Source of the DNA: an uncultured Candidatus Saccharibacteria bacterium
GTDB taxonomy: Bacteria > Patescibacteriota > Minisyncoccia > Phycocordibacterales > Phycocordibacteraceae
DNA: 64,000 nucleotides
Direction of reading: 5' to 3'
Assembly: GCA_964546795.1 (NCBI GenBank)
Contig: CAZJKG010000001.1
Coordinates: forward strand, 61,690-125,689
Part shown: positions 1-64,000 of the stretch, in pieces
Position numbering within the stretch: the stretch's first letter is position 1
How the letters are laid out: each line of letters opens with the position of its first letter
Translations under genes and position numbers: made by a program
Notes under the pieces: generated by a model
Database searches by the model: none
Told to the model about the DNA's origin: nothing
The model's input: the letters and a program-made list of their open reading frames with translations, nothing else

Positions 1-276
1 CGGGTGTTAATCGACCGCCACACGCTTTTTTCAGGCGCGTAAATATAGTATCGGCTGCCGCAGTACCAAGTTGTTGCGCAGTAACAATTGACACTAATGA
101 CTCAAATAATTTTGACCGCGTACGTTTCTCGGAAAGATAAGCAGGGAGGAAAGCGTGATGGGCCTTGGTTGCTCTATGGAAATGCGGATCAACACGCTTA
201 AAATGCTTCAAAGCGTCAACTCTTCTTGTCATGCCGAGATAGTATCATTAGCCGACTCTCGTTGTATAATACATCT

Positions 277-459
277 ATGTATCCTGCATTTAAGGTCGCT
301 TTCTGGATATTCGTCCTTCTGCTTGCATTGTCGTTCTTTGGCATATCCATTCAGGCCATTATCAACTCCCCGGCTGGTCAGGCAAACTTCGGCTATCTTA
401 TACAGGTCCTCTCTCAGGGTTGGCAATGGCTCACAGAATGGATTCGTCCACTGCAGTAA
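277..459 (+). CDS. hypothetical small membrane protein (60 aa)
   Basis: ATG lies 6 nt after a TATAAT box. One hydrophobic helix (AFWIFVLLLALSFFGISI). No recognisable family. Confidence 0.2.
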   Translation: MYPAFKVAFWIFVLLLALSFFGISIQAIINSPAGQANFGYLIQVLSQGWQWLTEWIRPLQ

Positions 460-578
460 ATCCTTTGACTATCTACGCAAAAGAAATTAGCGCGAATACT
501 TATTCGACTAGAGAAAATCATTCTATGGTTGATTACACGTATAATGATTAAGTGCGTCTATAAGTTATCCAGCGGTTA

Positions 579-615
579 ATGAAATACCTCACTGCTTTCC
601 AGTGAGGTATTTCAT
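579..615. other. perfect 16-bp stem / 5-nt loop hairpin inside a ~600-nt non-coding stretch
   Basis: ATGAAATACCTCACTG-CTTTC-CAGTGAGGTATTTCAT read directly. No T-run follows. Confidence 0.5.
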
Positions 616-1076
616 GTTATAGGATTACTCTCCAACTATAGACATCTCAAAATAAGCAATTCTGAATCTCGGTTTCCCCACAAAAGAGGGTACGCCAAGA
701 GGTCATCTACCTACGTCTGTCTGTAACCCAGTAACTGCGTTTAAACGCGACTCCCGACGCGAGCCAGTAGAAAGCAATTATGGCACGTACCTGCTTTGGA
801 TACGCACCACGCCTATTTTTCTAAAGCGTGGAGAAGGCGCCGCTAAGTTTTTCTATAAGTAGTGTAAGTACCATGAGAAAGGTAGTTAGCGCCCGAGAGT
901 AATTTGTGTCCAGCGGTTTATTTCTGAACACAGGGTTTTATTATAACGCATAGCCCTCCAGTATCGTCAAGTGTTTTCCTGTGGAGAGCGTGGTATTTTC
1001 TGCCCACAACAACGCCTTGTGCGTAAAACGTAGGGGTTATTCACACGCCCGACATACTGGGGTATAATAAAAGTCC

Positions 1077-1367
1077 ATGAAAATACCAGCAAACATAAAC
1101 TTTAATCTACCGGTTTCCCTGATAAAAGAAGGTAAACAGGTTATTGCATATACCCCAGCACTTGATATTTCTACCGTTGGCAAAGATGAGGCACAGGTAA
1201 AGGAACGATTTTCTGAATTAGTAAATATGTTTTTTGCGGACCTTGTTGAAACTGGTTCTATTGATCAAGTACTGCCTGAATTGGGCTGGGTAAAAGTTGC
1301 TGAATCTTGGAACCCGCCAGTTGTGTCTAACGAATCAATTAACGTTTCAGTTCCGGCCTTCATCTAA
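1077..1367 (+). CDS. hicB: HicB-like antitoxin (UPF0150 fold)
   Basis: 96-aa protein with an HicB-type N-terminal segment. It sits directly upstream of an HicA-like toxin, and its stop overlaps that start (ATGA). A TATAAT box lies just upstream. Locally AT-rich. Confidence 0.55.
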   Translation: MKIPANINFNLPVSLIKEGKQVIAYTPALDISTVGKDEAQVKERFSELVNMFFADLVETGSIDQVLPELGWVKVAESWNPPVVSNESINVSVPAFI

Positions 1368-1597
1368 TGAAACCGTTGGGCAGGATTGATTCAAGGAGAT
1401 TTGAAAGGTATTTAATCGCGATTGGTTGCCGCTTCATCAGTCAAGAATCAAGTCACAGAAAGTTCAGAAAAGAAGCGGTTCTTCGCCCAATCATCGTGCC
1501 TTTTACCAATGACTTACCAGATTTTATTATTTTGAATAACTTACGCATCCTAGGAGTAAAGAGGGAGGACTTTATCCGAATCATCAAAAAGCTCTAA
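1367..1597 (+). CDS. hicA: HicA-like mRNA interferase toxin
   Basis: 76 aa. Pattern SHRKF.K....RPIIVPFT...DLPDFIILNNLRILGVKREDFIRIIKK resembles HicA/YcfA (conserved SH, basic patch, C-terminal hydrophobic helix). Paired with hicB. Confidence 0.55.
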   Translation: MKPLGRIDSRRFERYLIAIGCRFISQESSHRKFRKEAVLRPIIVPFTNDLPDFIILNNLRILGVKREDFIRIIKKL

Positions 1598-2120
1598 TCC
1601 TAATCCCGCCTATCCGAGATAGGGGAGGGGTTAGGAGTGAGAGACAGCATTTTGGAACATTCACATCAGGATTCCCCCTACAACCACCACAATCACTCCC
1701 GTCCATATCTTCTTGGCATAGTCCGCGCTAAAGATTAGATAGGAGATGTCATATGCTTCTCTCCCTCTGGAGCTCAGTCTCAAATGAGGAACCTTTTTCC
1801 CTTCTTTCTTTTAGAGGTTCCGAAATGAAGTAATTGACACCAGTATAGTGCGCAAAAGATATATTGTGCGCACACTTGATGGAGAACCCTGCATGGCAAC
1901 ACACCTCTATTCCTCTATTCCCTCCTTTTACTTACGCCAAAAGATATTATTTCTTGAGTGCGATAATAATGACATGAAGCAAACTGATGATAGTACTCAT
2001 GAATCCCGTCCAGAATGCATAGATCTGAAGTCGTCTTGAAGAATATTTTATACGTCTCATAGGGAATAGGATAGCATCAGAGCCCCCTCTTCCCTTCTTA
2101 CGAAAGGCGAAAATGATTTT

Positions 2121-2894
2121 CTAACAAGATACATTTGCAACGATGTAATCATATGCTTCATCAACCGAATCTACAACAGTATAGAGCGTCATGTCTTCTT
2201 TATTTATTGTTGCGCGTTCCTGGTAAAGCGTTTTATCAATAAAAGCAAGTAACGGTCCCCAATAGTTTTTTCCAAAGAGGATAATGGGCACCTTGCGGAT
2301 CTTCTTGGTCTGCACAAGAGTGACGATCTCAAAGAATTCATCCAGGGTGCCGAAGCCGCCCGGGAAATAGACGTAGACCTCGGAAGCGTACGTCAGCATG
2401 ACTTTGCGCACAAAGAAATGGTCGAAACCAAATCTTTCGGTGAGATACGGATTGTATTTTTGAACGTCTGGCAGATTGATATTGAGCCCAACCGACGCAC
2501 CGCCCGCTTCGTAGGCACCTTTATTTGCGGCCTGCATGATGCCGGAGCTGCCGCCGGTGATAACAGCGAAACCTCTCTTCGCAAGCCGGCTCGCCAACTC
2601 TTCCGCTTTCTTATAGACATCCTGCTCAAGCGAGGCGCGAGCACTGCCGAAAAAGGATACCGCCAAGCTGTAGCGGCGAATGATATCAAACCCTTCGATG
2701 AACTCGGACATGATTTTGAAGACCCGCCAGGACTCGATTTTTGTCGGTTTGCAGACCAGCGGCGGTCGCTCGGAGGGAATAGTGCGTTGTCCTTCGTGGA
2801 CCGCTTTTGCAAGTCGCTCCGCTGTCTCATGCATGGAAGGTTCGTTCGGTACCGGGAGTATCGCTGATGTAGTTCGCATCACATCCTCATTCAT
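2121..2894 (-). CDS. LOG family protein (TIGR00730; cytokinin riboside 5'-monophosphate phosphoribohydrolase-like)
   Basis: Motifs GGSSGIMQAANKGA, PGGFGTLDEF and a Rossmann-like lysine-decarboxylase fold signature. The N-terminal 60 aa are uncertain, so the start may be later. Confidence 0.7.
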   Translation of the reverse strand: MNEDVMRTTSAILPVPNEPSMHETAERLAKAVHEGQRTIPSERPPLVCKPTKIESWRVFKIMSEFIEGFDIIRRYSLAVSFFGSARASLEQDVYKKAEELASRLAKRGFAVITGGSSGIMQAANKGAYEAGGASVGLNINLPDVQKYNPYLTERFGFDHFFVRKVMLTYASEVYVYFPGGFGTLDEFFEIVTLVQTKKIRKVPIILFGKNYWGPLLAFIDKTLYQERATINKEDMTLYTVVDSVDEAYDYIVANVSC

Positions 2895-2912
2895 ACGGCG
2901 TATGATAGCAGA

Positions 2913-3260
2913 TTAGAGTCCTGTACAATTTGCTGCCGGCGCATAACCCGCTTTAAGAGCGGCTGCGGCCGAAACAAACCATACTTTATTTGTCTCGGAA
3001 ATGCGCTCTGCCCCCGCGCACTGCGGCGGATAATATCTCGTTCCTGTTTTGGAGGCGACCACCTCCCCTGCCGCCGCTGTCGGTGTAAGAGAAGGGGCTT
3101 CAAGCGAAATAGTTGTAGTGTTCCCCGCATCCAATCCTGCAAGATAGCCAAGCCCAAAGCTTAGAGACGAGGCGAGTATAAGAATGGCGACGATGAGCAC
3201 GTCCCGCGGTACCTGAGCAAGGAAACTTTTGCATTTTTCGCGCGCTTCTGGTATAGTCAT
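2913..3260 (-). CDS. membrane-anchored protein with Ada_Zn_binding-like C-terminal domain
   Basis: N-terminal TM helix ([23 protein letters not shown]). C-terminus YYPPQC....[25 protein letters not shown] matches the Y.P.C......N.V.F.S...A..AGY.P...C pattern of the Ada metal-binding domain. Confidence 0.45.
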
Positions 3261-3279
3261 CGGACATAACTATAGCATC

Positions 3280-3552
3280 ATGGCATCAACGAAAGCTGGC
3301 GGTTCGGCAAAAAATCTTAATACTTCAAACCCGAAATATCTCGGGGTTAAGTTGGCTGACGGCGCCGCCGCCCGGCCCGGCATGGTCATTGTCCGCCAGC
3401 GCGGCACAAAAATAGAAGCGGGTAAGAACGTAGCAGTCGGGCGCGACCACACTCTGTTCGCTCTTGCCACCGGCACGGTGTCCTTCCGTACGAAACGCAA
3501 AACAAGCTTTTCAGGCCGTATTTTTAATAAAAAAGTCGCTGACGTTGTCTAA
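3280..3552 (+). CDS. rpmA: 50S ribosomal protein L27
   Basis: [12 protein letters not shown]...NPKYLGVK...[21 protein letters not shown] is a classic L27 sequence. Start taken at the internal ATG (codon 18 of the track ORF). Confidence 0.9.
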
Positions 3553-3579
3553 AGAAAAAACCAGCGGATAAGAAAAAGA

Positions 3580-3671
3580 GTGCGCACCACAAGAGTACTT
3601 CCATTTTCCTAAGCCCGAGTACGGGCAAGGAAAATTGGTCGCTCCGGGCCGCTAGGCCAAGTCCTACTACC
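3580..3671 (+). repeat. intergenic repeat family A, copy 1 (~90 nt, hairpin-containing); lies between convergent rpmA and rplI
   Basis: GTGCGCACCACAAGAGTACTTCCATTTTCCTAAGCCCGAGTACGGGCAAGGAAAATTGGTCGCTCCGGGCCGCTAGGCCAAGTCCTACTACC. A reverse-complement copy is at 37585-37674 and a core copy at 39595-39626. Confidence 0.7.
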
Positions 3672-3695
3672 TGTTTCTGGTTTTTTTGGCTCTCA

Positions 3696-4142
3696 CTATT
3701 CTGCTTCAACCGTAGTAATAGAAAACTTTCCGAACGTATCGCCAGCGGCGACCGGGATATCGAACGTACCAAGTTCTTTGATGGGTTTTTCAAGCTTGAT
3801 CGCATCTTCGGACAGGTCTATATGCGCTTGTTCTTTTGCCGCCGCCCGTATCTCTGTCTCCCCTACCGCGTCGTACAAATGACCCTTTTCGTTTGCCTTT
3901 GCCCTGATAACGATGTGTGCGGATGCGAGAGAGGCAATATTCTGCGCGAGCAAAGCAGCGTTGAGGGTTGCGCGGTCCTGTATGCGCTTACGACGCAATT
4001 CGGCCTCCTGCATCGCCGTCGGAGTCGCGGGAATGGCGAATTTCTTCGGAATGAGGTGATTGAGGGCGTAGCCGTCGGCCAACGTAAGCGTGTCATGTGC
4101 GCGTCCAACCCCTTTTATGTCCTTGAGTAATACGATTTTCAT
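3696..4142 (-). CDS. rplI: 50S ribosomal protein L9
   Basis: MKIVLLKDIKGVG......GYA.N.LIP...A.PAT is the L9 N-domain; length 148 aa. Confidence 0.85.
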   Translation of the reverse strand: MKIVLLKDIKGVGRAHDTLTLADGYALNHLIPKKFAIPATPTAMQEAELRRKRIQDRATLNAALLAQNIASLASAHIVIRAKANEKGHLYDAVGETEIRAAAKEQAHIDLSEDAIKLEKPIKELGTFDIPVAAGDTFGKFSITTVEAE

Positions 4143-4158
4143 GTGAACGCATCCTACT

Positions 4159-5448
4159 CTATTGCGTATCCGCAGTCAAAAACGTGGTTGCCCTCAACAT
4201 TTGCGGATCGCGTTTGGCGGCCGTATCCGCCGCGGTGAACGGCACGATAATATCCGGCGTGATGCCGTTACCCATGATCCAGTTCCCCGCTGGCGTTATC
4301 CAACGCGCAACGGTGACTTTGAGCGATCCTTCGTCGAGATCCATCAATGTCTGCACGGAACCCTTGCCAAATGATTTCGTACCGATCAGCGTCGCGACGC
4401 GAGCGTCCTGCAAGGCACCCGCAAAGATTTCGGAAGCGGAAGCGGAACCTCCGTCAATGAGCACGACGATCTTCGTCCCTGCAGGCACATCCCCGTAACC
4501 AAAACTGGTATGCACGTTGCTTGGCTCTTTTCCGCCGAAATCCTCGGTCACAATGTCTGCGCCCCTCGGAAGAAAATGACTCGCGATGGCAACCGCTGCG
4601 TCAAGATAGCCGCCCGGGTTCCCGCGCAGGTCTACGATGAGCTTTTTTGAGCCGGAAGTTCTGAATCGCGCAAGGGCTTGATCAAACAGATTTGCGGAAT
4701 CGGACGTGAATTCATACAGTGCGATATGATAGACGCCACTTTTCATGTCGAGACCGTCTTCGGTCTGCGGTATCCGAATAGTGTCGCGAACAACTTTGAT
4801 ATCCAGAGAAACAGCATCTCTGATAATGGTGAGATCAACGGTCGTGCCAATGGGGCCGCGTATCTTATTGACCGCCTTATCAATGGAGATGCCATCGGTC
4901 GATGTCCCGTCAATGGCGATTATCTGATCGCCCGGCTTGATGCCAGCTTTTTCAGCAGGCGTACCTTTAAGAGGCGAGACGACGGTCAGGACGTTGTTTT
5001 TTACGCCGATTTCCATGCCGACGCCCGCGAAACTTCCCGATATATTTTCAGCAAATGCCTTCGCCTCCGTAGGCGGAAAGAAAACAGTATACGGGTCATC
5101 ATACGAAGCGGCGAGGCCTTCTATCGCGCCGAAAATCTGTTCTTTCTTCGAAGGAAGTGTTGAGGAGGCGTGCGTGACAATGTAGTTCGCTTCAAGCGCA
5201 TTCCATGCTTTCCAAAAGTTGGTGAGATCGGCGTTCGGATCCGGCGTCGCATCGAGACCGTCACCGACGAACGGAATGCGCGTCGTAATTGCCGTAGCGG
5301 AATTGCCGCCGCCCACGGAAAATCCGGCGACAAAGGCAAATGCCGCCACGAGCGCGAACGAGACGCCGCGAGCCGCGATAGTACGCCCGGATGTACGCAC
5401 GTTCCCCAATTCCATTCCGCACAGTGTAACACGAAAGGAGCGCATCAT
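4159..5448 (-). CDS. ctpA: carboxyl-terminal processing protease (S41 family, PDZ-containing)
   Basis: N-terminal signal/anchor, a PDZ segment, and S41 motifs GG.SASASEIFAGALQD and GTKSFGKGSVQ. Confidence 0.8.
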   Translation of the reverse strand: MMRSFRVTLCGMELGNVRTSGRTIAARGVSFALVAAFAFVAGFSVGGGNSATAITTRIPFVGDGLDATPDPNADLTNFWKAWNALEANYIVTHASSTLPSKKEQIFGAIEGLAASYDDPYTVFFPPTEAKAFAENISGSFAGVGMEIGVKNNVLTVVSPLKGTPAEKAGIKPGDQIIAIDGTSTDGISIDKAVNKIRGPIGTTVDLTIIRDAVSLDIKVVRDTIRIPQTEDGLDMKSGVYHIALYEFTSDSANLFDQALARFRTSGSKKLIVDLRGNPGGYLDAAVAIASHFLPRGADIVTEDFGGKEPSNVHTSFGYGDVPAGTKIVVLIDGGSASASEIFAGALQDARVATLIGTKSFGKGSVQTLMDLDEGSLKVTVARWITPAGNWIMGNGITPDIIVPFTAADTAAKRDPQMLRATTFLTADTQ

Positions 5449-5462
5449 GATATTCTAGACAC

Positions 5463-6383
5463 ATGATATTCCGGCATGACTATCTGGACGGCGTGTGGGT
5501 TGATCTGGAACAGCCAAGCGAGGACGAAATACGGGACGTTGCGCATGAATTCTCCATCGGCGGACGTCTTGAGGCGGAATTGCTCTCCCCTACTCCCGCA
5601 TCGCTCGTGACGAGCGATGCTAACGCGGCACTCCTGGTGCTTCATTTCCCGACATCCGGCACGGGCAGCGGCGAAACAAAGAGTCAGGAGATCGATTTCA
5701 TCGTCGGAAAAAACTTTATTCTGACGGTGCGGTACGAAGTTATAGCGCCCTTGTACCATTTGAAGAAATTGCTTGAAACACAACAGCTTGTCACGGGGAA
5801 AACGCCCATTACGACCGATGTCCTTTTGGAAATTCTCTTTGCGCATCTCTATACCTCGATGCGCGACCACACGAACCATATTGCCGACAATCTCGTGCGC
5901 GTCGAGAAAGAGATGTTTGACGGCCATGAACGGACGACGGTACGCTCCATCTCGAATATCAGCCGAGAATTCCTCCACGTGGAAGCCGCGCTCGCAACCC
6001 AGGAAGAATCCCTATCCCATTTCCTGGACGTTCTCAAGGAATATGCATTCTTTGACGATTCTTTCGCGCTGCGCGCCCAGCGTATCAAAACAGAACGCGC
6101 GAATGTCGCACGAATAGTAAAAACACATCGTGCCGTCGCGGGCGAGTTACGCGAGACGAATGTCGCGCTCCTTGAGGCGCGCCAGAATGAGATTATGAAG
6201 ACCCTTACGATCATCACTGTTATCATGCTTCCGCTTGAGGTCATAGCCGTTACCTTTGGCATACACGCGCAAGGCGCTCCATTTGAAAACGATTTGAATG
6301 CATTTTGGATTATCATCATGATTATGATCGGCATTGCTGGCAGCATGATACTTTTTTTCATGAAAAAACGCTGGATCTTCTGA
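5463..6383 (+). CDS. CorA-family divalent cation transporter homologue with non-canonical GMN motif (GIH)
   Basis: The C-terminal two TM helices align to CorA (KTLTIITVIMLPL..IA..FG...). At the YGMNF position the sequence reads FGIHA. Confidence 0.6.
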   Translation: MIFRHDYLDGVWVDLEQPSEDEIRDVAHEFSIGGRLEAELLSPTPASLVTSDANAALLVLHFPTSGTGSGETKSQEIDFIVGKNFILTVRYEVIAPLYHLKKLLETQQLVTGKTPITTDVLLEILFAHLYTSMRDHTNHIADNLVRVEKEMFDGHERTTVRSISNISREFLHVEAALATQEESLSHFLDVLKEYAFFDDSFALRAQRIKTERANVARIVKTHRAVAGELRETNVALLEARQNEIMKTLTIITVIMLPLEVIAVTFGIHAQGAPFENDLNAFWIIIMIMIGIAGSMILFFMKKRWIF

Positions 6384-6386
6384 CGC

Positions 6387-7856
6387 ATGAAGTGGCTCAC
6401 CCGCATATTCAGGAAACGAAAGGATGCCGCCGCGCAGGACCGGCCTGCGCAAATATTCCTCACCAATACGCTCTCGGGCGCGAAAGAACTCTTCATATCG
6501 CAGAGACCGAGGATCGCATCGATGTATACGTGCGGGCCAACGGTCTACAGTCAGCAGCATATCGGCAATCTGCGGCCCGGAGTTTTCTCGGATACGCTCG
6601 CGCGAGCGCTCGCACATGCCGGCTATCGCGTGCGACGCGTCATCAACATCACGGACGTCGGCCATCTGGTCGGCGATGGGGACCTTGGCGAGGACAAGAT
6701 AGAGATGGGAGCAAAGCGCGAGGGCCTCTCCGCCTCCGCCATTGCCGAGCGATACACGACATTATTCCTTACCGACCTTGCGGAGCTCAATATTGATACA
6801 AAAGACATCTTCTTTCCCAAGGCAAGCGACTATATTAAAGAACAAATTTCGCTCGCGCGCACGCTTGAAGAAAAAGGGTTCGCCTATCGTATTGACGACG
6901 GTCTTTATTTCGACACAAGCCGTTTCCACGGCTACGGCAAGTTGGGCGGGCTCTCCGGTGCACAACTCAAAGCCGGAGCGCGCATTGAAACGAATCCCCA
7001 GAAACGCCATCAGGCCGACTTCGCACTGTGGAAAAAAACACCTCCTGATGTGAGTCGAATGCAGGAATGGGATTCGCCGTGGGGGCCCGGATTTCCCGGC
7101 TGGAATTTGGAGTGTTCTGCGATGGCGCGCGCATTGCTCGGCATTGAGATAGACATTCATACCGGAGGCGAGGATCTCGCGCAGATACACCATAACAACG
7201 AGATCGCTCAGTCGGAAGCTGCATCGGGTCGGCCGTTTTCCCGCTACTGGATGCACAATGCATTTCTTACTATGGAGGGTGAAAAAATATCGAAATCGAT
7301 AGGCAATGTCGTCTACCTCTCCACTATCATTGAGAAGGGATTCCATCCTCTTTCGCTCCGCTATTTTTTTCTCCAAGCGCACTATCGCACTCCCCTCTCC
7401 TTCTCGTGGAACGCCATTGCGGGCGCCGCAAGCGCGCTTGAACGGCTCTGGAAGCTCTCGCGCGAACTCGCGGAGGAATCCAAGCGAATGGAAGAATCTT
7501 CTGAAGCGCGCAGTCGCTTCCTTGCAGCGATGCGCGACGACCTCGCAACTCCGCAAGCACTCGGCATCCTCTGGGACTCCTTGAAGAGCGAGGATTACAC
7601 TCCCGAAGAAAAATGGTGTCTTCTTGAAGATGCTGAAGCGCATTTCGGTCTGTCGCTCCTGCATCCGCCCGCCGCAGGCGCCCTGGCAACATCGGACATT
7701 CCGGAAAAGATCCGCGAAATGCTTGCGCGGCGGGAAGCAGCGCGCGCGGCACTGGATTTTAAGGAGGCGGACCGCATCCGAACCGATATTGAGAACAGTG
7801 GATATCATGTGGATGACGGACCGGAAGGGCCGGTGTTGATTCGGACGACTCTTTGA
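6387..7856 (+). CDS. cysS: cysteinyl-tRNA synthetase
   Basis: MYTCGPTVYSQQHIGNLR (HIGH-like), KISKS (KMSKS), zinc-binding Cys, and a C-terminal anticodon-binding domain. The first ~25 aa are uncertain. Confidence 0.85.
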   Translation: MKWLTRIFRKRKDAAAQDRPAQIFLTNTLSGAKELFISQRPRIASMYTCGPTVYSQQHIGNLRPGVFSDTLARALAHAGYRVRRVINITDVGHLVGDGDLGEDKIEMGAKREGLSASAIAERYTTLFLTDLAELNIDTKDIFFPKASDYIKEQISLARTLEEKGFAYRIDDGLYFDTSRFHGYGKLGGLSGAQLKAGARIETNPQKRHQADFALWKKTPPDVSRMQEWDSPWGPGFPGWNLECSAMARALLGIEIDIHTGGEDLAQIHHNNEIAQSEAASGRPFSRYWMHNAFLTMEGEKISKSIGNVVYLSTIIEKGFHPLSLRYFFLQAHYRTPLSFSWNAIAGAASALERLWKLSRELAEESKRMEESSEARSRFLAAMRDDLATPQALGILWDSLKSEDYTPEEKWCLLEDAEAHFGLSLLHPPAAGALATSDIPEKIREMLARREAARAALDFKEADRIRTDIENSGYHVDDGPEGPVLIRTTL

Positions 7857-8004
7857 TACCCGACACACGGAAACGGACATAATTTTGCAAAAATAAGCCC
7901 TTTTTGGCACACGCGCCTCTTTAACTTTATACGAAATAAGACCATTGAAACGCGCTGTCTTCTGCGCGATGCCGTTTCGTGTGACGGGTGATATAATCGG
8001 CGGG

Positions 8005-9360
8005 ATGGCTGCCGACCGCGTCCCACCCCAATCCCTTGATTCAGAGCGCGCCCTCCTTGGCGCTCTTCTGCTGAAACCCGACGCCATCCATGATGTTTCC
8101 GATATTATACGGGCTGATTCTTTCTACGCGGAAAAGCACCGGCTGATATTCGGCGCGATGCATGAACTCGCCGAACGCGGCGAGCCGATAGATCTTCTTT
8201 CATTGTCCGAACGTATGCAGAATCAGGGATTGCTTGAACGGTCCGGCGGGCGCAGCTATTTGGCTGAGCTTGCCGGTTCGGCACCGGCGCCCGGCAACTT
8301 CTCCCACTATGCCGAACTCGTCTCGCGCAAATTCCTGATGCGCTCCCTCATTGAAGCCGCATACACCATTACCGAGTCCGCGTATGACGATGCGCGCGAA
8401 ACGATGGAAGTACTCGATGAGGCCGAGAAGAGCGTCTATGCCATCGGCAATGCTTCTGCGGCACATAAATTTACCGCTATCGGCGACAAGATCCACGAAG
8501 CATGGGACCGTATTGAGGCGCTTTCCAAAAAAGAAAGTGGGATTCGCGGCGTCCCTTCCGGCTTCCCTGCCCTTGATAACCTCCTCTCTGGCTTTCATCC
8601 CTCCGATCTCGTCATCATCGCCGCGCGCCCGTCGATGGGCAAGACCTCGCTTGCGCTTGATATTGCTCGGAACGCCGCCGTGCGTCATAACGTTCCTGTT
8701 GGCATCTTCTCGCTTGAGATGAGCTCGGAACAGCTTATTGACCGCATGCTCGCCGCGGAGTCGTTCGTCAATTCATGGAAACTCCGCACCGGTCAAGTGA
8801 GGGAGGAGGACGATTTCAATCGCATACGGGACGCCCTGGAATCGCTTTCGAAAGCACCTATTTATATAGACGACAAACCGGGCAACAATATCCTCGCAAT
8901 GCGCGCTGTTGCCAGACGGTTGAAGCGCGAACGCGGCATCGGGCTTCTCATCGTGGACTATCTGCAGCTCATGGCACCGACCTCCACCAAATCATCCGAT
9001 TCCCTCGTCCAGCAGGTGACCGAGATATCACGTTCTTTGAAGTCACTTGCGCGCGAGCTTGCCGTGCCGGTCATCGCGCTCTCACAGCTCTCGCGCGCGG
9101 TTGAACAGCGAGGCGGCAAGCCCCGCTTGAGCGATCTGCGCGATTCTGGAAGCATTGAGCAGGATGCGGACGTCGTGATGTTTATTCATCGCGACGACAA
9201 GCGCAATCCCGAAAGTGACCGGCCGAACATCGCGGAAATACTTATTGAGAAACATCGCAACGGACCGACCGGCAAGACCGAACTGTATTTTGATGAAAAG
9301 CGCGCGACGTTCCAGCCGATGGACACGGCCGGCTACGGCGAACTCGCCGCGGAATTTTAA
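8005..9360 (+). CDS. dnaB: replicative DNA helicase DnaB
   Basis: N-terminal DnaB domain (SERALLGALLL.PDAI) and Walker A ARPSMGKTSLALDIA, with RecA-like motifs. Start taken at the internal ATG (codon 21). Confidence 0.85.
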   Translation: MAADRVPPQSLDSERALLGALLLKPDAIHDVSDIIRADSFYAEKHRLIFGAMHELAERGEPIDLLSLSERMQNQGLLERSGGRSYLAELAGSAPAPGNFSHYAELVSRKFLMRSLIEAAYTITESAYDDARETMEVLDEAEKSVYAIGNASAAHKFTAIGDKIHEAWDRIEALSKKESGIRGVPSGFPALDNLLSGFHPSDLVIIAARPSMGKTSLALDIARNAAVRHNVPVGIFSLEMSSEQLIDRMLAAESFVNSWKLRTGQVREEDDFNRIRDALESLSKAPIYIDDKPGNNILAMRAVARRLKRERGIGLLIVDYLQLMAPTSTKSSDSLVQQVTEISRSLKSLARELAVPVIALSQLSRAVEQRGGKPRLSDLRDSGSIEQDADVVMFIHRDDKRNPESDRPNIAEILIEKHRNGPTGKTELYFDEKRATFQPMDTAGYGELAAEF

Positions 9361-9376
9361 TCATGTTAGCAGCACA

Positions 9377-9524
9377 GCGAATACGCAATGTTGGAAACCC
9401 TCGGAGCCGACGCAGCATGGTAATTGCAGCGCCGAAGAGAGGTTGCGCTGCAATTTGCGTCGGAGAGAGTGAATGCGGCCTGTCGCAGGACAGGCCGACA
9501 TGTGTTCCAACATTGCGTATTCGC
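9377..9524. repeat. highly structured inverted-repeat element between dnaB and recR (20-bp perfect outer stem plus nested hairpins)
   Basis: GCGAATACGCAATGTTGGAA ... TTCCAACATTGCGTATTCGC enclose CCGACGCA/TGCGTCGG, ATTGCAGCGC/GCGCTGCAAT and CGGCCTG/CAGGCCG stems. Confidence 0.6.
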
Positions 9525-9531
9525 AAACGTC

Positions 9532-10134
9532 ATGGATAAGATAGACGAACTTGCACAGGCACTTGCCCGCCTTCCCGGCATCGGCCCGAGGCAGGGCAAG
9601 CGTTTTGTGTTTTATCTCCTCGCCGCTCCTGTCGTCGAGCGTGCGAAGCTCGCTGAACTTATTTCCTCATTAGGAAAAGAAGTCCGCCAATGCGCCGACT
9701 GCCTGCGTTTCTATAATGGTTCTATGGCAAGCGCCTGCAATTATTGTTCCGACACGGCGCGCGACGATACACTTCTCATGCTCGTTGAGAAAGACCAGGA
9801 CCTCGCGGCAGTAGAGCGCGCCGGGACGTATCGCGGCCGTTACTTCGTGCTTGGCGGCGTGCTCACCCTTACGGGCAAAGGGGCCATCCGCGAAAAAGAA
9901 TTGCTGAAAATAGTAGAAAAACGTCTGAAGAATAATTTAAAAGAGATTGTTCTCGCGCTCGGGGCGACGAGCGAAGGAGAGCATACCGCCGACCGTGTGC
10001 GCGAACTGCTTGCGCCCTATCGCGATACGGTGAAGATATCAGTGCTCGGCCGCGGCCTTGCGACCGGCAGCGAGCTTGAGTACTCCGACGGCGAAACGCT
10101 CCGCGCCGCCCTCACCAACCGCAAAGAAACTTAA
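9532..10134 (+). CDS. recR: recombination protein RecR
   Basis: MDKIDELAQALARLPGIGPRQGKR (HhH), C4 zinc finger (C..C...C..C), and a Toprim region. Start taken at the internal ATG. Confidence 0.85.
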   Translation: MDKIDELAQALARLPGIGPRQGKRFVFYLLAAPVVERAKLAELISSLGKEVRQCADCLRFYNGSMASACNYCSDTARDDTLLMLVEKDQDLAAVERAGTYRGRYFVLGGVLTLTGKGAIREKELLKIVEKRLKNNLKEIVLALGATSEGEHTADRVRELLAPYRDTVKISVLGRGLATGSELEYSDGETLRAALTNRKET

Positions 10135-10136
10135 TC

Positions 10137-10739
10137 ATGGGGAAACTGATTCTTGTACGACACGGTGAGACAGTAAAAAATGCTGCCGGTAGTATGCACA
10201 CCACCGAAGACCCTGAATTATTAACCGAAACAGGCATCGAACAAATAACGAAAACTGCTGAAAAACTAAAAGAGTTTAATCCTATTAAAATTTACTCTTC
10301 ACAAGAAGCTCGTGCCGTTCAGAGCGGAAAACTTATCGCCGATATTCTAGGCGTTGATTTTGAGACAATAGACGATATGCGGGAAAGAAATTGGGGAGAT
10401 TGGTCCGATAGGTCCTGGTCAGAGGTACAAGAGATTCTGGAACCAATGAATTTGCAAGAACGTTATACGTTTATTCCACCTAGAGGAGAATCATGGGAGC
10501 ACTTTGAAAAGAGATTGATTCAATCCATAAACTCTCTATTGGGGAAGCATTGGAGCGAAACTATCGTTGTAGTTTCGCATGGAGGTGCAATTCGAGCTCT
10601 TATGCCCTATCTGCTTTCCGTACCAAAAGAGGAAAGTTTTAAATATAGTCCAGACAACGCTTCGTTAACCGTTTTCAACATGGAAAACGGAATCGCTAAA
10701 CCAGTAACTCTAAATGATACATCCCATCTGAAAGGTTAG
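10137..10739 (+). CDS. histidine phosphatase family protein (phosphoglycerate mutase-like)
   Basis: LILVRHGET at the N-terminus and SHGG later. AT-richer than neighbouring genes. Confidence 0.65.
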   Translation: MGKLILVRHGETVKNAAGSMHTTEDPELLTETGIEQITKTAEKLKEFNPIKIYSSQEARAVQSGKLIADILGVDFETIDDMRERNWGDWSDRSWSEVQEILEPMNLQERYTFIPPRGESWEHFEKRLIQSINSLLGKHWSETIVVVSHGGAIRALMPYLLSVPKEESFKYSPDNASLTVFNMENGIAKPVTLNDTSHLKG

Positions 10740-12088
10740 CGGCCTTGGACGAACGTCAGTGCCTTACCTTTCTTGTCCGCTCGGCCGGTGCGGCCAATGC
10801 GGTGAATGTAGTCCTCATACGTTGACGGAAGGTCGTAGTTAATGACGTGCGAGACAGCCGGAATATCAAGGCCACGTGCGGCAACATCGGTCGCTACGAG
10901 CACGCTCACCTTCCCTGCCTTAAAGGCCTCTAGGGCGCGTATGCGCGCGCCATGCGTCTTGTTGCCGTGGATGCTTTCCGAGTGAATATGGAGGCGGGAA
11001 AGTGCCTTAGCGAGCTTCTCCACGCCGAACTTGGTGCGGCCGAATACGAGCACGCGGCTGAATTCGCGGTCCTTAAGCATCTCGGAGAGTACCTCAAACT
11101 TGTCCTTCCCGCGCGGAATGCGCACGACGTCCTGGTCAATGCTGCTCGGAGTATCGCGCGTCTTCACCGATATGACGACCGGGCTTGAAAGGAAGTCACC
11201 GATGAGCCGCTCAATGTCTCTCGACATCGTCGCGGAAAAGAAAAGTGTGTGACGCTCTTTGTTCATCTTCCCGAGTATCATGCGCATATCGTCAATGAAA
11301 CCCATATCAAGCATGCGGTCCGCCTCGTCAAGGACGACTGTGCCGAAACCGGAAAGGTCAAGCGCACGGCGTTCCATCAGGTCCTTCAGGCGCCCGGGAG
11401 TGCCGATGACGAATGCCGGATTGTGCCGGAGCTGAGAAATCTGCGGACCGATGTTCGCACCACCTACCGCGACCATGCCGCGGAACCCGAGACCTCTCGC
11501 GAAGCCAGCAAGCTCCTTTTCTATTTGCACCGCAAGCTCACGAGTGGGTGCCATGATGAGCACACGGTCGCCTTTCTGCTTCATGACCTTGTCAATAAGC
11601 GGGATGAGGAATGCTGCCGTCTTCCCCGTCCCGGTCGCGGCAAGGCCGACGACGTCCTGGCCGAGGAGCGCATGCGGAATGGCTTTGTCCTGAATAGGTG
11701 TCGGGGACACATAGTGTCGCACTTCAATATTCTTCTTCAGATGCGCATTAATATCGAAATCGGAAAATGTATGTTCGGGAACGAACACCGGCTCTGAAGT
11801 CGTCACAACCGTCTTGTTCATGAACTTTGATATTTCGGCTTCCGTCTCGCCGAAAGAGCCGAAACCGCGACCTCGTCCGTGCGCCTGCCTGCCGGCAGGC
11901 AGGCGCCCGCCTCCGAAGCGACTCGGCCCACCAAAACCGCCGCGCTGTGGCGGACGTGACGAATACGAACCTTGCCGGCCGGCAGGCGGGCGCTCACCAC
12001 CTTGTGGGCTGCGTGAATGTCCTCCAGACCGCCCGGTTCCATGCGAACTTCCACCTCCTGATTGATGATTCCATCTTCCTACTTGCAT
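10736..12088 (-). CDS. DEAD-box ATP-dependent RNA helicase with N-terminal Gly/Arg-rich region
   Basis: Q-motif/PTPIQ, Walker A GTGKT, DEAD (VLDEADRMLDMGF), SAT and HRIGRTGR motifs. About 85 aa of RGG/GRG repeats precede the core. An alternative start at MNKTV (near 11821) is possible. Confidence 0.85.
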   Translation of the reverse strand: MQVGRWNHQSGGGSSHGTGRSGGHSRSPQGGERPPAGRQGSYSSRPPQRGGFGGPSRFGGGRLPAGRQAHGRGRGFGSFGETEAEISKFMNKTVVTTSEPVFVPEHTFSDFDINAHLKKNIEVRHYVSPTPIQDKAIPHALLGQDVVGLAATGTGKTAAFLIPLIDKVMKQKGDRVLIMAPTRELAVQIEKELAGFARGLGFRGMVAVGGANIGPQISQLRHNPAFVIGTPGRLKDLMERRALDLSGFGTVVLDEADRMLDMGFIDDMRMILGKMNKERHTLFFSATMSRDIERLIGDFLSSPVVISVKTRDTPSSIDQDVVRIPRGKDKFEVLSEMLKDREFSRVLVFGRTKFGVEKLAKALSRLHIHSESIHGNKTHGARIRALEAFKAGKVSVLVATDVAARGLDIPAVSHVINYDLPSTYEDYIHRIGRTGRADKKGKALTFVQGR

Positions 12089-12126
12089 TGTATTTTTAAA
12101 TTAATGTATAGATCGAACGGAGCTTC

Positions 12127-12233
12127 GGAAAAAGCTAGAAGATGCGAGGCACGGGTAAGGCAATCTCTGCAGGCGTACAAAAGTACGACGGAAGAAATTA
12201 CCGGGACCCATAACGAAGCATCTTGAGCTTTTT
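12127..12233 (-). promoter_or_regulatory. long imperfect inverted repeat in the leader of the DEAD-box helicase / downstream of rplU
   Basis: GGAAAAAGCTAGAAGATGCG ... GCATCTTGAGCTTTTT (2 mismatches) separated by ~70 nt. Confidence 0.3.
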
Positions 12234-12238
12234 ACAAG

Positions 12239-12556
12239 CTACGAAATTGAGTCGATTTTGACTTTGAGAAGTGGTTGGCGATGCCCTTTGCGCTTGTAGT
12301 AGCGACTCTTCGGCTTGTACTTCACCACTTCCACTTTCTTTCCCAATCCGGCGAGAACGACAGTGCCCTTGACCTCCGCACCCTTGATAACGGGCGCGCC
12401 GATGGTCGTGTCCGAGCCGTTGTCGACGAGGAGCACCTCGCCAAATACAACCGTGTCACCTTTTTTCAAATCCCCTGGGAGCTTCTCTATAGCGATAGTG
12501 TCGCCCTTAGAGACGACGTACTGCTTCCCACCGGTCTTGATTACGGCCACTTCCAT
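12239..12556 (-). CDS. rplU: 50S ribosomal protein L21
   Basis: MEVAVIKTGGKQYVVSKGD...EKL...GD.V.F..VLLV......GAP resembles the E. coli L21 N-terminus. Start taken at the internal ATG (codon 67). Confidence 0.85.
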   Translation of the reverse strand: MEVAVIKTGGKQYVVSKGDTIAIEKLPGDLKKGDTVVFGEVLLVDNGSDTTIGAPVIKGAEVKGTVVLAGLGKKVEVVKYKPKSRYYKRKGHRQPLLKVKIDSIS

Positions 12557-12638
12557 AGTCCGTGTAATGTAGCACTTTCCTATATAAAAGACAAGGATGC
12601 GGAACGGGTTCCGCATCCTTTGAAGATCAATACTCACT

Positions 12639-12974
12639 TCACTTCCCCTTTTTCCATTTTCTCCACTCATTACGGCGACGTATACGTTCCTTTTTGCTCG
12701 GGCGCGATCCGCTTGGGTCCGGCAGATCTGTCTCAACATCGGTCTCTGATCCACACACCGGGCAGCAGAATGTTTCGAAAGATCTCCCCCCGTAAGTACG
12801 GCTAGTGGTATAGCTAGTCAAATAGAGATCTTCTGCAGTAATCAACAATCTCGCTCCGCACCCAGTTAATTCATTTCCCTTTCCAGTACAGTCGACTTTC
12901 GCACTCCCCGTTTTCGGTTTGCTTCCACGAGATAAAATCTTCATCTCGACCCTCCTTGTTGGTTGACCGGACAA
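12639..12974 (-). CDS. hypothetical Cys-rich (zinc-ribbon-like) protein with basic C-terminal tail
   Basis: C.G.....C ... CCPVCG arrangement and an RRRNEWRKWKKGK tail. Same strand and immediately upstream of rplU. No family recognised. Confidence 0.3.
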   Translation of the reverse strand: MSGQPTRRVEMKILSRGSKPKTGSAKVDCTGKGNELTGCGARLLITAEDLYLTSYTTSRTYGGRSFETFCCPVCGSETDVETDLPDPSGSRPSKKERIRRRNEWRKWKKGK

Positions 12975-12997
12975 TACCGGAAAAGATTCTCGGAGAA

Positions 12998-14062
12998 CTA
13001 TACACTATCTGATGTCGGCTTGTCAAGAAGTTCGGGTTCTCCGCCAGCTGGCGGAGCCGATTTAACGCCAGAGATGCGGTAGACATCTTTATCTATCTTG
13101 CCGAGTTCCTTATAACCCGCGTTGTAGTGGCTGACTGAGGTTCCGAGCGACACTCCAAGCTTGCGGTAGAATTCCTCATAGGCCGCCACATGCTTCCCCA
13201 GTTCCCCTACCCGCTGCTGTATCTCTACCGCCTTTTCTTCTATTTTGAGCGCTTTCAAACCCTGCATCACGGTCTGCAGATACGCGAGGAATGATGTTGG
13301 AGAAACGATGATGACCTTATATTTCCCCGCCGCCCTTTGAATGAGATTCTCGTCTTCTCCGCCTCCTACTTGATTGGTGAGGAGGTCGTAATAGATACCT
13401 TCGGAAGGGATGAACATAAAGGCAAAATCCATCGTGTTTTCTTCAGGCCGAATATACTTCGCTGTCTCAGCGATGCGCATCTTGAGGTCGCTCACGAATG
13501 CTTTCTCGAATGCCGGACGCTCGCTCTCGCTTGCGTGCACGAGACGATTGTAGTTCTCAAGCGAGAATTTGGAATCAATCGGAACTATTTTGTTGCTCAC
13601 GAATACTGCCGCGTCCACTATCTCACCGTTCTTGAACGGATACTGCATTTGGTACATGCCGGGCGGAAGCACATTCTTCAATACCGTTTCCAAATAGTAT
13701 TCGCCGAGGATTCCGCGCTGCTTTGGATTCTTCAGGATATCCTGGAGATTTTGAAGTTGTTCAGCGAATCCTTGTGTCTGGCGACCGATTTCTTTCACCG
13801 ACGTGACTTCCTGCGTGATTTCTTTGATGAGCCGATTAGATTCAGAGAACTGCCGATGGGAACTCTCCTGCATTGCCTTAGACGATTCTGCGACGCGCGC
13901 ATCGAGCGTCCGCGCAAGCTCTTGCATCTGCTGTTGCAGGAGCACCATACCTGCACCATCATCTTTGGGAGTTTCTTCGCGGCGGCGCAATATGAAATAG
14001 AGACCAATGCTTTGCACAACAATCAGGACGAACACGACAATAGCGACGCTGATAATACTCAT
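12998..14062 (-). CDS. rmuC: DNA recombination protein RmuC
   Basis: N-terminal TM helix, a long coiled-coil region, and a conserved RmuC core (NPK.RG..GE..LE..L). Confidence 0.75.
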   Translation of the reverse strand: MSIISVAIVVFVLIVVQSIGLYFILRRREETPKDDGAGMVLLQQQMQELARTLDARVAESSKAMQESSHRQFSESNRLIKEITQEVTSVKEIGRQTQGFAEQLQNLQDILKNPKQRGILGEYYLETVLKNVLPPGMYQMQYPFKNGEIVDAAVFVSNKIVPIDSKFSLENYNRLVHASESERPAFEKAFVSDLKMRIAETAKYIRPEENTMDFAFMFIPSEGIYYDLLTNQVGGGEDENLIQRAAGKYKVIIVSPTSFLAYLQTVMQGLKALKIEEKAVEIQQRVGELGKHVAAYEEFYRKLGVSLGTSVSHYNAGYKELGKIDKDVYRISGVKSAPPAGGEPELLDKPTSDSV

Positions 14063-14181
14063 GGGTGTAGTATACAGTGAACGGCAAATAGGTTGTAGCG
14101 AATAGTTTATGGCAATTCAAATCCAGGAACATGGTATTCTGTATCTACTATTAGCTATACGCTATAAACTATAAGCTGTTT

Positions 14182-14634
14182 ATGATCCACGAGACCCTTA
14201 AGAAATCTATCCCTGATGCACTGCGGGCGCATGACGAAGTACGACTGCGGACGCTCCGTTCGCTCGTGACTGCCATGACGAACGAGGTTGTCGCAAAGAA
14301 ACGCAAACCCGATGAATTCCTTACCGACGATGAGGCCATCGTCGTTGTGAAGCGTGCCGCTAACCAACGCAAGGATTCCATAGAACAGTTTGAAAAGGCA
14401 TCCCGCAACGACCTCGCGGAGCCGGAGAAGGCCGAGCTTGCCATTCTTGAGGCACTCCTCCCTTCCCAGATGAGCCGCGAAGAAATTATGGTCATTGCGA
14501 AAGCGAAAATGGCTGAGCTCGGTGTCTCAACCAAAGCCGATGCTGGCAAATTCACTGGTGCACTCATGAAAGAACTCAAAGGAAAAGCCGACGGCGGTGA
14601 TGTCAAAGCGGTTGTGGATAGCTTGCTTTCTTAA
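14182..14634 (+). CDS. GatB/YqeY domain-containing protein
   Basis: MIHETLKKSIPDALRAHDEVRLRTLR..... is YqeY-like across its whole length. Confidence 0.7.
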   Translation: MIHETLKKSIPDALRAHDEVRLRTLRSLVTAMTNEVVAKKRKPDEFLTDDEAIVVVKRAANQRKDSIEQFEKASRNDLAEPEKAELAILEALLPSQMSREEIMVIAKAKMAELGVSTKADAGKFTGALMKELKGKADGGDVKAVVDSLLS

Positions 14635-14681
14635 CAGAAATGGTGTTTAATATTGGTCGGACTTAACGGGAGACCACTACC

Positions 14682-14921
14682 ATGGAGAAACCTGAAAAAG
14701 TGAAGAGAGCGCAATTGGCCGGCGATAGTGAGGCCTTGAGCCGCATGGGTCGTACAGGAGGGCGACACGCGGACATCTTGAACAAGCTGCACAAAAAAGA
14801 CCGCAAAGAGATCGCTGATGAGATCGTTCGTGAGCAAGCGAAGCTCTATACGCTCTCGCAGGAAGGTGACGTCCTTCCGCCAACCGACATTGATATGCCT
14901 CTCAAGAATAAGCGCGGGTAG
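14682..14921 (+). CDS. hypothetical protein (79 aa)
   Basis: ORF in a gene-sized gap with no family match; codon usage looks typical. Confidence 0.2.
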   Translation: MEKPEKVKRAQLAGDSEALSRMGRTGGRHADILNKLHKKDRKEIADEIVREQAKLYTLSQEGDVLPPTDIDMPLKNKRG

Positions 14922-15052
14922 CCAACTGGCTCCCGCGCAAATCATTTAATACTTCCTTCTACCGTCTTTTTTTGTTATAAAACGAAGACGGCCTCATCGT
15001 CCCCGCCTGCTCCCGACCATCGGGAGGGCGGGCAGGTAACGGCTAGGCACAT

Positions 15053-15292
15053 ATGTATTTTGTTTATGTCTTGAAAAGTATAAAAGATGGAGAGCTCTAT
15101 TATGGTCTTACCGCCAATCTAGAAAATAGATTAGGAGAACATAATAAAGGCCGTGTACAAGCGACAAGAGGTAGAACACCTTTTGATCTTGTATATTTCG
15201 AAACTGTGGCAAATCTGACAGAAGCTAGAAAAAAGGAAAAATACTTCAAAAGCGGTTTTGGAAGAAAGTATATAAAGAACAAGTTAAAATAA
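15053..15292 (+). CDS. GIY-YIG nuclease family protein (UPF0213/YhbQ-like)
   Basis: FVYVLKS.KDGELYYGLT.NLE.RL.EHN, then R and E in the expected positions. AT-rich. Immediately 5' of tRNA-Glu. Confidence 0.6.
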   Translation: MYFVYVLKSIKDGELYYGLTANLENRLGEHNKGRVQATRGRTPFDLVYFETVANLTEARKKEKYFKSGFGRKYIKNKLK

Positions 15293-15299
15293 AGCAGAC

Positions 15300-15371
15300 G
15301 GCCCTATCGTCTAACGGTTAGGACACATCCTTCTCAAGGATGGAATCAGAGTTCGATTCTCTGTAGGGTCA
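15300..15371 (+). tRNA. tRNA-Glu (anticodon CTC)
   Basis: Manual cloverleaf: acceptor GGCCCTA/TAGGGTC (one G-U), D arm GTCT-AACGGTTA-GGAC, anticodon arm CATCC-TTCTCAA-GGATG, T arm CAGAG-TTCGATT-CTCTG. No encoded CCA. Confidence 0.75.
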
Positions 15372-15422
15372 TGATGAGCATGGGAAAGCCCCTTTGAAGT
15401 TATCGCTGGGGCTCATCGTTAG

Positions 15423-15629
15423 TTATTGGTTGGCAGTTTGCCGAAGCTCCTCGATCGGCATTGAACCCCATCCTGAACGCATCGCGAGATCTTGCCGGCT
15501 GGCATCAACTCCATCCCGAACATGTTCAGGCATACCAGGCTTGAAGGGATAGATTTTGTCGAGCATCTGTTCGATGAGTTTTCCCCTTTCCTCCAATTCC
15601 GATTCATCAATGGGATATTGTTGCGCCAT
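15423..15629 (-). CDS. hypothetical protein (68 aa)
   Basis: ORF only. It lies upstream of murF on the same strand and is acidic, with no motif. Confidence 0.2.
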   Translation of the reverse strand: MAQQYPIDESELEERGKLIEQMLDKIYPFKPGMPEHVRDGVDASRQDLAMRSGWGSMPIEELRQTANQ

Positions 15630-15749
15630 ACACTCCTCCTTTCATTTTCGAAAGTGGTATATCGTTGTGCTGCATTCTTGTTTTCTGCAAACACTATTGC
15701 ACAAATCGATATAAAAAGAAAGTTCTAATACATGCTTGTTCTTATAAAA

Positions 15750-17024
15750 TCATGATTTCTGCTTCCAGGCCTTTTCTTGTCGGACGAGCTGTGCCACGTC
15801 CGCCGGATCAGCGAGCAATGCCTCTACGATACGCTCGGTACGAATCGCTTGAGAACCCTTCACAAGAACGACATCGCCCGTGTGGACCAATTCGGAGAGA
15901 GCGACTGCGGCCGCGCGAGCATTATCAAACGACATAATCTTGGCACCCGTATTGACCGTTCCGAATGCCCGGGCGCGAATGCCGACTGTAGCGATGACAT
16001 CGGCCGAATCGTTTGCAAGCGAACTGATACGCTCATGCTCCATTGCCGAATAGCGACCGAGTTCAAGCATATCGCCAAGGACAGCGATAAGGCGATGTGC
16101 GTACGGAAACGTTTTCAAGGTGAGAAGCGCCTCCTCAACCGCCGCAGGCGAAGCATTATACGAATCATCTATGATAATGGACCCGTTCTTGCCAGCAAAG
16201 AGACGGCCGCGGCCAGGCGGCGTTTCGTAGCTCATAAGCGCCTCATGCACTTCCGAAAATGGTATGAGGAAAGCGTGCGCCACTGCAAGCGCGGCCGCAA
16301 TGGGGAGAAGTTGGGTCTTCCCAACCGAGCCGCGCACTATGAAATTCTTATGTTCACTGCCTACATGCATCGTGGCCTGCATGCCGGCGACCTTTCCATT
16401 CTCTTCATAGAAATCAACGTCGCTCATGCGTACACTGGCATCGTTGGCGCTGCCGTACGAGAGAACGCGCGCCGATGTGCGCATTGCCATATCAAGCACA
16501 TATAGATCATCGGCGGGCACGATCAGCGGCGCGGCGGCGGCAAGCGCATATGCGGGAGAAAACTCTTCTTCTCGCACCGCGTCCGGCGAGGCATACGCTT
16601 CAACGTGTACGGGTATCTCGGGAAGTCGCGTGACTACAACCGCATCCGGCGTCGCTATGCGCGCTATGCGAGCAAGATCGCCGGGCCTGTCTGCTCCCAC
16701 TTCAAGCACGAGCATCGTGGGATAGTGGTTGGGCAACAGAAGAAGCGCGAGCGCGTTTTTGGCAAGAAAGAACCATTCAAGAGGATCGTACCAGGGATTC
16801 TTGACTCCGAGGATGGTAAAAGGAACGCCAAATTCACTGTTGAAACTTTTCTCGCTCGCGCGCACAAAAAAACGCCTAGCGAGCACAGCCGCGACAGCGT
16901 CCTTCGTGGAGGTCTTCCCTACCGACCCCGTTACCATCACGATGCGCGGAGCATACCGGCGTACCACGGCGCGCGCGACAAGCGCGAGCATGAAGGCGAC
17001 GATGGACTTCAAGACGTTTTTCAT
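15750..17024 (-). CDS. murF: UDP-N-acetylmuramoyl-tripeptide--D-alanyl-D-alanine ligase
   Basis: Mur ligase ATP-binding motif VTGSVGKTSTKD and a Mur ligase central/C-terminal organisation. Position within the dcw cluster. Confidence 0.8.
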   Translation of the reverse strand: MKNVLKSIVAFMLALVARAVVRRYAPRIVMVTGSVGKTSTKDAVAAVLARRFFVRASEKSFNSEFGVPFTILGVKNPWYDPLEWFFLAKNALALLLLPNHYPTMLVLEVGADRPGDLARIARIATPDAVVVTRLPEIPVHVEAYASPDAVREEEFSPAYALAAAAPLIVPADDLYVLDMAMRTSARVLSYGSANDASVRMSDVDFYEENGKVAGMQATMHVGSEHKNFIVRGSVGKTQLLPIAAALAVAHAFLIPFSEVHEALMSYETPPGRGRLFAGKNGSIIIDDSYNASPAAVEEALLTLKTFPYAHRLIAVLGDMLELGRYSAMEHERISSLANDSADVIATVGIRARAFGTVNTGAKIMSFDNARAAAVALSELVHTGDVVLVKGSQAIRTERIVEALLADPADVAQLVRQEKAWKQKS

Positions 17025-18778
17025 GGTGTTGTTTGCGATGAATGTGTCGAACTCGTGGTCGCAACACCCCTATCAGGAGGCACTGCGTAATAGTTGATGA
17101 GGAAATGGGTGAGGTCCATAAAAGTTGAAGTCAATGTCTCGGAAGCATACTGGACTCCTTGCGGGTCATTCGTGTAAAGAAGAATTATAAACCGTGGCGC
17201 GTAGGAAGGGAAATAACCGAAGAATGAATGGAAATAGCGGTCATCATAATAGCCGCCCTTCCCATTCGTCAGTTGCGCCGTACCGGTCTTCGCGGCAAAT
17301 GTCATATTCGGCATCCGGACGGAACCATGGCCGAGCGCGTAGTCCGCGACATTCGTCAGCATCGTGCTCACTTCCCGCGTCGCCTCTGGATTGAAGACCT
17401 GCACCCGCCCGCTCCAATCAAGCGGACGCATGACGCCTGTATTGAGCTGTATCGCCTGCACGATATGCGGCTCAACCATCGCGCCGCCGTTGGCGAGCGA
17501 GCCGAGCGCGCGGATCATCTGTATCGGCGAGAGCGCGATACCCTGTCCGAACGCGGCGGTATTATAGTAAATCTGCTGGGGCTTCGAGAGATTATTGATA
17601 AGCGCTCTGCCCTCGTTCGGCAAGTCGATGCCGGTTTTCTCTCCGAACAGAGTCGTGAAATAGGTGCGGAAACGGTCCTGTCCGAGCTGCGTCGCTATCC
17701 ACGATGCCCCGACGTTCAGCGATTGAGACAGAATCTGCTGCATCGGCACTATACCGCGCGCTTTGTGGTCAAAGTTACAAATGCTTGCTTTATTGACCGT
17801 AATACAGCCCGTATCGTCATAGGTTGTGTCGGGAGTGATGACACCCGAATCGAGTCCGGAAGCCATGGTGAGCGGCTTCATGATGGAACCGAATTCGTAG
17901 ACATGCTCCACGAGCGGATTCCCCAACATGCTCGGATTAATGTTCTGTAGATCATTCTCGTCATAGGTCGGATAACTTGCGATTGCGAGAATTGCTCCTG
18001 TGGCGGGGTCCATGATAATTCCGCCTGACTCTTTACTTCCGTAACGCTGATTCAGTTTCGCGATGTCTTCGACGAGCCGTATCTCGACTTCGGGCTCGAT
18101 CGTCGTTACGACATCGCCTTCATGCGCGTCCTTCGCAGAAACGAGCAGGTTGCCGACGTTTGAGAAAAGTTCCGCAAAGAAATTTTTATAGAGCGCATCG
18201 CCCGAGCGCACAAGCGTACCGTTGTAGGACGCCTCAAGTCCGGTCTGTCCGATGAGAGCATCGCCCGAACCATACGAAACGATACCTATCGACTGTGCGG
18301 CAAGCGAAGAACCCGGATAATAGCGCCAACGCTCCTTTAATACTTTTACGCCGGAAATGGAGCGGCTTGCGAGTGATTGTCCGCTTTCCTGCGAAAGACG
18401 ATGTGCGACTTCAATATAGACCTGTCCTTTCTTCGCAGCCGCGGCAAGGAATGCTTCATGGGAAATAACAGCGGATGTGACGGCGGTAATCGCACCATAG
18501 GCGGCCTCAGGGTCGGCAAGTATCTGCGGATTTATCGCGACAAGAAAACCGGTCGCTAGAGTCGCGGCGGAAATAAGAGTACCGTCCTTGCGGGTGAAAT
18601 AAATGGAACCGCGATCAAAGAGTCCGCTTCCGCCTGCAGCGAACTGGCGGTCGGCCTTTTGCGCATAATCGTCTCCATACACGATCTGAACGAAATAAAG
18701 GCGCACGAGGATGAGGAGTGCGGCACAAACGACCAAAGCAAGAACGAGGCGGATGCGTGAGCGGAACTGTGCGCGCAT
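17021..18778 (-). CDS. ftsI: penicillin-binding protein (class B transpeptidase, FtsI-like)
   Basis: N-terminal TM, a PBP dimerisation region, and transpeptidase motifs SIMKP (SxxK) and KTGTA. Between ftsL-like and murF. Confidence 0.8.
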   Translation of the reverse strand: MRAQFRSRIRLVLALVVCAALLILVRLYFVQIVYGDDYAQKADRQFAAGGSGLFDRGSIYFTRKDGTLISAATLATGFLVAINPQILADPEAAYGAITAVTSAVISHEAFLAAAAKKGQVYIEVAHRLSQESGQSLASRSISGVKVLKERWRYYPGSSLAAQSIGIVSYGSGDALIGQTGLEASYNGTLVRSGDALYKNFFAELFSNVGNLLVSAKDAHEGDVVTTIEPEVEIRLVEDIAKLNQRYGSKESGGIIMDPATGAILAIASYPTYDENDLQNINPSMLGNPLVEHVYEFGSIMKPLTMASGLDSGVITPDTTYDDTGCITVNKASICNFDHKARGIVPMQQILSQSLNVGASWIATQLGQDRFRTYFTTLFGEKTGIDLPNEGRALINNLSKPQQIYYNTAAFGQGIALSPIQMIRALGSLANGGAMVEPHIVQAIQLNTGVMRPLDWSGRVQVFNPEATREVSTMLTNVADYALGHGSVRMPNMTFAAKTGTAQLTNGKGGYYDDRYFHSFFGYFPSYAPRFIILLYTNDPQGVQYASETLTSTFMDLTHFLINYYAVPPDRGVATTSSTHSSQTTP

Positions 18779-18789
18779 ATGCCTTTACA

Positions 18790-19077
18790 CTAGCGCAATG
18801 TGGCTACATTCTTCGCCGGTACGAACACTTCGACAAGTGGCTTCGCATAGCCCATCGCGGTGTAATTTGTGCCGGTGATATGCGTCATGGTAGTAATGTA
18901 TTGTTTTTCAAGTATGGCAACCACCGCTTCATCGTTCCTGACCGATTGCGAAAATTCAACCGTAAGCGCCGCATAGCTCATGACCACCGCAATGAGCCCA
19001 ATATAGGAGACCGCAAGAACGGCGACCGTGCCGGAACAAAATGACAGGAGAGAGAATGGGAAATGGGAATTATACAT
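18790..19077 (-). CDS. FtsL-like small bitopic membrane protein
   Basis: 95 aa with one TM helix. Sits between rsmH and ftsI, which is the canonical ftsL position. Confidence 0.4.
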   Translation of the reverse strand: MYNSHFPFSLLSFCSGTVAVLAVSYIGLIAVVMSYAALTVEFSQSVRNDEAVVAILEKQYITTMTHITGTNYTAMGYAKPLVEVFVPAKNVATLR

Positions 19078-20110
19078 AGGAAAGGATGGGGGTTATGGAA
19101 CCAGCTTGTTCCGCGTGCGTGACGGCGGCGCGCTCGAACACGCGCAATTTCGCGCTTCGCGCGCGGCGATTCGCAAGGATTTCCGGACGTCCAGGCACAA
19201 TGGGCTTCTTCGGCGAAAGCGACCCTAATCCCGCAAGCGCCGCGTCGCGCAACGCGTTCTTCACAACGCGGTCCTCAATGCTATGGAAAGAGATGATGGC
19301 GAGCCGTCCAAGCGGCGCGAGCGCATCAATGGCCGCAGTAAGCCCTTCGCGCAGAGCGCCGATCTCATCGTTGACCGCGATACGGAGCGCCTGAAAGGTT
19401 TTAGTTGCCGGATGGATCTTGCGGTCGTGATACCACGCGGGAGTTCCGGCGAGAATGGCAGCAACGAGCGCGCCCGTCGTGAGAATGCGTCCACGAGAAC
19501 GTACCGCGACAATAGAGCGCGCAATGCTGCGCGCGAAGCGTTCTTCGCCGTACGTGAAGATAAGATCGGCAAGCGCTTCTTCGGAGGAACTGTTGACGAT
19601 ATCGGCGGCCGTCTCGCCTGTCCCGAGTCCGGCCGAGGGGCCTTCCTCGCCATACGTCATCAAAAGCGGTTCGTCGTTCTGAAATGAAAAACCTCTCGGT
19701 GCGGCAATTTGGTATCCGCTCCAGCCGAGATCGAAGAATATTTTATTGACTGGGCCGATACTGAGCCGTTCAAGGACGCGTGCAAGATTACGGAAATTAT
19801 CGTTCACCAAATGCGCAATAGGACGCTCATGCCGGCGATCTTCCGCATATGATTCGCGACCGCGCTCCACCGCTGCCCTGTCGGCATCAATGCCGACAAT
19901 GACGCCGCCCTCGCCGAGCGCGGCAAGAAACGCTGCAAAATGCCCCGCTCCACCAATGGTCGCATCCACAAGCGTATCGCCCGGCTCGACAGCAAGTGCC
20001 TCAAGGACTTCATGCATGAGTACGCTGTCGTGACGTACTTCTTTACCACGTGACACATACTGCTGTATGTGTGTTTTACGGGGCATATTATTTTTTACCG
20101 CCGGCATCAA
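19070..20110 (-). CDS. rsmH: 16S rRNA (cytosine1402-N4)-methyltransferase RsmH (MraW)
   Basis: HEPVLL.E.L......VDAT.GGAGH SAM-binding motif. Position after mraZ. Confidence 0.85.
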   Translation of the reverse strand: MMPAVKNNMPRKTHIQQYVSRGKEVRHDSVLMHEVLEALAVEPGDTLVDATIGGAGHFAAFLAALGEGGVIVGIDADRAAVERGRESYAEDRRHERPIAHLVNDNFRNLARVLERLSIGPVNKIFFDLGWSGYQIAAPRGFSFQNDEPLLMTYGEEGPSAGLGTGETAADIVNSSSEEALADLIFTYGEERFARSIARSIVAVRSRGRILTTGALVAAILAGTPAWYHDRKIHPATKTFQALRIAVNDEIGALREGLTAAIDALAPLGRLAIISFHSIEDRVVKNALRDAALAGLGSLSPKKPIVPGRPEILANRRARSAKLRVFERAAVTHAEQAGSITPILSYV

Positions 20111-20522
20111 GTGTTTCGGCGAATGTATCGGCGTTGCGCTCTATCGCGGCTGTGTATTTTTTCCACGCATGTTCTTCCCAAATCTCGACCCGGTCGGCCA
20201 CACCGGCGATAACCGCCATCTCTTTTATCGATGCAAACGATTTCAAATGTTCCGGTATCAGCACGCGGCCCGAGCGATCCACTTCACCTTCGGAAGAACC
20301 CGCAAGGAACAGACGCGCGAGGCCGCGACGGGCCGCACTCCCATTCACCTCTGCGGCATAGCTGCGCGCTTCCCTCTCCCATGCCTTGCGCGAATAGACA
20401 TTCAAACAATGATCAAGGCCGCGTGTTACCACAACCACGCGGCCCAAATCCTTCCGGAATTTCGAAGGTATCGAAATCCTATTTTTGGAATCAAAAGTGT
20501 GTAGGTATTCTCCGAGGAACAT
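20088..20522 (-). CDS. mraZ: transcriptional regulator MraZ
   Basis: MFLGEYLHTFDSKNRISIPSKFR and a second repeat (..GRVLIPE.L). Start taken at the internal ATG. Confidence 0.85.
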   Translation of the reverse strand: MFLGEYLHTFDSKNRISIPSKFRKDLGRVVVVTRGLDHCLNVYSRKAWEREARSYAAEVNGSAARRGLARLFLAGSSEGEVDRSGRVLIPEHLKSFASIKEMAVIAGVADRVEIWEEHAWKKYTAAIERNADTFAETLDAGGKK

Positions 20523-20564
20523 AGCAGAAGGCGGCGATGCGACTGGGAAAGAGGCCACCACTCC

Positions 20565-20620
20565 TTCTTCCCACTACATTCACCACTAGTGGAGTATATC
20601 CCACTCCACCCCACTACCCT
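20565..20620 (-). promoter_or_regulatory. putative MraZ operator: direct repeats of AGTGGG(A/G) with 10-bp spacing around a TATACT box
   Basis: On the mraZ sense strand: GTAGTGGGGTGGAGTGGGATATACTCCACTAGTGGTGAATGTAGTGGGAAG. Confidence 0.4.
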
Positions 20621-20698
20621 GCTCAAAGTTATCCACACCCAAAAACAGAGGTTCAACCTTATACATTCTGACTCCACTCTTACTGCTGGCCTTACTGG

Positions 20699-20738
20699 CT
20701 ATCCAAACCACAATGCGACCGCATTGTGATTTGGATAG
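20699..20738. repeat. palindrome family B, copy 1 (19-bp arms, 1 mismatch)
   Basis: CTATCCAAACCACAATGCG-AC-CGCATTGTGATTTGGATAG. Related copy at 63709-63752. Confidence 0.6.
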
Positions 20739-20775
20739 TGCCCACAATTTGTACTCAAAATGAAATATGGAGCCG

Positions 20776-22344
20776 TTATACTATGGCTTCGTTAAGACGC
20801 GTGATGACAAAATCACGAGGGAGGCCTGCAAGGAACCATCCGGCTTTGGGGCCTGAATCACGGTTCAAGAAAATCCGGTAAATCGCCTGAAAAAGCTCTT
20901 TGGGTTGTATGGGGATTTCGACTTTCAGTTCATGGAGACGCAAATGGAGTTCTTCGCCGGTACGTTCAGATGCCTGAAAAAATTCTGCAAGCATAGCGAG
21001 CGCGTTCTTTTGAGCATCAGAAAGCTCTACCTGCGGCATTTCCTCTTGGAGTTCGTATTTAAATTCTTCAGGCGCATACGTAGTGAGCCAGAACTTTGCA
21101 TACCGCGCGCGCTCCTCAAGCGCCCGCGTTTCGTCTTCCGTAAGGGCGCTACCCTTCGTTCGGGCGGCCTCTTCGTTAAGGGAGAGGTGTGCCATCTGTA
21201 CAATAAAAGCCACCTCCCGAAATCGCATCTGCCAAGGGGCGATAAGCGCCGCGCGCTTCTCAGGAAGTTCGCAAAGTGCGAAGAGGCGCGAATAGTCGTC
21301 CGCCTTCCCTGTACGCACGCCGTCCCCCAGTTCGTCATACCAGTCGTAGAGACGCGGTACCGATTCGCCGGAAGGATCCACATCTATCTGTTCGCGAATA
21401 TCCTTCCCGATAAGTGCAAGACGAAAGATCTCTGCAGGGAAAAGATCGCACATGTCTTTGGCGCTGCTGCCACGACCTTTTGAAGAGGACATTTTCTTCC
21501 CGCCGACAAGGAAGAATTCATATGGTATATCAAAGGGCGGCTCCTGACCGAACAGTTCACGGCACAAGTGATTTGCGACATCGCGTGAGCCGCCCTTTGT
21601 GGAATGGTCTTTGCCGCCACCCTCAATATCGACGCCTTGCGCGATCCACTTCGCCGCCCAATCAACTTTCCAGAAAAGTTTTGTCGTGCCCTTCCATGGC
21701 GTAATACGGCCCGTATGCCCGCAACTCGTTGTGCTATCTGGATTCTTGTCGCAGGCGTAGCCGACGGTCTCGCTGTCGTAGTCGTACGCGTGTGTCGTCA
21801 TCATCTTCCCGCACTTCTCACACACGACCGACACCGGGAGCCATGAGGCGTCCTTCTCGGACCCCGAGACCTCTTTCAAAATACGGCGGACATCATTCGC
21901 TCGTTCAAGTGCGATCTTGATATACGCGTCCATCTTCCCCGATTGGTAGAGTTCGGTCGCCCGATAGTAACTCGGCGTGAATCCGGCTTTTTTGTGCACC
22001 TCCATGAATTCAGCGCCGAAGTACTCTGCATAATTTTTGAAACCCGGTTCAGGACTTGGCACCTTATAGAGCGGCTTCCCGAGATGTTCTCTGAATATTC
22101 CTGCGTCAAGATAGTTCGGTATGGAATCAAACGGGTCAAAGTCGTTAAGCTCAAATCGGAACTCATTCTTGATGCCGTATTCCCCGAGGACTTCCGAAAT
22201 GAGCCCATGGATGGCAACGCCGCGCATCGAGCCCACATGCACCCGGCCGGAAAGCGTCTTTTCGTCCCGAATGATAAAAGTTTTCCCGTCAGTCGGTTTG
22301 CGCGTATCTCGTATCTCGCCGGCTATCCTATCGGCCCACAGCAT
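20776..22344 (-). CDS. lysS: lysyl-tRNA synthetase, class I (archaeal-type)
   Basis: ~520 aa. HVG (HIGH-like) near the N-terminus, KMSSSKG (KMSKS), and the Cys cluster C.KC......C...C typical of class I LysRS. Confidence 0.8.
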   Translation of the reverse strand: MLWADRIAGEIRDTRKPTDGKTFIIRDEKTLSGRVHVGSMRGVAIHGLISEVLGEYGIKNEFRFELNDFDPFDSIPNYLDAGIFREHLGKPLYKVPSPEPGFKNYAEYFGAEFMEVHKKAGFTPSYYRATELYQSGKMDAYIKIALERANDVRRILKEVSGSEKDASWLPVSVVCEKCGKMMTTHAYDYDSETVGYACDKNPDSTTSCGHTGRITPWKGTTKLFWKVDWAAKWIAQGVDIEGGGKDHSTKGGSRDVANHLCRELFGQEPPFDIPYEFFLVGGKKMSSSKGRGSSAKDMCDLFPAEIFRLALIGKDIREQIDVDPSGESVPRLYDWYDELGDGVRTGKADDYSRLFALCELPEKRAALIAPWQMRFREVAFIVQMAHLSLNEEAARTKGSALTEDETRALEERARYAKFWLTTYAPEEFKYELQEEMPQVELSDAQKNALAMLAEFFQASERTGEELHLRLHELKVEIPIQPKELFQAIYRIFLNRDSGPKAGWFLAGLPRDFVITRLNEAIV

Positions 22345-22378
22345 AAGCGTATCGTATCACGCCGTCTTACGCGCACGC

Positions 22379-24064
22379 TTACGCGGATTGCGCTGGAAAT
22401 TCAACGATGAAGGTTGAGCCCTTGTCGGGGCCGTCGGAGGTGCAGGTGATGGTCCCGCCGTGCGCTTCCACGATATTCTTGGCGATATAAAGACCGTAAC
22501 CGGTGGAATGGATATTCGTTTTCTGCGAATCCTTGCCATGACCGCCCTCGGTGAAAAGATTCTTTTTATCTTCATCGCTGATGCCGACGCCGGTATCCGT
22601 AATAGTGAAAACAATTTTTCCTGTCCCGAGCCCGGCCGAGGGAGCATTCTCTTTTTTCAAGGAAGCGGTAATTGTACCTGCAGGCGTATAGTTGACGGCA
22701 TTCTCAATGAGGTTCCGGAACACATTGTCGGCGATTTTTTCCTTATCGCCGCTCAAGGTGTATGGAGCACCGGAATCATCCGCTGAAAATGAGAGAGTTA
22801 GATTCTTTTCTTTTGCCGTCGGCTGCTCTTTCTCTATAACCTCCGCAATGACCGCCTTGAGGTCAAAAGGCGCTTTTGCATACGTTATCGTTCCCTTCTT
22901 TTGGTTGGCAGCAGTGAGGATATCCGTCACCGAACGAACGCCGTCGCGCGATTGTATGAGCGCGCGAGTAACGAACGGCTTCAGCGGCTCCGGTAATGCT
23001 CCAAAATCACCGTCGGAGAGCGAAGCGAATGCCCCGGCATCTTTGGTCAAAAATCCTTTCACTTCGTGCCCGATAAAGTGAATGAGTCCTTCCTGCCGTT
23101 CATTTGTCTGCTCAAGTTCCACGGCGAGTATCTCGATATGCTCGCGCTGCTCGATTTCTCGTTTGACGCTTCGAACCAAAAATATACCGCTCAACGCGAA
23201 TGCTATGAGTGTTACTGCTGTCAAAAGAAAGTCCTCGGGTACCGTACTATAGAACAAGCGTGCGCCAATAAGGAATACAATTACCCAAACCAGTGCTTGT
23301 GTAGCAAGCAGTTTCACATTAAATGCATGGTACTGGACAATCATATAAGTTAGCAGGACCAAAAACAGGAGCATCCCAAGAGGTCCCCATAAGTTGAATT
23401 CATAAACTCGAGTTATTTCTCCATAAAAATTTGAAAGGAAGAATATTCCTAAAAATAACGCTATTCCTGTGGTAAGAACGGTTATCTGATTCTTGAAATG
23501 CTTATCAGTGGCCTTTCGGTAAGCACTGATGCCAAGGATTATCATGAACGCGATTGCTCCTGGCTCAAGAGCATATAATAGTTGCCAGAGTGTCCCATTG
23601 ATACCTTCACAGTTGTACACATCGTAGGATGTGGCGTTGAATGCTGTTGGTGTAACCACAATGACACCGAGTATAAGCATTCCTAACACGATTTTCCCTA
23701 TAAATGGGATGTCTTGTTTGTAAAAAAAAACATACGCAAAATAAAAAATGCTCAAGAAGATGCTTACTTCAAAAATAGCGGTTAACTGCCAAGAAAAGAA
23801 TAGAACTGTATGGTAGGAAGCAACCCACTGAACAAGTATATTTGCTACCCAGAGTACAAACGATAGCGTTAGCACTAAAAGGAGTCTTGCTTGAAGCAAC
23901 TTCTTATTGTTCCAAACCACATAAAAAGCCACTAATAGAGCCGCAATAATAATTGGAATATAAGAATAGAAAAGAAATGGTGGGGCCGTTGAGAAATCAA
24001 AAAGGCCAAGAAAAGACGGTGCCTCCTCCCCGCAAATAATCTGTCCTAGTTCTGTGAATGGCAT
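22379..24064 (-). CDS. sensor histidine kinase with ~7-TM N-terminal domain
   Basis: Multiple N-terminal TM helices, an H-box IGHEVKG, and HATPase_c G-boxes (GYGLYIAK.IVEAHGG). No response regulator adjacent. Confidence 0.75.
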   Translation of the reverse strand: MPFTELGQIICGEEAPSFLGLFDFSTAPPFLFYSYIPIIIAALLVAFYVVWNNKKLLQARLLLVLTLSFVLWVANILVQWVASYHTVLFFSWQLTAIFEVSIFLSIFYFAYVFFYKQDIPFIGKIVLGMLILGVIVVTPTAFNATSYDVYNCEGINGTLWQLLYALEPGAIAFMIILGISAYRKATDKHFKNQITVLTTGIALFLGIFFLSNFYGEITRVYEFNLWGPLGMLLFLVLLTYMIVQYHAFNVKLLATQALVWVIVFLIGARLFYSTVPEDFLLTAVTLIAFALSGIFLVRSVKREIEQREHIEILAVELEQTNERQEGLIHFIGHEVKGFLTKDAGAFASLSDGDFGALPEPLKPFVTRALIQSRDGVRSVTDILTAANQKKGTITYAKAPFDLKAVIAEVIEKEQPTAKEKNLTLSFSADDSGAPYTLSGDKEKIADNVFRNLIENAVNYTPAGTITASLKKENAPSAGLGTGKIVFTITDTGVGISDEDKKNLFTEGGHGKDSQKTNIHSTGYGLYIAKNIVEAHGGTITCTSDGPDKGSTFIVEFPAQSA

Positions 24065-24066
24065 AA

Positions 24067-24207
24067 CTATTCAAGACTTTCTTCGAGTTCGCCTTCTATA
24101 TTAATAACCGTGAATTCCCCTAAGACTACTGTTCTGTAGTAAGTGATAGCGACTGCAATAACCAGTGCGACCAGAATCACGGTAATAAGGGCTCTTTCTT
24201 TACTCAT
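24067..24207 (-). CDS. hypothetical 46-aa membrane peptide
   Basis: MSKERALITVILVALVIAVAITYY... Its stop abuts the kinase start. Confidence 0.2.
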   Translation of the reverse strand: MSKERALITVILVALVIAVAITYYRTVVLGEFTVINIEGELEESLE

Positions 24208-24216
24208 GGTCAATTG

Positions 24217-25149
24217 CTATTCTATCACGCTGGAAACAACAATTGACGATACTGTGAACTTCTTTAAAAAGGAAACTGGTCGATATTTCATCTTTGATTT
24301 TCTCAAATTTTCTATTCCCAAATCCTGTTCAAAATTCCATAAGGTTAATCCCCTGCTGTTTAAATACTTGGCTATCGAGTACAGTAAAAAGTCGTATATT
24401 CCTGTTTTCTGAGTATCAGCTTTCCAGAAATGTCCTATGCAATAGTCATCTGTAAGTATTTCTTCTATGGAAAAAGCAATGGTGTTGGATTCATTCGAGA
24501 TGGTAGTAATGATGAACTTATGATCATTTTTTAATGAATTGAGTAGTCGAGAAAGAGCTATTCTTTCTTTATGAACTTCAAATTCTTTCCCTTTGGCAAT
24601 TTTGTCCGCTCCCCATAAATCAAGAAGATTTAAAATATGATCTTTCAATCCACTTTCGTTTTTATCTTTCACTTCTACATGATACTGCGAATATAGCTCC
24701 GAAAACTTTCTGACGTTTCGTCGCAAATCTTTAAAAGACCCGCCTTCGAGACGACTTAATGATGGGATATCTAAAATATAGTCAAAATTATTGCGGTCCT
24801 CCATAACCAAAAACTCCTTGTTGTTAGAGTCAGGTATCGAGACCTCGGGAATCAATTCTAGTGACTTCAATAGCTCGTGTTTTTCAGCATAGCCAAGTAA
24901 CGATATTATTGTCTCTTCAATTTTGTTACTTCCTAGAAACGAAAGAAACTGTTCACTTGTGGTGTAGTCCGTGAGGCGGGCAACAAGGTTGCCGTTAAGT
25001 TCTGAAACCATGCGCTCGTCACTGGTATCCCACGCCCACAGACTCGTGAAGTTAAAATCTGAATACGGTGGATACTGGCAAGTGTATGACTCGACTGCTT
25101 TCCTATCATTGACCTCAATTTTCTTAAATTCAGGGAACGTGGGAATCAT
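24217..25149 (-). CDS. DUF2156 (MprF C-terminal / LPG_synthase_C-like) domain protein, putative aminoacyl-tRNA-dependent transferase
   Basis: SDFNFTSLWAWD, FDYILD...L.GG.FKDLRRNVRKF, and HFWKAD...GIYDFL......L...G.TLWNFEQDLGIENLRKSK.KY.P match the DUF2156 consensus. The region is AT-rich. Confidence 0.55.
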   Translation of the reverse strand: MIPTFPEFKKIEVNDRKAVESYTCQYPPYSDFNFTSLWAWDTSDERMVSELNGNLVARLTDYTTSEQFLSFLGSNKIEETIISLLGYAEKHELLKSLELIPEVSIPDSNNKEFLVMEDRNNFDYILDIPSLSRLEGGSFKDLRRNVRKFSELYSQYHVEVKDKNESGLKDHILNLLDLWGADKIAKGKEFEVHKERIALSRLLNSLKNDHKFIITTISNESNTIAFSIEEILTDDYCIGHFWKADTQKTGIYDFLLYSIAKYLNSRGLTLWNFEQDLGIENLRKSKMKYRPVSFLKKFTVSSIVVSSVIE

Positions 25150-25153
25150 CGAG

Positions 25154-25546
25154 TTAAACTAGGTTATGCGCTGGATACTTAAGACCTCGTTTGATGAAAT
25201 GGACCTCTACTTCCTCCAGATAGAATTTTTTCTTAAAAAAGTCGACTATAAACTCTTGGTCCATGCCATTTTGGCAGGTGTAAACGTCTGCTGAGACAAA
25301 TCGTCGCTTTGGGAACGTATGAATGCTGATGTGACTTTCTGCGATGATAACGAAGCCACTCCACCCGCCCGAATCTTTGATATGGTTGTCCGGTGCAGGG
25401 ACGACGTGCGGCTTCATGAGCGGACGCATCCGGAGCGCGTCACAAAGCTCGGTAAGAGTAGAGAAAACAGCTTCTTCACTGTCGAGGCGAACCGGATCCC
25501 CGCCATAGCCGTCAATAGTTATATGTTCACCGAAGTGGGCTGCCAT
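25154..25546 (-). CDS. speH: S-adenosylmethionine decarboxylase proenzyme (class 1b, pyruvoyl-dependent)
   Basis: ESHISIHTFPK processing/active-site motif; ~130 aa. Confidence 0.75.
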   Translation of the reverse strand: MAAHFGEHITIDGYGGDPVRLDSEEAVFSTLTELCDALRMRPLMKPHVVPAPDNHIKDSGGWSGFVIIAESHISIHTFPKRRFVSADVYTCQNGMDQEFIVDFFKKKFYLEEVEVHFIKRGLKYPAHNLV

Positions 25547-25626
25547 GCACCTTTATTATATCACCCATTACGTCAACGACAATTTAAAACAAAACCGGCA
25601 ACGATGCGTGTGCATCATTGCCGGCC

Positions 25627-26196
25627 TCAAAACAATTTTACAACCAGGTCATACCCGAGCCAGTTGAGAACTGGAGAAACGTACGGCATGAGCCATCTCC
25701 TGAAAACTTCGATGGCACCAAAGACGAGCGCTCCCCAATACAGATTACTGATCACAATGGCTCCCCAGAAGATCTTCCAGTCTCGTGGGGTCATGGTATG
25801 GTTCTCACTCCCCCGCCGCATATACACGACTGCGATGAACGCGTCGTACTTAATGCAGAGGAAAAGGAAGGCCATAGCGTCGCCACGATCGGCAATTCGC
25901 TGGAAGAACTTTCTGACTTTCCCTGTCGCCTCTCCGTCGCGTACGAGCTTAATCGTCTCAATACCGAGCCAGTCTTGGCCTGTCAGGTCGTAGAACCACA
26001 GGCACCCGAGACAAAGCGCAATTGAGCCGGCGACTGCGTAGAGCCACCCGAGAGCTAGACCATAGACCGCAATAAGATAGGGGTAAACCACGAAGTTGTA
26101 CCCCACTGCCATTGCAGTGTTAGCGGTAAGACCAAGGACTAAGATGCCGATTCGCTTCCAGAAGCGAATCGGGTGATTCGCTTTCTCGAGCGCCAT
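25627..26196 (-). CDS. hypothetical polytopic membrane protein
   Basis: 4-5 predicted TM helices, no motif recognised. Confidence 0.4.
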   Translation of the reverse strand: MALEKANHPIRFWKRIGILVLGLTANTAMAVGYNFVVYPYLIAVYGLALGWLYAVAGSIALCLGCLWFYDLTGQDWLGIETIKLVRDGEATGKVRKFFQRIADRGDAMAFLFLCIKYDAFIAVVYMRRGSENHTMTPRDWKIFWGAIVISNLYWGALVFGAIEVFRRWLMPYVSPVLNWLGYDLVVKLF

Positions 26197-26305
26197 CTGA
26201 CAGCTCCTTTCTGCTCCGGAATGTTAAGAACACCGCATTCAGGAAAGTCCCCGAATGCCACCCGATTGCACTATAGCACACCAAATAAAAAATGCAAGTG
26301 TTATT

Positions 26306-26794
26306 TTATGCTACTTTCTCGATGGTATAGGTCTGTTTGCCGGATGGGGTCTCAAACGTGAACACGTCCCCTTTCTTCTTCCCCATTAATGCGGCTCCCA
26401 AGGGCGAAACATGCGAAAGTTTTTTCACGCGCATATCGGCCTCTTCACTGCCGACGATGACATATTCATGCAAGTCCTCATTTCCCTCTTTCTTAATGGA
26501 TACTTTGGAGCCGAAACTGACTTCATTCTTCTTCTTTCCGTCGGTGATGATCTTCGTGTACTTCACGAGTTCTTCAAGTTTTTTGATGCGCTCCTCGGTC
26601 GCCGCTTGCAGATCGCGCGCCTCTTGATACTCGGCATTTTCCGAGAGGTCGCCGAGTGAACGGGCATACTCAAGATTCTTGGCAATCTCGGTGCGGCGCA
26701 CCGTCTTCAAATTCTCAAGCTCCTTTATCATCTCGTCGAATTTTTCCTGCGAGACGAGTGTGTCTTGTGCATCAGGCATACGTAGTGCGTGCAT
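26306..26794 (-). CDS. greA: transcription elongation factor GreA
   Basis: N-terminal coiled-coil with acidic tip, and a C-terminal FKBP-like domain (GS.VS..........Y.IVGS.EAD....KLS..SP.G.AL.GKK.GD). Confidence 0.85.
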   Translation of the reverse strand: MHALRMPDAQDTLVSQEKFDEMIKELENLKTVRRTEIAKNLEYARSLGDLSENAEYQEARDLQAATEERIKKLEELVKYTKIITDGKKKNEVSFGSKVSIKKEGNEDLHEYVIVGSEEADMRVKKLSHVSPLGAALMGKKKGDVFTFETPSGKQTYTIEKVA

Positions 26795-26829
26795 TGTACG
26801 CGAGCGCTGCAGGAGCGCAAGCCATTGCG

Positions 26830-28497
26830 CTAATCGGTATAAGGAGAATGTTCGGCGTGGAGCGATTCAAAGAATTGTCTCATGACATTGACCGCTTGAC
26901 TGCCCGAACCTTCTGGACCGCGTTCAAGCACGACTGCGAAAGCATACTGCGGCTGATTGTACGGAAAAAAACCAATTACCCATGAATTGTCATATTGATT
27001 GCGCACACCTGTTTGCGCCGTGCCGGTCTTTGCTGCCACTGCTATGTAAGGGAGATTGATTGCACCCGCGAGCGCGTTCGTGACGGTCTGTCGCATACCC
27101 TCACGCACCACCGAAAACGCAGAGACGGATACGGGCACGGTTGTATAGGTTGGCGTTTGTCCTGTGCGCGCGCTTGGTACGAAAAGTTTTCCGTCGTTCG
27201 CTACCGCAGCGATCGCCCGCACCATTTGTATCGGCGTTACCTGTACCGAGTATTGCCCGATGGCCGTGAAGTATGTGTCACCGAGGTACCACGGCTCGTT
27301 GAAAATCTCCCGTTTCCATGCGGGAGTCGGGATGAGTCCGTCCGCCTCCTCGGGCAAGTCAATGCCCGTCTGGCTTCCAAGACCGAATTGCCGGTACCAA
27401 TAATCAAGCCGGTCGATACCGAGACCTTTCTGATTTCCAAATCCGCCGCCGACGGTATAGAAAAAGATGTCCGAGGACCAAGCAATGGCCTTTCTCACAT
27501 CCACCGGACCAAGCGCCTTCCAACCCTTGTAAATGAAGTTCTCTCCCGGATGATACGGGTCCGGCAAAGAGAGAAATCCGGGATCGTTGATGACGGTGTT
27601 GGGAGTGATGAGACCGTCGGTGAGCGCACCAGACGCGACAAACGGCTTCACGATGGAGCCGGGCGCATAGACGCCCTGCACGGCATGATCAAGAAATGGA
27701 TGTCCGGGATTTGCATTATAGCCAGCGATGGTTACGGACGGACCGCCATCCGACATCACATTCGGGTCGTAGCTTGGATAGGAGACGATGGCGCGCACCT
27801 CGCCGGTATGCACATCCATGATGACACCCGCGCCGGCGATGAAACGGGTCTTGCTTGCAATGTCTGCAATGGCGCGCGCAAACGCCCGCTGAAGATCGGC
27901 GTCGATCGACAACTGGACCGTTTTTCCTTCCTCTGCCGGAACAACAATTCCCTCGGAACGAACCTGGCCAAATGCATCCGTCTCGGTCAAAAGCTGTCCG
28001 TTCTTCCCGGCAAGAAGCGAATTGTATTGGGCCTCTATGCCGGCAAGACCTGTCTCGCTCGTATCGTAATATATTCCTCTTGAGTCCTTCTTCGGATAGG
28101 AAACGTAACCGATGATCTGGCTCAAAGAAGGTATCGGATAATTGCGTCCGACGCTGCCATCGGATTTCTCTACATTTTCAGCAAGTACAACGCCATACAT
28201 GTCGGTGATGATGCCTCTCGGAGCAAAGAGTGTCGTGACTTCAAGCGAGTTATGTGCGCTCTCTGCGGCAAAGACGGAACCGTTTGTTATCTGGAGATTC
28301 CAGGAGCGAACAATGAGAATGAGGAAGAGGAGCGCGAGCATGCCGGCAAGCGAAAAGAATGTTCCCTGCGGCAGCGGTTTCTCTATCCTCCCCTCGAAGC
28401 GCGCATGATTGAACTCTTGTGTATTTGACGCATCAAGAAATATCTCATCGGGAGCGATCTCCGGATCTCGCCTCCTCTTTCTGCGCCATCCCATCAT
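26830..28497 (-). CDS. mrdA: penicillin-binding protein 2 (elongasome transpeptidase)
   Basis: TM anchor, SIVKPF (SxxK), KTGTAQ. Directly downstream of mreBCD. Confidence 0.8.
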   Translation of the reverse strand: MMGWRRKRRRDPEIAPDEIFLDASNTQEFNHARFEGRIEKPLPQGTFFSLAGMLALLFLILIVRSWNLQITNGSVFAAESAHNSLEVTTLFAPRGIITDMYGVVLAENVEKSDGSVGRNYPIPSLSQIIGYVSYPKKDSRGIYYDTSETGLAGIEAQYNSLLAGKNGQLLTETDAFGQVRSEGIVVPAEEGKTVQLSIDADLQRAFARAIADIASKTRFIAGAGVIMDVHTGEVRAIVSYPSYDPNVMSDGGPSVTIAGYNANPGHPFLDHAVQGVYAPGSIVKPFVASGALTDGLITPNTVINDPGFLSLPDPYHPGENFIYKGWKALGPVDVRKAIAWSSDIFFYTVGGGFGNQKGLGIDRLDYWYRQFGLGSQTGIDLPEEADGLIPTPAWKREIFNEPWYLGDTYFTAIGQYSVQVTPIQMVRAIAAVANDGKLFVPSARTGQTPTYTTVPVSVSAFSVVREGMRQTVTNALAGAINLPYIAVAAKTGTAQTGVRNQYDNSWVIGFFPYNQPQYAFAVVLERGPEGSGSQAVNVMRQFFESLHAEHSPYTD

Positions 28498-28555
28498 TCC
28501 CCAATAATACTCGCCCCGTTAGAGATAGGAAGTGCTTGAGATATGTGTATAAATA

Positions 28556-28813
28556 TCATAAATCTCTAACCGGGCTCGACCTGAGACGGCTACGCACGAA
28601 CAGCATACTAAAGGTAAGAATGGTCCCGCAGATGGTAAAGAGCGGTAGGGTGTACGCATGAGGAGCGTAATAAAGCGTATCGGCGAATATACCGATAGCG
28701 AGCGGCACGAGCGGTTCCGTAAACGAAGAGACGAACGCGAGTGCGGCTGTAAGAGGCCACGGAAACAGTACCGCGGATATAAAAGTGAGGAGTGTAAGTA
28801 TGCCCTGCGTCAT
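28556..28813 (-). CDS. mreD: MreD-like small membrane protein
   Basis: 85 aa with 2-3 TM helices, between mreC and pbp2. Confidence 0.4.
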   Translation of the reverse strand: MTQGILTLLTFISAVLFPWPLTAALAFVSSFTEPLVPLAIGIFADTLYYAPHAYTLPLFTICGTILTFSMLFVRSRLRSSPVRDL

Positions 28814-29652
28814 GGTGCATTTGGACTCGCTTGCAGAAGAGTATTGAGAAGCGACGCACCCGTATCGCGCAGAACGACCCAGGTGACCGAAAAGAGGTTG
28901 ATTGCAGGAATGATGCGCAGCGTGACCACGGGCGCGAGAGGGTCGCTGTCGATACGCGTAACCCTTCCTATCGCAAGCGCTCCCGGACCGGGGCCGAAGA
29001 CAGTATCGCCCACGGCAATACCCGCAGAGCGTGCAAGCGATGCTCTCATCACTCCCCCGCCAGAGCCCTCAATGGTGAGTGGAATATTTGAAGATCCGAC
29101 CCAGCCGTGAGTTACCATGCCCGGTGCCGAAAAAAGAGTCGCTTGAGAAAAATCGGCAAAGACCGACGAAACGACACCAATGGGCACTCCGCCCGGACCA
29201 AATACTTCCATACCGAGCGTGACGCCTGTATTCATTCCTTCAGCGAGCATGAGCGTATCGTACGAGCTTTCAGGCGGACGGGCGACGACGCCTGCGAGAA
29301 TCCCGGAAGCGCCATTGCGTTCTTTTGCAGAAGAAGCGGGTAACGTCGCAATGCTTGTCGTCTTCTGGAGAAGTGTACGATTCTCGTTCAAGAGGGCGGC
29401 ATTCTCATGCATGAGTGTTTCGTTCTGCAATGCGAGAGCTGCTGTATCGCCCAAACTGGAGAGAACAAAATGACTCTGTGCCGCAAGAGTATCCGCTACA
29501 CGAAAGATTGGTGTGAGTATAGACCAGAAGAAATTCGGCGCGACCAGGCGCAGGAAAAGCGCTAGAACTGCACCAGTAAGCGCGACAGTACCCCACGAAA
29601 AGCCCGTGGATGAAAGGAGCGCATTACGCTTCACTAAGAATGTCTTCTTCAT
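28810..29652 (-). CDS. mreC: rod shape-determining protein MreC
   Basis: TM anchor, coiled coil (LL.EN..L..), and Gly-rich beta domains. Its start overlaps the mreB end. Confidence 0.7.
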   Translation of the reverse strand: MKKTFLVKRNALLSSTGFSWGTVALTGAVLALFLRLVAPNFFWSILTPIFRVADTLAAQSHFVLSSLGDTAALALQNETLMHENAALLNENRTLLQKTTSIATLPASSAKERNGASGILAGVVARPPESSYDTLMLAEGMNTGVTLGMEVFGPGGVPIGVVSSVFADFSQATLFSAPGMVTHGWVGSSNIPLTIEGSGGGVMRASLARSAGIAVGDTVFGPGPGALAIGRVTRIDSDPLAPVVTLRIIPAINLFSVTWVVLRDTGASLLNTLLQASPNAP

Positions 29653-30676
29653 CGATGAAAAAATCTGTGTAAGGCGCAGGATTCTCGGTCACGATGCCCG
29701 CACCGCGCACGACGGCTGAGAGCGGGTCCGGCGCGACTCTGACCGGCACCCCGAGCATTTTCCCGAGTATCTGCGGTAAACCGCGCAAGAGCGCGCCGCC
29801 GCCGAAGACGGTCACGCCGCGCTCGAGGACGTCGGAAAGTAGTTCGGGAGGCGTCGCTTCTATGACTTCTTTCATGGCATCCATGAGCGCATCAAGAGAC
29901 GGCGCGATTGCTTCGCGGATATGCGCGTCGGTAAGCACTATCTCGCGAGGCAGCCCCGTCGCATAATCGCGGCCGCGTACGCTCCGCGAAAGTATCTCGC
30001 TAAGCGGCACGACTGCGCCGATTGTGATCTTGGCATCCTCAGCGGTGCGCTCGCCGATGCCGAGTTTGAACTCGCTACGCACGAAGTCCATAATGTTCTC
30101 GTTGAAACGATCGCCGGCGACATGCGAACTTTTGGCGGCGACAACGCCTTTGAGCGCAATCACGGCGATGTCGGTCGTACCGCCACCAATGTCGAGCACC
30201 ATCGTGCCGACGGCCTCGCTGACCGGCAGTTTCGCGCCTATCGCACCCGCAACGGTTTCCTCGAGGATAATCGCTTCGCGGGCGCCGGCGTTCTTTGCCG
30301 CATCGCGCACCGCACGGCTCTGCACGTTCGTCACGCCGGTCGGCACGCCGATGACGACCCGCGGACCGAACATTCGCGCATGACCGTCCTGCGCTTTATT
30401 GATGAAATACGTGAGCAGTTCCTCGGTTACTTCAAAGTCGGAGATGACGCCGTGGGAAAGTGGACGCACGACGCGAATGTGCGCAGGCGTTTTGCCAAGC
30501 ATGCTTTTCGCTTCCTTCCCCACGGCGACGACCTGATGGGTTTTATCGTTGACCGCCACCACCGAGGGCTCATTAATGACTATACCCTTCCCGCGCACAT
30601 ACACGAGCGTGTTCGCGGTCCCCAGATCGATCGCGATGTCATTACTGAAAAGCAAGTTTTTTGAGAAAAATGCCAT
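29624..30676 (-). CDS. mreB: rod shape-determining protein MreB
   Basis: IDLGTANTLVYV..KGIVINEPSVVA, plus actin-fold phosphate 2 and adenosine motifs. Confidence 0.9.
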   Translation of the reverse strand: MAFFSKNLLFSNDIAIDLGTANTLVYVRGKGIVINEPSVVAVNDKTHQVVAVGKEAKSMLGKTPAHIRVVRPLSHGVISDFEVTEELLTYFINKAQDGHARMFGPRVVIGVPTGVTNVQSRAVRDAAKNAGAREAIILEETVAGAIGAKLPVSEAVGTMVLDIGGGTTDIAVIALKGVVAAKSSHVAGDRFNENIMDFVRSEFKLGIGERTAEDAKITIGAVVPLSEILSRSVRGRDYATGLPREIVLTDAHIREAIAPSLDALMDAMKEVIEATPPELLSDVLERGVTVFGGGALLRGLPQILGKMLGVPVRVAPDPLSAVVRGAGIVTENPAPYTDFFIDEEDILSEA

Positions 30677-30682
30677 ACCGTC

Positions 30683-31927
30683 CTATGCAGCGAGGATTTC
30701 CTCTTTCGTTTTCTCCACGGTTTCACCGGTCACTCGATCAACCACTTCAAACGCACCAGTGGCGACAGTGTCTTTGCCGACCACGATGCGCTTTGGGATA
30801 CCGAGAAGATCGCTTTCCGCGAACTTTTCGCCGGCGCGCGCATCGCGGTCATCATAGAGGACTTCAATACCGGCGCGTACCAAACCCTCATAAAGGACAT
30901 CCGCTGCTTGGGCCACGGTGTCCCCGGGCTTCCCAAGACATACGAGGTGCATTGAAAACGGCGCAACTTCTTCCGGCCATACAAGCCCTTTACTGTCGGA
31001 AAGTGTCTCAACGATGATACCCATGAGCCGTGTCGGGCCGATGCCGTAACTTCCCATGACGACCGGTTTGCGCACGCCCGTCTCGTCCGCATACAGGAGG
31101 CCGAGCTGCTGGGAAAAACGTGTGCCGAGATTGAAAATATTTCCCGCTTCAATGGCGCGTTTCTCGATAAGTTTCTTTCTATCGAGCCCGAGTTTTTTGA
31201 GCGTTTCGTCAGTGCACACCTCCTTGTTGACCGCAATACGCTTTTCTTCGTCAATGAAAATCGTATCTTCTCCCGCCTCAGAAACTGTCTGGAATTCCTC
31301 AGAAAATTCGCTGAATATGCCGCCCGATGCGAATGTGGCATAGGTTCGGTCGCCCACACCTGTGCGTTTAAATACGTTTATGTACGCGGTGCGGACTTTG
31401 TCATACTGCGCCCTATGTTCCGCATCGTCTTTTGAGAAAGAATAGAGGTCTTTCATGAGAAATTCCTTGCCGCGCATGATACCGGACTTCGCGCGCAACT
31501 CATTGCGAAATTTATTCTGGAATTGATATGCATAAACTGGTAAGTCGCGATACGAGGAAATGTGTTCCGTCATGATGCGCGTGAGCGGCTCCTCGTGTGT
31601 GATGGCGAGCCCCGTCTCGCCGCCGCTCTTGAACGTCGTCTTGAACCAATTATCCACTTTATCGTCGTCCCAGCGGTCGGTACGCGACCAAAGCTCTTTG
31701 TCCTGGAGCGCGGTCATGACGATCTCCTGACCGCCGATAGCATTCATCTCTTCGCGAACAATCCCAACGATCTTATTAAGAGTGCGCAGGCCGAGCGGGA
31801 GATACGAATACACCCCCGCCATCTCTTTGTGAACGTAGCCGGCGCGGACCAAGAGTTGCGCGTTCTTCGCGACCTCGTCTGCGGGCGCTTCCCGTCGCGC
31901 CTTGGTGAAAAGCTCCGATTGCCTCAT
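30683..31927 (-). CDS. proS: prolyl-tRNA synthetase
   Basis: Class II motifs and a ProRS anticodon-binding C-terminus. ~415 aa form without the bacterial insertion domain. Start taken at the internal ATG (track ORF starts at TTG 31987). Confidence 0.8.
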   Translation of the reverse strand: MRQSELFTKARREAPADEVAKNAQLLVRAGYVHKEMAGVYSYLPLGLRTLNKIVGIVREEMNAIGGQEIVMTALQDKELWSRTDRWDDDKVDNWFKTTFKSGGETGLAITHEEPLTRIMTEHISSYRDLPVYAYQFQNKFRNELRAKSGIMRGKEFLMKDLYSFSKDDAEHRAQYDKVRTAYINVFKRTGVGDRTYATFASGGIFSEFSEEFQTVSEAGEDTIFIDEEKRIAVNKEVCTDETLKKLGLDRKKLIEKRAIEAGNIFNLGTRFSQQLGLLYADETGVRKPVVMGSYGIGPTRLMGIIVETLSDSKGLVWPEEVAPFSMHLVCLGKPGDTVAQAADVLYEGLVRAGIEVLYDDRDARAGEKFAESDLLGIPKRIVVGKDTVATGAFEVVDRVTGETVEKTKEEILAA

Positions 31928-32041
31928 GCTCTGCAGTATACGCCCACCAAACCGGCTCGGCAAAACAAATTTCGCAGCCATCCACAATTTGTCGCTATAG
32001 CGACAAGTTGTGGATGGCTGCCCTTTTGAGTGGATACGCGC

Positions 32042-33175
32042 CTAGTGGACAATCTTGAAGATGTCGTGCGCCGTGACGACGACCATAAGAAGGACAAGAA
32101 AGACGAAGCTGATTGCATTAGCCGCGCGAGTGACGTTTACATCGATGGGGCGGCGGATGACGCTTTCAATGAGCACAAAGAGGAGCCGGCCGCCATCAAG
32201 CGCGGGAATGGGAATGAGATTGATGAGCGCAAGATTGATGGAAATAATCGCCATGATGGAGAGGAGATATTCAAATCCTTGTACCGATGCGGAACCGACG
32301 ACGCCCGCGATGCCGATGGGGCCTGCCACCTGCGAAAGGTCAGCTGAAAATGTGAAGACGCTGTAGAAAAAATGCCAGAGTCCGACTGCGGTGAGTTCGG
32401 TTGCGCTCCAAGTGAGCCGTGTGCCCTCTATAAGAGCCGCGCCGAAAGAGAGCGGTACAACGCCGATGGTAGCCACTTCAACTCCAAGCGCGTAGCGGCT
32501 TGGGTCGGCACTCGCAACGCCCGCTGCGGGCGTTGCGCTAATACTACGAACGTTCTCAGCATGCTTCACCATGAGAATGATTTCATTTCCGCCGCTTTGT
32601 GCAATAAATTCTGAAAAACTTTGAGGGTCCACAGCATGCCAGTCCCCCGCCGCATCATGCGCACTAAGTATTGAGTCGCCCGGTAGAAGTCCTGCAAGAG
32701 CCGCGGGCGAGCCGGGGAGCACGTTCGCGACCGCAAGTTCTGCACTACGAGCGTTTTGAATTTCATCCTGAGACAGCGCACGGGGCGTTCCGATGACGAG
32801 CGCGCCGGTGATAAGCACATAAGCAAAAAGGAGATTCATCGCGACACCGGCAATGAGCACAAACGCCTGAAGGATGCGCGGGCGAGCGGAAAACGAGCGT
32901 GGATCCACCCCTCCGCCTGCCTGCGCAGACAGACCATCCTCGCCGTATATCTTCACGAAACCGCCAAAAGGCAGCCAGTTGAGGGTGTACAGTGTCTCGC
33001 CCTTTTTTGCGATGACGGCCACGCGCGGCGGATAGCCGAGCCCGAATTCATCAACACGCATTCCCGAGAGTTTCGCTGCGACGAAATGTCCCAATTCATG
33101 TACTACGATAAGCGCAACGATAACGACGATAAAAATGAAAATAGTCACGAAGCGTATTATAGCAGAGCAATGAAT
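32042..33175 (-). CDS. rseP: RIP metalloprotease RseP (site-2 protease)
   Basis: HELGHF zinc motif, PDZ domain, LDG motif, multiple TM helices. The true start is unclear: the track ORF reaches 33256 but runs through an inverted-repeat element. Confidence 0.75.
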   Translation of the reverse strand: MHCSAIIRFVTIFIFIVVIVALIVVHELGHFVAAKLSGMRVDEFGLGYPPRVAVIAKKGETLYTLNWLPFGGFVKIYGEDGLSAQAGGGVDPRSFSARPRILQAFVLIAGVAMNLLFAYVLITGALVIGTPRALSQDEIQNARSAELAVANVLPGSPAALAGLLPGDSILSAHDAAGDWHAVDPQSFSEFIAQSGGNEIILMVKHAENVRSISATPAAGVASADPSRYALGVEVATIGVVPLSFGAALIEGTRLTWSATELTAVGLWHFFYSVFTFSADLSQVAGPIGIAGVVGSASVQGFEYLLSIMAIISINLALINLIPIPALDGGRLLFVLIESVIRRPIDVNVTRAANAISFVFLVLLMVVVTAHDIFKIVH

Positions 33176-33270
33176 CAGGGTATGCTGTTTTGGAACCGCA
33201 TAATTTCCTGCTGAAAATTTGCTCTGGCTCGCGCCGCCGCGCTCCGCACGTTCCAAAACAGCATACCCTG
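33176..33270. repeat. 21-bp perfect inverted repeat flanking a ~53-nt loop, between rseP and frr
   Basis: CAGGGTATGCTGTTTTGGAAC ... GTTCCAAAACAGCATACCCTG. Confidence 0.6.
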
Positions 33271-33285
33271 TATTCGTGCTCTATG

Positions 33286-33837
33286 TTATTGCGCGATCTC
33301 GGTCTCTTTCTTCTCAAGCATTTTCGCGAGAGCATCGTTGCCAGCATCAATGTATTTCTGCGCTTCGGCTTTCAGGCGCATCAGCTCGTCTTTCCCCATG
33401 CCGCCTTCTTTCGCGGACCCATCAAGCGCTTTGAGCGCATCGGTGCGATGCGAGCGCAGCGTCACTTTCGCCTGTTCGGTTTTATCGCCTGCGATCTTTG
33501 AGAGTTGCTCGCGTCGCTCGCTAGTCAGCGCCGGAAAGGTAACGCGCAATCCCTGATCATCAGTCGCGATGCCGATGCCGAGATCAGCGTCGGTAATTCC
33601 CTTCTCTATTGTTTTCAAAAGCGTCATATCCCACGGAATGATGCGTATCGTACGAGCATCTTCAACTGAAACGGACGCAAGTTCGCGGAGCGGCGTGCGT
33701 GTGCCATAGGCCTCGGGCTTCACTGCATCAAGCAAGGTCGGTGTCGCACGGCCGGTACGGACTCCCGAGAGCTCGCGCGAGAGCCATTCCTCGGTCTCTT
33801 TGATACTCGCTTTTAATTTTGAGAAATCGTATGCCAT
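33286..33837 (-). CDS. frr: ribosome recycling factor
   Basis: Full-length RRF pattern (LSGVRTGRA.P.LLD.V ... IPWD). Confidence 0.9.
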   Translation of the reverse strand: MAYDFSKLKASIKETEEWLSRELSGVRTGRATPTLLDAVKPEAYGTRTPLRELASVSVEDARTIRIIPWDMTLLKTIEKGITDADLGIGIATDDQGLRVTFPALTSERREQLSKIAGDKTEQAKVTLRSHRTDALKALDGSAKEGGMGKDELMRLKAEAQKYIDAGNDALAKMLEKKETEIAQ

Positions 33838-33866
33838 AGGATAGGTGATAGGTTGTAGGGAGTAGT

Positions 33867-34586
33867 TTATAGTAAATTCTTTGGTATGACGAGTGAGAGA
33901 TGTTCCAGGATCATGCGCACCGGCGCGCTGCGGTCATAGAGATAATTCCGCAAAATTGCAATGTCTGAAAGAAGGTCGGCGATAGCTCCGCTATCGCCGA
34001 CCTTCTTCAGCCGCCGATAAGCCGCGACCTCTACGCCGTTCATTATCGCTATCGCTTCGTCGCGATGTTCCCGCCGTTCCTCCTCATCCTTCCCTGTCGT
34101 AATCTTTTTAATTATTGCGCTGCGCTTTTCCTTACTCGCTTTCATAAACTCTTCCGCTTCCTCCGGAATGTGGGGCATCGGAAGTCCTACATTGGCGTCG
34201 AGTACGCCCACGCGCGATCGTAGTGTCGGCAAGATTCCTCCGAATGTTGGTATCACGAGAAAAATGTAAGTACCAGAAGGCGGCTCTTCAAAAAGTTTCA
34301 GAAGTGCATTCTGTGCCTCGTGATACGCACGGTTCGCGCTGATAATAAGCACCTTATGCTCACCCCTGAAAGGCGCTCCCGCGGCGAACTCCGTTACTCG
34401 CCGTGCATCTTCAACCGAAAGCAGCCCGTAGCGCAAAACGACGATGTCGGGATTCCCTTTTACTTTCATTTTGAGCTCCCGCTCCGCCCACGCCTGCGCT
34501 ATCTCAATCCCCTTTTCTGCTTCCGCCTCAATAACGAACGCATGATGCCGCATGTGTCGATTATAGCCCGCATCTGCTAGTTCCAA
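33867..34586 (-). CDS. holB: DNA polymerase III delta'-like subunit (short form)
   Basis: NALLKLFEEPP motif, and an AAA+ lid-like region. Confidence 0.55.
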   Translation of the reverse strand: MELADAGYNRHMRHHAFVIEAEAEKGIEIAQAWAERELKMKVKGNPDIVVLRYGLLSVEDARRVTEFAAGAPFRGEHKVLIISANRAYHEAQNALLKLFEEPPSGTYIFLVIPTFGGILPTLRSRVGVLDANVGLPMPHIPEEAEEFMKASKEKRSAIIKKITTGKDEEERREHRDEAIAIMNGVEVAAYRRLKKVGDSGAIADLLSDIAILRNYLYDRSAPVRMILEHLSLVIPKNLL

Positions 34587-34681
34587 GCGATATTGACAGA
34601 TTCATATTGGTATGCTAAGGTAGCTATAGAAAAAGAAGTGTGTCTAAATGAGACAGTTAATCCCAGAAAAGGAGGGGCGTA

Positions 34682-35023
34682 ATGAGTATTGGGAAATTAA
34701 TCTTGGCGTTTGGTTGTTCGGCTCTGTTTGGTGGTCTGTTGTTTGGTTGCGATGGAAACACGGATCCGTGGGCGCGAGTTCGTGCCGAACCGACTATCAC
34801 TGATTGGTCACCCGAATCAACCATTACGACCGAGGGAGAGGTCAAGAAAGTGTTAGCGCTCAACGTTGGACGTGTGCTCGTCAAACGCGACGGTCATCGG
34901 GATTTGTTCTCCGTGTTGGTCATTCCCTTTAGGAAAATTCCAGTTGGATCGAAGGTCGAAGTTGTCGTGGTCGAGGATAGGCAGAGCATCGGGACGATCT
35001 CGGTATTCTTTGTCGTAAAGTGA
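34682..35023 (+). CDS. hypothetical lipoprotein
   Basis: Signal peptide with lipobox LLFGC. Confidence 0.35.
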   Translation: MSIGKLILAFGCSALFGGLLFGCDGNTDPWARVRAEPTITDWSPESTITTEGEVKKVLALNVGRVLVKRDGHRDLFSVLVIPFRKIPVGSKVEVVVVEDRQSIGTISVFFVVK

Positions 35024-35158
35024 AGACAAATCTCTGAGGGCTCCTGGCGGAAACGCTTGGGGTCCTCTTCTTTTTTACTACCGAGCGAGAGAGTGGAAAG
35101 AGAGATTCTGAGCTCTCTTTCCCGAACGAGCGAAGGGAGCAAGCCCTGCTCTGAGGGC

Positions 35159-36184
35159 TTATTGCTTCGCTAAAATGCTTTTCTGATACGTATCCAGGTG
35201 CTTCAGCGCGATGCCGGTGCCGCGCGCGACACAGTAGTAGGGGTCTGATGCGATCTTCGCTATCACACCGGTGCGGCGGTACACAAGCTCCGACATTTGT
35301 CGCAATTGCGAGGAACCGCCGGTCAGAATAATGCCGTTATCAATAATATCGGCCGCGAGCTCGGGCGGGGTTTCCTGCAGCACTTTGCGTATCGCTTGCG
35401 TCATCTCGCGCAATTCCCTTCCCATCGCTTGCACCAAGTCATTGGTCGAGAGTTCAATAGTACGTGGCAAGCCGTTCATGAGGTCGCGGCCTTTGACCGC
35501 TAGAGAAAGTTCTTCATTCATCGGCACCGCGGCTCCTATCTTTATCTTCACTTCTTCCGCGGTCTTGTCGCCTATCGCGAGATTGTGCTGTTTCTTCACG
35601 TAGTCAATGACTGCCCTATCCAGGCGGTCGCCCGCACACTTCACGCTCGTAGAGGCGACGATGCCGCCGAGCGATATCACGGCAACGTCTATCGTGCCGC
35701 CGCCGATGTCCACAACCATGCGCCCCATCGGTTCGTGAATGGGAATGCCCGCGCCGATGGCCGCAAGTATCGGCTCCTTCACCACATACGCGTTCTTCGC
35801 ACCGGCCTTCATTGCCGCTTCAATAACCGCGCGTTTCTCGGTGGACGTCACTCCCGCGGGAACTGAGACGAGGACGGTCGGTTTGAACGGATTCCGGCCG
35901 AGCGCTTTTTTCATGAAATAACGCAACATCGCTTCGGTCACGCGATAGTTTGCGATAACGCCATCTTTCATCGGGCGATACGCGATGATGTCGTCCGGTG
36001 TGCGACCGATCATCTGCTTCGCCTCGGTACCGATGGCGAGGATAGAGTTACCGCCTCGTTTGCTGTGCGTTTTGCCTACGGCGACGACCGATGGTTCGTT
36101 CAGAACGACGCCCTTGCCGGGCACAAAGACGAGCACATTGGTGGTGCCGAGGTCAATGCCGAGCTTTGGAGAAAAGAAAGACAT
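35159..36184 (-). CDS. MreB/Mbl-like actin homologue (second copy)
   Basis: GIDLGTTNVLVFV.GKGVVLNEPSVVAV is an MreB-family sequence distinct from the 29624-30676 copy. Confidence 0.8.
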   Translation of the reverse strand: MSFFSPKLGIDLGTTNVLVFVPGKGVVLNEPSVVAVGKTHSKRGGNSILAIGTEAKQMIGRTPDDIIAYRPMKDGVIANYRVTEAMLRYFMKKALGRNPFKPTVLVSVPAGVTSTEKRAVIEAAMKAGAKNAYVVKEPILAAIGAGIPIHEPMGRMVVDIGGGTIDVAVISLGGIVASTSVKCAGDRLDRAVIDYVKKQHNLAIGDKTAEEVKIKIGAAVPMNEELSLAVKGRDLMNGLPRTIELSTNDLVQAMGRELREMTQAIRKVLQETPPELAADIIDNGIILTGGSSQLRQMSELVYRRTGVIAKIASDPYYCVARGTGIALKHLDTYQKSILAKQ

Positions 36185-36251
36185 TGTCTATATAGTATCG
36201 CTCTCGGTGCCCTCGTGCAAAGCGTAAGAACAAAATGGTACGATACCCAGA

Positions 36252-37562
36252 ATGCAAGGGGAAATGAATTTCATCGTTGAGGGTGGACGGAAGCTTTCCG
36301 GAAGAGTTGAGACGAGCCGCTCCAAGAATGGTGCGGTTGCCCTTTTGGCCGCCTCGCTTCTAAATCGCGGCCGGACGACCTTGGAGCATGTGCCGAAAAT
36401 CGAAGAAGTGAATCGCCTTATTGAAGTGCTCCGCTCGATTGGCGTCAAAGTTGAATGGCACGGAACGAATGTCGTCATAGAGCCACCGAAAACATTTTCT
36501 CTCAAGACAATCGACCGCGCAGCCGCCGCAAAAACGCGCAGCATTTTGATGTTCATCGGCCCCTTGCTCCACTTTTTTAGAAAATTTGAATTGCCGCAGT
36601 CGGGCGGCTGCACGCTCGGACTTCGCAGCGTGCGTCCGCACCTCATGGCGCTCGAGAAATTCGGTGTCGCGATAGAAACGCTCTCCGACAGGTATCACAT
36701 TGCCCACACCAAACTTACTCCGGCAGAAGTTATTCTCTACGAATCAAGCGATACCGCGACCATAAACGCGCTTCTGGCGGCCGCATGCATCCCGGGCACG
36801 TCCGTCATCAAATACGCTTCGGCGAATTATCAGGTGCAGGAATGTTCTGGTTTTCTGCGCGTCCTCGGCGTTTCCATTGACGGCATTGGTACGACGACGC
36901 TCCGAGTGAAAGGCGTCGGCAATATACGCAAAAATATTTCCTATAGCGTGGCGGAGGACCCGACCGATGCGATGTTCTTTATCGCGGCGGCAGCCGTGAC
37001 CGGCTCCGCCATCACGATTACGGCCGCGCCCATAGAATTTCTCGAAGTAGAACTGTTAATCCTGGGGAAAATGGGCTTGAAATACACATTATCAAAACGG
37101 AGAGTATCGGAAAACGGCATCACAAAACTCGCCGATATTTCTGTAAAACGTTCCACACTCATCGCGTTCCCTGAAAAAATTCATGCGCGGCCCTACCCGG
37201 GTCTTAATATCGATAATCTTCCCTTCTTCGCCGTTATCGCTACGCAGGCGCAGGGCACCACACTCATTCACGATTGGGTATATGAGAAGCGAGCGATTTA
37301 CTATACCGAACTCGATCGGCTCGGCGCCACGACTATTCTCCATGACCCCCACCGTATTTCTATCGAAGGACGGAAAGATCTCAAGGCCGCGGAAGTCATT
37401 TGCCCGCCTGCACTAAGACCCGCGACCATCATCCTCGTCGCGATGCTCGCGGCAAAAGGACGTTCCATGCTGCGTAATGTCTATAGCATTAACCGCGGCT
37501 ACGAGGATATCGTGACCCGCCTCACGCACCTCGGCGCCTCCGTCAAGGTGCATATGGGCTAA
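36252..37562 (+). CDS. murA: UDP-N-acetylglucosamine 1-carboxyvinyltransferase
   Basis: EPSP-synthase-fold protein of ~430 aa, with an N-terminal K.NG...LLAASLL segment and an overall MurA pattern. Confidence 0.85.
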   Translation: MQGEMNFIVEGGRKLSGRVETSRSKNGAVALLAASLLNRGRTTLEHVPKIEEVNRLIEVLRSIGVKVEWHGTNVVIEPPKTFSLKTIDRAAAAKTRSILMFIGPLLHFFRKFELPQSGGCTLGLRSVRPHLMALEKFGVAIETLSDRYHIAHTKLTPAEVILYESSDTATINALLAAACIPGTSVIKYASANYQVQECSGFLRVLGVSIDGIGTTTLRVKGVGNIRKNISYSVAEDPTDAMFFIAAAAVTGSAITITAAPIEFLEVELLILGKMGLKYTLSKRRVSENGITKLADISVKRSTLIAFPEKIHARPYPGLNIDNLPFFAVIATQAQGTTLIHDWVYEKRAIYYTELDRLGATTILHDPHRISIEGRKDLKAAEVICPPALRPATIILVAMLAAKGRSMLRNVYSINRGYEDIVTRLTHLGASVKVHMG

Positions 37563-37584
37563 GAGAATGGGCGAAGCAGAAAAA

Positions 37585-37674
37585 GATAGTTGGACTTGGC
37601 CTCTCGAACCGGAGCGACCAATTTTTCTTGCCTGTACTCAGGATTAGAAAAATGGAAGTGCTCTTGTGGTGCGC
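37585..37674 (-). repeat. intergenic repeat family A, copy 2 (reverse orientation)
   Basis: Its reverse complement aligns to 3580-3671 with about 80% identity, including a compensatory GCCCG/CGGGC -> CCTG/CAGG stem change. Confidence 0.7.
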
Positions 37675-37717
37675 TAGCTTTTTCTGCTTTGCTCGTGAAC
37701 GGCTATACTGTAAAGGT

Positions 37718-38011
37718 ATGAAATCCATCCGTGACATTCTCCCCGATATCAGGAAAAAGGCGGCCGCCGCGCCGAAAGGAAGGAAACGGCAGACGGAACG
37801 CGGCGAGCTGATGCGTTTCTTCCTCCGCCACTTAAATCATTCCCGCGCGCACGATGGTCTCGCGCCCATGACTATGGCGCATCTGGGCACCGTCCTTGAG
37901 AAAATACCCACGCAAGACCTCTACTACCTCAAGAGCGTGTGCAGCCAGGCAAAGAATTTCGGCAAAAAATTCTGGTGGGAATTGGATCCAACAAAACATC
38001 TGTCCCGCTGA
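37718..38011 (+). CDS. hypothetical protein (97 aa)
   Basis: ATG preceded by AAAGG and a TATACT box. Basic, no motif. The track ORF upstream of this ATG is a translation of repeat A. Confidence 0.3.
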   Translation: MKSIRDILPDIRKKAAAAPKGRKRQTERGELMRFFLRHLNHSRAHDGLAPMTMAHLGTVLEKIPTQDLYYLKSVCSQAKNFGKKFWWELDPTKHLSR

Positions 38012-38171
38012 TTTTTTGTTATACTGCAGCACCTGCCCGGTAGGACAACATAGCATCATGTCTACACTCCAAAAGTAATTTGTGCGACGCACGATAACGA
38101 TGCATTATGTACGCTATGAACTCATCAAGACGTATGACACGGGAAGTAATGCCATGTTGTACTGACCGGGC

Positions 38172-39578
38172 ATGAAAGAAATCGTGCAAGATGGCACGCC
38201 AGTGTTGCGCGATATCGCATTGCCCGTGCCCGAGGATCTCTTCGGCACCCCGGAGCTCGTGCATCTCATCAAGGACATGGAGGAGGCGCTCGACAAAGAG
38301 ACCGAGGGCGTCGCACTCGCCGCGCCGCAAATAGGAGTGTCGTACCGCGTCTTCATCGTAAGGAAAGACAGAACCCGTCCTTCGCCAAAGGCTACGGAGG
38401 GCACAGCACTTCCCCTACACGCGCCGCGAAGCGGCGCGTCGGGCAAACTTTTAGCGGAGTCGGAAGTTTTAGCCCCCGAAATAGAGGTCTTTATCAATCC
38501 CGAGATTGTAAAGACCTCCCGCAAGCGAGCAAAGACAGACGAAGGATGTCTCTCGGTTCGCGGCGTGTACGGCACGACCAACCGGCACGAACGCGTTACC
38601 ATCCGCGCCCGTCGTCCTGACGGCTCTAAACTAACGCGCGGCGCCGGCGGACTCTTGGCGCAAATATTCGAACATGAAATAGACCATTTGAACGGCATCC
38701 TCTTTATTGACCATGCCGAACATCTCATTCACATAAAGCGTCAATTGGAGCATCGCTTCGCCTATTTCGGTACGCCCCATGTCGCGAGCGATACGCTTGC
38801 CATTCTCATCGAACGCGGGTTTGTACCTTCCGTCGTTGTAACTTCTCCGGACGCGCCGAAAGGTCGGGGTCTTGCTCTTGCACCGTCCGAAACGAAAAAG
38901 CTCGCGCTTGTACACGGTATCCCCGTCATGACTCCGGAAAAATTAGACGCAAATGCAATCGCTGAGATAAATACATTCGCATGCGACTATGCCGTCGTCG
39001 TCGCCTACGGCAAGATATTTCCCGAAGAGCTTATAACCGCATTCCCCCGAGGCGTGGTAAATGTCCATTATTCACTTCTGCCGAAATATCGCGGAGCGAC
39101 ACCGCTTGAGACGGCTCTCCTTTCGGGCGACACGGAGACCGGCGTGACTATACAAGAAATGGTGCGTGAACTTGATGCGGGCGACATCATTGCGCAGAAG
39201 ACCACCGAAATTGCGCTGTTTGAGACCGCGCGCGAGCTGCGAGCGCGACTCATCGATATGGGAGCTTCCCTGCTTGCCGACACTCTCCCCGAATACGCAG
39301 CGGGGCGCATTGAGCCAGTTCCGCAAGACGCCTCCCGCGTCACGCGCACGAGGAAACTCAAAAAAGAAGACGGGCTTCTCTCACTTGATGCTCCTGCCGA
39401 AGTGAACTGGAACAAATACCGCGCATATGCCGACACTATCGGCACCTATTTCTTTGATCCGCCAATCGGCGGAGGTAAGCGAATTAAAATAACGGCGGCC
39501 TCATTTAAAAACGGGGTATTTGTCATCGAGCGCGTCATTCCCGAAGGTAAACGCGAGATGAACTACTCCGCGCGGTAA
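38172..39578 (+). CDS. bifunctional peptide deformylase / methionyl-tRNA formyltransferase fusion (Def-Fmt)
   Basis: The N-terminal half carries PDF motifs G.A.PQIG, EGCLSVRG and HEIDHLNG. The C-terminal half carries Fmt motifs (FGTP, HYSLLPKYRGATP, a C-terminal domain). It is a single uninterrupted 468-codon frame. Confidence 0.8.
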   Translation: MKEIVQDGTPVLRDIALPVPEDLFGTPELVHLIKDMEEALDKETEGVALAAPQIGVSYRVFIVRKDRTRPSPKATEGTALPLHAPRSGASGKLLAESEVLAPEIEVFINPEIVKTSRKRAKTDEGCLSVRGVYGTTNRHERVTIRARRPDGSKLTRGAGGLLAQIFEHEIDHLNGILFIDHAEHLIHIKRQLEHRFAYFGTPHVASDTLAILIERGFVPSVVVTSPDAPKGRGLALAPSETKKLALVHGIPVMTPEKLDANAIAEINTFACDYAVVVAYGKIFPEELITAFPRGVVNVHYSLLPKYRGATPLETALLSGDTETGVTIQEMVRELDAGDIIAQKTTEIALFETARELRARLIDMGASLLADTLPEYAAGRIEPVPQDASRVTRTRKLKKEDGLLSLDAPAEVNWNKYRAYADTIGTYFFDPPIGGGKRIKITAASFKNGVFVIERVIPEGKREMNYSAR

Positions 39579-39637
39579 ACCTTAAAAAAGGTAGCGCTCC
39601 GGGCCGCTAGGCCAAGTCCTACTACCTTTTTTAAGGT
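39579..39637 (+). terminator. 16-bp perfect-stem hairpin whose loop is the repeat-A core; bidirectional terminator between fmt and hpf
   Basis: ACCTTAAAAAAGGTAG-[CGCTCCGGGCCGCTAGGCCAAGTCCTA]-CTACCTTTTTTAAGGT, starting 1 nt after the fmt stop. Confidence 0.6.
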
Positions 39638-39655
39638 TTGCCGGCTCCGTAAAAT

Positions 39656-40018
39656 TCAGCGGCCAAAGCGCAGCATCCGCTTGAGCGCAGCGCCGCCGCG
39701 CCTCAGCAGTCGTCGAGTGCGCCCGCGCGAACGCCGTATCTCGGCTTCAAGCTCACTGCGGACCCTGTCCGCAGCGCTCTCGGGAGACGGCTTCACCGCC
39801 TCTGCATGAAAGACCTGTCCGTCCACCGTAAGCCGCGCGACGAGGCGGCAGGGCTCCGACGAACGGCCCTCAGGCGGCGCCTCCTCTATCTCTATCTCAA
39901 GTAATGCCGTATCACCTTTCTCGCCAAGAAGGCGTAGTGGGGCCGCAAGTTTTTCTTCAAGGATCGCTTCCGTCTCTGGAGTAAGTCGGTACTTCGTTGC
40001 TTTGATGGTGATATTCAT
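39656..40018 (-). CDS. hpf: ribosome hibernation promoting factor / RaiA family
   Basis: MNITIKATKYRLT...I..KL........ matches the HPF/YfiA N-domain. Basic C-terminal tail. Confidence 0.7.
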   Translation of the reverse strand: MNITIKATKYRLTPETEAILEEKLAAPLRLLGEKGDTALLEIEIEEAPPEGRSSEPCRLVARLTVDGQVFHAEAVKPSPESAADRVRSELEAEIRRSRGRTRRLLRRGGAALKRMLRFGR

Positions 40019-40031
40019 GACGGGGCAAATG

Positions 40032-40271
40032 TCAGTTGTTAATACTGATCATCTTAGCGCGTGAACGGTGTCCTGTCAGTATGCGCACCTTTCCGAGGGG
40101 CTTTCCGAATCGCTTGGCCAGTATCTCGCGCACGCGATCATTCGCACGGTTCCCGAGTGCGGGCTCCCTCACTGATATCGCAAGCATCTCGCCTTCTTCC
40201 GCGCCTTTGGCGGGATGAACCTCAATCTTCTCGCGCTTAGCGTCCGGTGTGACAAATACTTTGATATACAT
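40032..40271 (-). CDS. DUF167 (YggU) family protein
   Basis: IKVFVTPDAKREKIE......L.ISV.EPA..GRAN.....ILAK.FG.....V.ILTGHRSR.K matches the YggU pattern. Confidence 0.6.
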   Translation of the reverse strand: MYIKVFVTPDAKREKIEVHPAKGAEEGEMLAISVREPALGNRANDRVREILAKRFGKPLGKVRILTGHRSRAKMISINN

Positions 40272-40360
40272 AATCAGTATCGTAACACCGCGTCGGCACA
40301 TCCATTGCGACATGTGATTTTTCAGTTAGAATGTGGACACGCCCTCTTTACGGGGGTTTA

Positions 40361-40440
40361 AAACATTCCGGGATAGCTCTCCGCCGGCTGGCGGAGGTAG
40401 AGCGGTTACAATCCGGGGTCGAGAGTTCGTTCGTAAACAT
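40361..40440 (+). other. tRNA-like fragment: duplicated 5' portion (acceptor + D-arm start) of the downstream tRNA
   Basis: AAACATTCCGGGATAGCTC recurs as AAACATATTCCGGGATAGCTC at 40435-40455. No matching 3' acceptor strand. Confidence 0.5.
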
Positions 40441-40442
40441 AT

Positions 40443-40735
40443 TCCGGGATAGCTCAATGGTAGAGCAGCGCCCTGTGGCTTACGCAGCTTTTCAGAGGAA
40501 TCTGGATCGAATAACGAGGTGAATTGCTGGAAACCCTTCGTGGGCAATCAGCAGCCAAGTCCCGCCGTCGGCTGGAAAGGTTCAGAGACTATCCCGAAAG
40601 GGAGTACTGTCCCGATGTAAAGTCGGAATGGGAAGCGCCTCGCACCGAGAAACGGTGATGATATAGTCCATCCCTTTTGGAAACTTAAGGAGCGATGTAA
40701 GGCGTTGGTTGCAGGTTCGAGTCCTGCTCCCGGAG
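40443..40735 (+). tRNA. tRNA (anticodon read as GTT, Asn) interrupted by a ~221-nt group I intron in the anticodon loop
   Basis: Exon 1 (40443-40476) and exon 2 (40698-40735) form a clean cloverleaf: acceptor TCCGGGA/TCCCGGA, D arm GCTC-AATGGTA-GAGC, anticodon stem GCGCC/GGCGT, loop CTGT^TAA, T arm GCAGG-TTCGAGT-CCTGC. Confidence 0.7.
40477..40697 (+). ncRNA. group I self-splicing intron
   Basis: 5' exon ends in U and the intron ends in G. Internal CAGCAGCCAAGTCC, GGTTCAGAGACTA and ATGTAAAGTCGGAATGGG resemble conserved P4/P7 core segments of Tetrahymena/cyanobacterial tRNA group I introns. Too short to encode a homing endonuclease. Confidence 0.65.
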
Positions 40736-40969
40736 CTAGAAAAAGTTAGGCCCTGATGCGGACAGCATTGGGGTCTTACTTTTTCTCTCCGCGGACAGGA
40801 CTCGAAAGCGAGCGCGGGTACCAGTCGAGCACGACTGGTCGCGCGAGGCGGCTCGCGAAATACTGGAGCGACGGCGACAGTATTTTGTGAGAGAGATGCG
40901 TACTCGCGATCCTGCTCCCGGAGCAAAATAACCGTAGGTCGGTTCAAGATGGCACTTTAGGGTGCTATT

Positions 40970-41326
40970 TTGCTACAATTGAGAATAATGGAAAACAAAT
41001 ATCAGAGTGAAATAACAGTGCTACTCAAGCAAGTTCGTCCAAGACTTTCCACCACACACCAATTAGAATTCAAAAATGTATTTGGTGCAGTTGGTGGTTA
41101 TATCAACGGGCACATATTTATTTCGTGTGGAAAGTTTGGAGTTGCGCTTCGGCTTCCGCCGGAAACTCTTGACCAACTTTTTCACGAAAAGAAAGCAAAA
41201 CGCCTTAAATATTTTCCCAAAGGACATATCAAAAAAGAGTATGCGGTGCTTTCAAAACAAGTGCTTGAAAATAAACAAAGGCTGAAAAAACTCGTGGATG
41301 AAAGTATTAAATTTGTGGTAAAATGA
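40970..41326 (+). CDS. TfoX N-terminal domain protein (Sxy/TfoX competence-regulator family, N-domain only)
   Basis: FKNVFGAVGGYINGHIFISCGKFGVALRL, then KYFPKGHIKKEYAVL, matching the TfoX_N pattern. Confidence 0.55.
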   Translation: MLQLRIMENKYQSEITVLLKQVRPRLSTTHQLEFKNVFGAVGGYINGHIFISCGKFGVALRLPPETLDQLFHEKKAKRLKYFPKGHIKKEYAVLSKQVLENKQRLKKLVDESIKFVVK

Positions 41327-41366
41327 AAAGGTCGAAAACATAAATTAACAACTAATCAAAAACATT

Positions 41367-41546
41367 ATGAAGACACTTACATGTGACCTGTGCGAAGTGG
41401 CAGCGGAAGGTGAGACATTTGAGGCATGGATGAAAGCACTTCACCCTCATTATATGGAGGTCCACGCAGATGTTATGAAAAACTCTAAAGAAGGAGATGA
41501 GCAGAAATGGATGGTGGAAAACAAAGCAAGATTTGACGCTGTCTAA
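41367..41546 (+). CDS. DUF1059-like small metal-binding protein (59 aa)
   Basis: MKTLTCDLCEVAAEGETFEAWMKALHPHYMEVH resembles the DUF1059 pattern (MK.F.C...C.F...GET.EE.......H....H). Not in the ORF track because it is under 60 aa. Confidence 0.4.
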   Translation: MKTLTCDLCEVAAEGETFEAWMKALHPHYMEVHADVMKNSKEGDEQKWMVENKARFDAV

Positions 41547-41575
41547 AACGTACATAAAAAATCTTCTAGCGCATC

Positions 41576-41875
41576 ATGCCAAAGAATACTTACAAGATGC
41601 GTTCAAAAGTATGGCCGTATCCCGGTATGGCGGCATGGCGATTCCTCACTCTGGCAAAAAAGCAGGGGCAGGAAATAAAAAAGAAATTTGGTCGATATGC
41701 CAGAGGATGGGGTTCACTCCCCGTTTCGGTAGCTATAGGAACAACGGTCTGGAACACTTCGATTTTTCCTGATAAGAAGTCAGGGTCGTATGTCCTTCCA
41801 CTCAAGGCGAAGATAAGAAAGATTGAGAACATATCCGACCACTCAACCGTGTCGTTTGTTCTAACGTTACGATAG
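41576..41875 (+). CDS. DUF1905 domain protein
   Basis: GWGSLPVSVAIGTTVWNTSIFPDKKSGSYVLPLKAKIRK matches DUF1905. The true start may be at an internal Met. Confidence 0.55.
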   Translation: MPKNTYKMRSKVWPYPGMAAWRFLTLAKKQGQEIKKKFGRYARGWGSLPVSVAIGTTVWNTSIFPDKKSGSYVLPLKAKIRKIENISDHSTVSFVLTLR

Positions 41876-41907
41876 TAACCTCTATCTTTCCATATCGGTT
41901 AGATTAG

Positions 41908-42096
41908 GTGATGACTGAACGTATAACATTGAAATTATTCTGGATGATGATGCTGTTGTGCGCGGGGTCGGCGCTAACCCTTATCTGGGTGGGCGACGTT
42001 TTTCCGGAGAAAATCGTCCCCACCTTCTTTATCTTAGGTTTCGCGAGCTTCTTAATTTGGGCACCCCTGGTTATCTACCGATTCTTGGCAAAATAG
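41908..42096 (+). CDS. hypothetical 2-TM small membrane protein
   Basis: Two hydrophobic helices, no motif. Confidence 0.25.
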   Translation: MMTERITLKLFWMMMLLCAGSALTLIWVGDVFPEKIVPTFFILGFASFLIWAPLVIYRFLAK

Positions 42097-42124
42097 CGGT
42101 TTTGGATAAAAACGATTCTTTCAT

Positions 42125-42376
42125 TCAACGATGAATGCATCCGGCCCAACAACAAGGTCGGCGTATCCCTTCTATAAGTTCCGTACGTGTCCTCTCGATG
42201 CGGTGACTCCTCGTCTCCGGTTTTTTGGCGGACATAATCCAGCAAATCCATTCATTGCGTGCGAGCGGAGTAATATCTTCCCATGCCGCTCGCGCCGTTG
42301 GAGCCGAAATAAAGGTCTTTCGTAAATCCGCTGGCATCCTGTGTACCGCACCAGTAGCGATTCCTTTTTTGGTCAT
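42125..42376 (-). CDS. YdeI/OmpD-associated (OmdA) domain protein
   Basis: PADLRKTFISAPTARAAWEDITPLARNEWICWIMSAKKPETRSHRIERTRTELIEG matches OmdA. Has an extra Cys-rich C-terminal tail. Confidence 0.55.
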   Translation of the reverse strand: MTKKGIATGAVHRMPADLRKTFISAPTARAAWEDITPLARNEWICWIMSAKKPETRSHRIERTRTELIEGIRRPCCWAGCIHR

Positions 42377-42445
42377 AGGATTACTTTATCAAATTCTCTC
42401 GGTCATGGCGGTTCGAACATTCTCTATCTAGCGGGGCCAAACAAT

Positions 42446-42922
42446 TCAATCACCCAGATCAAGCAGCTTCACTGGCTTCATCACGGCTTTGGGGTTTTGT
42501 TTCCATTCGTCCGACACATCTGCATAGAGTTCAAGTTCGTTAGCATCCGGATCAAGTATGTAGATGCTGTGCGTGACAGTATGATTGCCGGTGCCTACGA
42601 TCGTGACACCTTTTTCTTTCAGTTCACGATATGCTTGCTTCGCATCGTCGGTTGAATTGCCTATCTTGAATCCAATATGGTAAAGACCGGGAGTCGGAAA
42701 TCCCCTTTGGATCGGACTTCCACCGACTTCAATGAGCAACAATTCGTGATGGGTTCTCCCGGAAGAAAATAATGCCATCCCTCCATCACGATGAATCTCA
42801 TGAAAACCTAATGTATTACGGTAGAAGTCAGCTGAACGCTTTAGGTTAGAAACATAGAGAACGACATGGCCAAGTTCCTTAATCTGCATGGGATCATTGT
42901 ACCCTTTTACGGGTCCGAACAT
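42446..42922 (-). CDS. VOC (glyoxalase/bleomycin-resistance/dioxygenase) family protein
   Basis: LGHVVLYVSNLKRSADFYRNTLGF ... HIGFKI, matching the VOC beta-alpha-beta-beta-beta modules. Confidence 0.7.
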   Translation of the reverse strand: MFGPVKGYNDPMQIKELGHVVLYVSNLKRSADFYRNTLGFHEIHRDGGMALFSSGRTHHELLLIEVGGSPIQRGFPTPGLYHIGFKIGNSTDDAKQAYRELKEKGVTIVGTGNHTVTHSIYILDPDANELELYADVSDEWKQNPKAVMKPVKLLDLGD

Positions 42923-42956
42923 TCCTTATCCGGCAAAGTAAAGGTTGGTGTAGAAT

Positions 42957-43757
42957 GTGCCCATGGCGGATACCCGTACCGAACAGAAGAATAATAAAAT
43001 CTGGGAGAATGTCTTGGTGAGAGGTGTGCATAAATTTAATAGAGCACGGTCTTTGTTCAGATATATTCCCTCCAATCCGCGCTGCCGCATGTGCAATGCG
43101 CCGTTCGGGAATATCGGAGCGCCGATAATGCGCTGGTTCTATAACAAGCGCCCTTCAAACCGCAACCCGAACTTCTGCAATTTCTGCGAGACCATGGCGA
43201 GAGACAATCCCGGTGGAGCGGAAGTGGAACTCTCCATGCTTTTCGCTGATATCCGCAACTCCACAGGGCTTGCTGAGACCATGGACGCGACGATGTTCAG
43301 AAGTTTGTTGAACCGTTTTTATGAGGTTTCCAGCAATGCACTCGTCAACACCGATGCGATGATAGACAAGCTTGTGGGAGATGAAATCATCGGCCTCTAT
43401 ATTCTCGGTATTGCGGGACCGAATCACGCCCAAAAGGCGCTTCAGGGGGCAAAGGATATACTTCAGAAAACCGGGCACGCCGACCAAGGCGGGCCGTGGC
43501 TGCCGGTGGGTGTCGGTATCCACACCGGCATTGCCTTCGTGGGGTCAGTGGGATCAACGGACAGTTTCCTTGATTTCACCGCATTAGGAGACGCCATGAA
43601 TACTACGGCGCGCATCGCAAGCAAAGCGGGAGCGGGAGAGATTTTAATGAGCGACACTGCGTTCCGTGCGGCGCATCTTGAAAACGATGCGGAAGAACGT
43701 GTATTGGAATTAAAAGGAAAAAGCCAGCCGGTTATCGTTCGCGTCCTGCATAGTTAA
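42957..43757 (+). CDS. class III adenylate/guanylate cyclase with N-terminal 4-Cys zinc-ribbon
   Basis: CHD motifs LFADIRNST, KLVGDEIIGLY, GVGIHTGIAFVGSVG and ALGDAMNTTARI. N-terminal CRMC...17...CNFC. Confidence 0.8.
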   Translation: MPMADTRTEQKNNKIWENVLVRGVHKFNRARSLFRYIPSNPRCRMCNAPFGNIGAPIMRWFYNKRPSNRNPNFCNFCETMARDNPGGAEVELSMLFADIRNSTGLAETMDATMFRSLLNRFYEVSSNALVNTDAMIDKLVGDEIIGLYILGIAGPNHAQKALQGAKDILQKTGHADQGGPWLPVGVGIHTGIAFVGSVGSTDSFLDFTALGDAMNTTARIASKAGAGEILMSDTAFRAAHLENDAEERVLELKGKSQPVIVRVLHS

Positions 43758-43762
43758 TGAAT

Positions 43763-45019
43763 TTACGCTGCATATTGCGGACGTTGGCGTCCATATACGA
43801 AAAATAATAAAGCCAAGAGCGCCACGCATGATAAGGTGGCGCCAAACATGAATGGGGCCGCCGGACTCACTTTTTCCCATAATAAGCCGGCAATAATACT
43901 CGCGGGAAGTGCGATGACCCCGAGGGCAGCATTGTAGATGCCATACGCCCGCCCGCGATGATCCGCAGGCACCATGTCCGCCACAAACGCTTTTGCAACC
44001 CCTTCGGTAGTCGCATAATACAGACCGTAGAATGCAAAGAGGATCCATATCTGGTAGCTCGCGCTCGCGAACGCAAATCCTGCGTACGCGAGCGCGTAGG
44101 CGAGCCAGCCGAGCATGATGACTTTTTCTCTCCCGATCCGATCCGACAGAGTCCCGAGCGGCACGGATGCGACCGCATAGACGAAATTGAAAAGCGCGAA
44201 GACAAGCGGAATCGCAAGGAGTGTGACTCCAAGGTTCTGTGCTCTCAAAATAAGGAAAGCGTCAGAGGAATTTCCCAGGCCGAACAGCAACATAATGCCG
44301 AGGAATATATAGAAGGAACGTGGGAGAGCTACTTTCACTCCGGTCTCCATTGCTTTGTTCTGTACAGGACTCTCTTGCACTTTGAACTTCAATATCAGGA
44401 GCGTGATGACAAGAGGTATCGCTGTGATGAGAAGTATGATGTGGTATTTCGCCACACTGTCTTGCAGCAGATAGAGCAACCCGAAGAGTGCGAGCGGGCC
44501 GATGACCGAACCAAACGTATCGAGCATGCGCGCGATGCCGAATCCCCTACCGCGGTTATGTGCCTGCGTAGAATCCGCAATAAGGGCATCCTTGGGAGAA
44601 TCCTTCATTCCCTTTCCGATGCCGTCGAGGAAGCGGAGGCCGAGAATAAGGCCGCTTGATGCAGTAAGGGCAAGCATCGGCCGAGCGATGAGCGAAAAGA
44701 AATAGCCGAGGAATATGAATGGTTTTTTCTTTCCGAGACGATCGACAAAAAAGCCCGAAAGTATTTTAAACACACTCGCCCCGCTTGTGACCAAACCCTC
44801 GGAAATGCCGATGAACACTTTGTCGAAACCCAGTACGTTTGTAAGATAGAGTGGAAGGATAGGGATGAAGATATCTTGGCTGATACCGCCAAAGAAACTC
44901 AAGAGACCAATGTAGAATACGTTCCCCGCTTTTTTCTTTTCCGTAACGTCTTTAATCTCATGCATGCATAAAAGTATAGCTTTTAATATGTACGTATCCA
45001 AAATCCTGCTCCGCCCCAC
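43763..45019 (-). CDS. MFS transporter
   Basis: 12 predicted TM helices, and an MFS loop 2-3 motif (DRLGKKK). Confidence 0.75.
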   Translation of the reverse strand: MGRSRILDTYILKAILLCMHEIKDVTEKKKAGNVFYIGLLSFFGGISQDIFIPILPLYLTNVLGFDKVFIGISEGLVTSGASVFKILSGFFVDRLGKKKPFIFLGYFFSLIARPMLALTASSGLILGLRFLDGIGKGMKDSPKDALIADSTQAHNRGRGFGIARMLDTFGSVIGPLALFGLLYLLQDSVAKYHIILLITAIPLVITLLILKFKVQESPVQNKAMETGVKVALPRSFYIFLGIMLLFGLGNSSDAFLILRAQNLGVTLLAIPLVFALFNFVYAVASVPLGTLSDRIGREKVIMLGWLAYALAYAGFAFASASYQIWILFAFYGLYYATTEGVAKAFVADMVPADHRGRAYGIYNAALGVIALPASIIAGLLWEKVSPAAPFMFGATLSCVALLALLFFVYGRQRPQYAA

Positions 45020-45795
45020 ATCGGGATATATTTCCCCATTTTCGTCCGCTTGATGGAAAGTGCAAATGCTTTGCTGTGGAGTGATACACCGATACGGCCC
45101 GCAAGCGAGCGCATATAGGTTCCCGAGGCACAGGTTATCTTTAAGCGAAGTACGGCGAAACTCCTTGTATGCACGATTTTAAAAAGCGACTTCCAGTGCA
45201 CACGAACGGCATCTACGCGAAAATCTTCTCCAAGCCGCTTTGACGGCTCATCGGTGCGCGGAACGAGATCAAGAAATTTCGATACTCTTGCCTCAAGTTC
45301 TGTATCGGAAATTATATATGAGCCCTGATGCTGAATTCGATAGATACGCTCCACATGCTTAGGTATTTTTATGTGCGAAAGCGTTCCTTCAAGTGCATGG
45401 AGAAAGAGAGGTTTACCATTCACGGTCTTCGAAGAAAATGTGGGGTACGCACGCATATGCGCGCCACGTTCGCGATACAGTGCATCGGTAAGAATACCTG
45501 TATCTACGAGTGTTTCTTTATCAGCGTACTCTGGTATACCGAGCACATCACCCGTATCGCTCCCCATATCGAGTAAAACCTCGATCTCATATTCTTTATC
45601 CAGATCCATATACGCGCGCTGCTGTTTGCACTCATCTCCCAGAAGCACGAGTAGTTTACCGCATGCCATCGGGTCCAGACGGCCTGCATAACATACTGGT
45701 ACATCGGTATACTTTTGATTCCGTATCTTCCATGTCCGTATCGCCGCAAGCGGTGTCTCACCCACTTTTTTATCCAATACTACAAATCGTCTCAT
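44983..45795 (-). CDS. truB: tRNA pseudouridine(55) synthase TruB-like
   Basis: FVVLDKKVGETPLAAIRTWK and the catalytic AGRLDPMACGKLLVLLG. Start taken at the internal ATG; the track ORF begins at a GTG inside the inverted-repeat element. Confidence 0.7.
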   Translation of the reverse strand: MRRFVVLDKKVGETPLAAIRTWKIRNQKYTDVPVCYAGRLDPMACGKLLVLLGDECKQQRAYMDLDKEYEIEVLLDMGSDTGDVLGIPEYADKETLVDTGILTDALYRERGAHMRAYPTFSSKTVNGKPLFLHALEGTLSHIKIPKHVERIYRIQHQGSYIISDTELEARVSKFLDLVPRTDEPSKRLGEDFRVDAVRVHWKSLFKIVHTRSFAVLRLKITCASGTYMRSLAGRIGVSLHSKAFALSIKRTKMGKYIPMWGGAGFWIRTY

Positions 45796-45861
45796 TTTGT
45801 GCGCAGTATACCTTGTGAGATAAACTATATCGGGGTTCTTAATAAGCAGGAAATTCTTGTT

Positions 45862-46037
45862 CACAAACTTTGAATTACGAAACTCTCATGAGCGACCGTC
45901 CGCAGGCGCTGAGCTCTGGTGTTTTTTGGCTATACTGCGCGGAGCAAGCCAAAAAACTCAGCGCCGAGGACAGAGCGACGAGCCGCTGGAGCGAGCTCGC
46001 GTGTCGCACGGGAGAGTTTCGTAATTCAAAGTCACAA
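45862..46037. mobile_element. MITE-like element: 21-bp perfect terminal inverted repeats flanked by 5-bp direct repeat CACAA
   Basis: CACAA-ACTTTGAATTACGAAACTCTC ... GAGAGTTTCGTAATTCAAAGT-CACAA. The interior holds a further imperfect hairpin (GCGCTGAGCTCTGGTGTTTTTTGGC / GCCAAAAAACTCAGCGCC). Non-coding. Confidence 0.5.
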
Positions 46038-46094
46038 ATCAATCGTGAAGCGCGGGATTGATATAATGAATAGTTCGTGGTATTATGAGCGACA

Positions 46095-46322
46095 ATGAAG
46101 CGGCCCGATATAGACAAAGAAAGGAGTGAGAAATCACTTTCTCTTTCGAGCTTCCTAAAGTCCTATAATGAGGGTCTTCCGTTGGCATTTCCACGAGCTT
46201 CCCTGTCACTCCTGCGAGAGTTCAGGAAGGCACACAAAACAATCTTCAAGGGCACCGATTCGTGGTCGCTCGATCAGCACCGAAAGAAAGTGATGGATTG
46301 GCTTCCTTCTCTATCAACCTAA
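46095..46322 (+). CDS. hypothetical protein (75 aa)
   Basis: ORF only, in the gap before mltG. Confidence 0.15.
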   Translation: MKRPDIDKERSEKSLSLSSFLKSYNEGLPLAFPRASLSLLREFRKAHKTIFKGTDSWSLDQHRKKVMDWLPSLST

Positions 46323-46363
46323 TAACTCTCAACGAGAAAACGTATCTTCATTAAGCAAAACAA

Positions 46364-47494
46364 TTGTTTCTTAATGGAGGATTTGCCGTTATACTAGTAG
46401 CGGTAGCAATTATTACATCTGTGGAACTTATACCTCCTTCGTATTCAAGGAATCGTCTCAAACACACAAAAAAAGGTGGGATGCACTACATTTTTACACT
46501 GCTCGGTCGCACGGTGCTGTTCGGAGTTATGTTGGGAGGCATTGTATTTTCGTTTCCCGTGCTGCTTGCTCTGAATATAGAGCGCGAACAGAATCAGAGT
46601 ATTTCTGCGGCACCCGAGCAGTTCCCTATCACGGTTGATCCTGGCAATAAAATCATTGTTGAAAACGCACAAGTGAATACTTTTTTTGAGAACACGTATT
46701 CTCCGCTTCAAGCGGCAGCCGGAAATGTCCAACATATACTGGGGAATGTATTTGAATGGATTGCTCTCTCTATCGCTGCGGCGCCGCAGTATCAAAGCAT
46801 TGCAGCGGTAGATGGTCGCTTTGTTGCTATTGAGCCAGGCATGAGAAAAGAACAAGTGACGAACATTTTTGCGAACACGCTTGCGTGGAATGCCAAGCAG
46901 AAAAAGGAATTTGTAACTGCGGAAACGGACTCGTCGCTTCCGCTTCCTGAAGGTTCATTCGCGCCAGGTGTCTATTCCGTTACAATGGGTGCAACGCCGG
47001 CCATAGTACAAAATCTTGTGAACGAACGCTTTTATAAGGATGTCATCTCCCATTACGGCCCAGAGACGGCTAGTATTGTGCCACTTGATCAAGCGCTCAC
47101 CATTGCTTCGCTTATTGAACGAGAGGCGGGAGGACCTGACGACATGCGCATCATATCTGGCATCATCTGGAATCGACTTTTTATTAGCATGAATCTTCAA
47201 ATAGATGCGACGCTCCAATACGCAAAAGCGAACAGTAGAGCAGGCGGGAGCTGGTGGCCGCGGATAGTGCCTGCGGATAGATTCCGTGCATCGCTCTATA
47301 ACACCTACTTACATCCGGGCCTGCCACCGACTCCCATATCAAATCCATCGGTGGCTTCCATACTAGCCGCCCTCAATCCAAGAAATACTTCATGTCTTTT
47401 CTATTTCCATGATGCGATGGGAGGATTCCATTGCACTCCCACATATGCCGAGCATGTCACACTTCTAAAGAAATATTATGGACGAGGAAAATAA
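46364..47494 (+). CDS. mltG: endolytic murein transglycosylase MltG (YceG family)
   Basis: N-terminal TM and a YceG core (ASLIEREAGGPDDMRIISGIIWNRL..M.LQIDATLQYA ... YNTY.HPGLPPTPISNPS ... FYFH). Confidence 0.8.
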   Translation: MFLNGGFAVILVAVAIITSVELIPPSYSRNRLKHTKKGGMHYIFTLLGRTVLFGVMLGGIVFSFPVLLALNIEREQNQSISAAPEQFPITVDPGNKIIVENAQVNTFFENTYSPLQAAAGNVQHILGNVFEWIALSIAAAPQYQSIAAVDGRFVAIEPGMRKEQVTNIFANTLAWNAKQKKEFVTAETDSSLPLPEGSFAPGVYSVTMGATPAIVQNLVNERFYKDVISHYGPETASIVPLDQALTIASLIEREAGGPDDMRIISGIIWNRLFISMNLQIDATLQYAKANSRAGGSWWPRIVPADRFRASLYNTYLHPGLPPTPISNPSVASILAALNPRNTSCLFYFHDAMGGFHCTPTYAEHVTLLKKYYGRGK

Positions 47495-48116
47495 ATCATC
47501 GGTACTTTGGGTATCTGTTTGGATTGTGTTGTTTCTATGTCTTACTTTCCTCACGATAGAGGTGGTGATATCTCAGAGTTTTATAGTTGCTGCTGATGTG
47601 TGGTTTGAAAATGTGCTGCTTAGCGTTCGTACCCCCTTTCTTATACATGTCTTTGCTTGGATAACTCTTTTGGGGAATGCTTTTGTCGCCATGGGAATAG
47701 CGGGGATTGCTCTGATATTTTTATTGTGGAAGCGCTACAAAGCATACGCAGTAGGACTTGCTATCACACTTATCGGCGCTGCTGCCACAGATTATGTGAT
47801 GAAAGCCATCATAGAACGCGCACGACCGGATGGTCTCATTCCCTCCATGGTTGAAACCTCATTTTCCTTTCCAAGCGGACATGCTACCGCCGCAATGGCT
47901 CTCTATGGTTTTATGGCGTACGTCCTTTGCAATCTTTTCCCTGAGAAAAAAACAGTCCTAGTGACCGCGGCTGTGCTCATCATAGGGAGCATCGGCTTCA
48001 GCAGATTGTATTTGGGTCTGCACTTCCCTAGCGACGTGCTCGCCGGCTACATTCTTGGGGGTCTTTGGCTCCTCATAGGAATCGCAGCGGCAAAAAGAGT
48101 TTCCGACTATCAATAG
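47478..48116 (+). CDS. PAP2 family phosphatase (undecaprenyl-diphosphatase-like)
   Basis: KAIIERARP, PSGH and SRLYLGLHFPSDV motifs, with 5-6 TM helices. Confidence 0.7.
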   Translation: MDEENKSSVLWVSVWIVLFLCLTFLTIEVVISQSFIVAADVWFENVLLSVRTPFLIHVFAWITLLGNAFVAMGIAGIALIFLLWKRYKAYAVGLAITLIGAAATDYVMKAIIERARPDGLIPSMVETSFSFPSGHATAAMALYGFMAYVLCNLFPEKKTVLVTAAVLIIGSIGFSRLYLGLHFPSDVLAGYILGGLWLLIGIAAAKRVSDYQ

Positions 48117-49471
48117 CGATAACCGACCTCCCCATGGACGGCGAGATCGAGCCCTTGTTCTTCTTCGTCCGAACTCACTCGTAGCGGAGATTTGAGCGAA
48201 ACGAGTTTCAGGATGATCCACGTTGCCGCAAAGGAATAGATGCCAACCGCAACCACTGCCACTATCTGCACGAGGAGTTGCTCGGGATTGCCGAACAGAA
48301 GACCGTTGTTACCCGCCGCATTTATCGCTTTCTCCGCAAAGAAACCGGTGAGTATGGCGCCAGTGAGACCTCCGACACCGTGACCCGCCCACACGTCAAG
48401 CGTATCGTCTATGCTGATACGCCGATTTCGTATATGGACAGCCAAGTAGGTGATGGCTCCCCCGAGAATACCGATAGCGATAGCGGCTACTGGCCCAACA
48501 TATCCTGAGGCCGGCGTGATAGCGACAAGGCCGCACACTGCGCCAATAGCAGCGGCCATGGCGGATGGCTTTTTATTTTCGGCCCATGAGAGCGCCACCC
48601 ACGTGAGCGCCGAGGCGGCGGCAGCGGTATTCGTGACCACGAACGCGCTCGCCGCAAGAGCACCCGCGGCAAGCGCGGAGCCGGCATTGAAGCCGAACCA
48701 TCCGAACCACAAGAGCGCCGCGCCCAAAATAACAAAGGGAACATTGTTGGCATTGTTCATGGGGTTCTTCATCTGGAGACGTTTGCCCACGACGAGCGCC
48801 GCCGCAAGTGCCGAAAATCCCGCGGTCATATGCACGACCGTTCCTCCCGCGAAATCCAGCGCACCGAGCGCATGAAGCCATCCGTTTGGAGACCATACCC
48901 AGTGAGCGACCGGGTCATATACAAAAGTCGCCCAGAGCAGAGTAAATATGACGAGTGCTTTAAATTTAATACGCCCGACAAAAGCGCCGATGATGAGTGC
49001 AGGTGTAATTATCGCAAACATCCCCTGGAATATCATGAACACCAATGCAGGAATAGTCGCCGCATAATTTGGATCGGGCGCAAACCCAACCCCCCGTAAT
49101 CCAAAGAGCGAAAGGTCTCCCACGACCCCGCGCACATCCGGACCAAAGGCCATGCTGTAGCCGATGACCACCCACTGCACGGAAATAAGCGCGAGAATTA
49201 TCATTGACTGCTTTATGACGGACACCACGTTCTTAGACGAAACCATGCCGCCGTAGAAGAAACCGACCGCCGGCGTCATGAGCATGACAAGAGCTGTGGA
49301 CGCAAGCATCCACGCAGTATCGCCACTGCTTATGGCGCTTGAAGAAGCGTCTCCCGCCGAGGCACCCGCAAAAAAGGTCGCAAGGTATCCCACACCGCAC
49401 CCGAGTGCTATCCAGAGGGCGGAATGCCAGATGAATTTCTTCCCTTCCTGCGATCTTAGAAATTGTTCCAT
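48110..49471 (-). CDS. amt: ammonium transporter
   Basis: Amt/MEP signature DFAGGTVVHMTAGFSALAAALVVGKR, 11 TM helices. Confidence 0.85.
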   Translation of the reverse strand: MEQFLRSQEGKKFIWHSALWIALGCGVGYLATFFAGASAGDASSSAISSGDTAWMLASTALVMLMTPAVGFFYGGMVSSKNVVSVIKQSMIILALISVQWVVIGYSMAFGPDVRGVVGDLSLFGLRGVGFAPDPNYAATIPALVFMIFQGMFAIITPALIIGAFVGRIKFKALVIFTLLWATFVYDPVAHWVWSPNGWLHALGALDFAGGTVVHMTAGFSALAAALVVGKRLQMKNPMNNANNVPFVILGAALLWFGWFGFNAGSALAAGALAASAFVVTNTAAAASALTWVALSWAENKKPSAMAAAIGAVCGLVAITPASGYVGPVAAIAIGILGGAITYLAVHIRNRRISIDDTLDVWAGHGVGGLTGAILTGFFAEKAINAAGNNGLLFGNPEQLLVQIVAVVAVGIYSFAATWIILKLVSLKSPLRVSSDEEEQGLDLAVHGEVGYRY

Positions 49472-50901
49472 AGGAGTTGATTGGTTACTTCATGATGGTA
49501 AATAATCTCGGAGCCCTTGATGGCCGTCCCGAGGGCCTTGGGCGAACGGTCCGCCGCGGCCTGCTTGTAATGAATGAACTTTTCTTTATTGTCCTCACCC
49601 AGAATCTCGGTCATGAACTTACTGCTTCTACAGAGCGCGATGGCATCGTTAATATTGTCCGGAAGGAAGCGCAGGCGATCTCGTTTATTCCTGTCTTTCT
49701 GTAATTTCTCTCCCTCCAGACCCACGCGCACGATGGTGTAGAGCGCGAGATAGGGATTGGCGTCAGGAGCAACGGAGCGCACTTCAATGCGTGCGGTTTT
49801 CTCATTCCCCACTGGAATCCGTATCATCGAGCCGCGATCTATAGGCGAGACCTTTATCTGATTCGGCGCCTCAAAATGAGGATCAAGCCGCCGGTAGCTG
49901 TTAACCGAAGAATTAATGATGAGACAGAGCTCCGGCGCATGGTTGAGGAGTTTCAGTATGAAGTCCCACGCCAGCTTCGAAAGCCCGTCCTGACCTTTCG
50001 GATCATGGAATATGTTCTTTCCGTTCTTGCCGAGCGAGAAATTAGTATGCATGCCAGAGCCATTGATGCCCATGAATGGCTTCGGTAAGAATGTTGCCGT
50101 CATGCCGAGATTCCGCGCGACCTGGCGGCATATCAGTTTATACAGCTGCACATTGTCGGCCGCCCTCACCACGTCCGAGTAAGAGAAATTCATTTCGAAC
50201 TGCGAAGGAGCGACCTCCGGATGATCTTTTTCATTTTTGAATCCCATGGCGCGCTGCGCTTCCGCTGCGCGATCTATGAAGATGCGCAACTTGTCCATGG
50301 GAAGTGAGTGGAAGTAGCCGCCCGACGATATGAGTTTGAATCCTTCCCCACTGCGATAATTCTGCTCGCTCTGTATGCCGTCCACCAAAAAACCTTCTAT
50401 TTCTGCGGCAGAATAGGCCTCAATGCCTTGCTTTTTCTTCAGGGCCGCCACATACGATTTCAACTGGCCGCGGAAATCAGAATGATAGGGTGTGCGATCC
50501 CTATTAAGCACCGATGCAAAGAAAATCACCTTGCCGGCGCCGAACACGTCAGCCGGAAAATAACGGATGCTTCCCCAGTCAATCTCGAGTCGCAGGTCCG
50601 ACTCGTGCTGGGGCGTGAAGCCGCGAATGGATGAACCGTCGAAGGTGAGATTGGAAAGAGAATTAAGCAAAAATTTCTTGTCATAATCGAGCATGTGAAG
50701 GCGTCCTTCAATATCCGTAAAGCAAAGCGTGACCGCTTTTATCCTTTTTTCTTTTTTCAAATACGCCGTGTATTCTTTCTCGAGCGCCGCCGGCGATACG
50801 GTTTCCGCCCTCTCCTTCGCCTTTACGTTCAGCTCTTCCAGGCGGTCATAGGGGATCTGAAGGAAATTCTTTAAACCATCCATATCTATATCTTTTTCCA
50901 T
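49456..50901 (-). CDS. glnA: glutamine synthetase (type I-like, with N-terminal extension)
   Basis: Beta-grasp plus catalytic domain and the NGSGMHTNFSL motif. Adjacent to amt. Confidence 0.8.
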   Translation of the reverse strand: MEKDIDMDGLKNFLQIPYDRLEELNVKAKERAETVSPAALEKEYTAYLKKEKRIKAVTLCFTDIEGRLHMLDYDKKFLLNSLSNLTFDGSSIRGFTPQHESDLRLEIDWGSIRYFPADVFGAGKVIFFASVLNRDRTPYHSDFRGQLKSYVAALKKKQGIEAYSAAEIEGFLVDGIQSEQNYRSGEGFKLISSGGYFHSLPMDKLRIFIDRAAEAQRAMGFKNEKDHPEVAPSQFEMNFSYSDVVRAADNVQLYKLICRQVARNLGMTATFLPKPFMGINGSGMHTNFSLGKNGKNIFHDPKGQDGLSKLAWDFILKLLNHAPELCLIINSSVNSYRRLDPHFEAPNQIKVSPIDRGSMIRIPVGNEKTARIEVRSVAPDANPYLALYTIVRVGLEGEKLQKDRNKRDRLRFLPDNINDAIALCRSSKFMTEILGEDNKEKFIHYKQAAADRSPKALGTAIKGSEIIYHHEVTNQLLWNNF

Positions 50902-50974
50902 ATTAAATATAATTATTAATTGAATTATATTAAAAGTATATATACTTAGTATAAATATTGTCTATATAATACTT

Positions 50975-51721
50975 GTGGATAACCGTCTTTTAGATATGGT
51001 AAGCTACGGTCATTACATGGATAAAGAAGAGTTGAGAGAACACGAAGCGCTTGCCCGCACGTTGAACGATCCTGCGTTGCGCGCCGCCTATGCCAAACCA
51101 TTTGATGAATATAAAGCGGGATATATCGCCCGCGTGCTCGGAGGTTTCTTGATACGCTCCGGAGGTCTCATATACGGCAGACAACCTTCCTATGCGAAAT
51201 TTAAAGCCATAGAGGTGATAGCGCGCATACCGTATCAGTCCTGGGAAATGGCGGTGTACACGCTCTTGACCGCCTTTTATACCGATGAACAGAAAGCAAT
51301 CGGTCTTGCGAAAACGAGTACTTTCAGCCGCATGGCCCAGGATAACGAGACGATGCATGTGGTCGTCTTGTCCCAGATAGTGTGCCGTCTCAACTGCGAG
51401 GATGTCCTGCGGCACACACTCATTCCCTTCTTCTTTTCCTTCCTGTATTTCTGGACGGTATACGTCCTCTACCTATTCTCGCGACGAGCGGCGTTTGAGC
51501 TCAATTATCTCTTTGAGGCGCATGCGTACGCGCAGTACAGCGAATTTCTGGAGCGCGAGGGCGAGCATCTGAAACAACGTCCCGTTACATCGGATTTCCT
51601 TGCATTCTATGGCCGAGACGTGCGCAGTGAATACGAGCTCTTTGAACTTATCCGTAATGACGAACTCATCCATCGCAACCGTTCCATACGCGAGCTTCAA
51701 GCCAACGCTCTCGTGATATAA
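50975..51721 (+). CDS. alternative oxidase (AOX/PTOX family di-iron carboxylate quinol oxidase)
   Basis: All four iron-ligand helices are present: IEVIARIP (LET.A..P), QDNETMHVVVL (NERMHL), LFEAHAYAQYSEFLE (LEEEA.HSYTEFL) and IRNDELIHRNRS (RADEA.HRDVNH). Hydrophobic membrane-docking helices lie between them. Confidence 0.7.
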   Translation: MDNRLLDMVSYGHYMDKEELREHEALARTLNDPALRAAYAKPFDEYKAGYIARVLGGFLIRSGGLIYGRQPSYAKFKAIEVIARIPYQSWEMAVYTLLTAFYTDEQKAIGLAKTSTFSRMAQDNETMHVVVLSQIVCRLNCEDVLRHTLIPFFFSFLYFWTVYVLYLFSRRAAFELNYLFEAHAYAQYSEFLEREGEHLKQRPVTSDFLAFYGRDVRSEYELFELIRNDELIHRNRSIRELQANALVI

Positions 51722-51728
51722 ATACCGC

Positions 51729-51971
51729 ATGAGCATCATTGTGTATACAAAAACAGGATGTCCTTGGGCCACTGAGGTCATGGCGTATTTGAAATCTCGC
51801 AACATCCCTTTTGAGGAACGCGATATCATCAAAAATCAAGGGTACCGAACAGAAGTTGAAGAAAAGAGCGGGCAAAGCAAAAGCCCTACGCTTGATATTG
51901 ATGGAGTCATCGTGCCAGATGCCGGCGTGGAGGAAGTGGCTGCAGCTCTGGCAAAGTTGCATTTGACATAA
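51729..51971 (+). CDS. glutaredoxin-like thioredoxin-fold protein (single-Cys CPWA site)
   Basis: IIVYTKTGCPWATEVMAYLKSRNIPFEERDI ... PTLDIDGVIV matches the Grx fold. Confidence 0.55.
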   Translation: MSIIVYTKTGCPWATEVMAYLKSRNIPFEERDIIKNQGYRTEVEEKSGQSKSPTLDIDGVIVPDAGVEEVAAALAKLHLT

Positions 51972-52040
51972 ATCCATAAGTAAAGTACCGTTCCAGGAGA
52001 GGTATCGCGGCTTCTGCGACACTCAAGAAAGGAGTGTGCC

Positions 52041-52217
52041 ATGCTTTGGAAGTACTGTGAATGCGGAAAAAAGATATTATTCTTCCGATCCTTTCGGCCT
52101 GGTAAAGGCAGAATGATTTTTTCTAAAAAGAACGGTCATACTCTTTGCGCTCGGTGCTTGAGATCTGAAAACGACTCTATACGAGCGCATGAAATGCAAA
52201 TGATAGATGGACTATAA
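52041..52217 (+). CDS. hypothetical zinc-ribbon peptide (58 aa)
   Basis: AAAGGAG RBS 7 nt upstream. C.C ... C..C arrangement. A strong terminator follows. Confidence 0.3.
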   Translation: MLWKYCECGKKILFFRSFRPGKGRMIFSKKNGHTLCARCLRSENDSIRAHEMQMIDGL

Positions 52218-52252
52218 GCTCACTCCCTCTACGGGAGTGAGCTTAAACTTTT
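52217..52252 (+). terminator. rho-independent terminator
   Basis: AGCTCACTCCC-TCTAC-GGGAGTGAGCT followed by TAAACTTTT. Confidence 0.7.
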
Positions 52253-52271
52253 GATACAAAAACTTCCTTGT

Positions 52272-52940
52272 TCAACGAGATGTAATGAGTTCGTAATCGT
52301 GCGGGAAGAAATATTGGACGATTTTAAATATGCCGTAGGCCATAAAAGGTGCCGCGAATACGTCAATGGAATAGTGAATATGGGCCAACAGCACGGCAAC
52401 GGCAAAGACGAGCGCCATCAATAAGAACACAGCGCGAAGAAATGGCGTCTCCCAGAAAATAAGGGCCATGAGAAACGGTATGCCAGTATGTCCTGAAAAG
52501 AAGAAGCCGGTTTGGAAATTGTAATATAAATAAATAGCGTCAAGAAATCCAGCACCCGGATCTATCTGGCCCGGATAAATACCTATATGAGTGAGGGAGA
52601 TGGATAAGGCCCGAATCGTTATAAAAATTGCCAAGGCCTTGAGGGTAAAGACAAGATATCGCGGCTTTAAAAATACAACGAATATTGTACCGAAGACGAT
52701 ACTCAACAGCGCACCTTCAATGATAATGAAATTCAGGTCGATGATGGGAAGATTGTCCAAAAGAAGGTCTCCGACATGTCTGGTCGTGGGGCTCGTCAGA
52801 AAGGTGAATGCGTAGACGATAGCGAAGTGGTCAAAGATGAAGGAGACGCAAAGCATGAGAAGTGCGCTCACAAGTGAGTGCAATCTCCCGTGCTCGAACA
52901 AATCCATGAATTTGAACGTATCCTCTTGGTGCGTCTCCAT
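52272..52940 (-). CDS. PAP2-superfamily integral membrane protein (sphingomyelin-synthase/AUR1-like C-terminal motifs)
   Basis: FFSGHTG and HYSIDV motifs, 6 TM helices. Confidence 0.5.
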   Translation of the reverse strand: METHQEDTFKFMDLFEHGRLHSLVSALLMLCVSFIFDHFAIVYAFTFLTSPTTRHVGDLLLDNLPIIDLNFIIIEGALLSIVFGTIFVVFLKPRYLVFTLKALAIFITIRALSISLTHIGIYPGQIDPGAGFLDAIYLYYNFQTGFFFSGHTGIPFLMALIFWETPFLRAVFLLMALVFAVAVLLAHIHYSIDVFAAPFMAYGIFKIVQYFFPHDYELITSR

Positions 52941-53126
52941 AGCGAGAGTTGGTGTTCGTCAGTGTATCAGATATAGCATTCTGCTGTATACCTTCGCGTT
53001 TGACAGCGGACCATGCGGTTGCTATTCTATGGGCATCAACCAGCGCTGGATCCAGAGAAGTGGGATCGAGCTTCTATTTTCGGCTACTGATTTGATACAC
53101 ATTAGCCACACAATTATCTCTCTAGT

Positions 53127-53336
53127 ATGAAAGATGGAATAGTCATCAAGAAGAACCTAAAAGGTTTCGGCTTCATCAAGGTGAGCGGCGCGCCGGAAGG
53201 CGCAAAGGATCTTTTCTTCCATTCCAACGAGCTCAGGAACGTTTCGTTCGATGAGCTCCAGGAAGGCGACAAGGTCTCGTTCGAGATCGGGGACAGCCCG
53301 AAAGGTCCGAACGCGCTCAACGTCAGCAAGGTCTAA
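53127..53336 (+). CDS. cspA: cold-shock protein (CspA family)
   Basis: [16 protein letters not shown] and LFFHSNEL (RNP1/RNP2-like). Confidence 0.85.
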
Positions 53337-53356
53337 GTAATTAGATTGGTGCAAGA

Positions 53357-53391
53357 AAACGTCCCGCTACACGCGGGACGTTTTCCTTTTT
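53357..53391 (+). terminator. rho-independent terminator
   Basis: AAAACGTCCCGC-TACAC-GCGGGACGTTTT followed by CCTTTTT. Confidence 0.7.
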
Positions 53392-53409
53392 AATATTCCT
53401 GTCGTCTTC

Positions 53410-54153
53410 TTAAACGCTGTCGCGAATATCGGTATAGGTCTCGGTGAGCGGCTTGCCGCGAACAAGAGTATGGAGATAATTTCCAGCATAGCGCAGCCCC
53501 ATGGTGACAATACCCTCGCTCGCAAGCCGCCGACCGGAAGCATACATCGGCAGGCGGAATGTCCATTTCACCTTCCCTACCTTGCTAATGCGGCGTGCTA
53601 CATCGGTATCCTCGCCGTAGAACTCAATGGACGTATCAAAGCCGCCTGCCTGCTCAAGATATGTTCTGCGTACGATGAAATTTCCGCCCTGGAGCATTGC
53701 ACCAATCCGAAAAATATGTTGATTCACGAGATGCGACAGATAACCGGCAACATAAAAAAGACGGGTGAGTGCCCGATGGGACGCGGAGAGGTCGTAATAA
53801 ATGAAAGGACCGCTTAATGCCGCCAAACGCTCGTCCTTTGAAAATTCAGTAAGCACTGTATCGAGCCATCCCTCCGTCAGCATCGTATCGGCGTCTATAT
53901 TCGCGATGAGTTCCCCCGTCGCCGCCATGAGCCCCGCGTGGCGGGCGCGCACAAGCCCTTTTCTCGGCTCGTCTACTACGCGCACCCACTCGTAACTCCG
54001 GGCCACGTCGCCAGTACGATCAGTGCTCGCATTATTGACGACTATCACTTCGGCATCGCAAGGGGTACGAAAAAGCTCGCGCTCAACAGCGGCAAGACAC
54101 GTCGGCAAACGTCGCTCTTCATTGTAGGCCGGAATGACGAAACTGATGCGCAT
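53410..54153 (-). CDS. family 2 glycosyltransferase (polyprenyl-phosphate glycosyltransferase-like)
   Basis: ISFVIPAYNEE, DXD (NIDADT), ~245 aa. Confidence 0.75.
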   Translation of the reverse strand: MRISFVIPAYNEERRLPTCLAAVERELFRTPCDAEVIVVNNASTDRTGDVARSYEWVRVVDEPRKGLVRARHAGLMAATGELIANIDADTMLTEGWLDTVLTEFSKDERLAALSGPFIYYDLSASHRALTRLFYVAGYLSHLVNQHIFRIGAMLQGGNFIVRRTYLEQAGGFDTSIEFYGEDTDVARRISKVGKVKWTFRLPMYASGRRLASEGIVTMGLRYAGNYLHTLVRGKPLTETYTDIRDSV

Positions 54154-54234
54154 AAAACGTAAGTGGATTGTACATAAAAGAAGTGGAGCGCACAAACCCT
54201 GTTTGTGCGCTCCATCTGCTGAAAGAACTTTTGA

Positions 54235-54831
54235 TCATCTGCCGAAAGCGAGCCAGGCAGTCCGTCCGAGGGTCAGCACCGCCGTACCGCCGATGGTGCC
54301 CCAAGTCCCCATGCTCGTAAGCGGCCGTCCCGGATACCAGTCGGGCTGCACCAGGCCGAGCACCACATGGTTCCCGACGACGGTGTGGATGATGAGCAGT
54401 ACCGACACCAACCACATGTACGGCGTGTACTCCGCATCAAGGAAATACAGACCCAGGACCGCGAACGCAGCTGCCATGTACAGGAGATGCATCCAGCCCG
54501 CATCGGTCAAATGTCCGCGCTGCACGTGGGCCTCAATGATCGTCCCTGCTTTGTAGGTCTCGTGCATCACAAAACTTGCGATGAGACCCACAAGGATTGC
54601 TGTCCCGATTTTTCCCCATGACCATCCCGGGCTGTAACGTTCGACGATGAAGGCCAGAATCGGGGAAATGATGAGTACATCGCCCCACATGCCGCCATGA
54701 GCGATAAACGGCAATCCCCGGGACACCTTCCTAAGCATCTGGCTCGGCCAGAAGAACTCGTCGACATACGCGAACAAGGCCTGCAGCATCACTCCTGCCA
54801 CGGAAATGGCCAACACGAGCCAAAAGAGCAT
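54235..54831 (-). CDS. hypothetical polytopic membrane protein
   Basis: 5-6 TM helices, no motif. Confidence 0.4.
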   Translation of the reverse strand: MLFWLVLAISVAGVMLQALFAYVDEFFWPSQMLRKVSRGLPFIAHGGMWGDVLIISPILAFIVERYSPGWSWGKIGTAILVGLIASFVMHETYKAGTIIEAHVQRGHLTDAGWMHLLYMAAAFAVLGLYFLDAEYTPYMWLVSVLLIIHTVVGNHVVLGLVQPDWYPGRPLTSMGTWGTIGGTAVLTLGRTAWLAFGR

Positions 54832-54939
54832 GGGTTACCTCCTTTTCAAAAGGGTTTATATGTCCGGCGGTATTATATACTACAGTTCACTTAATTGTCA
54901 AATCATGCGGTCCGTGATTTACTTTCCTTATTCTTCGCC

Positions 54940-55524
54940 ATGGACTTCCTTCCTTCTCTCATTGGATTTCTGGAACAGTCGAAATACGTTCTTATTTTCG
55001 CTGGTTCATTTCTTGAAGGATCGGCGGTCATGATGACCACGGGGCTCCTGTGGCACATTGGCACGGTTGCATTCTGGCCTGCTTATGCCGCGCTTTTGGC
55101 CGGAGATTTCCTCGCGGATGTCATGTGGTACGTCATCGGCCACTACGGGGCCCGGTCATTTTTCGACCGCTGGGGACACTTCTTCGGCGCGACGCCGGAC
55201 GTGATTGGAAAAGTCGAACGGCGCTTCAATCACTACCACACAAAAATCTTGATCATTTCGAAACTTACCATGGGTCTCGGACTTGCCGTGCCTATCCTAA
55301 TCGTCGCCGGTATGCTACGCGTCCCGTTTATGCGTTATCTCATGATTAATGTGCTCGGCGGTATCGTATGGGTTCTTTTCCTTATGGGCATCGGGTATTA
55401 TTTCGGCGATGTCTTACAGCAGATTCCAAAAGATTTCCAGATCGCCGTGGCGATTGCGGTACCGTTCCTCTTCTTCTTCGGCCTGCGCTGGGTGAACAGG
55501 AAACTGAAAGAAGTCGATTGGTGA
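54940..55524 (+). CDS. DedA/VTT-domain family membrane protein
   Basis: F.E......AG.....G motif, 4-5 TM helices. Confidence 0.7.
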   Translation: MDFLPSLIGFLEQSKYVLIFAGSFLEGSAVMMTTGLLWHIGTVAFWPAYAALLAGDFLADVMWYVIGHYGARSFFDRWGHFFGATPDVIGKVERRFNHYHTKILIISKLTMGLGLAVPILIVAGMLRVPFMRYLMINVLGGIVWVLFLMGIGYYFGDVLQQIPKDFQIAVAIAVPFLFFFGLRWVNRKLKEVDW

Positions 55525-55525
55525 T

Positions 55526-56248
55526 ATGAAATTGTCGATTATTATTCCTGCGCGCGAGGAGGAGAAAGCGATCGCGAAAACGCTTATTCAGTTCAAAGAC
55601 AAACTCTTGATACACCATGAGACCATCGTATCGGATGCCCGTAGCAAAGACCACACGGTCGCGGTCGCGCGAAAGACCGCACATGTGGTCGTCGTGTTCG
55701 ACGGCGACAAGCATACGGCAGGCATCGGACGCAACGACGGCGCGAAAGTCGCGCATGGCGAATATCTCGCATTCGTCGATGCCGATATCGAGATACCCGA
55801 ACCCCACGCTTTTTTTGAACGAGCGTTCAAGCATTTCGAGAATGACTCGACCGTCGTGGGCGTCACCGGCCCCCAGCGTGCCACTCCCGCCATCGAGACG
55901 TGGGCCGACCGTCTTTCTTTCGGCTATCTTAATGCCGTCATCCGATTCCAAAATAACGTACTGCATCGCGGCGAAGCGTCGGGAAAATTCATGCTTGTGT
56001 CGCGCACTGCATTTGAAAAGATTGGTGGTTTCCGCGAGGACCTCGTGACCCGGGAAGACGGCGATTTCTTCTATCGCCTCTCAAAGATAGGCCGTACCGT
56101 CTTTGATCCTTCGCTGATGATCTATCATGGGGCCCGGCGTGCACACAAGATCGGCTGGGCGCGTCTATGGTTCATTTGGATTGTGAATACCGTCAGCGTA
56201 ACGCTCTTTGATAAGGCGGTCGCCGATGATTGGACTCCGATCCGGTGA
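55526..56248 (+). CDS. family 2 glycosyltransferase
   Basis: LSIIIPAREEE, DAD, GT-A fold. Confidence 0.75.
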   Translation: MKLSIIIPAREEEKAIAKTLIQFKDKLLIHHETIVSDARSKDHTVAVARKTAHVVVVFDGDKHTAGIGRNDGAKVAHGEYLAFVDADIEIPEPHAFFERAFKHFENDSTVVGVTGPQRATPAIETWADRLSFGYLNAVIRFQNNVLHRGEASGKFMLVSRTAFEKIGGFREDLVTREDGDFFYRLSKIGRTVFDPSLMIYHGARRAHKIGWARLWFIWIVNTVSVTLFDKAVADDWTPIR

Positions 56249-56336
56249 TACACTACTGATTATCATGTCTGCCCTTCCCCCGCCGGACAAGACAGCGAAA
56301 TTACGCCTTTTTCATCGTTCGCAAAGCATCCGTCGT

Positions 56337-57089
56337 CTAGGTCCGTGGATCGGATTTTGGCCATTCCATAAGATTGCTAGCCGTGAGTTCCATCCGGTCT
56401 GCATTGCGAACGTACCGCCAATTCCCTTTCGGCACAAGATAATAATGTGGTAGAACGCTCAAGGCGTCGGCTATTTCCCATACATTCTTTTCTGTTGTAA
56501 TCCACTCATGACCGAACCGGCGCATATCAAGTGGCTTGGAGTAGCATTCAAGGGTTTTCTCTCCTGTCTCACTTAAGAACCATTCGTTGAAATAGGAGAG
56601 CACAAGTTCGCGTGGTGTGCGGTACACTGGGTCGCGGAATCGGAGAACAGCATAATTCGTTTTGCTGATGGCGCCATAGCGACCGCCCCGCTTATACAGC
56701 GTGATGACATGATCCACGTCTCCCTTCCCGAGACGCGCTGAAATATTTATGATGAGCGGCGGCTCGCCCTGCATCCAGAGCGCCGTGGCGGCGAGGAGCG
56801 CGCCCTCAATGCAGTGCGCTTTCCTTTCCTTAAGAACGCGGCGCGGAGACAGGTGGGTATCTCCCTTCTTTTCCCAATTCATCGGAATGGTATCGAGGAA
56901 GTTCTGGATCTTTATCGGTGTTGTGAGACGTGCAAGCGTTTCGTACTCTTTATGTGTCAGGCCGGATTGAGCGAGTGTAAGACGCTGCATAACGGTAAGG
57001 ATACCGCATAAAAATACGCGCGCCGCTTTCTGCGGCGCGCGTATTTTTCTACACCAGTTACTTGAGAGCGAGATCGCCAGCACCGACAA
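56337..57089 (-). CDS. transglutaminase-like (TGc) putative cysteine protease domain protein
   Basis: KAHCIEGALLAATALW....P..I followed by DHV and later D, giving a Cys-His-Asp arrangement. Weak. Confidence 0.35.
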   Translation of the reverse strand: MSVLAISLSSNWCRKIRAPQKAARVFLCGILTVMQRLTLAQSGLTHKEYETLARLTTPIKIQNFLDTIPMNWEKKGDTHLSPRRVLKERKAHCIEGALLAATALWMQGEPPLIINISARLGKGDVDHVITLYKRGGRYGAISKTNYAVLRFRDPVYRTPRELVLSYFNEWFLSETGEKTLECYSKPLDMRRFGHEWITTEKNVWEIADALSVLPHYYLVPKGNWRYVRNADRMELTASNLMEWPKSDPRT

Positions 57090-57624
57090 CTATTTTTGCA
57101 AGCTCGGCTTGCGTTCTCGGAATCTGCTGCGAATGTGTAAGGTCGATATGTCCCACGACACGGATGGTAACACCGTTGCAGATTCCAAGTACCATACCTG
57201 CATTCTTCACTTTGCCGTTCTTCAGAGTATAATTTGATTTCGTGCTGAAAAGAATATCAATGCGGTCGGTATACCGCGGATTCATCGCATCCGCGATAAC
57301 GCGATAACCGATAATAGGCGCGACGATATCGTACCCGCAGGCCTCTTTTGAAGCGTCCGTCGCGTCAATCTCAATAATGGTGCCGAACGGCAACTCGTCG
57401 GCGAGATCGCGCGAACGCGCTGCGACAATCTCGGGATTGGAGTATACACCGGAAGCGGTCACGAGAGGATCGTTATCGGTCTGTGCCTTCACAGCGTTAT
57501 AGGCGGTCAGCGTTACCGTATGGCTCGGAACCATAGGTGTTAGTGGTGCCACCGCATGTGCGGGTAGCGCGCCTAGAGCGCCAGACAAAAAGAAAAGGCC
57601 CATAAGGGCTCCTAATGTAGTCAT
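57058..57624 (-). CDS. secreted 3D-domain protein (YuiC/MltA-like)
   Basis: Signal peptide, TAYNAVKAQTDNDPLVTASG...GTIIEI...GYRVIADAMNPRYTDRIDI. Confidence 0.6.
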   Translation of the reverse strand: MTTLGALMGLFFLSGALGALPAHAVAPLTPMVPSHTVTLTAYNAVKAQTDNDPLVTASGVYSNPEIVAARSRDLADELPFGTIIEIDATDASKEACGYDIVAPIIGYRVIADAMNPRYTDRIDILFSTKSNYTLKNGKVKNAGMVLGICNGVTIRVVGHIDLTHSQQIPRTQAELAKIVVGAGDLALK

Positions 57625-57680
57625 GTGATGTGGTTACCGAGACAGTAAGTAACTACCTCGTTAGGACGCATCCTAGCATG

Positions 57681-57698
57681 TTGACAATATATTGTCAA
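57681..57698. promoter_or_regulatory. 18-bp perfect palindrome (operator-like) upstream of the 3D-domain gene
   Basis: TTGACAATATATTGTCAA, with two overlapping TTGACA hexamers. Confidence 0.45.
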
Positions 57699-57726
57699 TA
57701 GCGTCTAGTGCGCAGTATATAAATTG

Positions 57727-57753
57727 AAACCCGGCTGCGTTCGTGCAGCCGGG
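57727..57753 (-). terminator. rho-independent terminator of the PLP-enzyme gene
   Basis: CCCGGCTGC-GTTCG-TGCAGCCGGG with a T-run on the minus strand. Confidence 0.6.
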
Positions 57754-57772
57754 GGTTCAGGGTTGTAGGATT

Positions 57773-58831
57773 TCATCGGATATCACCGCTTTCGGAGAGC
57801 ATCTGCAAGAGATTCAGTGGAGGAATGGTGGGTGAGAATTCCGTCTTGCGATTAAGCGCTCCGAAATACAGCGGCAAATAGGGCCGACAATCATCAGGAC
57901 CGAATACGACGACGTGGATTTTGCCGTCTTCTTTGTCCCTGAATTGCTCCAGTGTTCGGACATCTTTATGCTTCCGGAGAAAACTGAAAGCGCCAGCGAT
58001 ACCGAGACCGAAGCTTGGACCCAAGTGAGGCGTGACATGCGACCATGTCAAGAAACTGAGATAGAACGCCGCATGGCGTGTGCCGAACTGAAGGTCTTTT
58101 TTTTGAAAGAATTTCTCCCAAGGTTGCCGAATGTCTTTTCTGACACTGCTCAAAGTACGGACCCCGGGGACTTCTTGCCCTTCGGCGCACAACACTGGAA
58201 CGACCACGGTACGAAGGCCTCTATCGCGTGCATATTTGGCGAGACCGATACACGTCCCCATAGTACCGGCAGGTAGTGCGAGGATGGATATTTGTTTCGC
58301 TTGCCCAAACAGTTGCGGAGCAAGATGGCAGTAATGTGCCTTCCAATTCCATTCCCCATCGTACTGACACGGATTGTACCAGCCGTCTTTAGCACCGAGC
58401 CGACGAGCATACGCGACTGTGGTTTCGTCAGTGTCGGAAATCAAATGCAGCCCAGTGCGACGCCCAAGAACCCGTATCGCATCGATTTTGTCATGCGGAA
58501 CATCGATGGACATGGCCGCTACGAAACGCACACCGAGTGCGTTGCACACAGTGCTCATAGCATTGCCTGTGTTGCCGCTCGTCGCTTCAATAACGGTCGT
58601 CTTGGGACCAATGAGACCTTTCTTGATACCGTCCATGATACCTTCCCGAGCCATAACCCACTTGCTGTGGGGGGTCTCTCCGGGAACAGCAGCAGCCCTA
58701 AAGACAACACCGTCACTCGCGAATGGATTGAGTTCCGACGGAAGTTCTGCAGAAACGCGTACCAGCCGTAAGCGCGAAGGGTCTGTTTCTTTCCAAAAGG
58801 GATGATTAAGCAGTTCTTGGTTCGCTTTCAC
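57773..58831 (-). CDS. PLP-dependent enzyme, tryptophan-synthase-beta/cysteine-synthase superfamily
   Basis: EATSGNTGNAMSTVC and the Gly-rich ALPAGTMGTCIG loop. Confidence 0.6.
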   Translation of the reverse strand: MKANQELLNHPFWKETDPSRLRLVRVSAELPSELNPFASDGVVFRAAAVPGETPHSKWVMAREGIMDGIKKGLIGPKTTVIEATSGNTGNAMSTVCNALGVRFVAAMSIDVPHDKIDAIRVLGRRTGLHLISDTDETTVAYARRLGAKDGWYNPCQYDGEWNWKAHYCHLAPQLFGQAKQISILALPAGTMGTCIGLAKYARDRGLRTVVVPVLCAEGQEVPGVRTLSSVRKDIRQPWEKFFQKKDLQFGTRHAAFYLSFLTWSHVTPHLGPSFGLGIAGAFSFLRKHKDVRTLEQFRDKEDGKIHVVVFGPDDCRPYLPLYFGALNRKTEFSPTIPPLNLLQMLSESGDIR

Positions 58832-58956
58832 TTTTTGCCTCCTTTCAGAGCGTAGGGGTTAGATAAACAAATTGCTCGCCCGTTAAAAGAGCTTCCGGCC
58901 AGAGTGTACTCCCATTTACTGGTTTCAGCCAGATTGGAACGGCTGTTCTCTCTCTT

Positions 58957-59340
58957 TTGACCCAAATACGCTATACTGCACAAGCATTACACTTATTCAT
59001 CATTATTTTTAGTATTACTATGGCATTTGGATTCGGTTCTCTGTTCAAAAAACAGGATGTCGCACCGGCACAAGATATGCGTCAGGAATATACACAAATG
59101 AAGGAGCAGACCGGACTCAGTATCTCCTATGCACAACGCTCTGACGGATCCATCATTGTTTCGGCCATCTCAGCCGATGCTCCGGCCATCGAGGCGATTT
59201 TCCCTGGCACTGCCACTGATGAGGCACATATCCTGTATACATTGTCAGGTGAATTATTGCGCTCTCGTGCCGCTCTTGGTCAAGAGCATGTGGTAATTCG
59301 CAACACAGTTGAGGGATTATTTGCCTCTTATCGCCGATAA
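58957..59340 (+). CDS. hypothetical protein with N-terminal TM
   Basis: ORF only. Confidence 0.25.
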   Translation: MTQIRYTAQALHLFIIIFSITMAFGFGSLFKKQDVAPAQDMRQEYTQMKEQTGLSISYAQRSDGSIIVSAISADAPAIEAIFPGTATDEAHILYTLSGELLRSRAALGQEHVVIRNTVEGLFASYRR

Positions 59341-59353
59341 TCGATTCGATAAT

Positions 59354-60109
59354 ATGAACACTCCATCCACAAACTCTGCTCAGGGAGAATTTGTCGCTAA
59401 TCCTGGCAAGAAACTCATGATTGATGTTGATGGCACTACGTATCTGCGCCTACCAATCAAGACACGACTCATTACGACTAAAGATACCGATATTCTCTCG
59501 CTTCTTGATGAGTATGCACGGCCCCATCTTGTACTAGGCGACCTTATCTTCATCAGCGAGAAAGCTCTCACGGTAACACAGGGTCGTATTATTAACATGA
59601 GCAATATCAAGACGACGCCATTCGCACGTCTTTTGGCACGTAACGTAGGCAATCGCTACGGCACGAACGATTTCCGCGGCTTTGGGCATGGGACGGATAT
59701 GGCAATGCAACTCTTCCTCGAAGAGGCGGGGTATCTGCGCGTTATATTTGCAGCAGCGGTTTCCGCTCTTACGCGGCCGCTCGGCATTCACGGTCTCTTC
59801 TATCAGATTTGTGGCAAGCGGGCGAAGTCAATTGACTGTCCTATGTCGTTCCTGATCCTTGAATACGCACACTTCGCTAAGCTCGCCCCAAACGACCCAG
59901 ACGGCGCTGCCCGATTGGTCAAGGAACGTTTTGGTCACGAAGCAATTATCCTTGATGCCAACTATCGTGGTGCATTCTCGCTTGGGAAATCAACGTATGC
60001 GATCTCGGAGAAATTTATTCAGAAGCTTTTTAAGGACAATCCTCTTGGTCAGTCCGACGAAATGACGCCTTTCTGTATCGTCCGAAAGGCCGAATTCATG
60101 CATCCTTGA
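59354..60109 (+). CDS. CofE-like (F420-0:gamma-glutamyl ligase family, PF01996-like) protein, divergent
   Basis: LGDLIFISEKALTVTQGR matches the CofE GD..V.SEK......GR motif. Downstream metal-binding motifs are not clearly conserved. Confidence 0.35.
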   Translation: MNTPSTNSAQGEFVANPGKKLMIDVDGTTYLRLPIKTRLITTKDTDILSLLDEYARPHLVLGDLIFISEKALTVTQGRIINMSNIKTTPFARLLARNVGNRYGTNDFRGFGHGTDMAMQLFLEEAGYLRVIFAAAVSALTRPLGIHGLFYQICGKRAKSIDCPMSFLILEYAHFAKLAPNDPDGAARLVKERFGHEAIILDANYRGAFSLGKSTYAISEKFIQKLFKDNPLGQSDEMTPFCIVRKAEFMHP

Positions 60110-60156
60110 TAATAAGACATATTGTCTGTCTGTCGGCGAAAGGATTCTGAGATAGA

Positions 60157-60528
60157 TTAAGGACGCCACCCTTTCTTAATTTTCGTGATTTTATTCTTTT
60201 CGCTCATAAAGATGACGGTCGGACTCATTTTTTCCGCCTCCTTCGCATCAACCCATGCTTCGCCGAGAATAATGACTTTGTCGCCCTTCTGGAAGAACCG
60301 TGCTGGCGGGCCGTTGAGGATGATGTCGCCCCTCCCCTTCTTCCCTTTTACGATATAGGTACGCCAGAGGACAGCGTTACTGACATTCGTTATCTGCACC
60401 ATCTGCCCCGGTAGAAGCCCGGCCGCTTCAAGCAGTGTTTCATCTATCGTGATGGAACCGAGATAATTAAGGTCGGCGTCGGTGACGGTCGCCCGATGCA
60501 GCTTTGCGATACAGACATTTATTAGCAT
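60157..60528 (-). CDS. panD: aspartate 1-decarboxylase
   Basis: MLINVCIAKLHRATVTDADLNYLGSITIDE, with a Gly-Ser processing site and YIV.G.KG.G.I.LNG. Confidence 0.85.
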   Translation of the reverse strand: MLINVCIAKLHRATVTDADLNYLGSITIDETLLEAAGLLPGQMVQITNVSNAVLWRTYIVKGKKGRGDIILNGPPARFFQKGDKVIILGEAWVDAKEAEKMSPTVIFMSEKNKITKIKKGWRP

Positions 60529-60576
60529 ACGGCGAATATATCACGCCTCGATGCGGCGCGCGAGCATTGAATACTT

Positions 60577-62247
60577 TCAATCTGAGCGCATGAGCCGCAC
60601 GAGGCGGATCGTTTCAAAGGAATATCGGCCTCCGAGCGCATGGAAGACGGGTGAGAGGCGATCATCGTTTGTGGCTCTAAGCGCTTCATGAATCTCATCG
60701 GTCGTATCAATCGGGAGCAGGTGTGCGAAATCAGCTCGAACAAGCTTCCCTATCTCCGAGAGTTCTTCCAGATGCTTCACGATGGTCGAAATTGCGAGCG
60801 CGCGCGACTTAGCGACCTCGTGGAGCGTCTTTCCGTCGCGCGCCGCGGCAAGCGTCTCCGCTAGCCGTCCGGGCAAACCTGTAGCATTTAGTTTTGCATT
60901 TCGTTTTTCGGATTTCGCATGTACATCAAACCACGCGCCGCCCATCGCTTTTACGAACTTCTTTTGCATATCGGTCATTTCCGTTATGGGCAGTGTCGCA
61001 AACGCTTCGCGCGCCGCCTCAGAGGCGGCGCGAAAATCCCTATCCTTCTCCAAAATATCTGGATGCACCTCAAGTGCGCGCGCATTCAAACCGGTGAGAT
61101 AGACACCAGAGAGCCGCCGCACTCGAGAAAGCGCGACATATCCCTGTCCATATTCAAACGCTTTTGAGAGGTCTATGATGGCAGCGTCCATGCTCATCCC
61201 CTGGCTTTTGTGCACCGTCATCGCGTAGGCGAGCCGCAACGGTATCTGGGAAACGCTTGCGCGCACTTTCCCCTGTTCCTCCAGCTGCCACTCCATCGGC
61301 TCAGTGGTTATCCTGGGGCCGTTTTTTGTTTTGACGATCGGCGTCCCATCTGCGCCCCAGCCGCTCACGATACCGAGCGTGCCATTGACGAATTTCCCTT
61401 GCGGCGAATTCTTGGTGAACATTACCGCCGCGCCCTCTTTCAATTCCAATGTCTCTGGGGAAAGACATCCGCGTTTAAGCCACTCCACCAACGAATCCTT
61501 CCCAGATGAGCTCATGTGGAACTTCTTTGCCACGCTAGAGAGTTTTGAGAGCTCAGCGGTATTGATGCGGTCCACATCGGCGTTGTGTGAGAAGAGCTTC
61601 GGCGCGTCCAAAGGGAGCTCGGAAGCATCTTTGTGGCGCGTCATAAGCTCTTCGTAATGGAGTTGTTCCACCTGGCCCGCGCGTATCGCCGAGAGCACCC
61701 CGAGAAATTCGGTGTCGTCCTGCCGGTACTGTTCGGTGAGGTAGCAAGTAAACAGGTTCAAGTCGCGCCACACGGCTGATGTATAGGCGAATGAAACCTC
61801 GCGAGCGCGGGAGACCGGCGGCAGCTGAAAGAAATCGCCCACGAGGATGACTGTGAGCCCACCGAATGGCTTATCAACACGCCGCACCTCGCGACAAATG
61901 GCGTCCGCCATCTCGAATGTCGCCGCCGAAAGCATTGAGATTTCTTCTATGATAAGCACTTTTGCTTTCTGTATCCGCCGCGCAATATGTTCCTTGCTTG
62001 CGATGCGGTCCACGTCGGCGCGTGAAAGCGATTCTGCAATACCTATGCCGCTCCAGGAATGGAGCGTCATGCCGGCAACATGCGTCGCTGCGATACCGGT
62101 TGCCGCAGTTACCGATGGCTCAATACCAGACGCGCGCAGCCACTCAATAAATGCATTTACCGTATGCGTCTTGCCGCTCCCGGGCTCGCCGGTAAGAAAT
62201 ACATTCGCACCTGTCTTCAATATCGTAAGCGCCTCGCCTTGGGTCAT
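60577..62247 (-). CDS. PIF1/RecD-family DNA helicase with C-terminal HTH domain
   Basis: Walker A GEPGSGKT, TLHSWSGIG, Walker B VLIIEEISM, and a C-terminal HTH-like segment. Confidence 0.75.
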   Translation of the reverse strand: MTQGEALTILKTGANVFLTGEPGSGKTHTVNAFIEWLRASGIEPSVTAATGIAATHVAGMTLHSWSGIGIAESLSRADVDRIASKEHIARRIQKAKVLIIEEISMLSAATFEMADAICREVRRVDKPFGGLTVILVGDFFQLPPVSRAREVSFAYTSAVWRDLNLFTCYLTEQYRQDDTEFLGVLSAIRAGQVEQLHYEELMTRHKDASELPLDAPKLFSHNADVDRINTAELSKLSSVAKKFHMSSSGKDSLVEWLKRGCLSPETLELKEGAAVMFTKNSPQGKFVNGTLGIVSGWGADGTPIVKTKNGPRITTEPMEWQLEEQGKVRASVSQIPLRLAYAMTVHKSQGMSMDAAIIDLSKAFEYGQGYVALSRVRRLSGVYLTGLNARALEVHPDILEKDRDFRAASEAAREAFATLPITEMTDMQKKFVKAMGGAWFDVHAKSEKRNAKLNATGLPGRLAETLAAARDGKTLHEVAKSRALAISTIVKHLEELSEIGKLVRADFAHLLPIDTTDEIHEALRATNDDRLSPVFHALGGRYSFETIRLVRLMRSD

Positions 62248-62265
62248 GAGAGCGATTATACCTTC

Positions 62266-62673
62266 TCAATAATCAATATGGTATTTCAGAGCGAGTTTTC
62301 TCATATTCTCTGCGACAGACCATTCTCCTTCTGCATCAAAGAGATCGGATTTTTCTAATGGTCCACTGCCGATGATAATGTGGTAGAGGCGATGGCGTGT
62401 TGCCTCGGTAAGACCAAAATGTTCAACAAATGACTTTCGAAATAAATCAAATTCGCCGAAAAGAGGACCGTGAGTAAGTAAATCCTTGTATGCCGCCTTA
62501 TATACTGCACGTACTAATCGCACAATAGGTCCACGTTCTGGGTCGGCTTTGTCCTTCTCTACAAGTTTAAAACCAGCATCATTTTGTTCCCGTTCTAGCT
62601 CTCGCTCCCGACGAATCTTCTCTTCTTCCGATTCTGTCGGTTTTTCCTCGTTTATTGGCGGTTGTTCACTCAT
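62266..62673 (-). CDS. hypothetical protein (135 aa, acidic N-terminus)
   Basis: ORF between the helicase and the PRTase; no motif. Confidence 0.3.
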   Translation of the reverse strand: MSEQPPINEEKPTESEEEKIRRERELEREQNDAGFKLVEKDKADPERGPIVRLVRAVYKAAYKDLLTHGPLFGEFDLFRKSFVEHFGLTEATRHRLYHIIIGSGPLEKSDLFDAEGEWSVAENMRKLALKYHIDY

Positions 62674-62718
62674 AACTTCAGTGTATCATTTGCAACCTCT
62701 TCGTGTGCACTGCACATT

Positions 62719-63345
62719 TCAAACCGTTTTTGCAAGGAGCGCAATGACCTCCGCATCCGTCACCTGTGGAAACTTCTCATAATAAGCCCCGACGGCCCCT
62801 TGATACTCTTCCTCGTTCGTAAGCACAATGACCTCATCCGCTTCCCGCCGGAGCATGGCGGTAACATCCGCTCCCGCGCAAGGGACCGCGACGACCACCT
62901 TCGCTGGTTTCTCCTTGCGAAGCGATGCGAGCGCGGCGCGGATGGTGAGTCCGGTCGCGATACCGTCATCAACGAGAATAGCGGTCTTGCCCGCAGGCGA
63001 TATGCGCGAGCGTCCGGTGAGATACGCTGCGCGCCGGCGCTTCGCTTCCTGACGCTCGCGCTCCACCGCCTCGGCAAGCCATACCTTATCCAGAAACCCT
63101 AACTCTGCTTCATCGCAGATGAGCGGGCCGTCCTCGGTCACCGCGCAAACCGCATATTCGGGATTATGCGGGTGTCCTATCTTCCGCGCTATCGCAAGAT
63201 CAAGCGGAGCGCCAAGAGCTGTCGCGACCTCGTATCCGAGAACAACGCCTCCGCGCGGCAGCGCGTAAACGACTGCGTCTGCTGCGCGATACTTCGCGAG
63301 CGCTTGCGCAAGCTGTCTGCCCGCATCAATGCGGTCTGCGAACAC
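62719..63345 (-). CDS. predicted phosphoribosyltransferase (COG1926-like)
   Basis: PRPP-binding loop ILVDDGIATGLT, ~208 aa. Confidence 0.7.
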   Translation of the reverse strand: MFADRIDAGRQLAQALAKYRAADAVVYALPRGGVVLGYEVATALGAPLDLAIARKIGHPHNPEYAVCAVTEDGPLICDEAELGFLDKVWLAEAVERERQEAKRRRAAYLTGRSRISPAGKTAILVDDGIATGLTIRAALASLRKEKPAKVVVAVPCAGADVTAMLRREADEVIVLTNEEEYQGAVGAYYEKFPQVTDAEVIALLAKTV

Positions 63346-63354
63346 GATACGGTA

Positions 63355-63645
63355 TTAGACGCGATGCATCCGGTTCCAAAGAAGCGCGAAGACGTAACCG
63401 ACAATGCATCCGATAATCGACGTGACGACGATGAGCGTGATGGCCGCAGAGATATCAAACTCTTTGATGACAACTGGTGCGCTAACCATATGCGCCCATA
63501 AGCTGAAGTTAACAAGCGTTTGAGCCCATCCGAGGGCGACAAAGATTGACCAGACAAGATGCAGTCCGCCCACGGTCTTGCCGACGGCGAGTCCGGTCTT
63601 GGCAGGATCAATGTAATGATTCATGAGGATATATATTACTCGGTT
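63355..63645 (-). CDS. hypothetical small membrane protein
   Basis: 2-3 TM helices. Start uncertain: the track ORF extends to 63759 through palindrome B copy 2. Confidence 0.3.
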   Translation of the reverse strand, partial: NRVIYILMNHYIDPAKTGLAVGKTVGGLHLVWSIFVALGWAQTLVNFSLWAHMVSAPVVIKEFDISAAITLIVVTSIIGCIVGYVFALLWNRMHRV

Positions 63646-63708
63646 AATGCGGTAATGATACCGCTTTTCCATCGAGCGCAATGATGACTGGTGCGTAACC
63701 CACCGAAC

Positions 63709-63752
63709 CACTATCCACAATACAATGCGGTCGCATTGTATTGTGGATAGTG
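63709..63752. repeat. palindrome family B, copy 2 (21-bp perfect arms)
   Basis: CACTATCCACAATACAATGCG-GT-CGCATTGTATTGTGGATAGTG. Confidence 0.6.
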
Positions 63753-63759
63753 TCGACAA

Positions 63760-64000
63760 TTAGCGGATACCAGTGTCGCAAGAAATGTTTGTCGTAACGT
63801 AGCCGCCTACGGCTATCGTGACATCCGCTCCCGCGCAGCGCGGGAGCGTTTTGTCGCCTCCGGCAGTGAGTGTGTATGAGCCGGGTGGAAGTGAGAATGT
63901 AAACGCGCCGCTCGCATCTGAATTCCCGATTGCAAACGGCACTTTAGCGCCGGCCCGATACACTAATACAGCCGTTGCATACGGTTTGTCGGCACACTGT
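63760..64000 (-). CDS. C-terminal fragment of a protein with a carboxypeptidase-regulatory-like / Cna-B-type beta-sandwich domain (gene continues beyond the window end)
   Basis: GAFTFSLPPGSYTLTAGG...GADVTIAVGGYVTTNISCD. Confidence 0.35.
   Translation of the reverse strand, partial: QCADKPYATAVLVYRAGAKVPFAIGNSDASGAFTFSLPPGSYTLTAGGDKTLPRCAGADVTIAVGGYVTTNISCDTGIR

Follow-up and report, generated by a model that had tools for sequence, protein, structure and literature searches.

The window, by which we mean the whole 64 kb stretch of DNA that was analysed, carries a standalone gene of the DUF2156 family between an MreBCD-PBP2 and a MraZ-RsmH-FtsL-FtsI-MurE cluster. It is accompanied by genes for a SpeD-like pyruvoyl-dependent decarboxylase, a single-transmembrane peptide and a seven-transmembrane (7-TM) histidine kinase (Table 1). 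The four genes are tightly packed and are predicted to form one transcription unit: the SpeD-like gene stops 4 nt upstream of DUF2156, the peptide gene follows after 9 nt, and it ends 2 nt ahead of the kinase start codon. A hairpin separates this operon from mem189. The promoter-like site is a consensus match only, and the regional count of such sites is not above shuffled expectation. The peptide ORF measures 48 aa with a TTG start (24067-24213); the public assembly starts it at the ATG at 24207, which gives 46 aa. The class I lysyl-tRNA synthetase (LysRS) starts 1.87 kb from the DUF2156 stop codon. An earlier sequence-only reading of this DNA had named the kinase, the 46-aa peptide, the DUF2156 gene and the class I LysRS about 1.9 kb away, and all are present; the SpeD-like gene was absent from that description.

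Table 1. Genes and sequence features at the DUF2156 locus, in window coordinates.
Feature	Position	Strand	Remarks
Class I LysRS	20776-22344		matches tRNA-synt_1f and TIGR00467
Membrane histidine kinase	22379-24064	minus	561 aa; 7-TM sensor region, H-box (His333), HATPase_c
Kinase HATPase_c catalytic domain	22388-22732	minus	aa 445-559, Pfam
Kinase multi-TM sensor region	23159-23989	minus	aa 26-302, divergent HisKA_7TM, AT-rich
Single-TM peptide	24067-24207	minus	46 aa; short form of TM and Cys-rich accessory protein
Standalone DUF2156/PF09924 tandem-GNAT transferase	24217-25149	minus	310 aa, soluble
DUF2156 inter-domain cationic helix, coding part	24688-24750	minus	aa 134-154
SpeD-like pyruvoyl-dependent decarboxylase	25154-25546	minus	130 aa; first gene of predicted operon
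Promoter-like site	25555-25582	minus	TTGTCG-16 nt-TATAAT with TG extension; 9 nt upstream of SpeD-like start codon
Terminator-like hairpin	25590-25629	minus	18-bp stem, T-run; directly after mem189 stop codon
mem189, membrane protein	25627-26196	minus	189 aa; without known family

The DUF2156 protein matches Pfam family PF09924 (DUF2156, LPG_synthase_C) over its full length and well above the gathering score (score 77.6 bits, cut-off 27.5; the match spans positions 10-297 of the 298-position profile). PF09924 is its only domain, and no transmembrane or hydrophobic segment was found in its 310 residues. Its AF2 model is a confident tandem (double) GNAT fold (pLDDT 91.3, pTM 0.87) in which an inter-domain helix appears at H137-152, so that the standalone DUF2156 identity proposed from the sequence is borne out. 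Foldseek places the model closest to BT_3689 of Bacteroides thetaiotaomicron (PDB 2HQY; TM score 0.78-0.81, 23% identity). The matches at TM scores of 0.5-0.65 include the C-terminal domains of MprF (about 0.6, 10-13% identity), FemX (0.6, 11% identity) and Sba18/Sbb17 (0.52-0.56), and tandem-GNAT acetyltransferases were found as well. A phmmer comparison with 2HQY gives E=8e-13, and a family profile run against all PDB sequences has 2HQY as its sole match (E=3e-35), with no MprF entry found at E<=10. The protein is thus much closer to BT_3689 than to MprF, and the earlier label 'MprF-C-like' does not hold beyond a remote fold match; the annotation 'phosphatidylglycerol lysyltransferase domain-containing protein' is probably misleading for these genes.

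Like BT_3689 and Helicobacter pylori HPB8_1270, the window protein is a soluble, standalone tandem-GNAT protein of about 300 aa (TM score 0.8), and it has in common with this group the motifs YSDFNF/DLSFSNL, EDRxxxDY and NxEQDLGIxGLRxxKxxYxP as well as a cationic helix, KGxKFxxKR. The Parabacteroides homologue also lies beside a transporter (SLC13), along with a second GNAT gene. However, identity to BT_3689 is low, and the neighbourhood of decarboxylase, EamA transporter and kinase belongs to the family of the Patescibacteria (CPR). With the MprF C-terminal domain (4V34, 4V36, 5VRV, 7DUW) the protein shares the Pfam family, the double-GNAT fold and the cationic inter-domain helix; it differs in being acidic, in having no fused flippase or transmembrane domain, and in its context of amine-forming decarboxylases instead of lipid synthesis. 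The helix (aa 134-154) carries a net charge of +2 to +7 (mean +4.3) in all 34 family members compared, despite the acidic character of the whole proteins (mean pI 6.2). In MprF and ErdS a positively charged inter-domain helix has been assigned a role in binding aminoacyl-tRNA (PMC7334510), but its presence in the family does not prove tRNA use. The canonical Q/RxxGxG/A loop, read from the alignment, is only partly there (xxxGIY, aa 246-251). We found 635 homologues, and the gene occurs in at least 555 GTDB species representatives; at 50% identity and E<=1e-30 the family comprises 1467 clusters, and nearly all of the best 150 of these 1467 are about 300 aa long.

The kinase has a clear HATPase_c domain (80.3 bits, Pfam) and an H-box, HFIGHEVKG, and no direct Pfam match to HisKA or PF16927. 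Its 7-TM part nevertheless aligns with the N-terminus of kinases of the type found at locus L063 (hhalign, 99.3% probability, E=1.5e-20), and the L063 kinase itself matches PF16927 (HisKA_7TM). The window kinase thus resembles the HisKA_7TM kinases in its 7-TM N-terminus, H-box and HATPase_c domain, whereas it differs from them in having a dedicated small transmembrane partner and no cognate regulator nearby. In about 25 loci a full-length orthologue follows downstream of DUF2156. The peptide preceding the kinase is matched by the TMCys HMM among all window ORFs (E=7.8e-4) and by tblastn from the short peptide of a related locus (E=4e-5); short forms of 42-51 aa occur in five loci. On these comparisons it is a short form of the conserved transmembrane, Cys-rich kinase partner that precedes the kinase in relatives.

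The neighbourhood is conserved far beyond the window. Among 43 related GTDB loci with complete flanks of ±6 kb, drawn from a wider set of 80 loci, a kinase lies near DUF2156 in all but two (41), EamA transporter genes accompany it in 34, and 32 include a decarboxylase, which the other 11 lack within 6 kb. In Paceibacteria the usual order is SpeD, DUF2156, transmembrane peptide, 7-TM kinase. Three loci without EamA carry homologues of mem189, each adjoining SpeD/DUF2156, and the closest available relative of the window, L089, has a 63% identical mem189 copy next to its SpeD gene. The kinase had been called an orphan. Indeed, neither a receiver-domain HMM nor Pfam annotation of all called genes revealed a response regulator in the 64 kb window; yet the kinase is a regular companion of DUF2156, and about half of the complete loci (20/43) encode a receiver-only regulator. 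The window genes are therefore the local version of an uncharacterised module conserved across Patescibacteria, and not a foreign islet. Comparison with relatives, which the earlier reading had left to decide its proposal, does place the gene in a different conserved operon (decarboxylase, EamA, DUF2156, sensor kinase), but not in one of known function, and an aminoacylation role at the envelope or on a small molecule therefore keeps its place among the readings considered below. The genomes of Patescibacteria are very small, so a module kept in hundreds of species likely matters for their lifestyle.

No such conservation extends to LysRS. A class I LysRS is found near DUF2156 in none of the 80 related loci, and this count gives no support to the functional tie between the two genes that the window seemed to offer. 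A class II LysRS is nearby in four closely syntenic loci, and TrpRS or CysRS is equally frequent; across the related loci no tRNA gene and no single type of aminoacyl-tRNA synthetase consistently accompanies the module.

The SpeD-like protein matches PF02675 at 88 bits and falls just short of the NCBIfam equivalog TIGR03330 (75.3 against a cut-off of 75.65). Its clade conserves the ES|H site, the His and the Cys, whereas conservation does not extend to the HTxP proline, and sequence motifs alone do not separate ADC, ODC and AdoMetDC for this protein. Pfam searches of the called genes in the 64 kb window found no SpeE (PF01564) and no agmatinase, DHS, ureohydrolase or iminohydrolase. In L089, an 85% identical SpeD orthologue adjoins a DHS/SpeY homologue that occupies the exact place of DUF2156 and the peptide in the window; SpeY enzymes join two agmatines (PMC13625781). 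In L092, one of three loci whose SpeD-like orthologues occur without DUF2156, the orthologue (75% identical) sits alongside a further AdoMet_dc gene paired with Spermine_synth, an arrangement by which neofunctionalised SpeD is recognised (PMC10407285). Across the 80 related loci the decarboxylase is SpeD-like in 30, PvlArgDC in 16 and a PLP-dependent OKR_DC in 3. These three unrelated folds are mutually exclusive, two types never occurring together (naive probability of no co-occurrence 1.8e-4), and they share one slot, which lies beyond EamA on the minus strand, 860-915 nt past DUF2156, in the same architecture; the decarboxylase is swapped in situ by non-homologous enzymes. The PvlArgDC alternative points to arginine as the substrate; the SpeD-like protein is probably an arginine decarboxylase rather than an AdoMetDC. 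A close parallel is found in the agmatine-dependent speDA-speY homospermidine clusters (PMC10407285, PMC13625781), which likewise contain a SpeD homologue without adjacent SpeE and in whose pathways ADCs of three folds are interchangeable, as in the CPR module loci; the window differs in having DUF2156 and the transmembrane peptide in the place of SpeY.

We tentatively favour a module that makes agmatine and then acylates it. The pyruvoyl decarboxylase would most likely convert arginine to agmatine, and the soluble double-GNAT DUF2156 protein would most likely add an acyl group to agmatine or a derivative, the donor being either an aminoacyl group from aminoacyl-tRNA or an acetyl group from acetyl-CoA. 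The EamA/DMT transporter of most relatives may move substrate or product across the membrane, a role that mem189 may take in the window, and the membrane kinase with its small transmembrane partner may sense an envelope or extracellular cue and control the system by way of a receiver-only regulator whose gene lies elsewhere. Gene identities, the fold, the tight packing, the conserved neighbourhood and the exchange of decarboxylases are observed; what the decarboxylase acts on, which acceptor and donor the DUF2156 protein uses and what the kinase does are inferred, the decarboxylase product being tied to the DUF2156 substrate through association only. Against the agmatine module stand the three loci (L090, L091, L092) with SpeD-like orthologues but no DUF2156, and the 11 complete loci in which no decarboxylase was seen. 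As to the donor, the acetyl-CoA reported in 2HQY and the acetyltransferase behaviour of an H. pylori DUF2156 protein (PMC10700544) point one way and the conserved cationic helix the other.

Several known systems offer comparisons for the acylation of a small amine. VlmA is an aminoacyl-tRNA-dependent small-molecule transferase, and the structural neighbours Sba18 and Sbb17 (9WQY/9WQW) are aminoacyl-tRNA-dependent as well and acylate a small-molecule amine, streptothrisamine. All three belong to the same standalone Fem/DUF2156 fold class, acylate a hydroxylamine or amine, and follow the same logic in that the amine acceptor is made by a neighbouring gene. They are, however, only remotely similar in sequence and reside in actinomycete antibiotic clusters, whereas the window gene belongs to a housekeeping-like module of reduced CPR genomes. 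Further hints of small-molecule tailoring come from one related locus, in which DUF2156 and a class I SAM methyltransferase form a fusion, and from several others with PrmA-like and SET-domain N-methyltransferases between DUF2156 and the kinase. In Bacillus subtilis, blt-bltD encodes a polyamine efflux pump and a spermidine acetyltransferase; this operon and PA4773-4775-pmrAB of Pseudomonas aeruginosa couple polyamine synthesis or modification to a transporter, the latter also to a two-component sensor. The resemblance would be an analogy in operon logic, only the SpeD-like protein being homologous.

DUF2156/Fem-type transferases are known for the aminoacylation of lipids, cell wall and antibiotics, and agmatine-centred polyamine metabolism has recently been revised. 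The module would join these two hitherto unconnected fields, and through it a function could be assigned to a large uncharacterised family that includes the BT_3689 group of gut Bacteroides. A more specific version of the agmatine module, which we consider distinctly unlikely as a whole, would make the DUF2156 protein a new kind of aminoacyl-tRNA-dependent transferase that aminoacylates agmatine or another polyamine, with a cationic product that is N-methylated in some lineages, leaves the cell through the EamA/DMT transporter and is detected by the adjacent 7-TM kinase and its Cys-rich or short transmembrane partner. If true, CPR as a whole would possess a signal or surface-charge system of their own making, with relevance to an epibiotic lifestyle.

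Of the alternatives, the one that survives best is an MprF-like module that adjusts envelope charge, which we regard as rather unlikely. The DUF2156 protein would move Lys, Ala or Arg from aminoacyl-tRNA to a membrane lipid, with EamA, mem275 or mem189 as the flippase; exported agmatine or polyamine would add to the surface charge, and the kinase would sense cationic or envelope stress. The control of mprF by GraS/ApsS and the speD2-speE2-pmrAB operon of P. aeruginosa resemble such an arrangement, and the amine N-methyltransferases close to DUF2156 recall N-methylated aminolipids. Membership of PF09924, the presence of MprF C-domains among the structural matches and the constant company of multi-transmembrane proteins and a membrane kinase also fit, as does a cationic helix conserved as in DUF2156 domains that use aminoacyl-tRNA (PMC7334510). 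However, the protein is acidic and soluble, with neither a transmembrane anchor nor a flippase domain, the family profile detects 2HQY and not MprF, and Pfam finds no MprF transmembrane domain in mem275. An envelope-charge role also leaves unexplained why three kinds of decarboxylase occupy the adjacent slot and why DUF2156 gives way to a SpeY homologue in the closest relative.

It is very unlikely, in our view, that the DUF2156 protein is an acetyl-CoA-dependent lysine acetyltransferase of cellular proteins, perhaps of adjacent signalling proteins, with an activity independent of what the decarboxylase makes. 2HQY, the closest solved structure, to which the window protein is linked by the sequence, profile and fold matches given above, is reported to contain acetyl-CoA, and the H. 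pylori DUF2156 protein HPB8_1270 is needed for lysine acetylation of RNase J and has been proposed to be a protein lysine acetyltransferase (PMC10700544). Identity to 2HQY is just 23%, however; the decarboxylase and EamA neighbours and the methyltransferase fusion would go unexplained, and CoA binding has no need of a conserved cationic helix.

A FemX-like enzyme that adds an amino acid from aminoacyl-tRNA to a peptidoglycan precursor is highly improbable. FemX is among the structural matches and the window gene sits between two cell-wall clusters, but the fold similarity is remote, and PBP2, FtsI, MraZ, RsmH, FtsL, MreC and MreD are each found in 0/80 related loci; the only two tblastn matches to MreB are weak (24-25% identity) and fall in genes of about 626-629 aa beside DnaJ that look like Hsp70 and not MreB.

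The sequence-only reading had seen a sharp drop in GC content across 24100-25150 as a sign of horizontal acquisition. The drop is real but wider than claimed, extending from about 23100 to 25000; it takes in the kinase half that encodes the 7-TM region, the peptide gene and most of DUF2156. GC is 0.34-0.41 in this tract against a background of about 0.52-0.55, and GC3 is 0.28-0.45 (0.35-0.45 in the kinase 7-TM region) whereas the kinase core reaches 0.53-0.68 and neighbouring genes 0.59. It is in this tract that L089 departs from the window: a DS gene stands in place of DUF2156 and the peptide, and kinase identity is about 30% in aa 1-250 but rises to about 67% in aa 251-561, compared with 85% for SpeD and 63% for mem189. 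Low GC and GC3 are nevertheless universal in the family (53 of 55 DUF2156 genes, 17 of 17 kinase 7-TM halves), the same compositional step recurs in orthologous loci whose genome background GC3 ranges from 0.20 to 0.66, and the drop therefore does not demonstrate recent acquisition. On contigs where SpeD is conserved at about 80% identity, DUF2156 generally reaches about 50%, so the divergence comes down to rate. A recently acquired AT-rich islet, its genes brought together by accident of insertion and LysRS supplying Lys-tRNA, is hardly tenable given the gene order common in Paceibacteria, the 0/80 count for class I LysRS and searches of phage and plasmid collections that gave no close match. 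A local AT-rich patch is an unsafe sign of horizontal transfer here.

The window is a gene-dense part of a Patescibacteria (Parcubacteria/Paceibacteria-like) metagenome contig. On its minus strand, MreB, MreC, MreD, PBP2 and GreA are followed by the genes tabulated below, DUF2156 among them, and then by MraZ, RsmH, FtsL, FtsI and MurE. Its identification as a standalone PF09924 protein, originally made from the sequence alone, is borne out by a Pfam match covering the whole model. Only 4 nt separate SpeD (a predicted pyruvoyl decarboxylase) from DUF2156, 9 nt DUF2156 from the small peptide gene, and 2 nt the peptide gene from the kinase. A promoter-like site and a terminator-like hairpin stand just upstream of SpeD, and no terminator-like site was found between the kinase and LysRS.

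Features of the window, in window coordinates
Feature	Position	Strand	Basis or remark
mem189, 189-aa membrane protein	25627-26196	-	ORF call
Terminator-like hairpin	25629-25590	-	18-bp stem
Promoter-like site	25582-25555	-	
SpeD-like gene	25154-25546	-	AdoMet_dc by Pfam
DUF2156, 310 aa	24217-25149	-	PF09924, 77.6 bits over full model length
Small ORF, 46/48 aa	24067-24213	-	ORF call
Histidine kinase, 561 aa	22379-24064	-	HATPase_c by Pfam
Class I LysRS	20776-22344	-	tRNA-synt_1f by Pfam
MreB paralogue	35159-36184	-	
MreB paralogue	29624-30676	-	
Def-Fmt fusion, 468 aa	38172-39578	+	
Alternative oxidase	50975-51721	+	PF01786 AOX
PanD	60157-60528	-	PF02261
LOG-family protein	2121-2894	-	PF03641, 'Lysine_decarbox'
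AT-rich patch	41000-42000		
AT-rich patch	1-2000		

The same genes recur together in relatives. Eighty loci (L numbers) were taken from GTDB species genomes, their ORFs were called and clustered, representatives were annotated, and gene types were counted by HMM searches, with neighbour counts restricted to the 43 loci that have full ±6 kb flanks. Near DUF2156, 41 of these 43 loci encode a histidine kinase, 34 an EamA/DMT transporter, 32 a basic-amino-acid decarboxylase and 20 a receiver-only response regulator. The decarboxylases are of three types with unrelated folds, namely SpeD-like AdoMet_dc (30/80 loci), pyruvoyl PvlArgDC (PF01862; 16/80) and PLP-dependent OKR_DC_1 (PF01276; 3/80), and none of the 80 loci has two of them, an outcome with a chance of 1.8e-4 under a naive hypergeometric model. 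In loci sharing the architecture '<HK <p93 <mem275 >DUF2156 <EamA <decarboxylase', the last slot, 860-915 nt beyond DUF2156, is occupied by the SpeD-like type (L018, L029, L036, L041), PvlArgDC (L039, L047, L070, L078) or OKR_DC (L054, L056). This non-orthologous displacement in situ, with three folds swapping in one slot, is the strongest evidence we have for amine production as part of the function of the module. The transporter may show a second displacement, seen in three loci: HMM searches found no EamA in the window, where mem189 is present instead, and mem189 homologues adjoin SpeD or DUF2156 in L040, L052 and L081, all of which lack EamA.

Further proteins accompany the module in loci labelled Saccharibacteria/CPR2. 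These are an uncharacterised protein of ~410 aa with no Pfam match (L063, L076, L080) and a membrane protein of 235-355 aa (L063, L077, L080), found between or beside DUF2156 and PvlArgDC and next to a ~720-aa HisKA_7TM-GAF kinase. Gene cluster c21, considered as a candidate homospermidine synthase, proved instead to encode a secreted protein whose N-terminus is peptidoglycan-binding-like.

Several observations bear on which amine is made. The three processing residues (Ser, His, Cys) are retained in the SpeD-like protein of the window, whose score lies marginally below the NCBIfam cut-off for the AdoMetDC equivalog. Li et al. (PMC10407285) describe a Pro as invariant in bona fide AdoMetDC; the residue presumed to correspond to it, on an assumed column match, is not conserved in the clade of the window protein. 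Pfam annotation of the called genes revealed neither SpeE nor agmatinase nor DHS within the 64-kb window. At L089 (GCA_030681015.1), the locus of an 85%-identical SpeD orthologue, the order is mem189 (63% identical), SpeD, a DHS/SpeY-family gene and the orthologous kinase; enzymes of the SpeY kind join two agmatine molecules, which are supplied by arginine decarboxylases of three different folds (PMC13625781). Another orthologue, 75% identical, adjoins a separate AdoMet_dc and Spermine_synth pair, which is the 'extra SpeD' pattern that marks neofunctionalised enzymes (PMC10407285). Together with PvlArgDC as the alternative occupant of the slot, these features make arginine to agmatine the most likely predicted activity. 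The SpeY gene of L089 sits exactly where DUF2156 and the peptide sit in the window, which is consistent with DUF2156 being an agmatine-using enzyme as well. A family member in L019 (Peribacteraceae) resembles the ornithine-decarboxylase type. The 120 closest homologues of the window SpeD are all at least 68% identical to it, and the biochemically tested Kaiserbacteria ODC OGG79367 could not be identified among them.

The DUF2156 family itself is large. A search of a large protein collection returned 635 homologues, nearly all of ~300 aa, with PF09924 alone and from CPR lineages, and a 34-member profile retrieved 6589 cluster representatives, of which 1467 reached E<=1e-30; relatives are encoded in at least 555 GTDB species genomes. 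Literature searches turned up no description of DUF2156, MprF or a lysyltransferase in CPR, or of this module, and nothing relevant on aa-tRNA combined with agmatine. The protein belongs to a known domain family, but to an uncharacterised branch in a new conserved context.

The AlphaFold model (pLDDT 91.3) most closely resembles 2HQY, the structure of Bacteroides BT_3689 (TM 0.8, 23% identity), followed by MprF C-domains, FemX, Sba18 and Sbb17 (TM 0.5-0.65, 10-13% identity), with CoA-dependent tandem GNATs ranking below these. Sba18 and Sbb17, to which the likeness is remote, are aa-tRNA-dependent peptide synthases. All 34 members of the profile carry a strongly cationic helix between the GNAT halves (net charge +2 to +7), the element to which aa-tRNA binding is assigned in MprF and ErdS (PMC7334510); in the window protein it includes K140, R143, R144, R147 and K148, and D276, K286 and H240 are invariant. 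Against this, 2HQY is reported to contain acetyl-CoA, and a DUF2156 protein from H. pylori acts as a lysine acetyltransferase (PMC10700544); we therefore retain both aa-tRNA and acetyl-CoA as candidate donors.

On these grounds we tentatively favour, as one possibility among several, a module in which an agmatine-making decarboxylase, an amine-acylating DUF2156 protein, a transporter and a regulating 7-TM kinase act together, all substrates being inferred; gene identity, fold, operon packing and the conserved neighbourhood are the parts that the analysis shows directly. The decarboxylase would supply agmatine; DUF2156 would place an acyl group on agmatine or a derivative, either aminoacyl from aa-tRNA or acetyl from acetyl-CoA; the transporter would move the substrate or the product; and the kinase with its TM partner would regulate the process through a receiver-only protein encoded elsewhere. 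A lipid-aminoacylating, envelope-charge module of the MprF kind, to which the structural likeness and the cationic helix could also point, appears unlikely: the DUF2156 protein has no detectable hydrophobic segment, the family is acidic (mean pI 6.2), and its profile, run against all PDB chains, matches 2HQY alone (E=3e-35) and no MprF entry. Still less probable is a protein lysine acetyltransferase, as the H. pylori protein would suggest, which would leave the conserved decarboxylase neighbours unexplained. A FemX-like cell-wall enzyme, with FemX among the distant structural matches, is a very improbable reading. Other functions share the probability left by the agmatine-acylation reading and its four rivals.

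The sole real fusion of DUF2156 that we found is to a class I SAM methyltransferase (566 aa; L058, 5947-7647, in a MAG labelled Anaerolineales). In several CPR lineages the module also contains SET-domain proteins (~180 aa) and PrmA-like methyltransferases (~285 aa). Such genes separate DUF2156 from the kinase in L024, L010, L081 and L082, directly follow the kinase in L025, and occur in L004 (6925-7782) and L050 too. This fusion, and these predicted N-methyltransferases, suggest that the product of the module carries a methylatable amine. Other candidates fell away: the longer P0253 and L059 proteins add only low-complexity Pro-rich tails, no further domain shows up in P0217, P0196 or P0149, and a 237-aa gene in L027, considered as GAMT-like, has no significant Pfam match. 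In Parabacteroides distasonis (L087; NZ_OY725748.1, 112582-116391), a BT_3689-like DUF2156 gene has an SLC13 permease on one side and another GNAT N-acetyltransferase on the other, which repeats the pairing of transporter and acyltransferase and may represent a parallel unit of that kind.

The sensor takes three forms. In some relatives it comprises mem275 (a 275-aa multi-TM protein), p93 (93 aa) and a soluble GAF-HisKA-HATPase kinase, and in others a ~720-aa 7-TM-GAF kinase matching PF16927. The window has the third form, a kinase of 550-600 aa that aligns over its N-terminus with the PF16927-type region (hhalign probability 99.3%), so that its TM domain is, as judged from sequence, HisKA_7TM-like. 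The idea that mem275 is the split-off TM domain of this kinase was rejected (hhalign probability 1.2%). Kinases of the window type are preceded by a 120-150-aa one-TM, Cys-rich protein or by a TM-only form of 42-51 aa; the 46-aa peptide is one of the latter, so this small gene is real and conserved. Although the kinase had been called an orphan, a kinase is a conserved neighbour of DUF2156 in the relatives; within the 64 kb, neither a receiver HMM nor precomputed Pfam annotation places a receiver domain.

The sequence-only reading had also taken a drop in GC content as a sign of horizontal acquisition. The drop is real, but it extends over ~23100-25000 rather than 24100-25150 alone, so that it takes in the half of the kinase gene that encodes the TM segments, the peptide gene and the greater part of DUF2156. 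It is also a trait of the family: the AT content of DUF2156 exceeds that of its neighbours in 53/55 loci (mean difference -7.7 GC points; GC3 -7.2, GC1+2 -8.0), and the 7-TM half of the kinase is below the kinase core in GC3 in all 17 long-kinase orthologues, by a mean of 12 points. The same step appears in genomes with a background GC3 of 0.20-0.66. It is therefore not evidence of recent acquisition, and an accidental foreign islet, for which the compositional contrast had spoken, is very improbable. DUF2156 is generally ~50% identical where SpeD on the same contig is ~80% identical, so its divergence reflects evolutionary rate. Since the AT-rich tract is also where the window departs from its closest relative, L089 (in which genes fill the slot and in the N-terminal kinase half, the two kinase halves being ~30% and ~67% identical), cassette exchange among CPR lineages may lie behind it. 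Phage and plasmid collections gave merely ~25%-identical Bacteroides-type matches and no close relative, and a mobile-element origin was set aside. The DS/SpeY gene in the DUF2156 slot of L089 (10531-11628) is also AT-rich (GC3 0.40 vs 0.57-0.67). Synonymous AT bias of DUF2156 and the 7-TM halves relative to neighbouring genes, which could stem from a variable cassette or from a codon-usage effect, occurs in almost all the CPR genomes studied (the window and loci L003-L082). Two other AT-rich patches of the window (GC 0.42-0.44) hold small genes, among them TfoX_N, DUF1905 and a HicA-like toxin.

No support emerged for a specific tie between DUF2156 and LysRS: tblastn with the window LysRS found the class I enzyme in 0/80 loci, and a class II LysRS borders on the module in just four closely syntenic loci (L069, L072, L073, L074). 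TrpRS (10 loci) and CysRS (8) are at least as frequent, and we attribute such neighbours to synteny or to chance, the genomes being gene-dense. A search with ARAGORN of 60 loci found nine tRNAs of mixed type, and none of these adjoins the module.

Elsewhere in the window, aspartate 1-decarboxylase PanD, another pyruvoyl enzyme, hints at beta-alanine/CoA precursor synthesis in this organism, which bears on the availability of acetyl-CoA as a donor for DUF2156. The LOG-family protein, mistakable for a polyamine enzyme by its Pfam name, is no decarboxylase and has nothing to do with the module. Two MreB paralogues occur within 6 kb, the second outside the mreBCD-PBP2 cluster, and a single ORF joins peptide deformylase and methionyl-tRNA formyltransferase N-terminal domains. 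An alternative oxidase, unusual for a Patescibacteria genome, is encoded beside glutaredoxin, glutamine synthetase and an ammonium transporter.

What the first reader, a model, noticed from the sequence alone, without database searches (positions are those of the whole stretch)
38172..39578. Peptide deformylase and Met-tRNA formyltransferase fused into one 468-aa protein
def and fmt are normally adjacent but separate genes. Here the PDF motifs (GVSYRVFIV region/G..APQIG, EGCLSVRG, HEIDHLNG) and the Fmt motifs (HYSLLPKYRGATP, C-terminal tRNA-binding domain) lie in one uninterrupted frame. A ~40-aa low-complexity insertion sits in the PDF domain between motifs 1 and 2. The fusion would couple formylation and deformylation physically. 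If real across the lineage it is a lineage marker.
Basis: partly seen in the sequence, partly recalled or inferred. Interest (0 to 1): 0.6.

Follow-up and report, generated by a model that had tools for sequence, protein, structure and literature searches.

The report
Real, recurrent def–fmt gene fusion
The enzyme that formylates the initiator methionine (Fmt) and the enzyme that later removes the formyl group (PDF) are genuinely encoded as one protein here, but the same fusion has arisen repeatedly in related small-genome bacteria through a one-base deletion in overlapping genes and is already known, and shown functional, in Exiguobacterium, so it is a modest evolutionary curiosity rather than a new system.

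Summary
The 468-aa ORF at 38172..39578 (+) exists exactly as described. It carries a complete peptide deformylase domain (aa 1-187) joined by a ~15-aa linker to a Met-tRNA formyltransferase (aa 196-468). It is not an assembly artefact. More than 120 distinct relatives (66-100% identity, from many independent assemblies) have the same frame. Both halves are under purifying selection, and the start and stop codons that separate the genes in relatives are gone.

The closest non-fused relatives (64-71% identity, same synteny) have def and fmt overlapping by 17 nt, with fmt in the +1 frame. The fused form is exactly 1 nt shorter, so the fusion came from a single-base deletion inside that overlap.

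The fusion is not a clean lineage marker. Fused and separate states are interleaved within the window's clade. Only 12 of 80 Paceibacteria species representatives are fused, with unrelated junctions. In an exhaustive search, 41 of the 150 best 50%-identity representatives are fusions, including Exiguobacterium, Bacillota MAGs and Nealsonbacteria.

A def-fmt fusion was reported and shown functional in Exiguobacterium in 2025. The "low-complexity insertion" is a disordered surface loop of variable length that evolves almost neutrally.

Verdict: real, a new member of a known kind, modest interest.

The parts
38172..39578 (+). Fused def-fmt ORF, 468 aa plus TAA stop
   Evidence: Exact protein found on ENA contig k139_648605.
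38172..38732 (+). Peptide deformylase domain (aa 1-187), ending in a predicted beta-strand (aa 183-187) rather than a C-terminal helix
   Evidence: PF01327 136.8 bits; NF001159 and TIGR00079 above cut-off; AF2 model; Foldseek 3g5k TMt 0.79; dN/dS 0.03-0.21.
38307..38330 (+). PDF motif 1, GVALAAPQ (aa 46-53). Ala replaces the canonical second Gly.
   Evidence: Read directly from the sequence. Invariant in 120 relatives. The canonical and updated motifs are given in PMC12690207.
38376..38477 (+). Variable, disordered loop insertion (aa ~69-102) between PDF motifs 1 and 2
   Evidence: pLDDT below 50 for aa 72-99; length varies from about 8 to 45 aa; dN/dS 0.4-0.95; absent from the Exiguobacterium fusion.
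38541..38555 (+). PDF motif 2, EGCLS (aa 124-128; metal-binding Cys126)
   Evidence: Read directly from the sequence. Invariant.
38673..38687 (+). PDF motif 3, HEIDH (aa 168-172)
   Evidence: Read directly from the sequence. H168, E169 and H172 invariant.
38712..38756 (+). Junction/linker (aa 181-195, HAEHLIHIKRQLEHR). It corresponds to the former 3' tail of def and the 5' end of fmt, which overlapped by 17 nt. The fusing 1-nt deletion lies here.
   Evidence: Comparison with non-fused relatives at nucleotide level; pLDDT below 50 at aa 189-191; dN/dS 0.16-0.40.
38757..39281 (+). Fmt N-terminal (Rossmann-type formyltransferase) domain, aa 196-370
   Evidence: PF00551 121.8 bits; TIGR00460 201.1 bits; PDB Fmt chains E 1e-35 to 7e-41; Foldseek 4iqf/2fmt TMt ~0.8.
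38841..38897 (+). Fmt 'loop 1' insertion (aa 224-242, TSPDAPKGRGLALAPSETK), the element that recognises the initiator-tRNA acceptor end in E. coli Fmt
   Evidence: Aligns without gaps to the Exiguobacterium Fmt loop; T224, D227, G233 and K242 invariant. The role of this loop is from memory of the 2FMT work.
39060..39095 (+). Fmt catalytic/SLLP motif NVHYSLLPKYRG (aa 297-308; N297, H299). The catalytic Asp335 is at 39174-39176.
   Evidence: Read directly from the sequence. N297, H299 and D335 invariant.
39342..39575 (+). Reduced Fmt C-terminal (tRNA-binding) domain, aa 391-468, about 30 aa shorter than in E. coli or Exiguobacterium
   Evidence: PF02911 matched only at profile positions 1-48 of 100, 17.4 bits, below cut-off; full domain in Exiguobacterium; the same short tail in Fmt-only relatives; dN/dS 0.10-0.21.
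39570..39645 (.). Long perfect hairpin flanked by A and T runs, between the convergent def-fmt (+) and hpf (-) genes. Probably a bidirectional terminator.
   Evidence: RNA fold -44.5 kcal/mol, z = -6.65, 0 of 200 shuffles fold as well; terminator-like site on the minus strand at 39609-39592.

Best explanation
The ORF encodes one bifunctional polypeptide, with an N-terminal peptide deformylase and a C-terminal methionyl-tRNA(fMet) formyltransferase.

Origin. It arose in a Kaiserbacteria-like (Paceibacteria, Patescibacteria) ancestor in which def and fmt were translationally coupled. The fmt ATG lay in the +1 frame, 17 nt before the def stop codon. A single-base deletion inside or just upstream of that overlap joined the def frame to the fmt frame. 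The now useless ATG and TAA were subsequently lost.

Function (inferred). Each domain keeps its own catalytic machinery and most likely works independently. Fmt formylates Met-tRNAfMet before initiation, and PDF deformylates nascent chains. The main consequence is obligatory 1:1 co-synthesis in the order Def then Fmt. That order is harmless and perhaps mildly protective, because Fmt can never be made without PDF.

Recurrence. The genes are packed so tightly in this phylum that one indel or one stop-codon change is enough to fuse them, and the product works. The fusion therefore recurs and persists.

Shown: the ORF, the domains, conservation, purifying selection, the 1-nt difference, and recurrence. 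Inferred: both activities, the independence of the domains, and near-neutrality.
For: Single stop-free frame with both domains.

All 120 best database hits (66-100% identity; ncbi, ena, jgi and Logan sources) are 437-490 aa with both Pfam domains. The junction consensus is conserved, and catalytic residues are invariant: C126, H168, E169, H172, N297, H299, D335.

dN/dS is 0.03-0.23 for both catalytic halves among fused genomes.

Non-fused relatives with the same murA-orf-def/fmt-hpf-DUF167 synteny have an HExxH-to-SLLP spacing of 388 nt, against 387 nt in fused ones. They have an ATG...TAA overlap of 17 nt. The fused junction reads in the def frame up to 'IPH' and in the fmt frame from 'HxF'.

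The window has no stop in the alternative frame and no conserved start codon near the junction, so it is not simply 'the ancestral sequence plus a sequencing error'.

The AF2 model is confident for both domains (pLDDT 84) with a short linker. Its folds match Fmt (TMt 0.8) and PDF (TMt 0.79).

Against: There is no experimental or read-level evidence for this particular gene.

PDF motif 1 has Ala where the canonical and 'updated' motifs have Gly. This holds lineage-wide, in fused and non-fused forms alike.

The TIGR00460 score (201.1) is 0.4 bits below its cut-off (201.5), and the Fmt C-terminal tRNA-binding domain is reduced. Activity levels could therefore differ from model enzymes.

The inter-domain geometry is uncertain (pTM 0.59), so steric interference or cooperation cannot be judged.

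Whether these genomes carry a second PDF, as Exiguobacterium does, was checked only within the 64-kb window, where none was found.

The trees are neighbour-joining only, and dS is near saturation.
Confidence: 0.8

Rival explanations
1. The fusion is adaptive functional coupling. Tethering either brings Fmt to the ribosome-bound PDF, or lets the tRNA-binding Fmt domain replace the missing PDF C-terminal ribosome-docking helix. Alternatively, it acts as a selected failsafe ensuring that formylation capacity never exceeds deformylation capacity in genomes with little regulation.
For: The fusion recurs many times: 12 of 80 species representatives with unrelated junctions, and 41 of the 150 best 50%-identity representatives. 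The order is always Def then Fmt. The PDF part lacks the type-1 C-terminal helix that docks E. coli PDF on uL22/uL32 and ends in a beta-strand feeding directly into Fmt (PMC12690207 and PMC8712518). The linker is under moderate constraint (dN/dS 0.16-0.40). The viability of the E. coli delta def-fmt strain (PMC12690207) fits the idea that PDF is needed mainly when Fmt is active.
Against: Recurrence is equally expected from the tiny mutational target combined with near-neutrality. Sister species do well with separate genes. The non-fused relatives have the same short PDF C-terminus, so the fusion does not compensate for a loss. Linker sequences and lengths are not conserved between independent fusions. 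The Def-then-Fmt order simply mirrors the operon order.
Confidence: 0.13
2. The ORF is fused at the DNA level, but two separate proteins are still made, either by internal initiation for Fmt or by proteolytic cleavage in the linker.
For: The window has an in-frame TTG (Leu191) 5 codons before the first Fmt strand, and L006 has a GTG at a similar place. The linker is predicted flexible (pLDDT below 50 at aa 189-191).
Against: No start codon is conserved at the junction in the other fused loci (L001-L005, L007), and the ancestral ATG has been lost in all of them. No Shine-Dalgarno-like sequence precedes the TTG. The Exiguobacterium fusion works as a single CDS (PMC12690207), though its product size was not reported in the text read.
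Confidence: 0.04
3. Assembly or sequencing artefact: a spurious 1-nt deletion in this contig merged two real genes.
For: The fused and separate arrangements differ by exactly one base. No reads were available to check.
Against: The same frame occurs in more than 120 distinct sequences from many assemblies and pipelines, and in 8 species-representative genomes of the clade. The window lacks both the def stop codon and the fmt ATG that every non-fused relative has. Restoring a base would leave def without a nearby stop. The linker is under purifying selection in the fused frame. The contig comes from a short-read-style assembly.
Confidence: 0.02
4. One of the two domains is catalytically dead and the protein is effectively monofunctional, for example a PDF weakened by the motif-1 Gly-to-Ala change, or an Fmt crippled by its reduced C-terminal domain.
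For: Motif 1 deviates from both the canonical and the updated consensus. PF02911 and TIGR00460 fall just below their cut-offs.
Against: Both deviations are shared by the non-fused relatives, in which these are the only def and fmt genes seen at the locus. All metal-binding and catalytic residues are invariant. dN/dS is far below 1 in every structured segment. No second copy exists in the window.
Confidence: 0.02

Closest known systems
Exiguobacterium Def-Fmt fusion (e.g. WP_021067074.1; E. alkaliphilum gene tested in PMC12690207, Mol Biol Evol 2025)
   Same: Same domain order (PDF, then Fmt-N, then Fmt-C) in one CDS. Short linkers of similar length (11 vs 14 residues between 'LFxD' and the first Fmt strand). 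Collinear alignment at 37% identity over 379 aa, straight through the junction. [quoted passage not shown]
   Different: Independent origin: the linker sequence is unrelated, and the window protein's nearest relatives are unfused. Exiguobacterium lacks the ~33-aa disordered loop, has Gly in motif 1, has a full-size Fmt C-terminal domain (PF02911 positions 1-99 of 100), and reportedly also has a second PDF. The phylum and genome type also differ (Bacillota vs Patescibacteria).
Canonical def-fmt operon with two separate, co-transcribed genes (E. coli; Meinnel & Blanquet 1993, as cited in PMC12690207)
   Same: Same two enzymes, same gene order, and tight translational coupling. The window's closest non-fused relatives are an extreme form of this, with a 17-nt overlap.
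   Different: Here the stop and start signals are gone and a single polypeptide is encoded.
Type 2 peptide deformylases (Gram-positive type)
   Same: The C-terminus is predicted as a beta-strand rather than the type-1 alpha-helix (type definitions in PMC12690207). There is extra sequence in the hairpin between motifs 1 and 2; that type 2 PDFs carry an insertion at this site is from memory.
   Different: The loop here is much longer, disordered and hypervariable. Motif 1 carries Ala for Gly. The C-terminal strand continues into another enzyme. PDF type was not tested phylogenetically.
Other multidomain proteins built on the Fmt-like formyltransferase module (ArnA; 10-formyl-THF dehydrogenase)
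   Same: The Formyl_trans_N plus Formyl_trans_C module is fused to a second catalytic domain. These appear as structural and sequence neighbours.
   Different: In those proteins the formyltransferase module is N-terminal and the partner is a dehydrogenase or decarboxylase acting in the same pathway. Here the module is C-terminal and retains the Fmt-specific tRNA loop. The two activities act on different macromolecular substrates.

Membership tests
Peptide deformylase (PF01327 / TIGR00079, EC 3.5.1.88) | Profile HMM match above the curated cut-off | tested here: met
   PF01327 136.8 bits (cut-off 22.8). NF001159 129.6 (cut-off 125) and TIGR00079 107.9 (cut-off 103.95).
Peptide deformylase (PF01327 / TIGR00079, EC 3.5.1.88) | Motif 1, G-phi-G-phi-A-A-x-Q (updated form: phi-G-phi-A-A-x-Q) | tested here: inconclusive
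   The sequence is GVALAAPQ, with Ala at the second Gly. This is invariant in 120 relatives and shared by non-fused Paceibacteria (the scan pattern [ED]GVA[LI]AAPQ matched about 600 loci). PMC12690207 notes that exact motif conservation is not essential.
Peptide deformylase (PF01327 / TIGR00079, EC 3.5.1.88) | Motif 2 EGCLS and motif 3 HExxH (metal ligands Cys, His, His; catalytic Glu) | tested here: met
   E124-S128 and H168-H172 are present and invariant.
Peptide deformylase (PF01327 / TIGR00079, EC 3.5.1.88) | PDF fold | tested here: met
   AF2 pLDDT about 85-95 outside the loop. Foldseek match to human mitochondrial PDF 3g5k, TMt 0.79, E 1.6e-14.
Peptide deformylase (PF01327 / TIGR00079, EC 3.5.1.88) | Deformylase activity on N-formyl-Met peptides | not testable with these tools
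   Needs an enzyme assay or complementation.
Methionyl-tRNA formyltransferase (TIGR00460, EC 2.1.2.9) | Equivalog HMM at or above the cut-off | tested here: inconclusive
   201.1 bits against a cut-off of 201.5. The shortfall comes from the truncated C-terminal domain (profile positions 4-229 of 315 matched). It is by far the best formyltransferase model; the next scores 122.6 bits.
Methionyl-tRNA formyltransferase (TIGR00460, EC 2.1.2.9) | Catalytic Asn/His/Asp and the HxSLLPxxRG motif | tested here: met
   N297, H299, D335 and SLLPKYRG are invariant.
Methionyl-tRNA formyltransferase (TIGR00460, EC 2.1.2.9) | Fmt-specific loop-1 insertion in the Rossmann fold (recognises the initiator-tRNA acceptor stem) | tested here: met
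   aa 224-242 align without gaps to the Exiguobacterium Fmt loop and are conserved. The role of the loop is from memory of the E. coli 2FMT complex. Zambryskibacteria-type fusions lack it.
Methionyl-tRNA formyltransferase (TIGR00460, EC 2.1.2.9) | Complete C-terminal beta-barrel tRNA-binding domain (PF02911) | tested here: not met
   Only profile positions 1-48 of 100 matched, at 17.4 bits, below the 21.1 cut-off. The domain is about 78 aa and about 30 aa shorter than in Exiguobacterium or E. coli. Foldseek still aligns ~296 columns to Fmt chains at TMt 0.8. The same reduction is seen in Fmt-only relatives.
Def-Fmt 'multifunctional fusion protein' (Exiguobacterium type) | PDF and Fmt domains in one uninterrupted ORF, PDF first | tested here: met
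   and collinear alignment.
Def-Fmt 'multifunctional fusion protein' (Exiguobacterium type) | Common descent of the fusion event (homologous junction) | tested here: not met
   Linker sequences are unrelated. The window's nearest relatives are unfused with a 17-nt overlap. So this is the same architecture with an independent origin.
Def-Fmt 'multifunctional fusion protein' (Exiguobacterium type) | Both activities supplied by the single polypeptide (rescue of delta def-fmt) | not testable with these tools
   Shown only for the E. alkaliphilum gene (PMC12690207).

The most novel reading that the evidence does not exclude
Recurrent Def-Fmt fusion in Patescibacteria is selected rather than neutral. 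The single polypeptide would couple the two ends of the formyl cycle. One route is docking Fmt at the ribosome through the PDF domain, or the PDF domain through the tRNA/rRNA-binding Fmt C-domain; this would replace the missing PDF C-terminal docking helix. The other route is a hard-wired failsafe in which Fmt is never made without PDF, in organisms with minimal regulation. If so, the hypervariable disordered loop and the constrained linker would be parts of that adaptation.
Probability: 0.12. Interest if true: 0.55.

Novelty: new member of a known kind. Interest (0 to 1): 0.3.

Why it matters
The finding gives a clean, nucleotide-level example of how overlapping, translationally coupled genes become a bifunctional protein. 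A single base is lost inside a 17-nt overlap, and this has happened repeatedly in one phylum.

It extends the recently described Exiguobacterium def-fmt fusion to the Patescibacteria (CPR). There it is common but patchy, and it is annotated inconsistently as either 'peptide deformylase' or 'methionyl-tRNA formyltransferase'.

Practically, it warns against two errors. The fusion should not be used as a phylogenetic marker. Genome-completeness or essential-gene surveys that count one name per gene may score one of the two genes as missing.

It also offers natural constructs for asking whether the PDF C-terminus must be free for ribosome docking.

Tried and rejected
(1) First frame test. I assumed the tblastn match ranges were single-frame, which gave misleading 'stops'. 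I replaced it with a stop-to-stop, motif-based analysis.

(2) The top-120 protein hits all being fused looked like universality. This is a ranking bias, because full-length matches score highest. The genome loci showed that most relatives are unfused.

(3) The Def+Fmt-only NJ tree could not resolve whether the fused members share a single origin. Adding the syntenic MurA, ORF127 and DUF167 resolved a 100%-supported mixed clade. Horizontal transfer of the fused gene cannot be excluded, but Def/Fmt identities are too flat (67-78%) to show it.

(4) I looked for the Exiguobacterium sequence in the paper's supplements and it is not held there. I recovered it through the representative search and a cluster look-up.

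(5) The first cluster look-up returned no names.

(7) A literature search for the UniProt label 'Multifunctional fusion protein' together with PDF found nothing. A search for 'def-fmt' plus 'fusion' found only the 2025 paper as relevant.

(8) No conserved internal start for Fmt was found.

(9) No sigma-70-like promoter was found upstream beyond chance.
Full report
OBSERVATION. The window contains an uninterrupted ATG-initiated ORF at 38172..39578 (+) of 468 codons. Pfam places a full peptide deformylase domain at aa 1-184 (PF01327, E 6e-40) and a formyltransferase N-domain at aa 199-370 (PF00551, E 4e-35). There is a weak, half-length match to the Fmt C-terminal domain (PF02911, aa 395-446, profile positions 1-48 of 100). 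NCBIfam names the two halves peptide deformylase (NF001159 and TIGR00079, both above cut-off) and methionyl-tRNA formyltransferase (TIGR00460, 201.1 bits against a cut-off of 201.5). The only correction is that the insertion between PDF motifs 1 and 2 is about 33 residues, not 40.

IS IT REAL OR AN ARTEFACT? A search of 5.8 billion proteins returned 120 best hits at 66-100% identity. All are 437-490 aa with both Pfam domains, they come from NCBI, ENA, JGI and Logan assemblies, and they are labelled Patescibacteria, Paceibacterota, Kaiserbacteria or Parcubacteria. Alignments of 20 and 120 of them show a conserved junction (consensus ...HLNGILFIDHAEHLIRIPHxxxHxFAYFGTP...). The catalytic residues of both enzymes are invariant: C126, H168, E169, H172; N297, H299, D335. 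Among fused genomes, dN/dS is 0.03-0.21 for the PDF core, 0.06-0.23 for Fmt-N, 0.10-0.21 for Fmt-C and 0.16-0.40 for the linker. dS is near saturation, so these values are rough. The exact protein lies on a 173-kb contig of ENA assembly ERZ27284378 whose name has the style of a short-read assembler. An assembly error is excluded for practical purposes.

HOW IT AROSE. Scanning one genome per GTDB species gave at least 574 related loci, of which the best 80 were examined. A stop-to-stop analysis that locates PDF motifs 2 and 3 and the Fmt SLLP motif showed three arrangements. Only 12 loci are fused. In 36, fmt is in a different frame (nearly always +1). In 30, a stop lies between the two genes in the same frame. 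One of the remaining two loci (L066) is cut off by the contig end, and in the other (L079) def lies about 1.3 kb upstream of fmt.

The closest non-fused relatives (64-71% identity) share the window's synteny, murA - small ORF - def/fmt - hpf(-) - DUF167(-). Their HExxH-to-SLLP distance is 388 nt, against 387 nt in the fused loci. At nucleotide level, def in these relatives ends ...I-P-H-E-P-D-A-stop. Meanwhile fmt begins at an ATG embedded in the His/Glu codons, 17 nt before the end of the def stop (M-N-P-T-H-N-F-I-Y-F-G-T-P). The 17-nt overlap recurs in L018, L024, L028, L030 and L031. By inspection it is also present in L011, L012, L022 and L025.

The fused proteins read I-P-H-G-x-x-H-x-F-x-Y-F-G-T-P. 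That is the def frame up to 'IPH' and the fmt frame from 'HxF', in a sequence one base shorter. Both the ATG and the TAA have since been lost. The window itself has no stop in the alternative frame for more than 25 codons, and no conserved start. What it documents is the evolutionary mechanism: a 1-nt deletion inside an overlap of translationally coupled genes.

IS IT A LINEAGE MARKER? No. In a Def+Fmt NJ tree the window groups with L001, L002 and L007 (86% bootstrap). All eight fused members of the clade were never monophyletic (0 of 300 replicates), on an unresolved backbone. Adding the syntenic MurA, ORF127 and DUF167 (1028 columns) gave a 300/300 clade containing two fused (L003, L005) and two separate (L011, L028) genomes. 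Within it, L003+L028 has 93% support. MurA identities within that group are 84-88%, against 74-78% to the others. Reverting a fusion would require re-creating a frame shift, a start and a stop, so I infer several independent fusions (at least 3-4) within this family alone. Transfer of the fused gene cannot be excluded.

Outside the family, L008, L034 and the Zambryskibacteria-like L060, L075 and L080 are fused with unrelated linkers. An exhaustive profile search of 1.84 billion 50%-identity representatives put the whole window-type clade into one cluster (P0061). Of the best 150 representatives, 41 are fusions with very different linkers, 102 are Fmt-only and 6 are PDF-only. Named members include Exiguobacterium (64-member cluster; UniRef 'Multifunctional fusion protein'), Bacillota/Fermentithermobacillaceae MAGs and Candidatus Nealsonbacteria.

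The reason for recurrence is visible in the non-fused loci. The genes either overlap by 8-23 nt or are separated by 0-15 nt, often by a single in-frame stop. One indel or one point mutation is therefore enough to fuse them.

ANATOMY AND LIKELY FUNCTION. An AlphaFold2 model from the 120-sequence alignment has mean pLDDT 84 and pTM 0.59. Both catalytic domains are confident. Residues 72-99 are disordered (pLDDT about 30), and residues 189-191 form a low-confidence hinge. The model matches Fmt crystal structures (4iqf, 2fmt, 5uai; TMt about 0.8) and PDF (3g5k; TMt 0.79). No solved chain covers both halves.

The loop at aa 69-102 varies from about 8 to 45 residues among relatives. It evolves almost neutrally (dN/dS 0.4-0.95) and is absent from the Exiguobacterium protein. 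It is a variable surface loop, not a functional module.

The PDF part ends in a short beta-strand (aa 183-187) rather than the type-1 C-terminal helix that docks E. coli PDF between uL22 and uL32 (PMC12690207, PMC8712518). The non-fused relatives have the same short tail, so this is a lineage trait and not a consequence of fusion.

The Fmt part keeps the Fmt-specific loop 1 (aa 224-242) but has a reduced C-terminal domain. This reduction is also shared with Fmt-only relatives.

PDF motif 1 is GVALAAPQ, with Ala for the canonical Gly. This is lineage-wide. PMC12690207 reports that exact motif conservation is not required for activity.

No second PDF or Fmt is encoded in the 64-kb window. A very stable hairpin (-44.5 kcal/mol, z = -6.65) follows the stop codon and probably terminates both convergent transcripts.

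MECHANISM. My best-supported reading (confidence about 0.8) is a bifunctional polypeptide whose two domains act independently on their usual substrates. Fusion gives obligatory 1:1 co-synthesis in the order Def then Fmt. [quoted passage not shown] That both activities survive such a fusion is shown experimentally only for the independent Exiguobacterium fusion, which rescued delta def-fmt. For the window protein it is inferred from residue conservation and purifying selection. Direct physical 'coupling' of the two reactions is unlikely, because initiation and elongation separate them in time and substrate. An adaptive role (ribosome tethering or a failsafe) remains possible but unsupported.

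COMPARISON AND NOVELTY. The closest known entity is the Exiguobacterium Def-Fmt fusion. It has the same architecture and a similar linker length, and it is 37% identical and collinear through the junction. Its origin is independent. It lacks the disordered loop, has a canonical motif 1 and has a full Fmt C-domain. Full-text searches found no description of def-fmt fusions in Patescibacteria, or of their origin from overlapping genes. However, such proteins are already deposited and auto-labelled in public databases. I therefore class the finding as a new member of a known kind, with modest interest (0.3).

LIMITS. There is no read-level check and no experiment. The trees are NJ only, and dS is saturated. 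The sample of 80 loci is biased towards the best matches to a fused query. Whole genomes could not be scanned for paralogues. The inter-domain geometry is not reliably predicted.

Noticed in passing
window 40443-40736 (+); intron approx. 40477-40697; Rfam hit 40480-40690: A tRNA-Asn(GUU) gene is interrupted in its anticodon loop by a 221-nt group I intron (RF00028, 81.6 bits). Default ARAGORN and the Rfam tRNA model missed the gene; ARAGORN with intron search found it. The syntenic tRNA-Asn is uninterrupted in 10 relatives, while L008, L013 and L032 have a group I intron hit at the equivalent place. The distribution is patchy, so the intron is possibly mobile.
   Followed up: partly
window 40366-40379 and ~40908-40926 (+): A second copy of the tRNA 5' end (TTCCGGGATAGCTC, followed by a GC-rich hairpin where the D-loop would be) lies upstream of the tRNA-Asn. 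A tRNA 3'-end-like sequence (GATCCTGCTCCCGGAGCA) lies downstream. These could be remnants of a duplicated tRNA or an oddly organised one.
   Followed up: no
L060:2851-4311, L075:2953-4302, L080:2980-4284: The Zambryskibacteria-type Def-Fmt fusions lack the ~20-aa Fmt loop-1 insertion (TSPDAPKGRGL...IPV becomes TSAREP--LPV) that recognises the initiator tRNA in E. coli Fmt. They also have FFGA/FFGS instead of FGTP at the N-terminus. Their formyltransferase half may recognise its substrate differently.
   Followed up: partly
window 37628-38011 (+) (the gene caller uses a shorter 97-aa version): A small ORF with no Pfam match lies between murA and def-fmt. It is conserved (57-94% identity) at the same position in 25 of 27 related loci. 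It is a conserved hypothetical protein of this lineage.
   Followed up: partly
window 39656-40018 (-) and the syntenic position in L007, L012, L013, L014, L024, L031: The hibernation-factor-like gene (PF02482) downstream of def-fmt comes in two very different versions among otherwise close relatives: 74-93% against 36-41% identity to the window's copy. This suggests replacement or rapid divergence at that locus.
   Followed up: no
window 38307-38330 and about 600 related loci: PDF motif 1 carries Ala instead of the conserved second Gly (GVA[LI]AAPQ) throughout these Paceibacteria, fused or not. This deviates even from the relaxed motif proposed in PMC12690207.
   Followed up: partly
window 1-2000, 22001-26000, 40001-48000: Patches of lower G+C (0.43-0.50) stand against a background of about 0.53-0.56. 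The third patch begins at the tRNA-Asn/TfoX region just downstream of the locus.
   Followed up: no

Follow-up and report, generated by a model that had tools for sequence, protein, structure and literature searches.

Does a tRNA gene that is interrupted by an intron and flanked by copies of its own two ends record one event or several? A tRNA-Asn gene at 40443-40735 of the window, the whole 64,000-nt stretch of DNA that we analysed, raises this question. The first-pass annotation had proposed a split tRNA-Asn(GUU), and had tied both flanking repeats to an att-site scar or to an intron- or integrase-mediated rearrangement next to an accessory island. Our analysis favors, with a probability of about 0.85, a functional Patescibacteria tRNA-Asn(GUU) gene that is split at 35/36 by a 221-nt group I intron without an endonuclease, and it treats the flanking repeats as separate features.

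The split tRNA-Asn gene and its host

In silico splicing of 40443-40476 to 40698-40735, both on the plus strand, yielded a canonical 72-nt cloverleaf of tRNA-Asn(GUU). The 5' exon covers positions 1-35 and ends in CUGU, and the 3' exon covers positions 36-73 with G as the discriminator; the mature tRNA is 72 nt long and CCA is not encoded. ARAGORN in intron mode (-i), which delimited both exons, reported tRNA-Asn(gtt) with i(35,221), a 221-nt intron past position 35, confirming the split gene and the 35/36 site. In default mode, ARAGORN did not call the gene at 40443-40735, and the split gene gave no match to the Rfam tRNA model, as expected for this intron type. Gene callers also put spurious ORFs over split tRNA genes of this sort.

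Comparison with loci of relatives (L001, L004 and so on) supports the parse. The 5' exon is the same or nearly the same as in the intron-less tRNA-Asn of L005, L011, L004 and L014, and the spliced product, junction included, agrees with these genes at 70/72 (L005, L011) or 68/72 (L004, L014) positions. The usual software mis-call for such genes, a tRNA-Thr(UGU) with an insertion at 33/34, failed here: the intron would then end in A, and the match of the spliced product to intron-less tRNA-Asn also counters it. The insert thus lies in the anticodon loop, as first proposed.

The intron itself (40477-40697, plus strand, 221 nt, no ORF) was delimited by its RF00028 match, its P1 and P10 pairings and its homology to published introns. 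Rfam Intron_gpI (RF00028, gathering score 50 bits) matched 40480-40690 on the plus strand with 81.6 bits (E = 3.5e-19), across model positions 1-253 of 253, which bears out the group I assignment. P1 is formed by exon CUGU (40473-40476) and the GCAG guide (40484-40487), with a U40476.G40484 wobble at the splice site, and P10 by UAAG of the 3' exon (40698-40701) and CUUA (40479-40482). With these pairings, the U-ended 5' exon (U-1 at 40476, its last base) and the G-ended intron (omega-G at 40697, the last intron base) were likewise correctly recognised at first pass. The catalytic core, P3-P9, spans about 40514-40690. In the cmscan alignment, a 42-nt insert (~40592-40633) separates GAGACUA from the P3' strand and folds into two hairpins, UCCC-GAAA-GGGA and a second at about 40610-40633. 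An extra pair of hairpins at this point, between P7 and P3', would fit the subgroup IA (P7.1/P7.2) architecture. Among three sequences originally quoted as core elements, AAAGTCGGAATGGG falls in this peripheral P7-P3' insert, outside the conserved core.

The intron is 80-87% identical to seven published introns (Table S3), counted over aligned columns only, which make up 60-79% of the window intron's length. The seven include the in-vitro-validated intron of GCA_016700035.1, and all have a GCAGC guide and a ...TG end. On this evidence, 40443-40735 is a real tRNA-Asn gene split by a group I intron, and self-splicing is predicted from its homologues.

The host was placed by a flanking def-fmt protein, which has 4944 homologues at E <= 1e-20. 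Among the matches listed, all source names that bear a lineage are Patescibacteria groups (Patescibacteria, Paceibacterota, Kaiserbacteria, Parcubacteria). This homology places the host genome in Patescibacteria, at phylum level.

The trailer downstream of the gene

Both flanking repeats exist as exact 15-mers. Downstream, TCCTGCTCCCGGAGC occurs twice, at 40722-40736 and, with 15/15 identity, at 40910-40924; two or more matches arose in 0/100 shuffles. The second copy is the end of a larger trailer, Y (~190 nt), in which a terminator is followed by the tRNA 3' end in inverted orientation, a domain of several hairpins and the direct 3'-end copy. Y is also present in L001/L010 and L011, MAGs labelled Ca. 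Saccharibacteria, at 76-77% identity.

The terminator hairpin with its A- and T-run flanks (40738-40786, plus strand; terminator-like at 40748-40776, followed by a T-run) forms the inner part of a long inverted repeat (I2). The window shares an unchanged 21-mer of this hairpin with L001/L010 and L011, and the stem is largely invariant across the three. It is followed by the inverted tRNA-Asn 3'-end copy TTCGAGTCCTGTCCGCGG (40785-40806, minus strand), which extends the hairpin to 40716-40806 (dG = -62 kcal/mol, z = -11.3) and in L011 co-varies with the tRNA T-stem. The body of Y (40807-40909, plus strand) contains several hairpins by RNAalifold and is kept in three genomes. The direct copy (40910-40924, plus strand), with counterparts TCCTGCTCCCGGAAC in L001 and TCCCACTCCCGGAGC in L011, is in those two loci the 3' strand of the helix that closes Y (helix 3); this helix is weaker in the window, with about 6/9 pairs. 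A small terminator-like hairpin lies just past the 15-mer (40930-40944, minus strand).

Y covaries: its alignment of three sequences, from which the structure itself was also predicted, contains 12 compensatory pairs, whereas shuffles gave 4.5+/-1.7 (0/500) and slid controls 0-1. Its divergence across the three genomes equals that of the neighbouring genes. Since Y is kept in two relatives whose tRNA-Asn has no intron, it is older than the intron state at the locus and independent of it. The link drawn at first pass between repeats and intron is thus not sustained downstream, where intron-less L001/L010 and L011 retain the repeat and the 173 nt that precede it.

Several identities for Y were rejected. 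A multi-copy MITE does not fit, as Y is present once in the window and gave a single match per contig in the two others that carry it, and no further copies were found in the DUF1905-anchored contigs L014-L022. For a known RNA, Rfam 15 at E <= 5 returned only sub-threshold matches to microRNA-precursor hairpins (E >= 0.03), which arise because of the long inverted repeat. Phage or mobile DNA was dismissed on the absence of the Y 21-mer from viral contigs. The GGTTCGAACAT... motif, taken separately, also had no Rfam match.

The genes that follow do not form an island. ORFs near the bounded 173-nt segment encode YggU, HPF, TfoX_N, DUF1905, a cyclase, MFS, TruB and YceG, and GC content falls at 41-43 kb. 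The first-pass annotation had an accessory TfoX/cyclase block begin at the downstream repeat, but L001 has cyclase, TruB and YceG in synteny, and single-gene indels are confined to TfoX, a glyoxalase block and MFS, whose far junctions lack tRNA-end repeats. Homology to L001 continues for ~50 nt beyond the downstream repeat. No integrase or recombinase occurs among the ten largest ORFs of 36.2-47.5 kb, which counts against an integrase-mediated rearrangement.

These data bear on the idea that both flanking repeats are att scars, left when elements integrated at tRNA-Asn and were later almost completely deleted, so that only Y (173 nt) and an upstream segment X (63 nt, described below) remain. 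A tRNA 3' end that is repeated directly and exactly over 15 nt, downstream of an intact tRNA gene, is the classic attL/attR signature and is shared with att sites of islands and prophages; the upstream repeat reaches about 19-21 nt with its leader. In relatives, tRNA-Asn is an insertion hot spot: in L004, an island with a serine recombinase and MmeI-type restriction-modification lies directly against it, as in tRNA-targeting islands (no attR repeat of this island turned up in the 21-kb locus), and L001 has cassettes on either side of it. Moreover, L005, L008, L012, L014 and L018, which lack Y 3' of tRNA-Asn, resemble empty sites, and in L008 a trailer similar to the one past the window's 15-mer, AAAATAACCG...CGGTTCA, comes after another tRNA-end-like motif. 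Unlike at island att sites, however, the bounded segment has a length of just 173 nt, there is no integrase in or near the segments (ten largest ORFs, 36.2-47.5 kb), the genes downstream are not an island, and the segment holds an inverted tRNA-end copy and has been kept with compensatory changes in three genomes. A decaying remnant would hardly be single-copy, diverge as its neighbour genes do and preserve its hairpins through compensatory changes. In L011, the inverted copy matches that locus's own tRNA and the direct copy carries the same G-to-A change. Furthermore, it is established for tRNA att sites that targeting elements normally regenerate the 3' end and not the 5' end, and Y is unmatched in viral contigs. 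An old att-type scar is a possible origin of the downstream repeat, and as an account of both repeats we regard it as improbable, though with a real chance of being right.

Alternatively, Y might represent a structured RNA not described before, or else a module for recombination, that is dedicated to tRNA-Asn in one subgroup of Patescibacteria, a speculative reading that we hold doubtful. The inverted segment can pair either with the T-arm and acceptor 3' strand of the tRNA or with the downstream direct copy. If so, Y might control 3' processing of the pre-tRNA or read-through, or mimic the tRNA end, and the 15-nt repeat would be kept by selection rather than being a leftover of integration.

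The upstream fragment and the history of the locus

The upstream repeat, ATTCCGGGATAGCTC, also occurs exactly twice (40365-40379 and 40441-40455; two or more matches in 0/100 shuffles), with a start-to-start spacing of 76 nt. The duplication of a tRNA 5' segment that had been noted at 40361-40379 (plus strand) is real, but the tRNA-derived part is confined to the 13-mer TCCGGGATAGCTC (40367-40379, tRNA nt 1-13), and the AAACAT of 40361-40366 is leader. Ahead of it stand a promoter-like TTGCGA-16-TAGAAT (40305-40332, plus strand), the single such match within 40200-41050, and the native leader hairpin CGCCCTC...GGGGG (40340-40357, plus strand), identified by folding, whose homologues occupy the corresponding position in L005, L006 and L008. 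A TAGAAT box and a leader hairpin precede tRNA-Asn in L004, L005, L006, L011, L014 and L018, and L008 has TAGTAT; the promoter-like site is thus native to tRNA-Asn of this clade. In L005, L006, L008, L011, L014 and L018 the leader runs directly into the full tRNA-Asn gene; in the window, the native promoter and leader abut the 13-nt fragment.

Between fragment and gene lies segment X (40380-40442, plus strand, 63 nt), which ends in a second leader-like AAACATAT; fragment and X together give the gene a 5' leader of ~100 nt. BLAST found no homologue of X in 22 loci, and the upstream fragment with X is, by sequence comparison, private to this genome among the loci compared. The sequence of X includes GGTTACAATCCGGGGTCGAGAG. 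X as a structured leader was rejected for want of a fold signal (z = -0.87), as was X as tRNA- or intron-derived DNA, local alignments being no better than shuffles (48/500 and 107/500). At its start, X is similar to the leader hairpin of the L004 type, AAGCTCTCCGC...GGAGGG; no donor sequence with X was found among the loci compared. Here too, a link to the intron is not supported: in L006, L012, L008 and L018 the intron is present but the duplication upstream is not.

The 13-nt fragment is most likely a lineage-specific recombination scar, and the origin of X would lie in the same event. Illegitimate or microhomology-mediated recombination at AGCTC is the most likely route; in the course of allele replacement or break repair, it would have left the resident promoter, the leader and the first 13 nt ahead of an otherwise complete gene. 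The 19-21-nt direct repeat would suit a site-specific integration scar as well.

The fragment and X could instead be a decayed tandem duplicate of tRNA-Asn, a pseudo-tRNA that arose by local duplication rather than through recombination with foreign DNA. The 76-nt spacing is close to one tRNA length, X has GGTAGAGC, the 3' side of a D arm, in correct order after the 13-mer, and its GGTTACA is like the variable loop and T-stem start of the L001 tRNA. However, GGTAGAGC is the only likeness of X to the tRNA past nt 13, and likeness to tRNA, intron or trailer beyond that point does not stand out significantly from shuffles (48/500 and 107/500). The acceptor 3' strand and T arm are not recognisable in X, the Rfam tRNA model has zero matches there even at E <= 5, and uniform decay would hardly leave an exact 13-mer next to a remainder that has diverged completely. 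We consider this origin quite unlikely and return to the recombination scar as the preferred reading of the fragment.

Intron and trailer vary independently among relatives. About half of the syntenic tRNA-Asn loci have the intron: L001/L010 and L011 carry Y without it, L012, L008 and L018 carry it without Y, and the L006 contig ends inside the intron. Intron identity tracks the divergence of flanking genes (89.6% vs 78%, 77.6% vs about 71%, 76% vs 68%), and recent horizontal spread of the intron was rejected on this ground. In L001 and L012, an ORF of 116-117 aa lies directly upstream of tRNA-Asn and on the other strand; its product shares 44% identity (E = 1e-20) with the HNH protein encoded within a published tRNA-Asn intron of Patescibacteria. 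It is very unlikely that such a free-standing HNH enzyme cut intron-less tRNA-Asn so that repair copied the intron and sometimes left duplications like X: the ORF beside tRNA-Asn, the HNH genes in four published tRNA-Asn introns (PMC13011429) and the presence of the intron in about half of the syntenic loci would suit it, but the window's 64 kb hold no HNH-like ORF, the Pfam HNH score of the L001/L012-type ORF (18.7 bits) is under the curated cut-off of 21.4, L001 has the ORF and no intron, the tracking of flanks agrees better with vertical descent and losses than with recent homing, and the published survey likewise found limited horizontal transfer of these introns (PMC13011429). L001 and L012 thus recall phage-type collaborative homing, with free-standing and intron-encoded HNH; unlike those systems, the window has no such ORF, and the homologue, predicted from sequence, concerns the history of the locus rather than the window's own coding content. 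Because the intron is found in about half of the loci, relatives have HNH-like cassettes and a recombinase island, and a 5' remnant is present here, we regard the tRNA-Asn locus of this clade as a recombination hot spot.

Taken together, we propose the following model. Transcription would start from the native promoter TTGCGA-16-TAGAAT (40305-40332), read through the ~100-nt leader with its 13-nt tRNA 5' remnant and 63 nt of foreign sequence (X), and stop at the hairpin terminator of 40748-40786. The intron would fold, with P1 formed by the GCAG guide and CUGU (a U.G pair at the splice site) and P10 by CUUA and UAAG, and would be excised in the two usual guanosine-dependent transesterification steps, after which the anticodon loop again reads CUGUUAA. 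RNase P, 3' processing and CCA addition would then complete tRNA-Asn. Y is older than the split from the two relatives with an intron-less tRNA-Asn.

Relation to known tRNA introns

The insertion site was initially called atypical, a view now outdated: 35/36 in tRNA-Asn is the best-documented tRNA-intron site of Patescibacteria (PMC13011429; bioRxiv 10.1101/2020.01.27.920355). The tRNA-Asn 35/36 group I intron is the commonest tRNA-intron type in the phylum, with 15 in 95 complete Patescibacteria genomes, and the survey of such introns covered 4,934 genomes (Nakagawa et al., mSystems 2026, PMC13011429). The same type had been named 'Asn.4Ug' (Williams 2020, bioRxiv 10.1101/2020.01.27.920355). 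Self-splicing in vitro, with an omega-G-to-C control, was reported for tRNA-Asn of GCA_016700035.1 and tRNA-Asp of GCA_001029755.1 (PMC13011429). Phylum, tRNA, site, the CUGU/GCAG P1 and the ...TG 3' end are common to these introns and the window intron, whose 221 nt are similar in size to the published tRNA-Asn introns (184-894 nt; PMC13011429) and which, like most published members, has no endonuclease gene. As described there and seen here, standard tRNA finders miss or mis-call such genes. The window intron comes from an uncultured MAG contig and matches none of the published sequences exactly. The window gene in addition has a 13-nt 5'-end copy ahead of it and the Y trailer behind it, features without mention in the passages compared from PMC13011429.

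An intron of this type was novel until recently and has now been published, surveyed and validated in vitro. The locus is chiefly a further example of the type, and a reminder that such genes are overlooked by tRNA finders in default mode. The relatives add modestly to this: the locus as a recombination hot spot, and a covarying, Rfam-unmatched trailer of tRNA 3'-end copies that could merit a dedicated survey.

The classical tRNA introns, namely those of cyanobacterial tRNA-Leu(UAA) at 34/35, tRNA-fMet at 33/34, Azoarcus tRNA-Ile and Agrobacterium tRNA-Arg at 36/37, share with the window intron a small group I ribozyme in the anticodon loop, a core detected by RF00028, the P1/P10 pairing of exons and guide, and omega-G. 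They differ from it in tRNA and in insertion position. They also belong to subgroup IC3, whereas the tRNA introns of Patescibacteria have been assigned to subgroup IA (PMC13011429). By its homology, the window intron is best regarded as a further example of this published, experimentally validated kind.

A tRNA-Asn gene split by a group I intron

The Rfam group I intron model matched positions 40480-40690 (+) over its full length (81.6 bits against a gathering score of 50; E = 3.5e-19), and ARAGORN, with introns allowed, called tRNA-Asn(gtt) with a 221-nt intron following position 35. In silico splicing of 40443-40476 to 40698-40735 produced a canonical cloverleaf. These results confirm the first-pass annotation, which had read a tRNA-Asn interrupted between positions 35 and 36 by a group I intron. 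The expected terminal bases were also found: U (40476) closes the 5' exon and G (40697) the intron. P1 is formed by intron GCAG (40484-40487) and exon CUGU (40473-40476), with a U.G wobble at the splice site, and P10 by CUUA (40479-40482) and 3' exon UAAG (40698-40701). The parse often favoured by software, tRNA-Thr(UGU) with an intron at 33/34, was rejected: its intron would terminate in A, that of Asn 35/36 in G. Moreover, across the junction the spliced product agrees with the intron-less genes of related loci at 70 of 72 positions (L005, L011) or 68 of 72 (L004, L014), a validation criterion also of Nakagawa et al. (PMC13011429).

Under default settings, ARAGORN reported only tRNA-Glu (15300-15371) in the window and not the split tRNA-Asn. 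Two spurious long ORFs, 40582-40947 (-) and 40326-40547 (-), cross the intron, the tRNA and its trailer; neither has a Pfam match, and an ORF of the same sort is annotated in a public gene call (L008:3441-3923 (-)). Such spurious calls, 73-160 aa in the window and L008, mask these tRNA genes in automated annotation.

The downstream repeat and the trailer element

The duplication of the tRNA 3' end is real: TCCTGCTCCCGGAGC occurs exactly at 40722-40736 and 40910-40924, its only two copies in 64 kb (at least two matches in 0 of 100 shuffles). The second copy closes a trailer element, Y (173 nt, 40737-40909). Y and the 15-mer are 76-77% conserved in L001/L010 (one genome) and L011, where tRNA-Asn has no intron, so the proposed link between this repeat and the intron is not supported; the order in L011 is tRNA-Asn, Y, 15-mer. 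From these alignments we conclude that the downstream repeat is part of an element that is old, conserved and has no relation to the intron. Y may have originated as an integration scar. It matched no Rfam family and no viral contig.

The first feature of Y is a terminator hairpin (40748-40776, followed by a T-run), the inner portion of a much longer inverted repeat. In this repeat, 40716-40759 (tRNA T-loop, 3' end and trailer) pairs with 40765-40806, where the tRNA 3' end recurs in inverted orientation; the whole fold (40716-40806) has a dG of -62 kcal/mol and a z-score of -11.3. The remainder contains several predicted hairpins, and a closing helix that uses the 15-mer as its 3' strand in L001 and L011 and is weaker in the window than in those two genomes. 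In an alignment of only three sequences, from which the structure itself was predicted, 91.5% of cells are paired versus about 45% with partners slid, and compensatory pairs number 12 versus 4.5+/-1.7 after shuffling (0/500) and 0-1 after sliding. In one 8-bp hairpin, the three genomes have CCAGTCG/CGACTGG, CCCGTCG/CGACGGG and CCCATTC/GAATGGG. The tRNA-end copies co-vary as well, L011 having CCTAC in the tRNA, GTAGG in the inverted copy and CCCAC in the direct copy. Y is residual novelty of modest interest.

The first-pass reading of a rearrangement, with an accessory TfoX/cyclase island right after the downstream repeat, is not supported as stated. L001 has DUF1905, cyclase, TruB and YceG genes in unchanged order, 81-88% identical at the nucleotide level, and its homology with the window extends about 50 nt past the 15-mer. 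The differences are simple indels within conserved gene order: single genes for a TfoX_N-domain protein (about 40975-41356 or 40970-41326) and an MFS transporter (43769-44964), and a block of ~740 nt (42206-42945) that covers a glyoxalase gene plus the terminal part of an OmdA-like ORF. No tRNA-end repeat marks the distal junction of the TfoX indel, and the ten ORFs scanned (36.2-47.5 kb) include no integrase.

A conserved 25-nt motif, GGTTCGAACATYCTCTAYCYAGCGG, resembles a T-loop and 3' end and is found a single time at each locus in four genomes, in differing contexts (window 42410-42434; L001:6999-7023; L008:5640-5664; L018:5315-5339); it has no Rfam match. In the window, the motif and a degenerate copy (42912-42930) border the glyoxalase gene absent from L001; in L001 it lies at the left end of Y, and in L008 it precedes a AAAATAACCG...CGGTTCA trailer, as found after the window's 15-mer.

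The upstream fragment and proposed recombination at the locus

The 5' segment of the tRNA is duplicated too, as first noticed: ATTCCGGGATAGCTC is exact at 40365-40379 and 40441-40455 and has just these two copies in 64 kb (at least two matches in 0 of 100 shuffles). In L004, L005, L006, L008, L011, L014 and L018, the region ahead of the tRNA consists of a TAGAAT-type box (in L008, TAGTAT), then a short hairpin, then ...AT/TCCGGG. The window keeps this native arrangement, with its sole promoter-like site at 40305-40332 and a leader 98% identical to that of L005 over 48 nt. This leader runs into only 13 nt of tRNA (40367-40379), followed by X, a 63-nt segment (40380-40442) with another leader-like AAACATAT at its end; the whole gene comes next. 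The end of the 13-mer and the start of X (AGCTC/TCCGCC...GGCGGAGG) resemble the L004-type leader hairpin (AAGCTCTCCGC...GGAGGG).

We infer, as the preferred origin of the upstream fragment and X, a one-sided illegitimate join at the microhomology AGCTC while the gene was replaced or repaired; the incoming leader and gene would then lie downstream of what was left of the resident copy: promoter, leader and first 13 nt. Less preferred are a site-specific integration scar and a decayed tandem copy. X has no homologue in any locus compared, no significant similarity to the tRNA or the intron, and no fold signal. The gene is probably still driven by the native promoter, leaving a leader of ~100 nt for RNase P to remove. 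This nested 5' remnant is likewise residual novelty of modest interest.

In L001 and L012, a free-standing zinc-ribbon/HNH-like ORF of 116-117 aa lies directly upstream of tRNA-Asn on the opposite strand (L001:6079-6432 (-); L012:231-581 (-)), where it replaces the native promoter and leader. Between L001 and L012 the ORF is 85% identical, and it shares 44% identity (E = 1e-20) with the HNH protein translated from the published tRNA-Asn intron of GCA_016699425.1; its Pfam HNH scores are under the cut-off. The adjacent tRNA-Asn bears an intron in L012 and none in L001, and the ORF is absent from the window. The L001 tRNA-Asn differs at 12/72 positions and has a non-native leader, with an extra ORF and a tRNA-end-like motif between it and Y. 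[quoted passage not shown] Given the HNH-like ORFs, the diverged L001 tRNA and the L004 recombinase, the locus is prone to recombination, and a recombination scar in the window is unsurprising. L004 also has an Rfam LOOT RNA match (L004:18742-18858).

Occurrence of the intron and its published relatives

Related or syntenic loci were retrieved with two DNA patterns and with the def-fmt and DUF1905 proteins encoded on either side of the tRNA. The intron is present in the window (221 nt, with both X and Y), L012 (315 nt, without Y), L008/L009 (316 nt, mis-called by ARAGORN as Thr(tgt) i33), L018 (225 nt, without Y) and L006 (=L013), whose contig terminates within it. L001 and L011 (with Y), L005 and L014/L015 (without Y) and L004 (recombinase island at the tRNA) lack it. 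Intron identity to the window tracks flanking-gene divergence (89.6% versus 78% flanking-gene identity in L012, 77.6% versus about 71% in L008, 76% versus 68% in L018), so the patchy occurrence has the look of vertical inheritance, with losses or allele replacement, and not of recent spread. The introns of L012 (832-937) and L008 (equivalent region) carry ~95 nt more than that of the window in a peripheral region between P7 and P3', which is thus a hot spot of intron length variation. Near a DUF1905 homologue in L019 (4052-4317), L020 and L022 (1027-1292), ARAGORN called 'tRNA-Arg(gcg) i(34,193)', according to PMC13011429 the usual mis-call of tRNA-Thr(GGU) with a divergent 36/37 group I intron.

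Genes near tRNA-Asn encode EPSP synthase, a hibernation factor, YggU and a 468-aa fusion of peptide deformylase and methionyl-tRNA formyltransferase (def-fmt; 38172-39578 (+)). The fusion has thousands of homologues; among the matches listed, all lineage-bearing names were Patescibacteria groups (Patescibacteria, Paceibacterota, Kaiserbacteria, Parcubacteria). It is widespread among the retrieved Patescibacteria homologues, and L018 has two separate genes. Two related MAG contigs carry the label Ca. Saccharibacteria. Host placement is settled for the phylum, Patescibacteria, only.

Williams (bioRxiv 10.1101/2020.01.27.920355) raised the count of group I intron types in bacterial tRNAs from 4 to 21, 'Asn.4Ug' among them according to Nakagawa et al. 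(mSystems 2026, PMC13011429). In 95 complete Patescibacteria genomes, the latter authors describe 35/36 group I introns in 15 tRNA-Asn(GUU) and 3 tRNA-Asp genes. They find such insertions strongly enriched in Patescibacteria and demonstrate precise self-splicing in vitro, with an omega-G-to-C change as the negative control. They also report that standard tools overlook these tRNAs or mis-call them as Thr(UGU) 33/34. We compared the window intron with seven tRNA-Asn introns from their Table S3, including the experimentally spliced one of GCA_016700035.1. Identity is 80-87%, counting aligned columns only, and the GCAGC guide, the conserved core blocks and the ...TG end are common to all; the intron finding is therefore correct yet already known, and the window intron is one more member of the published type.
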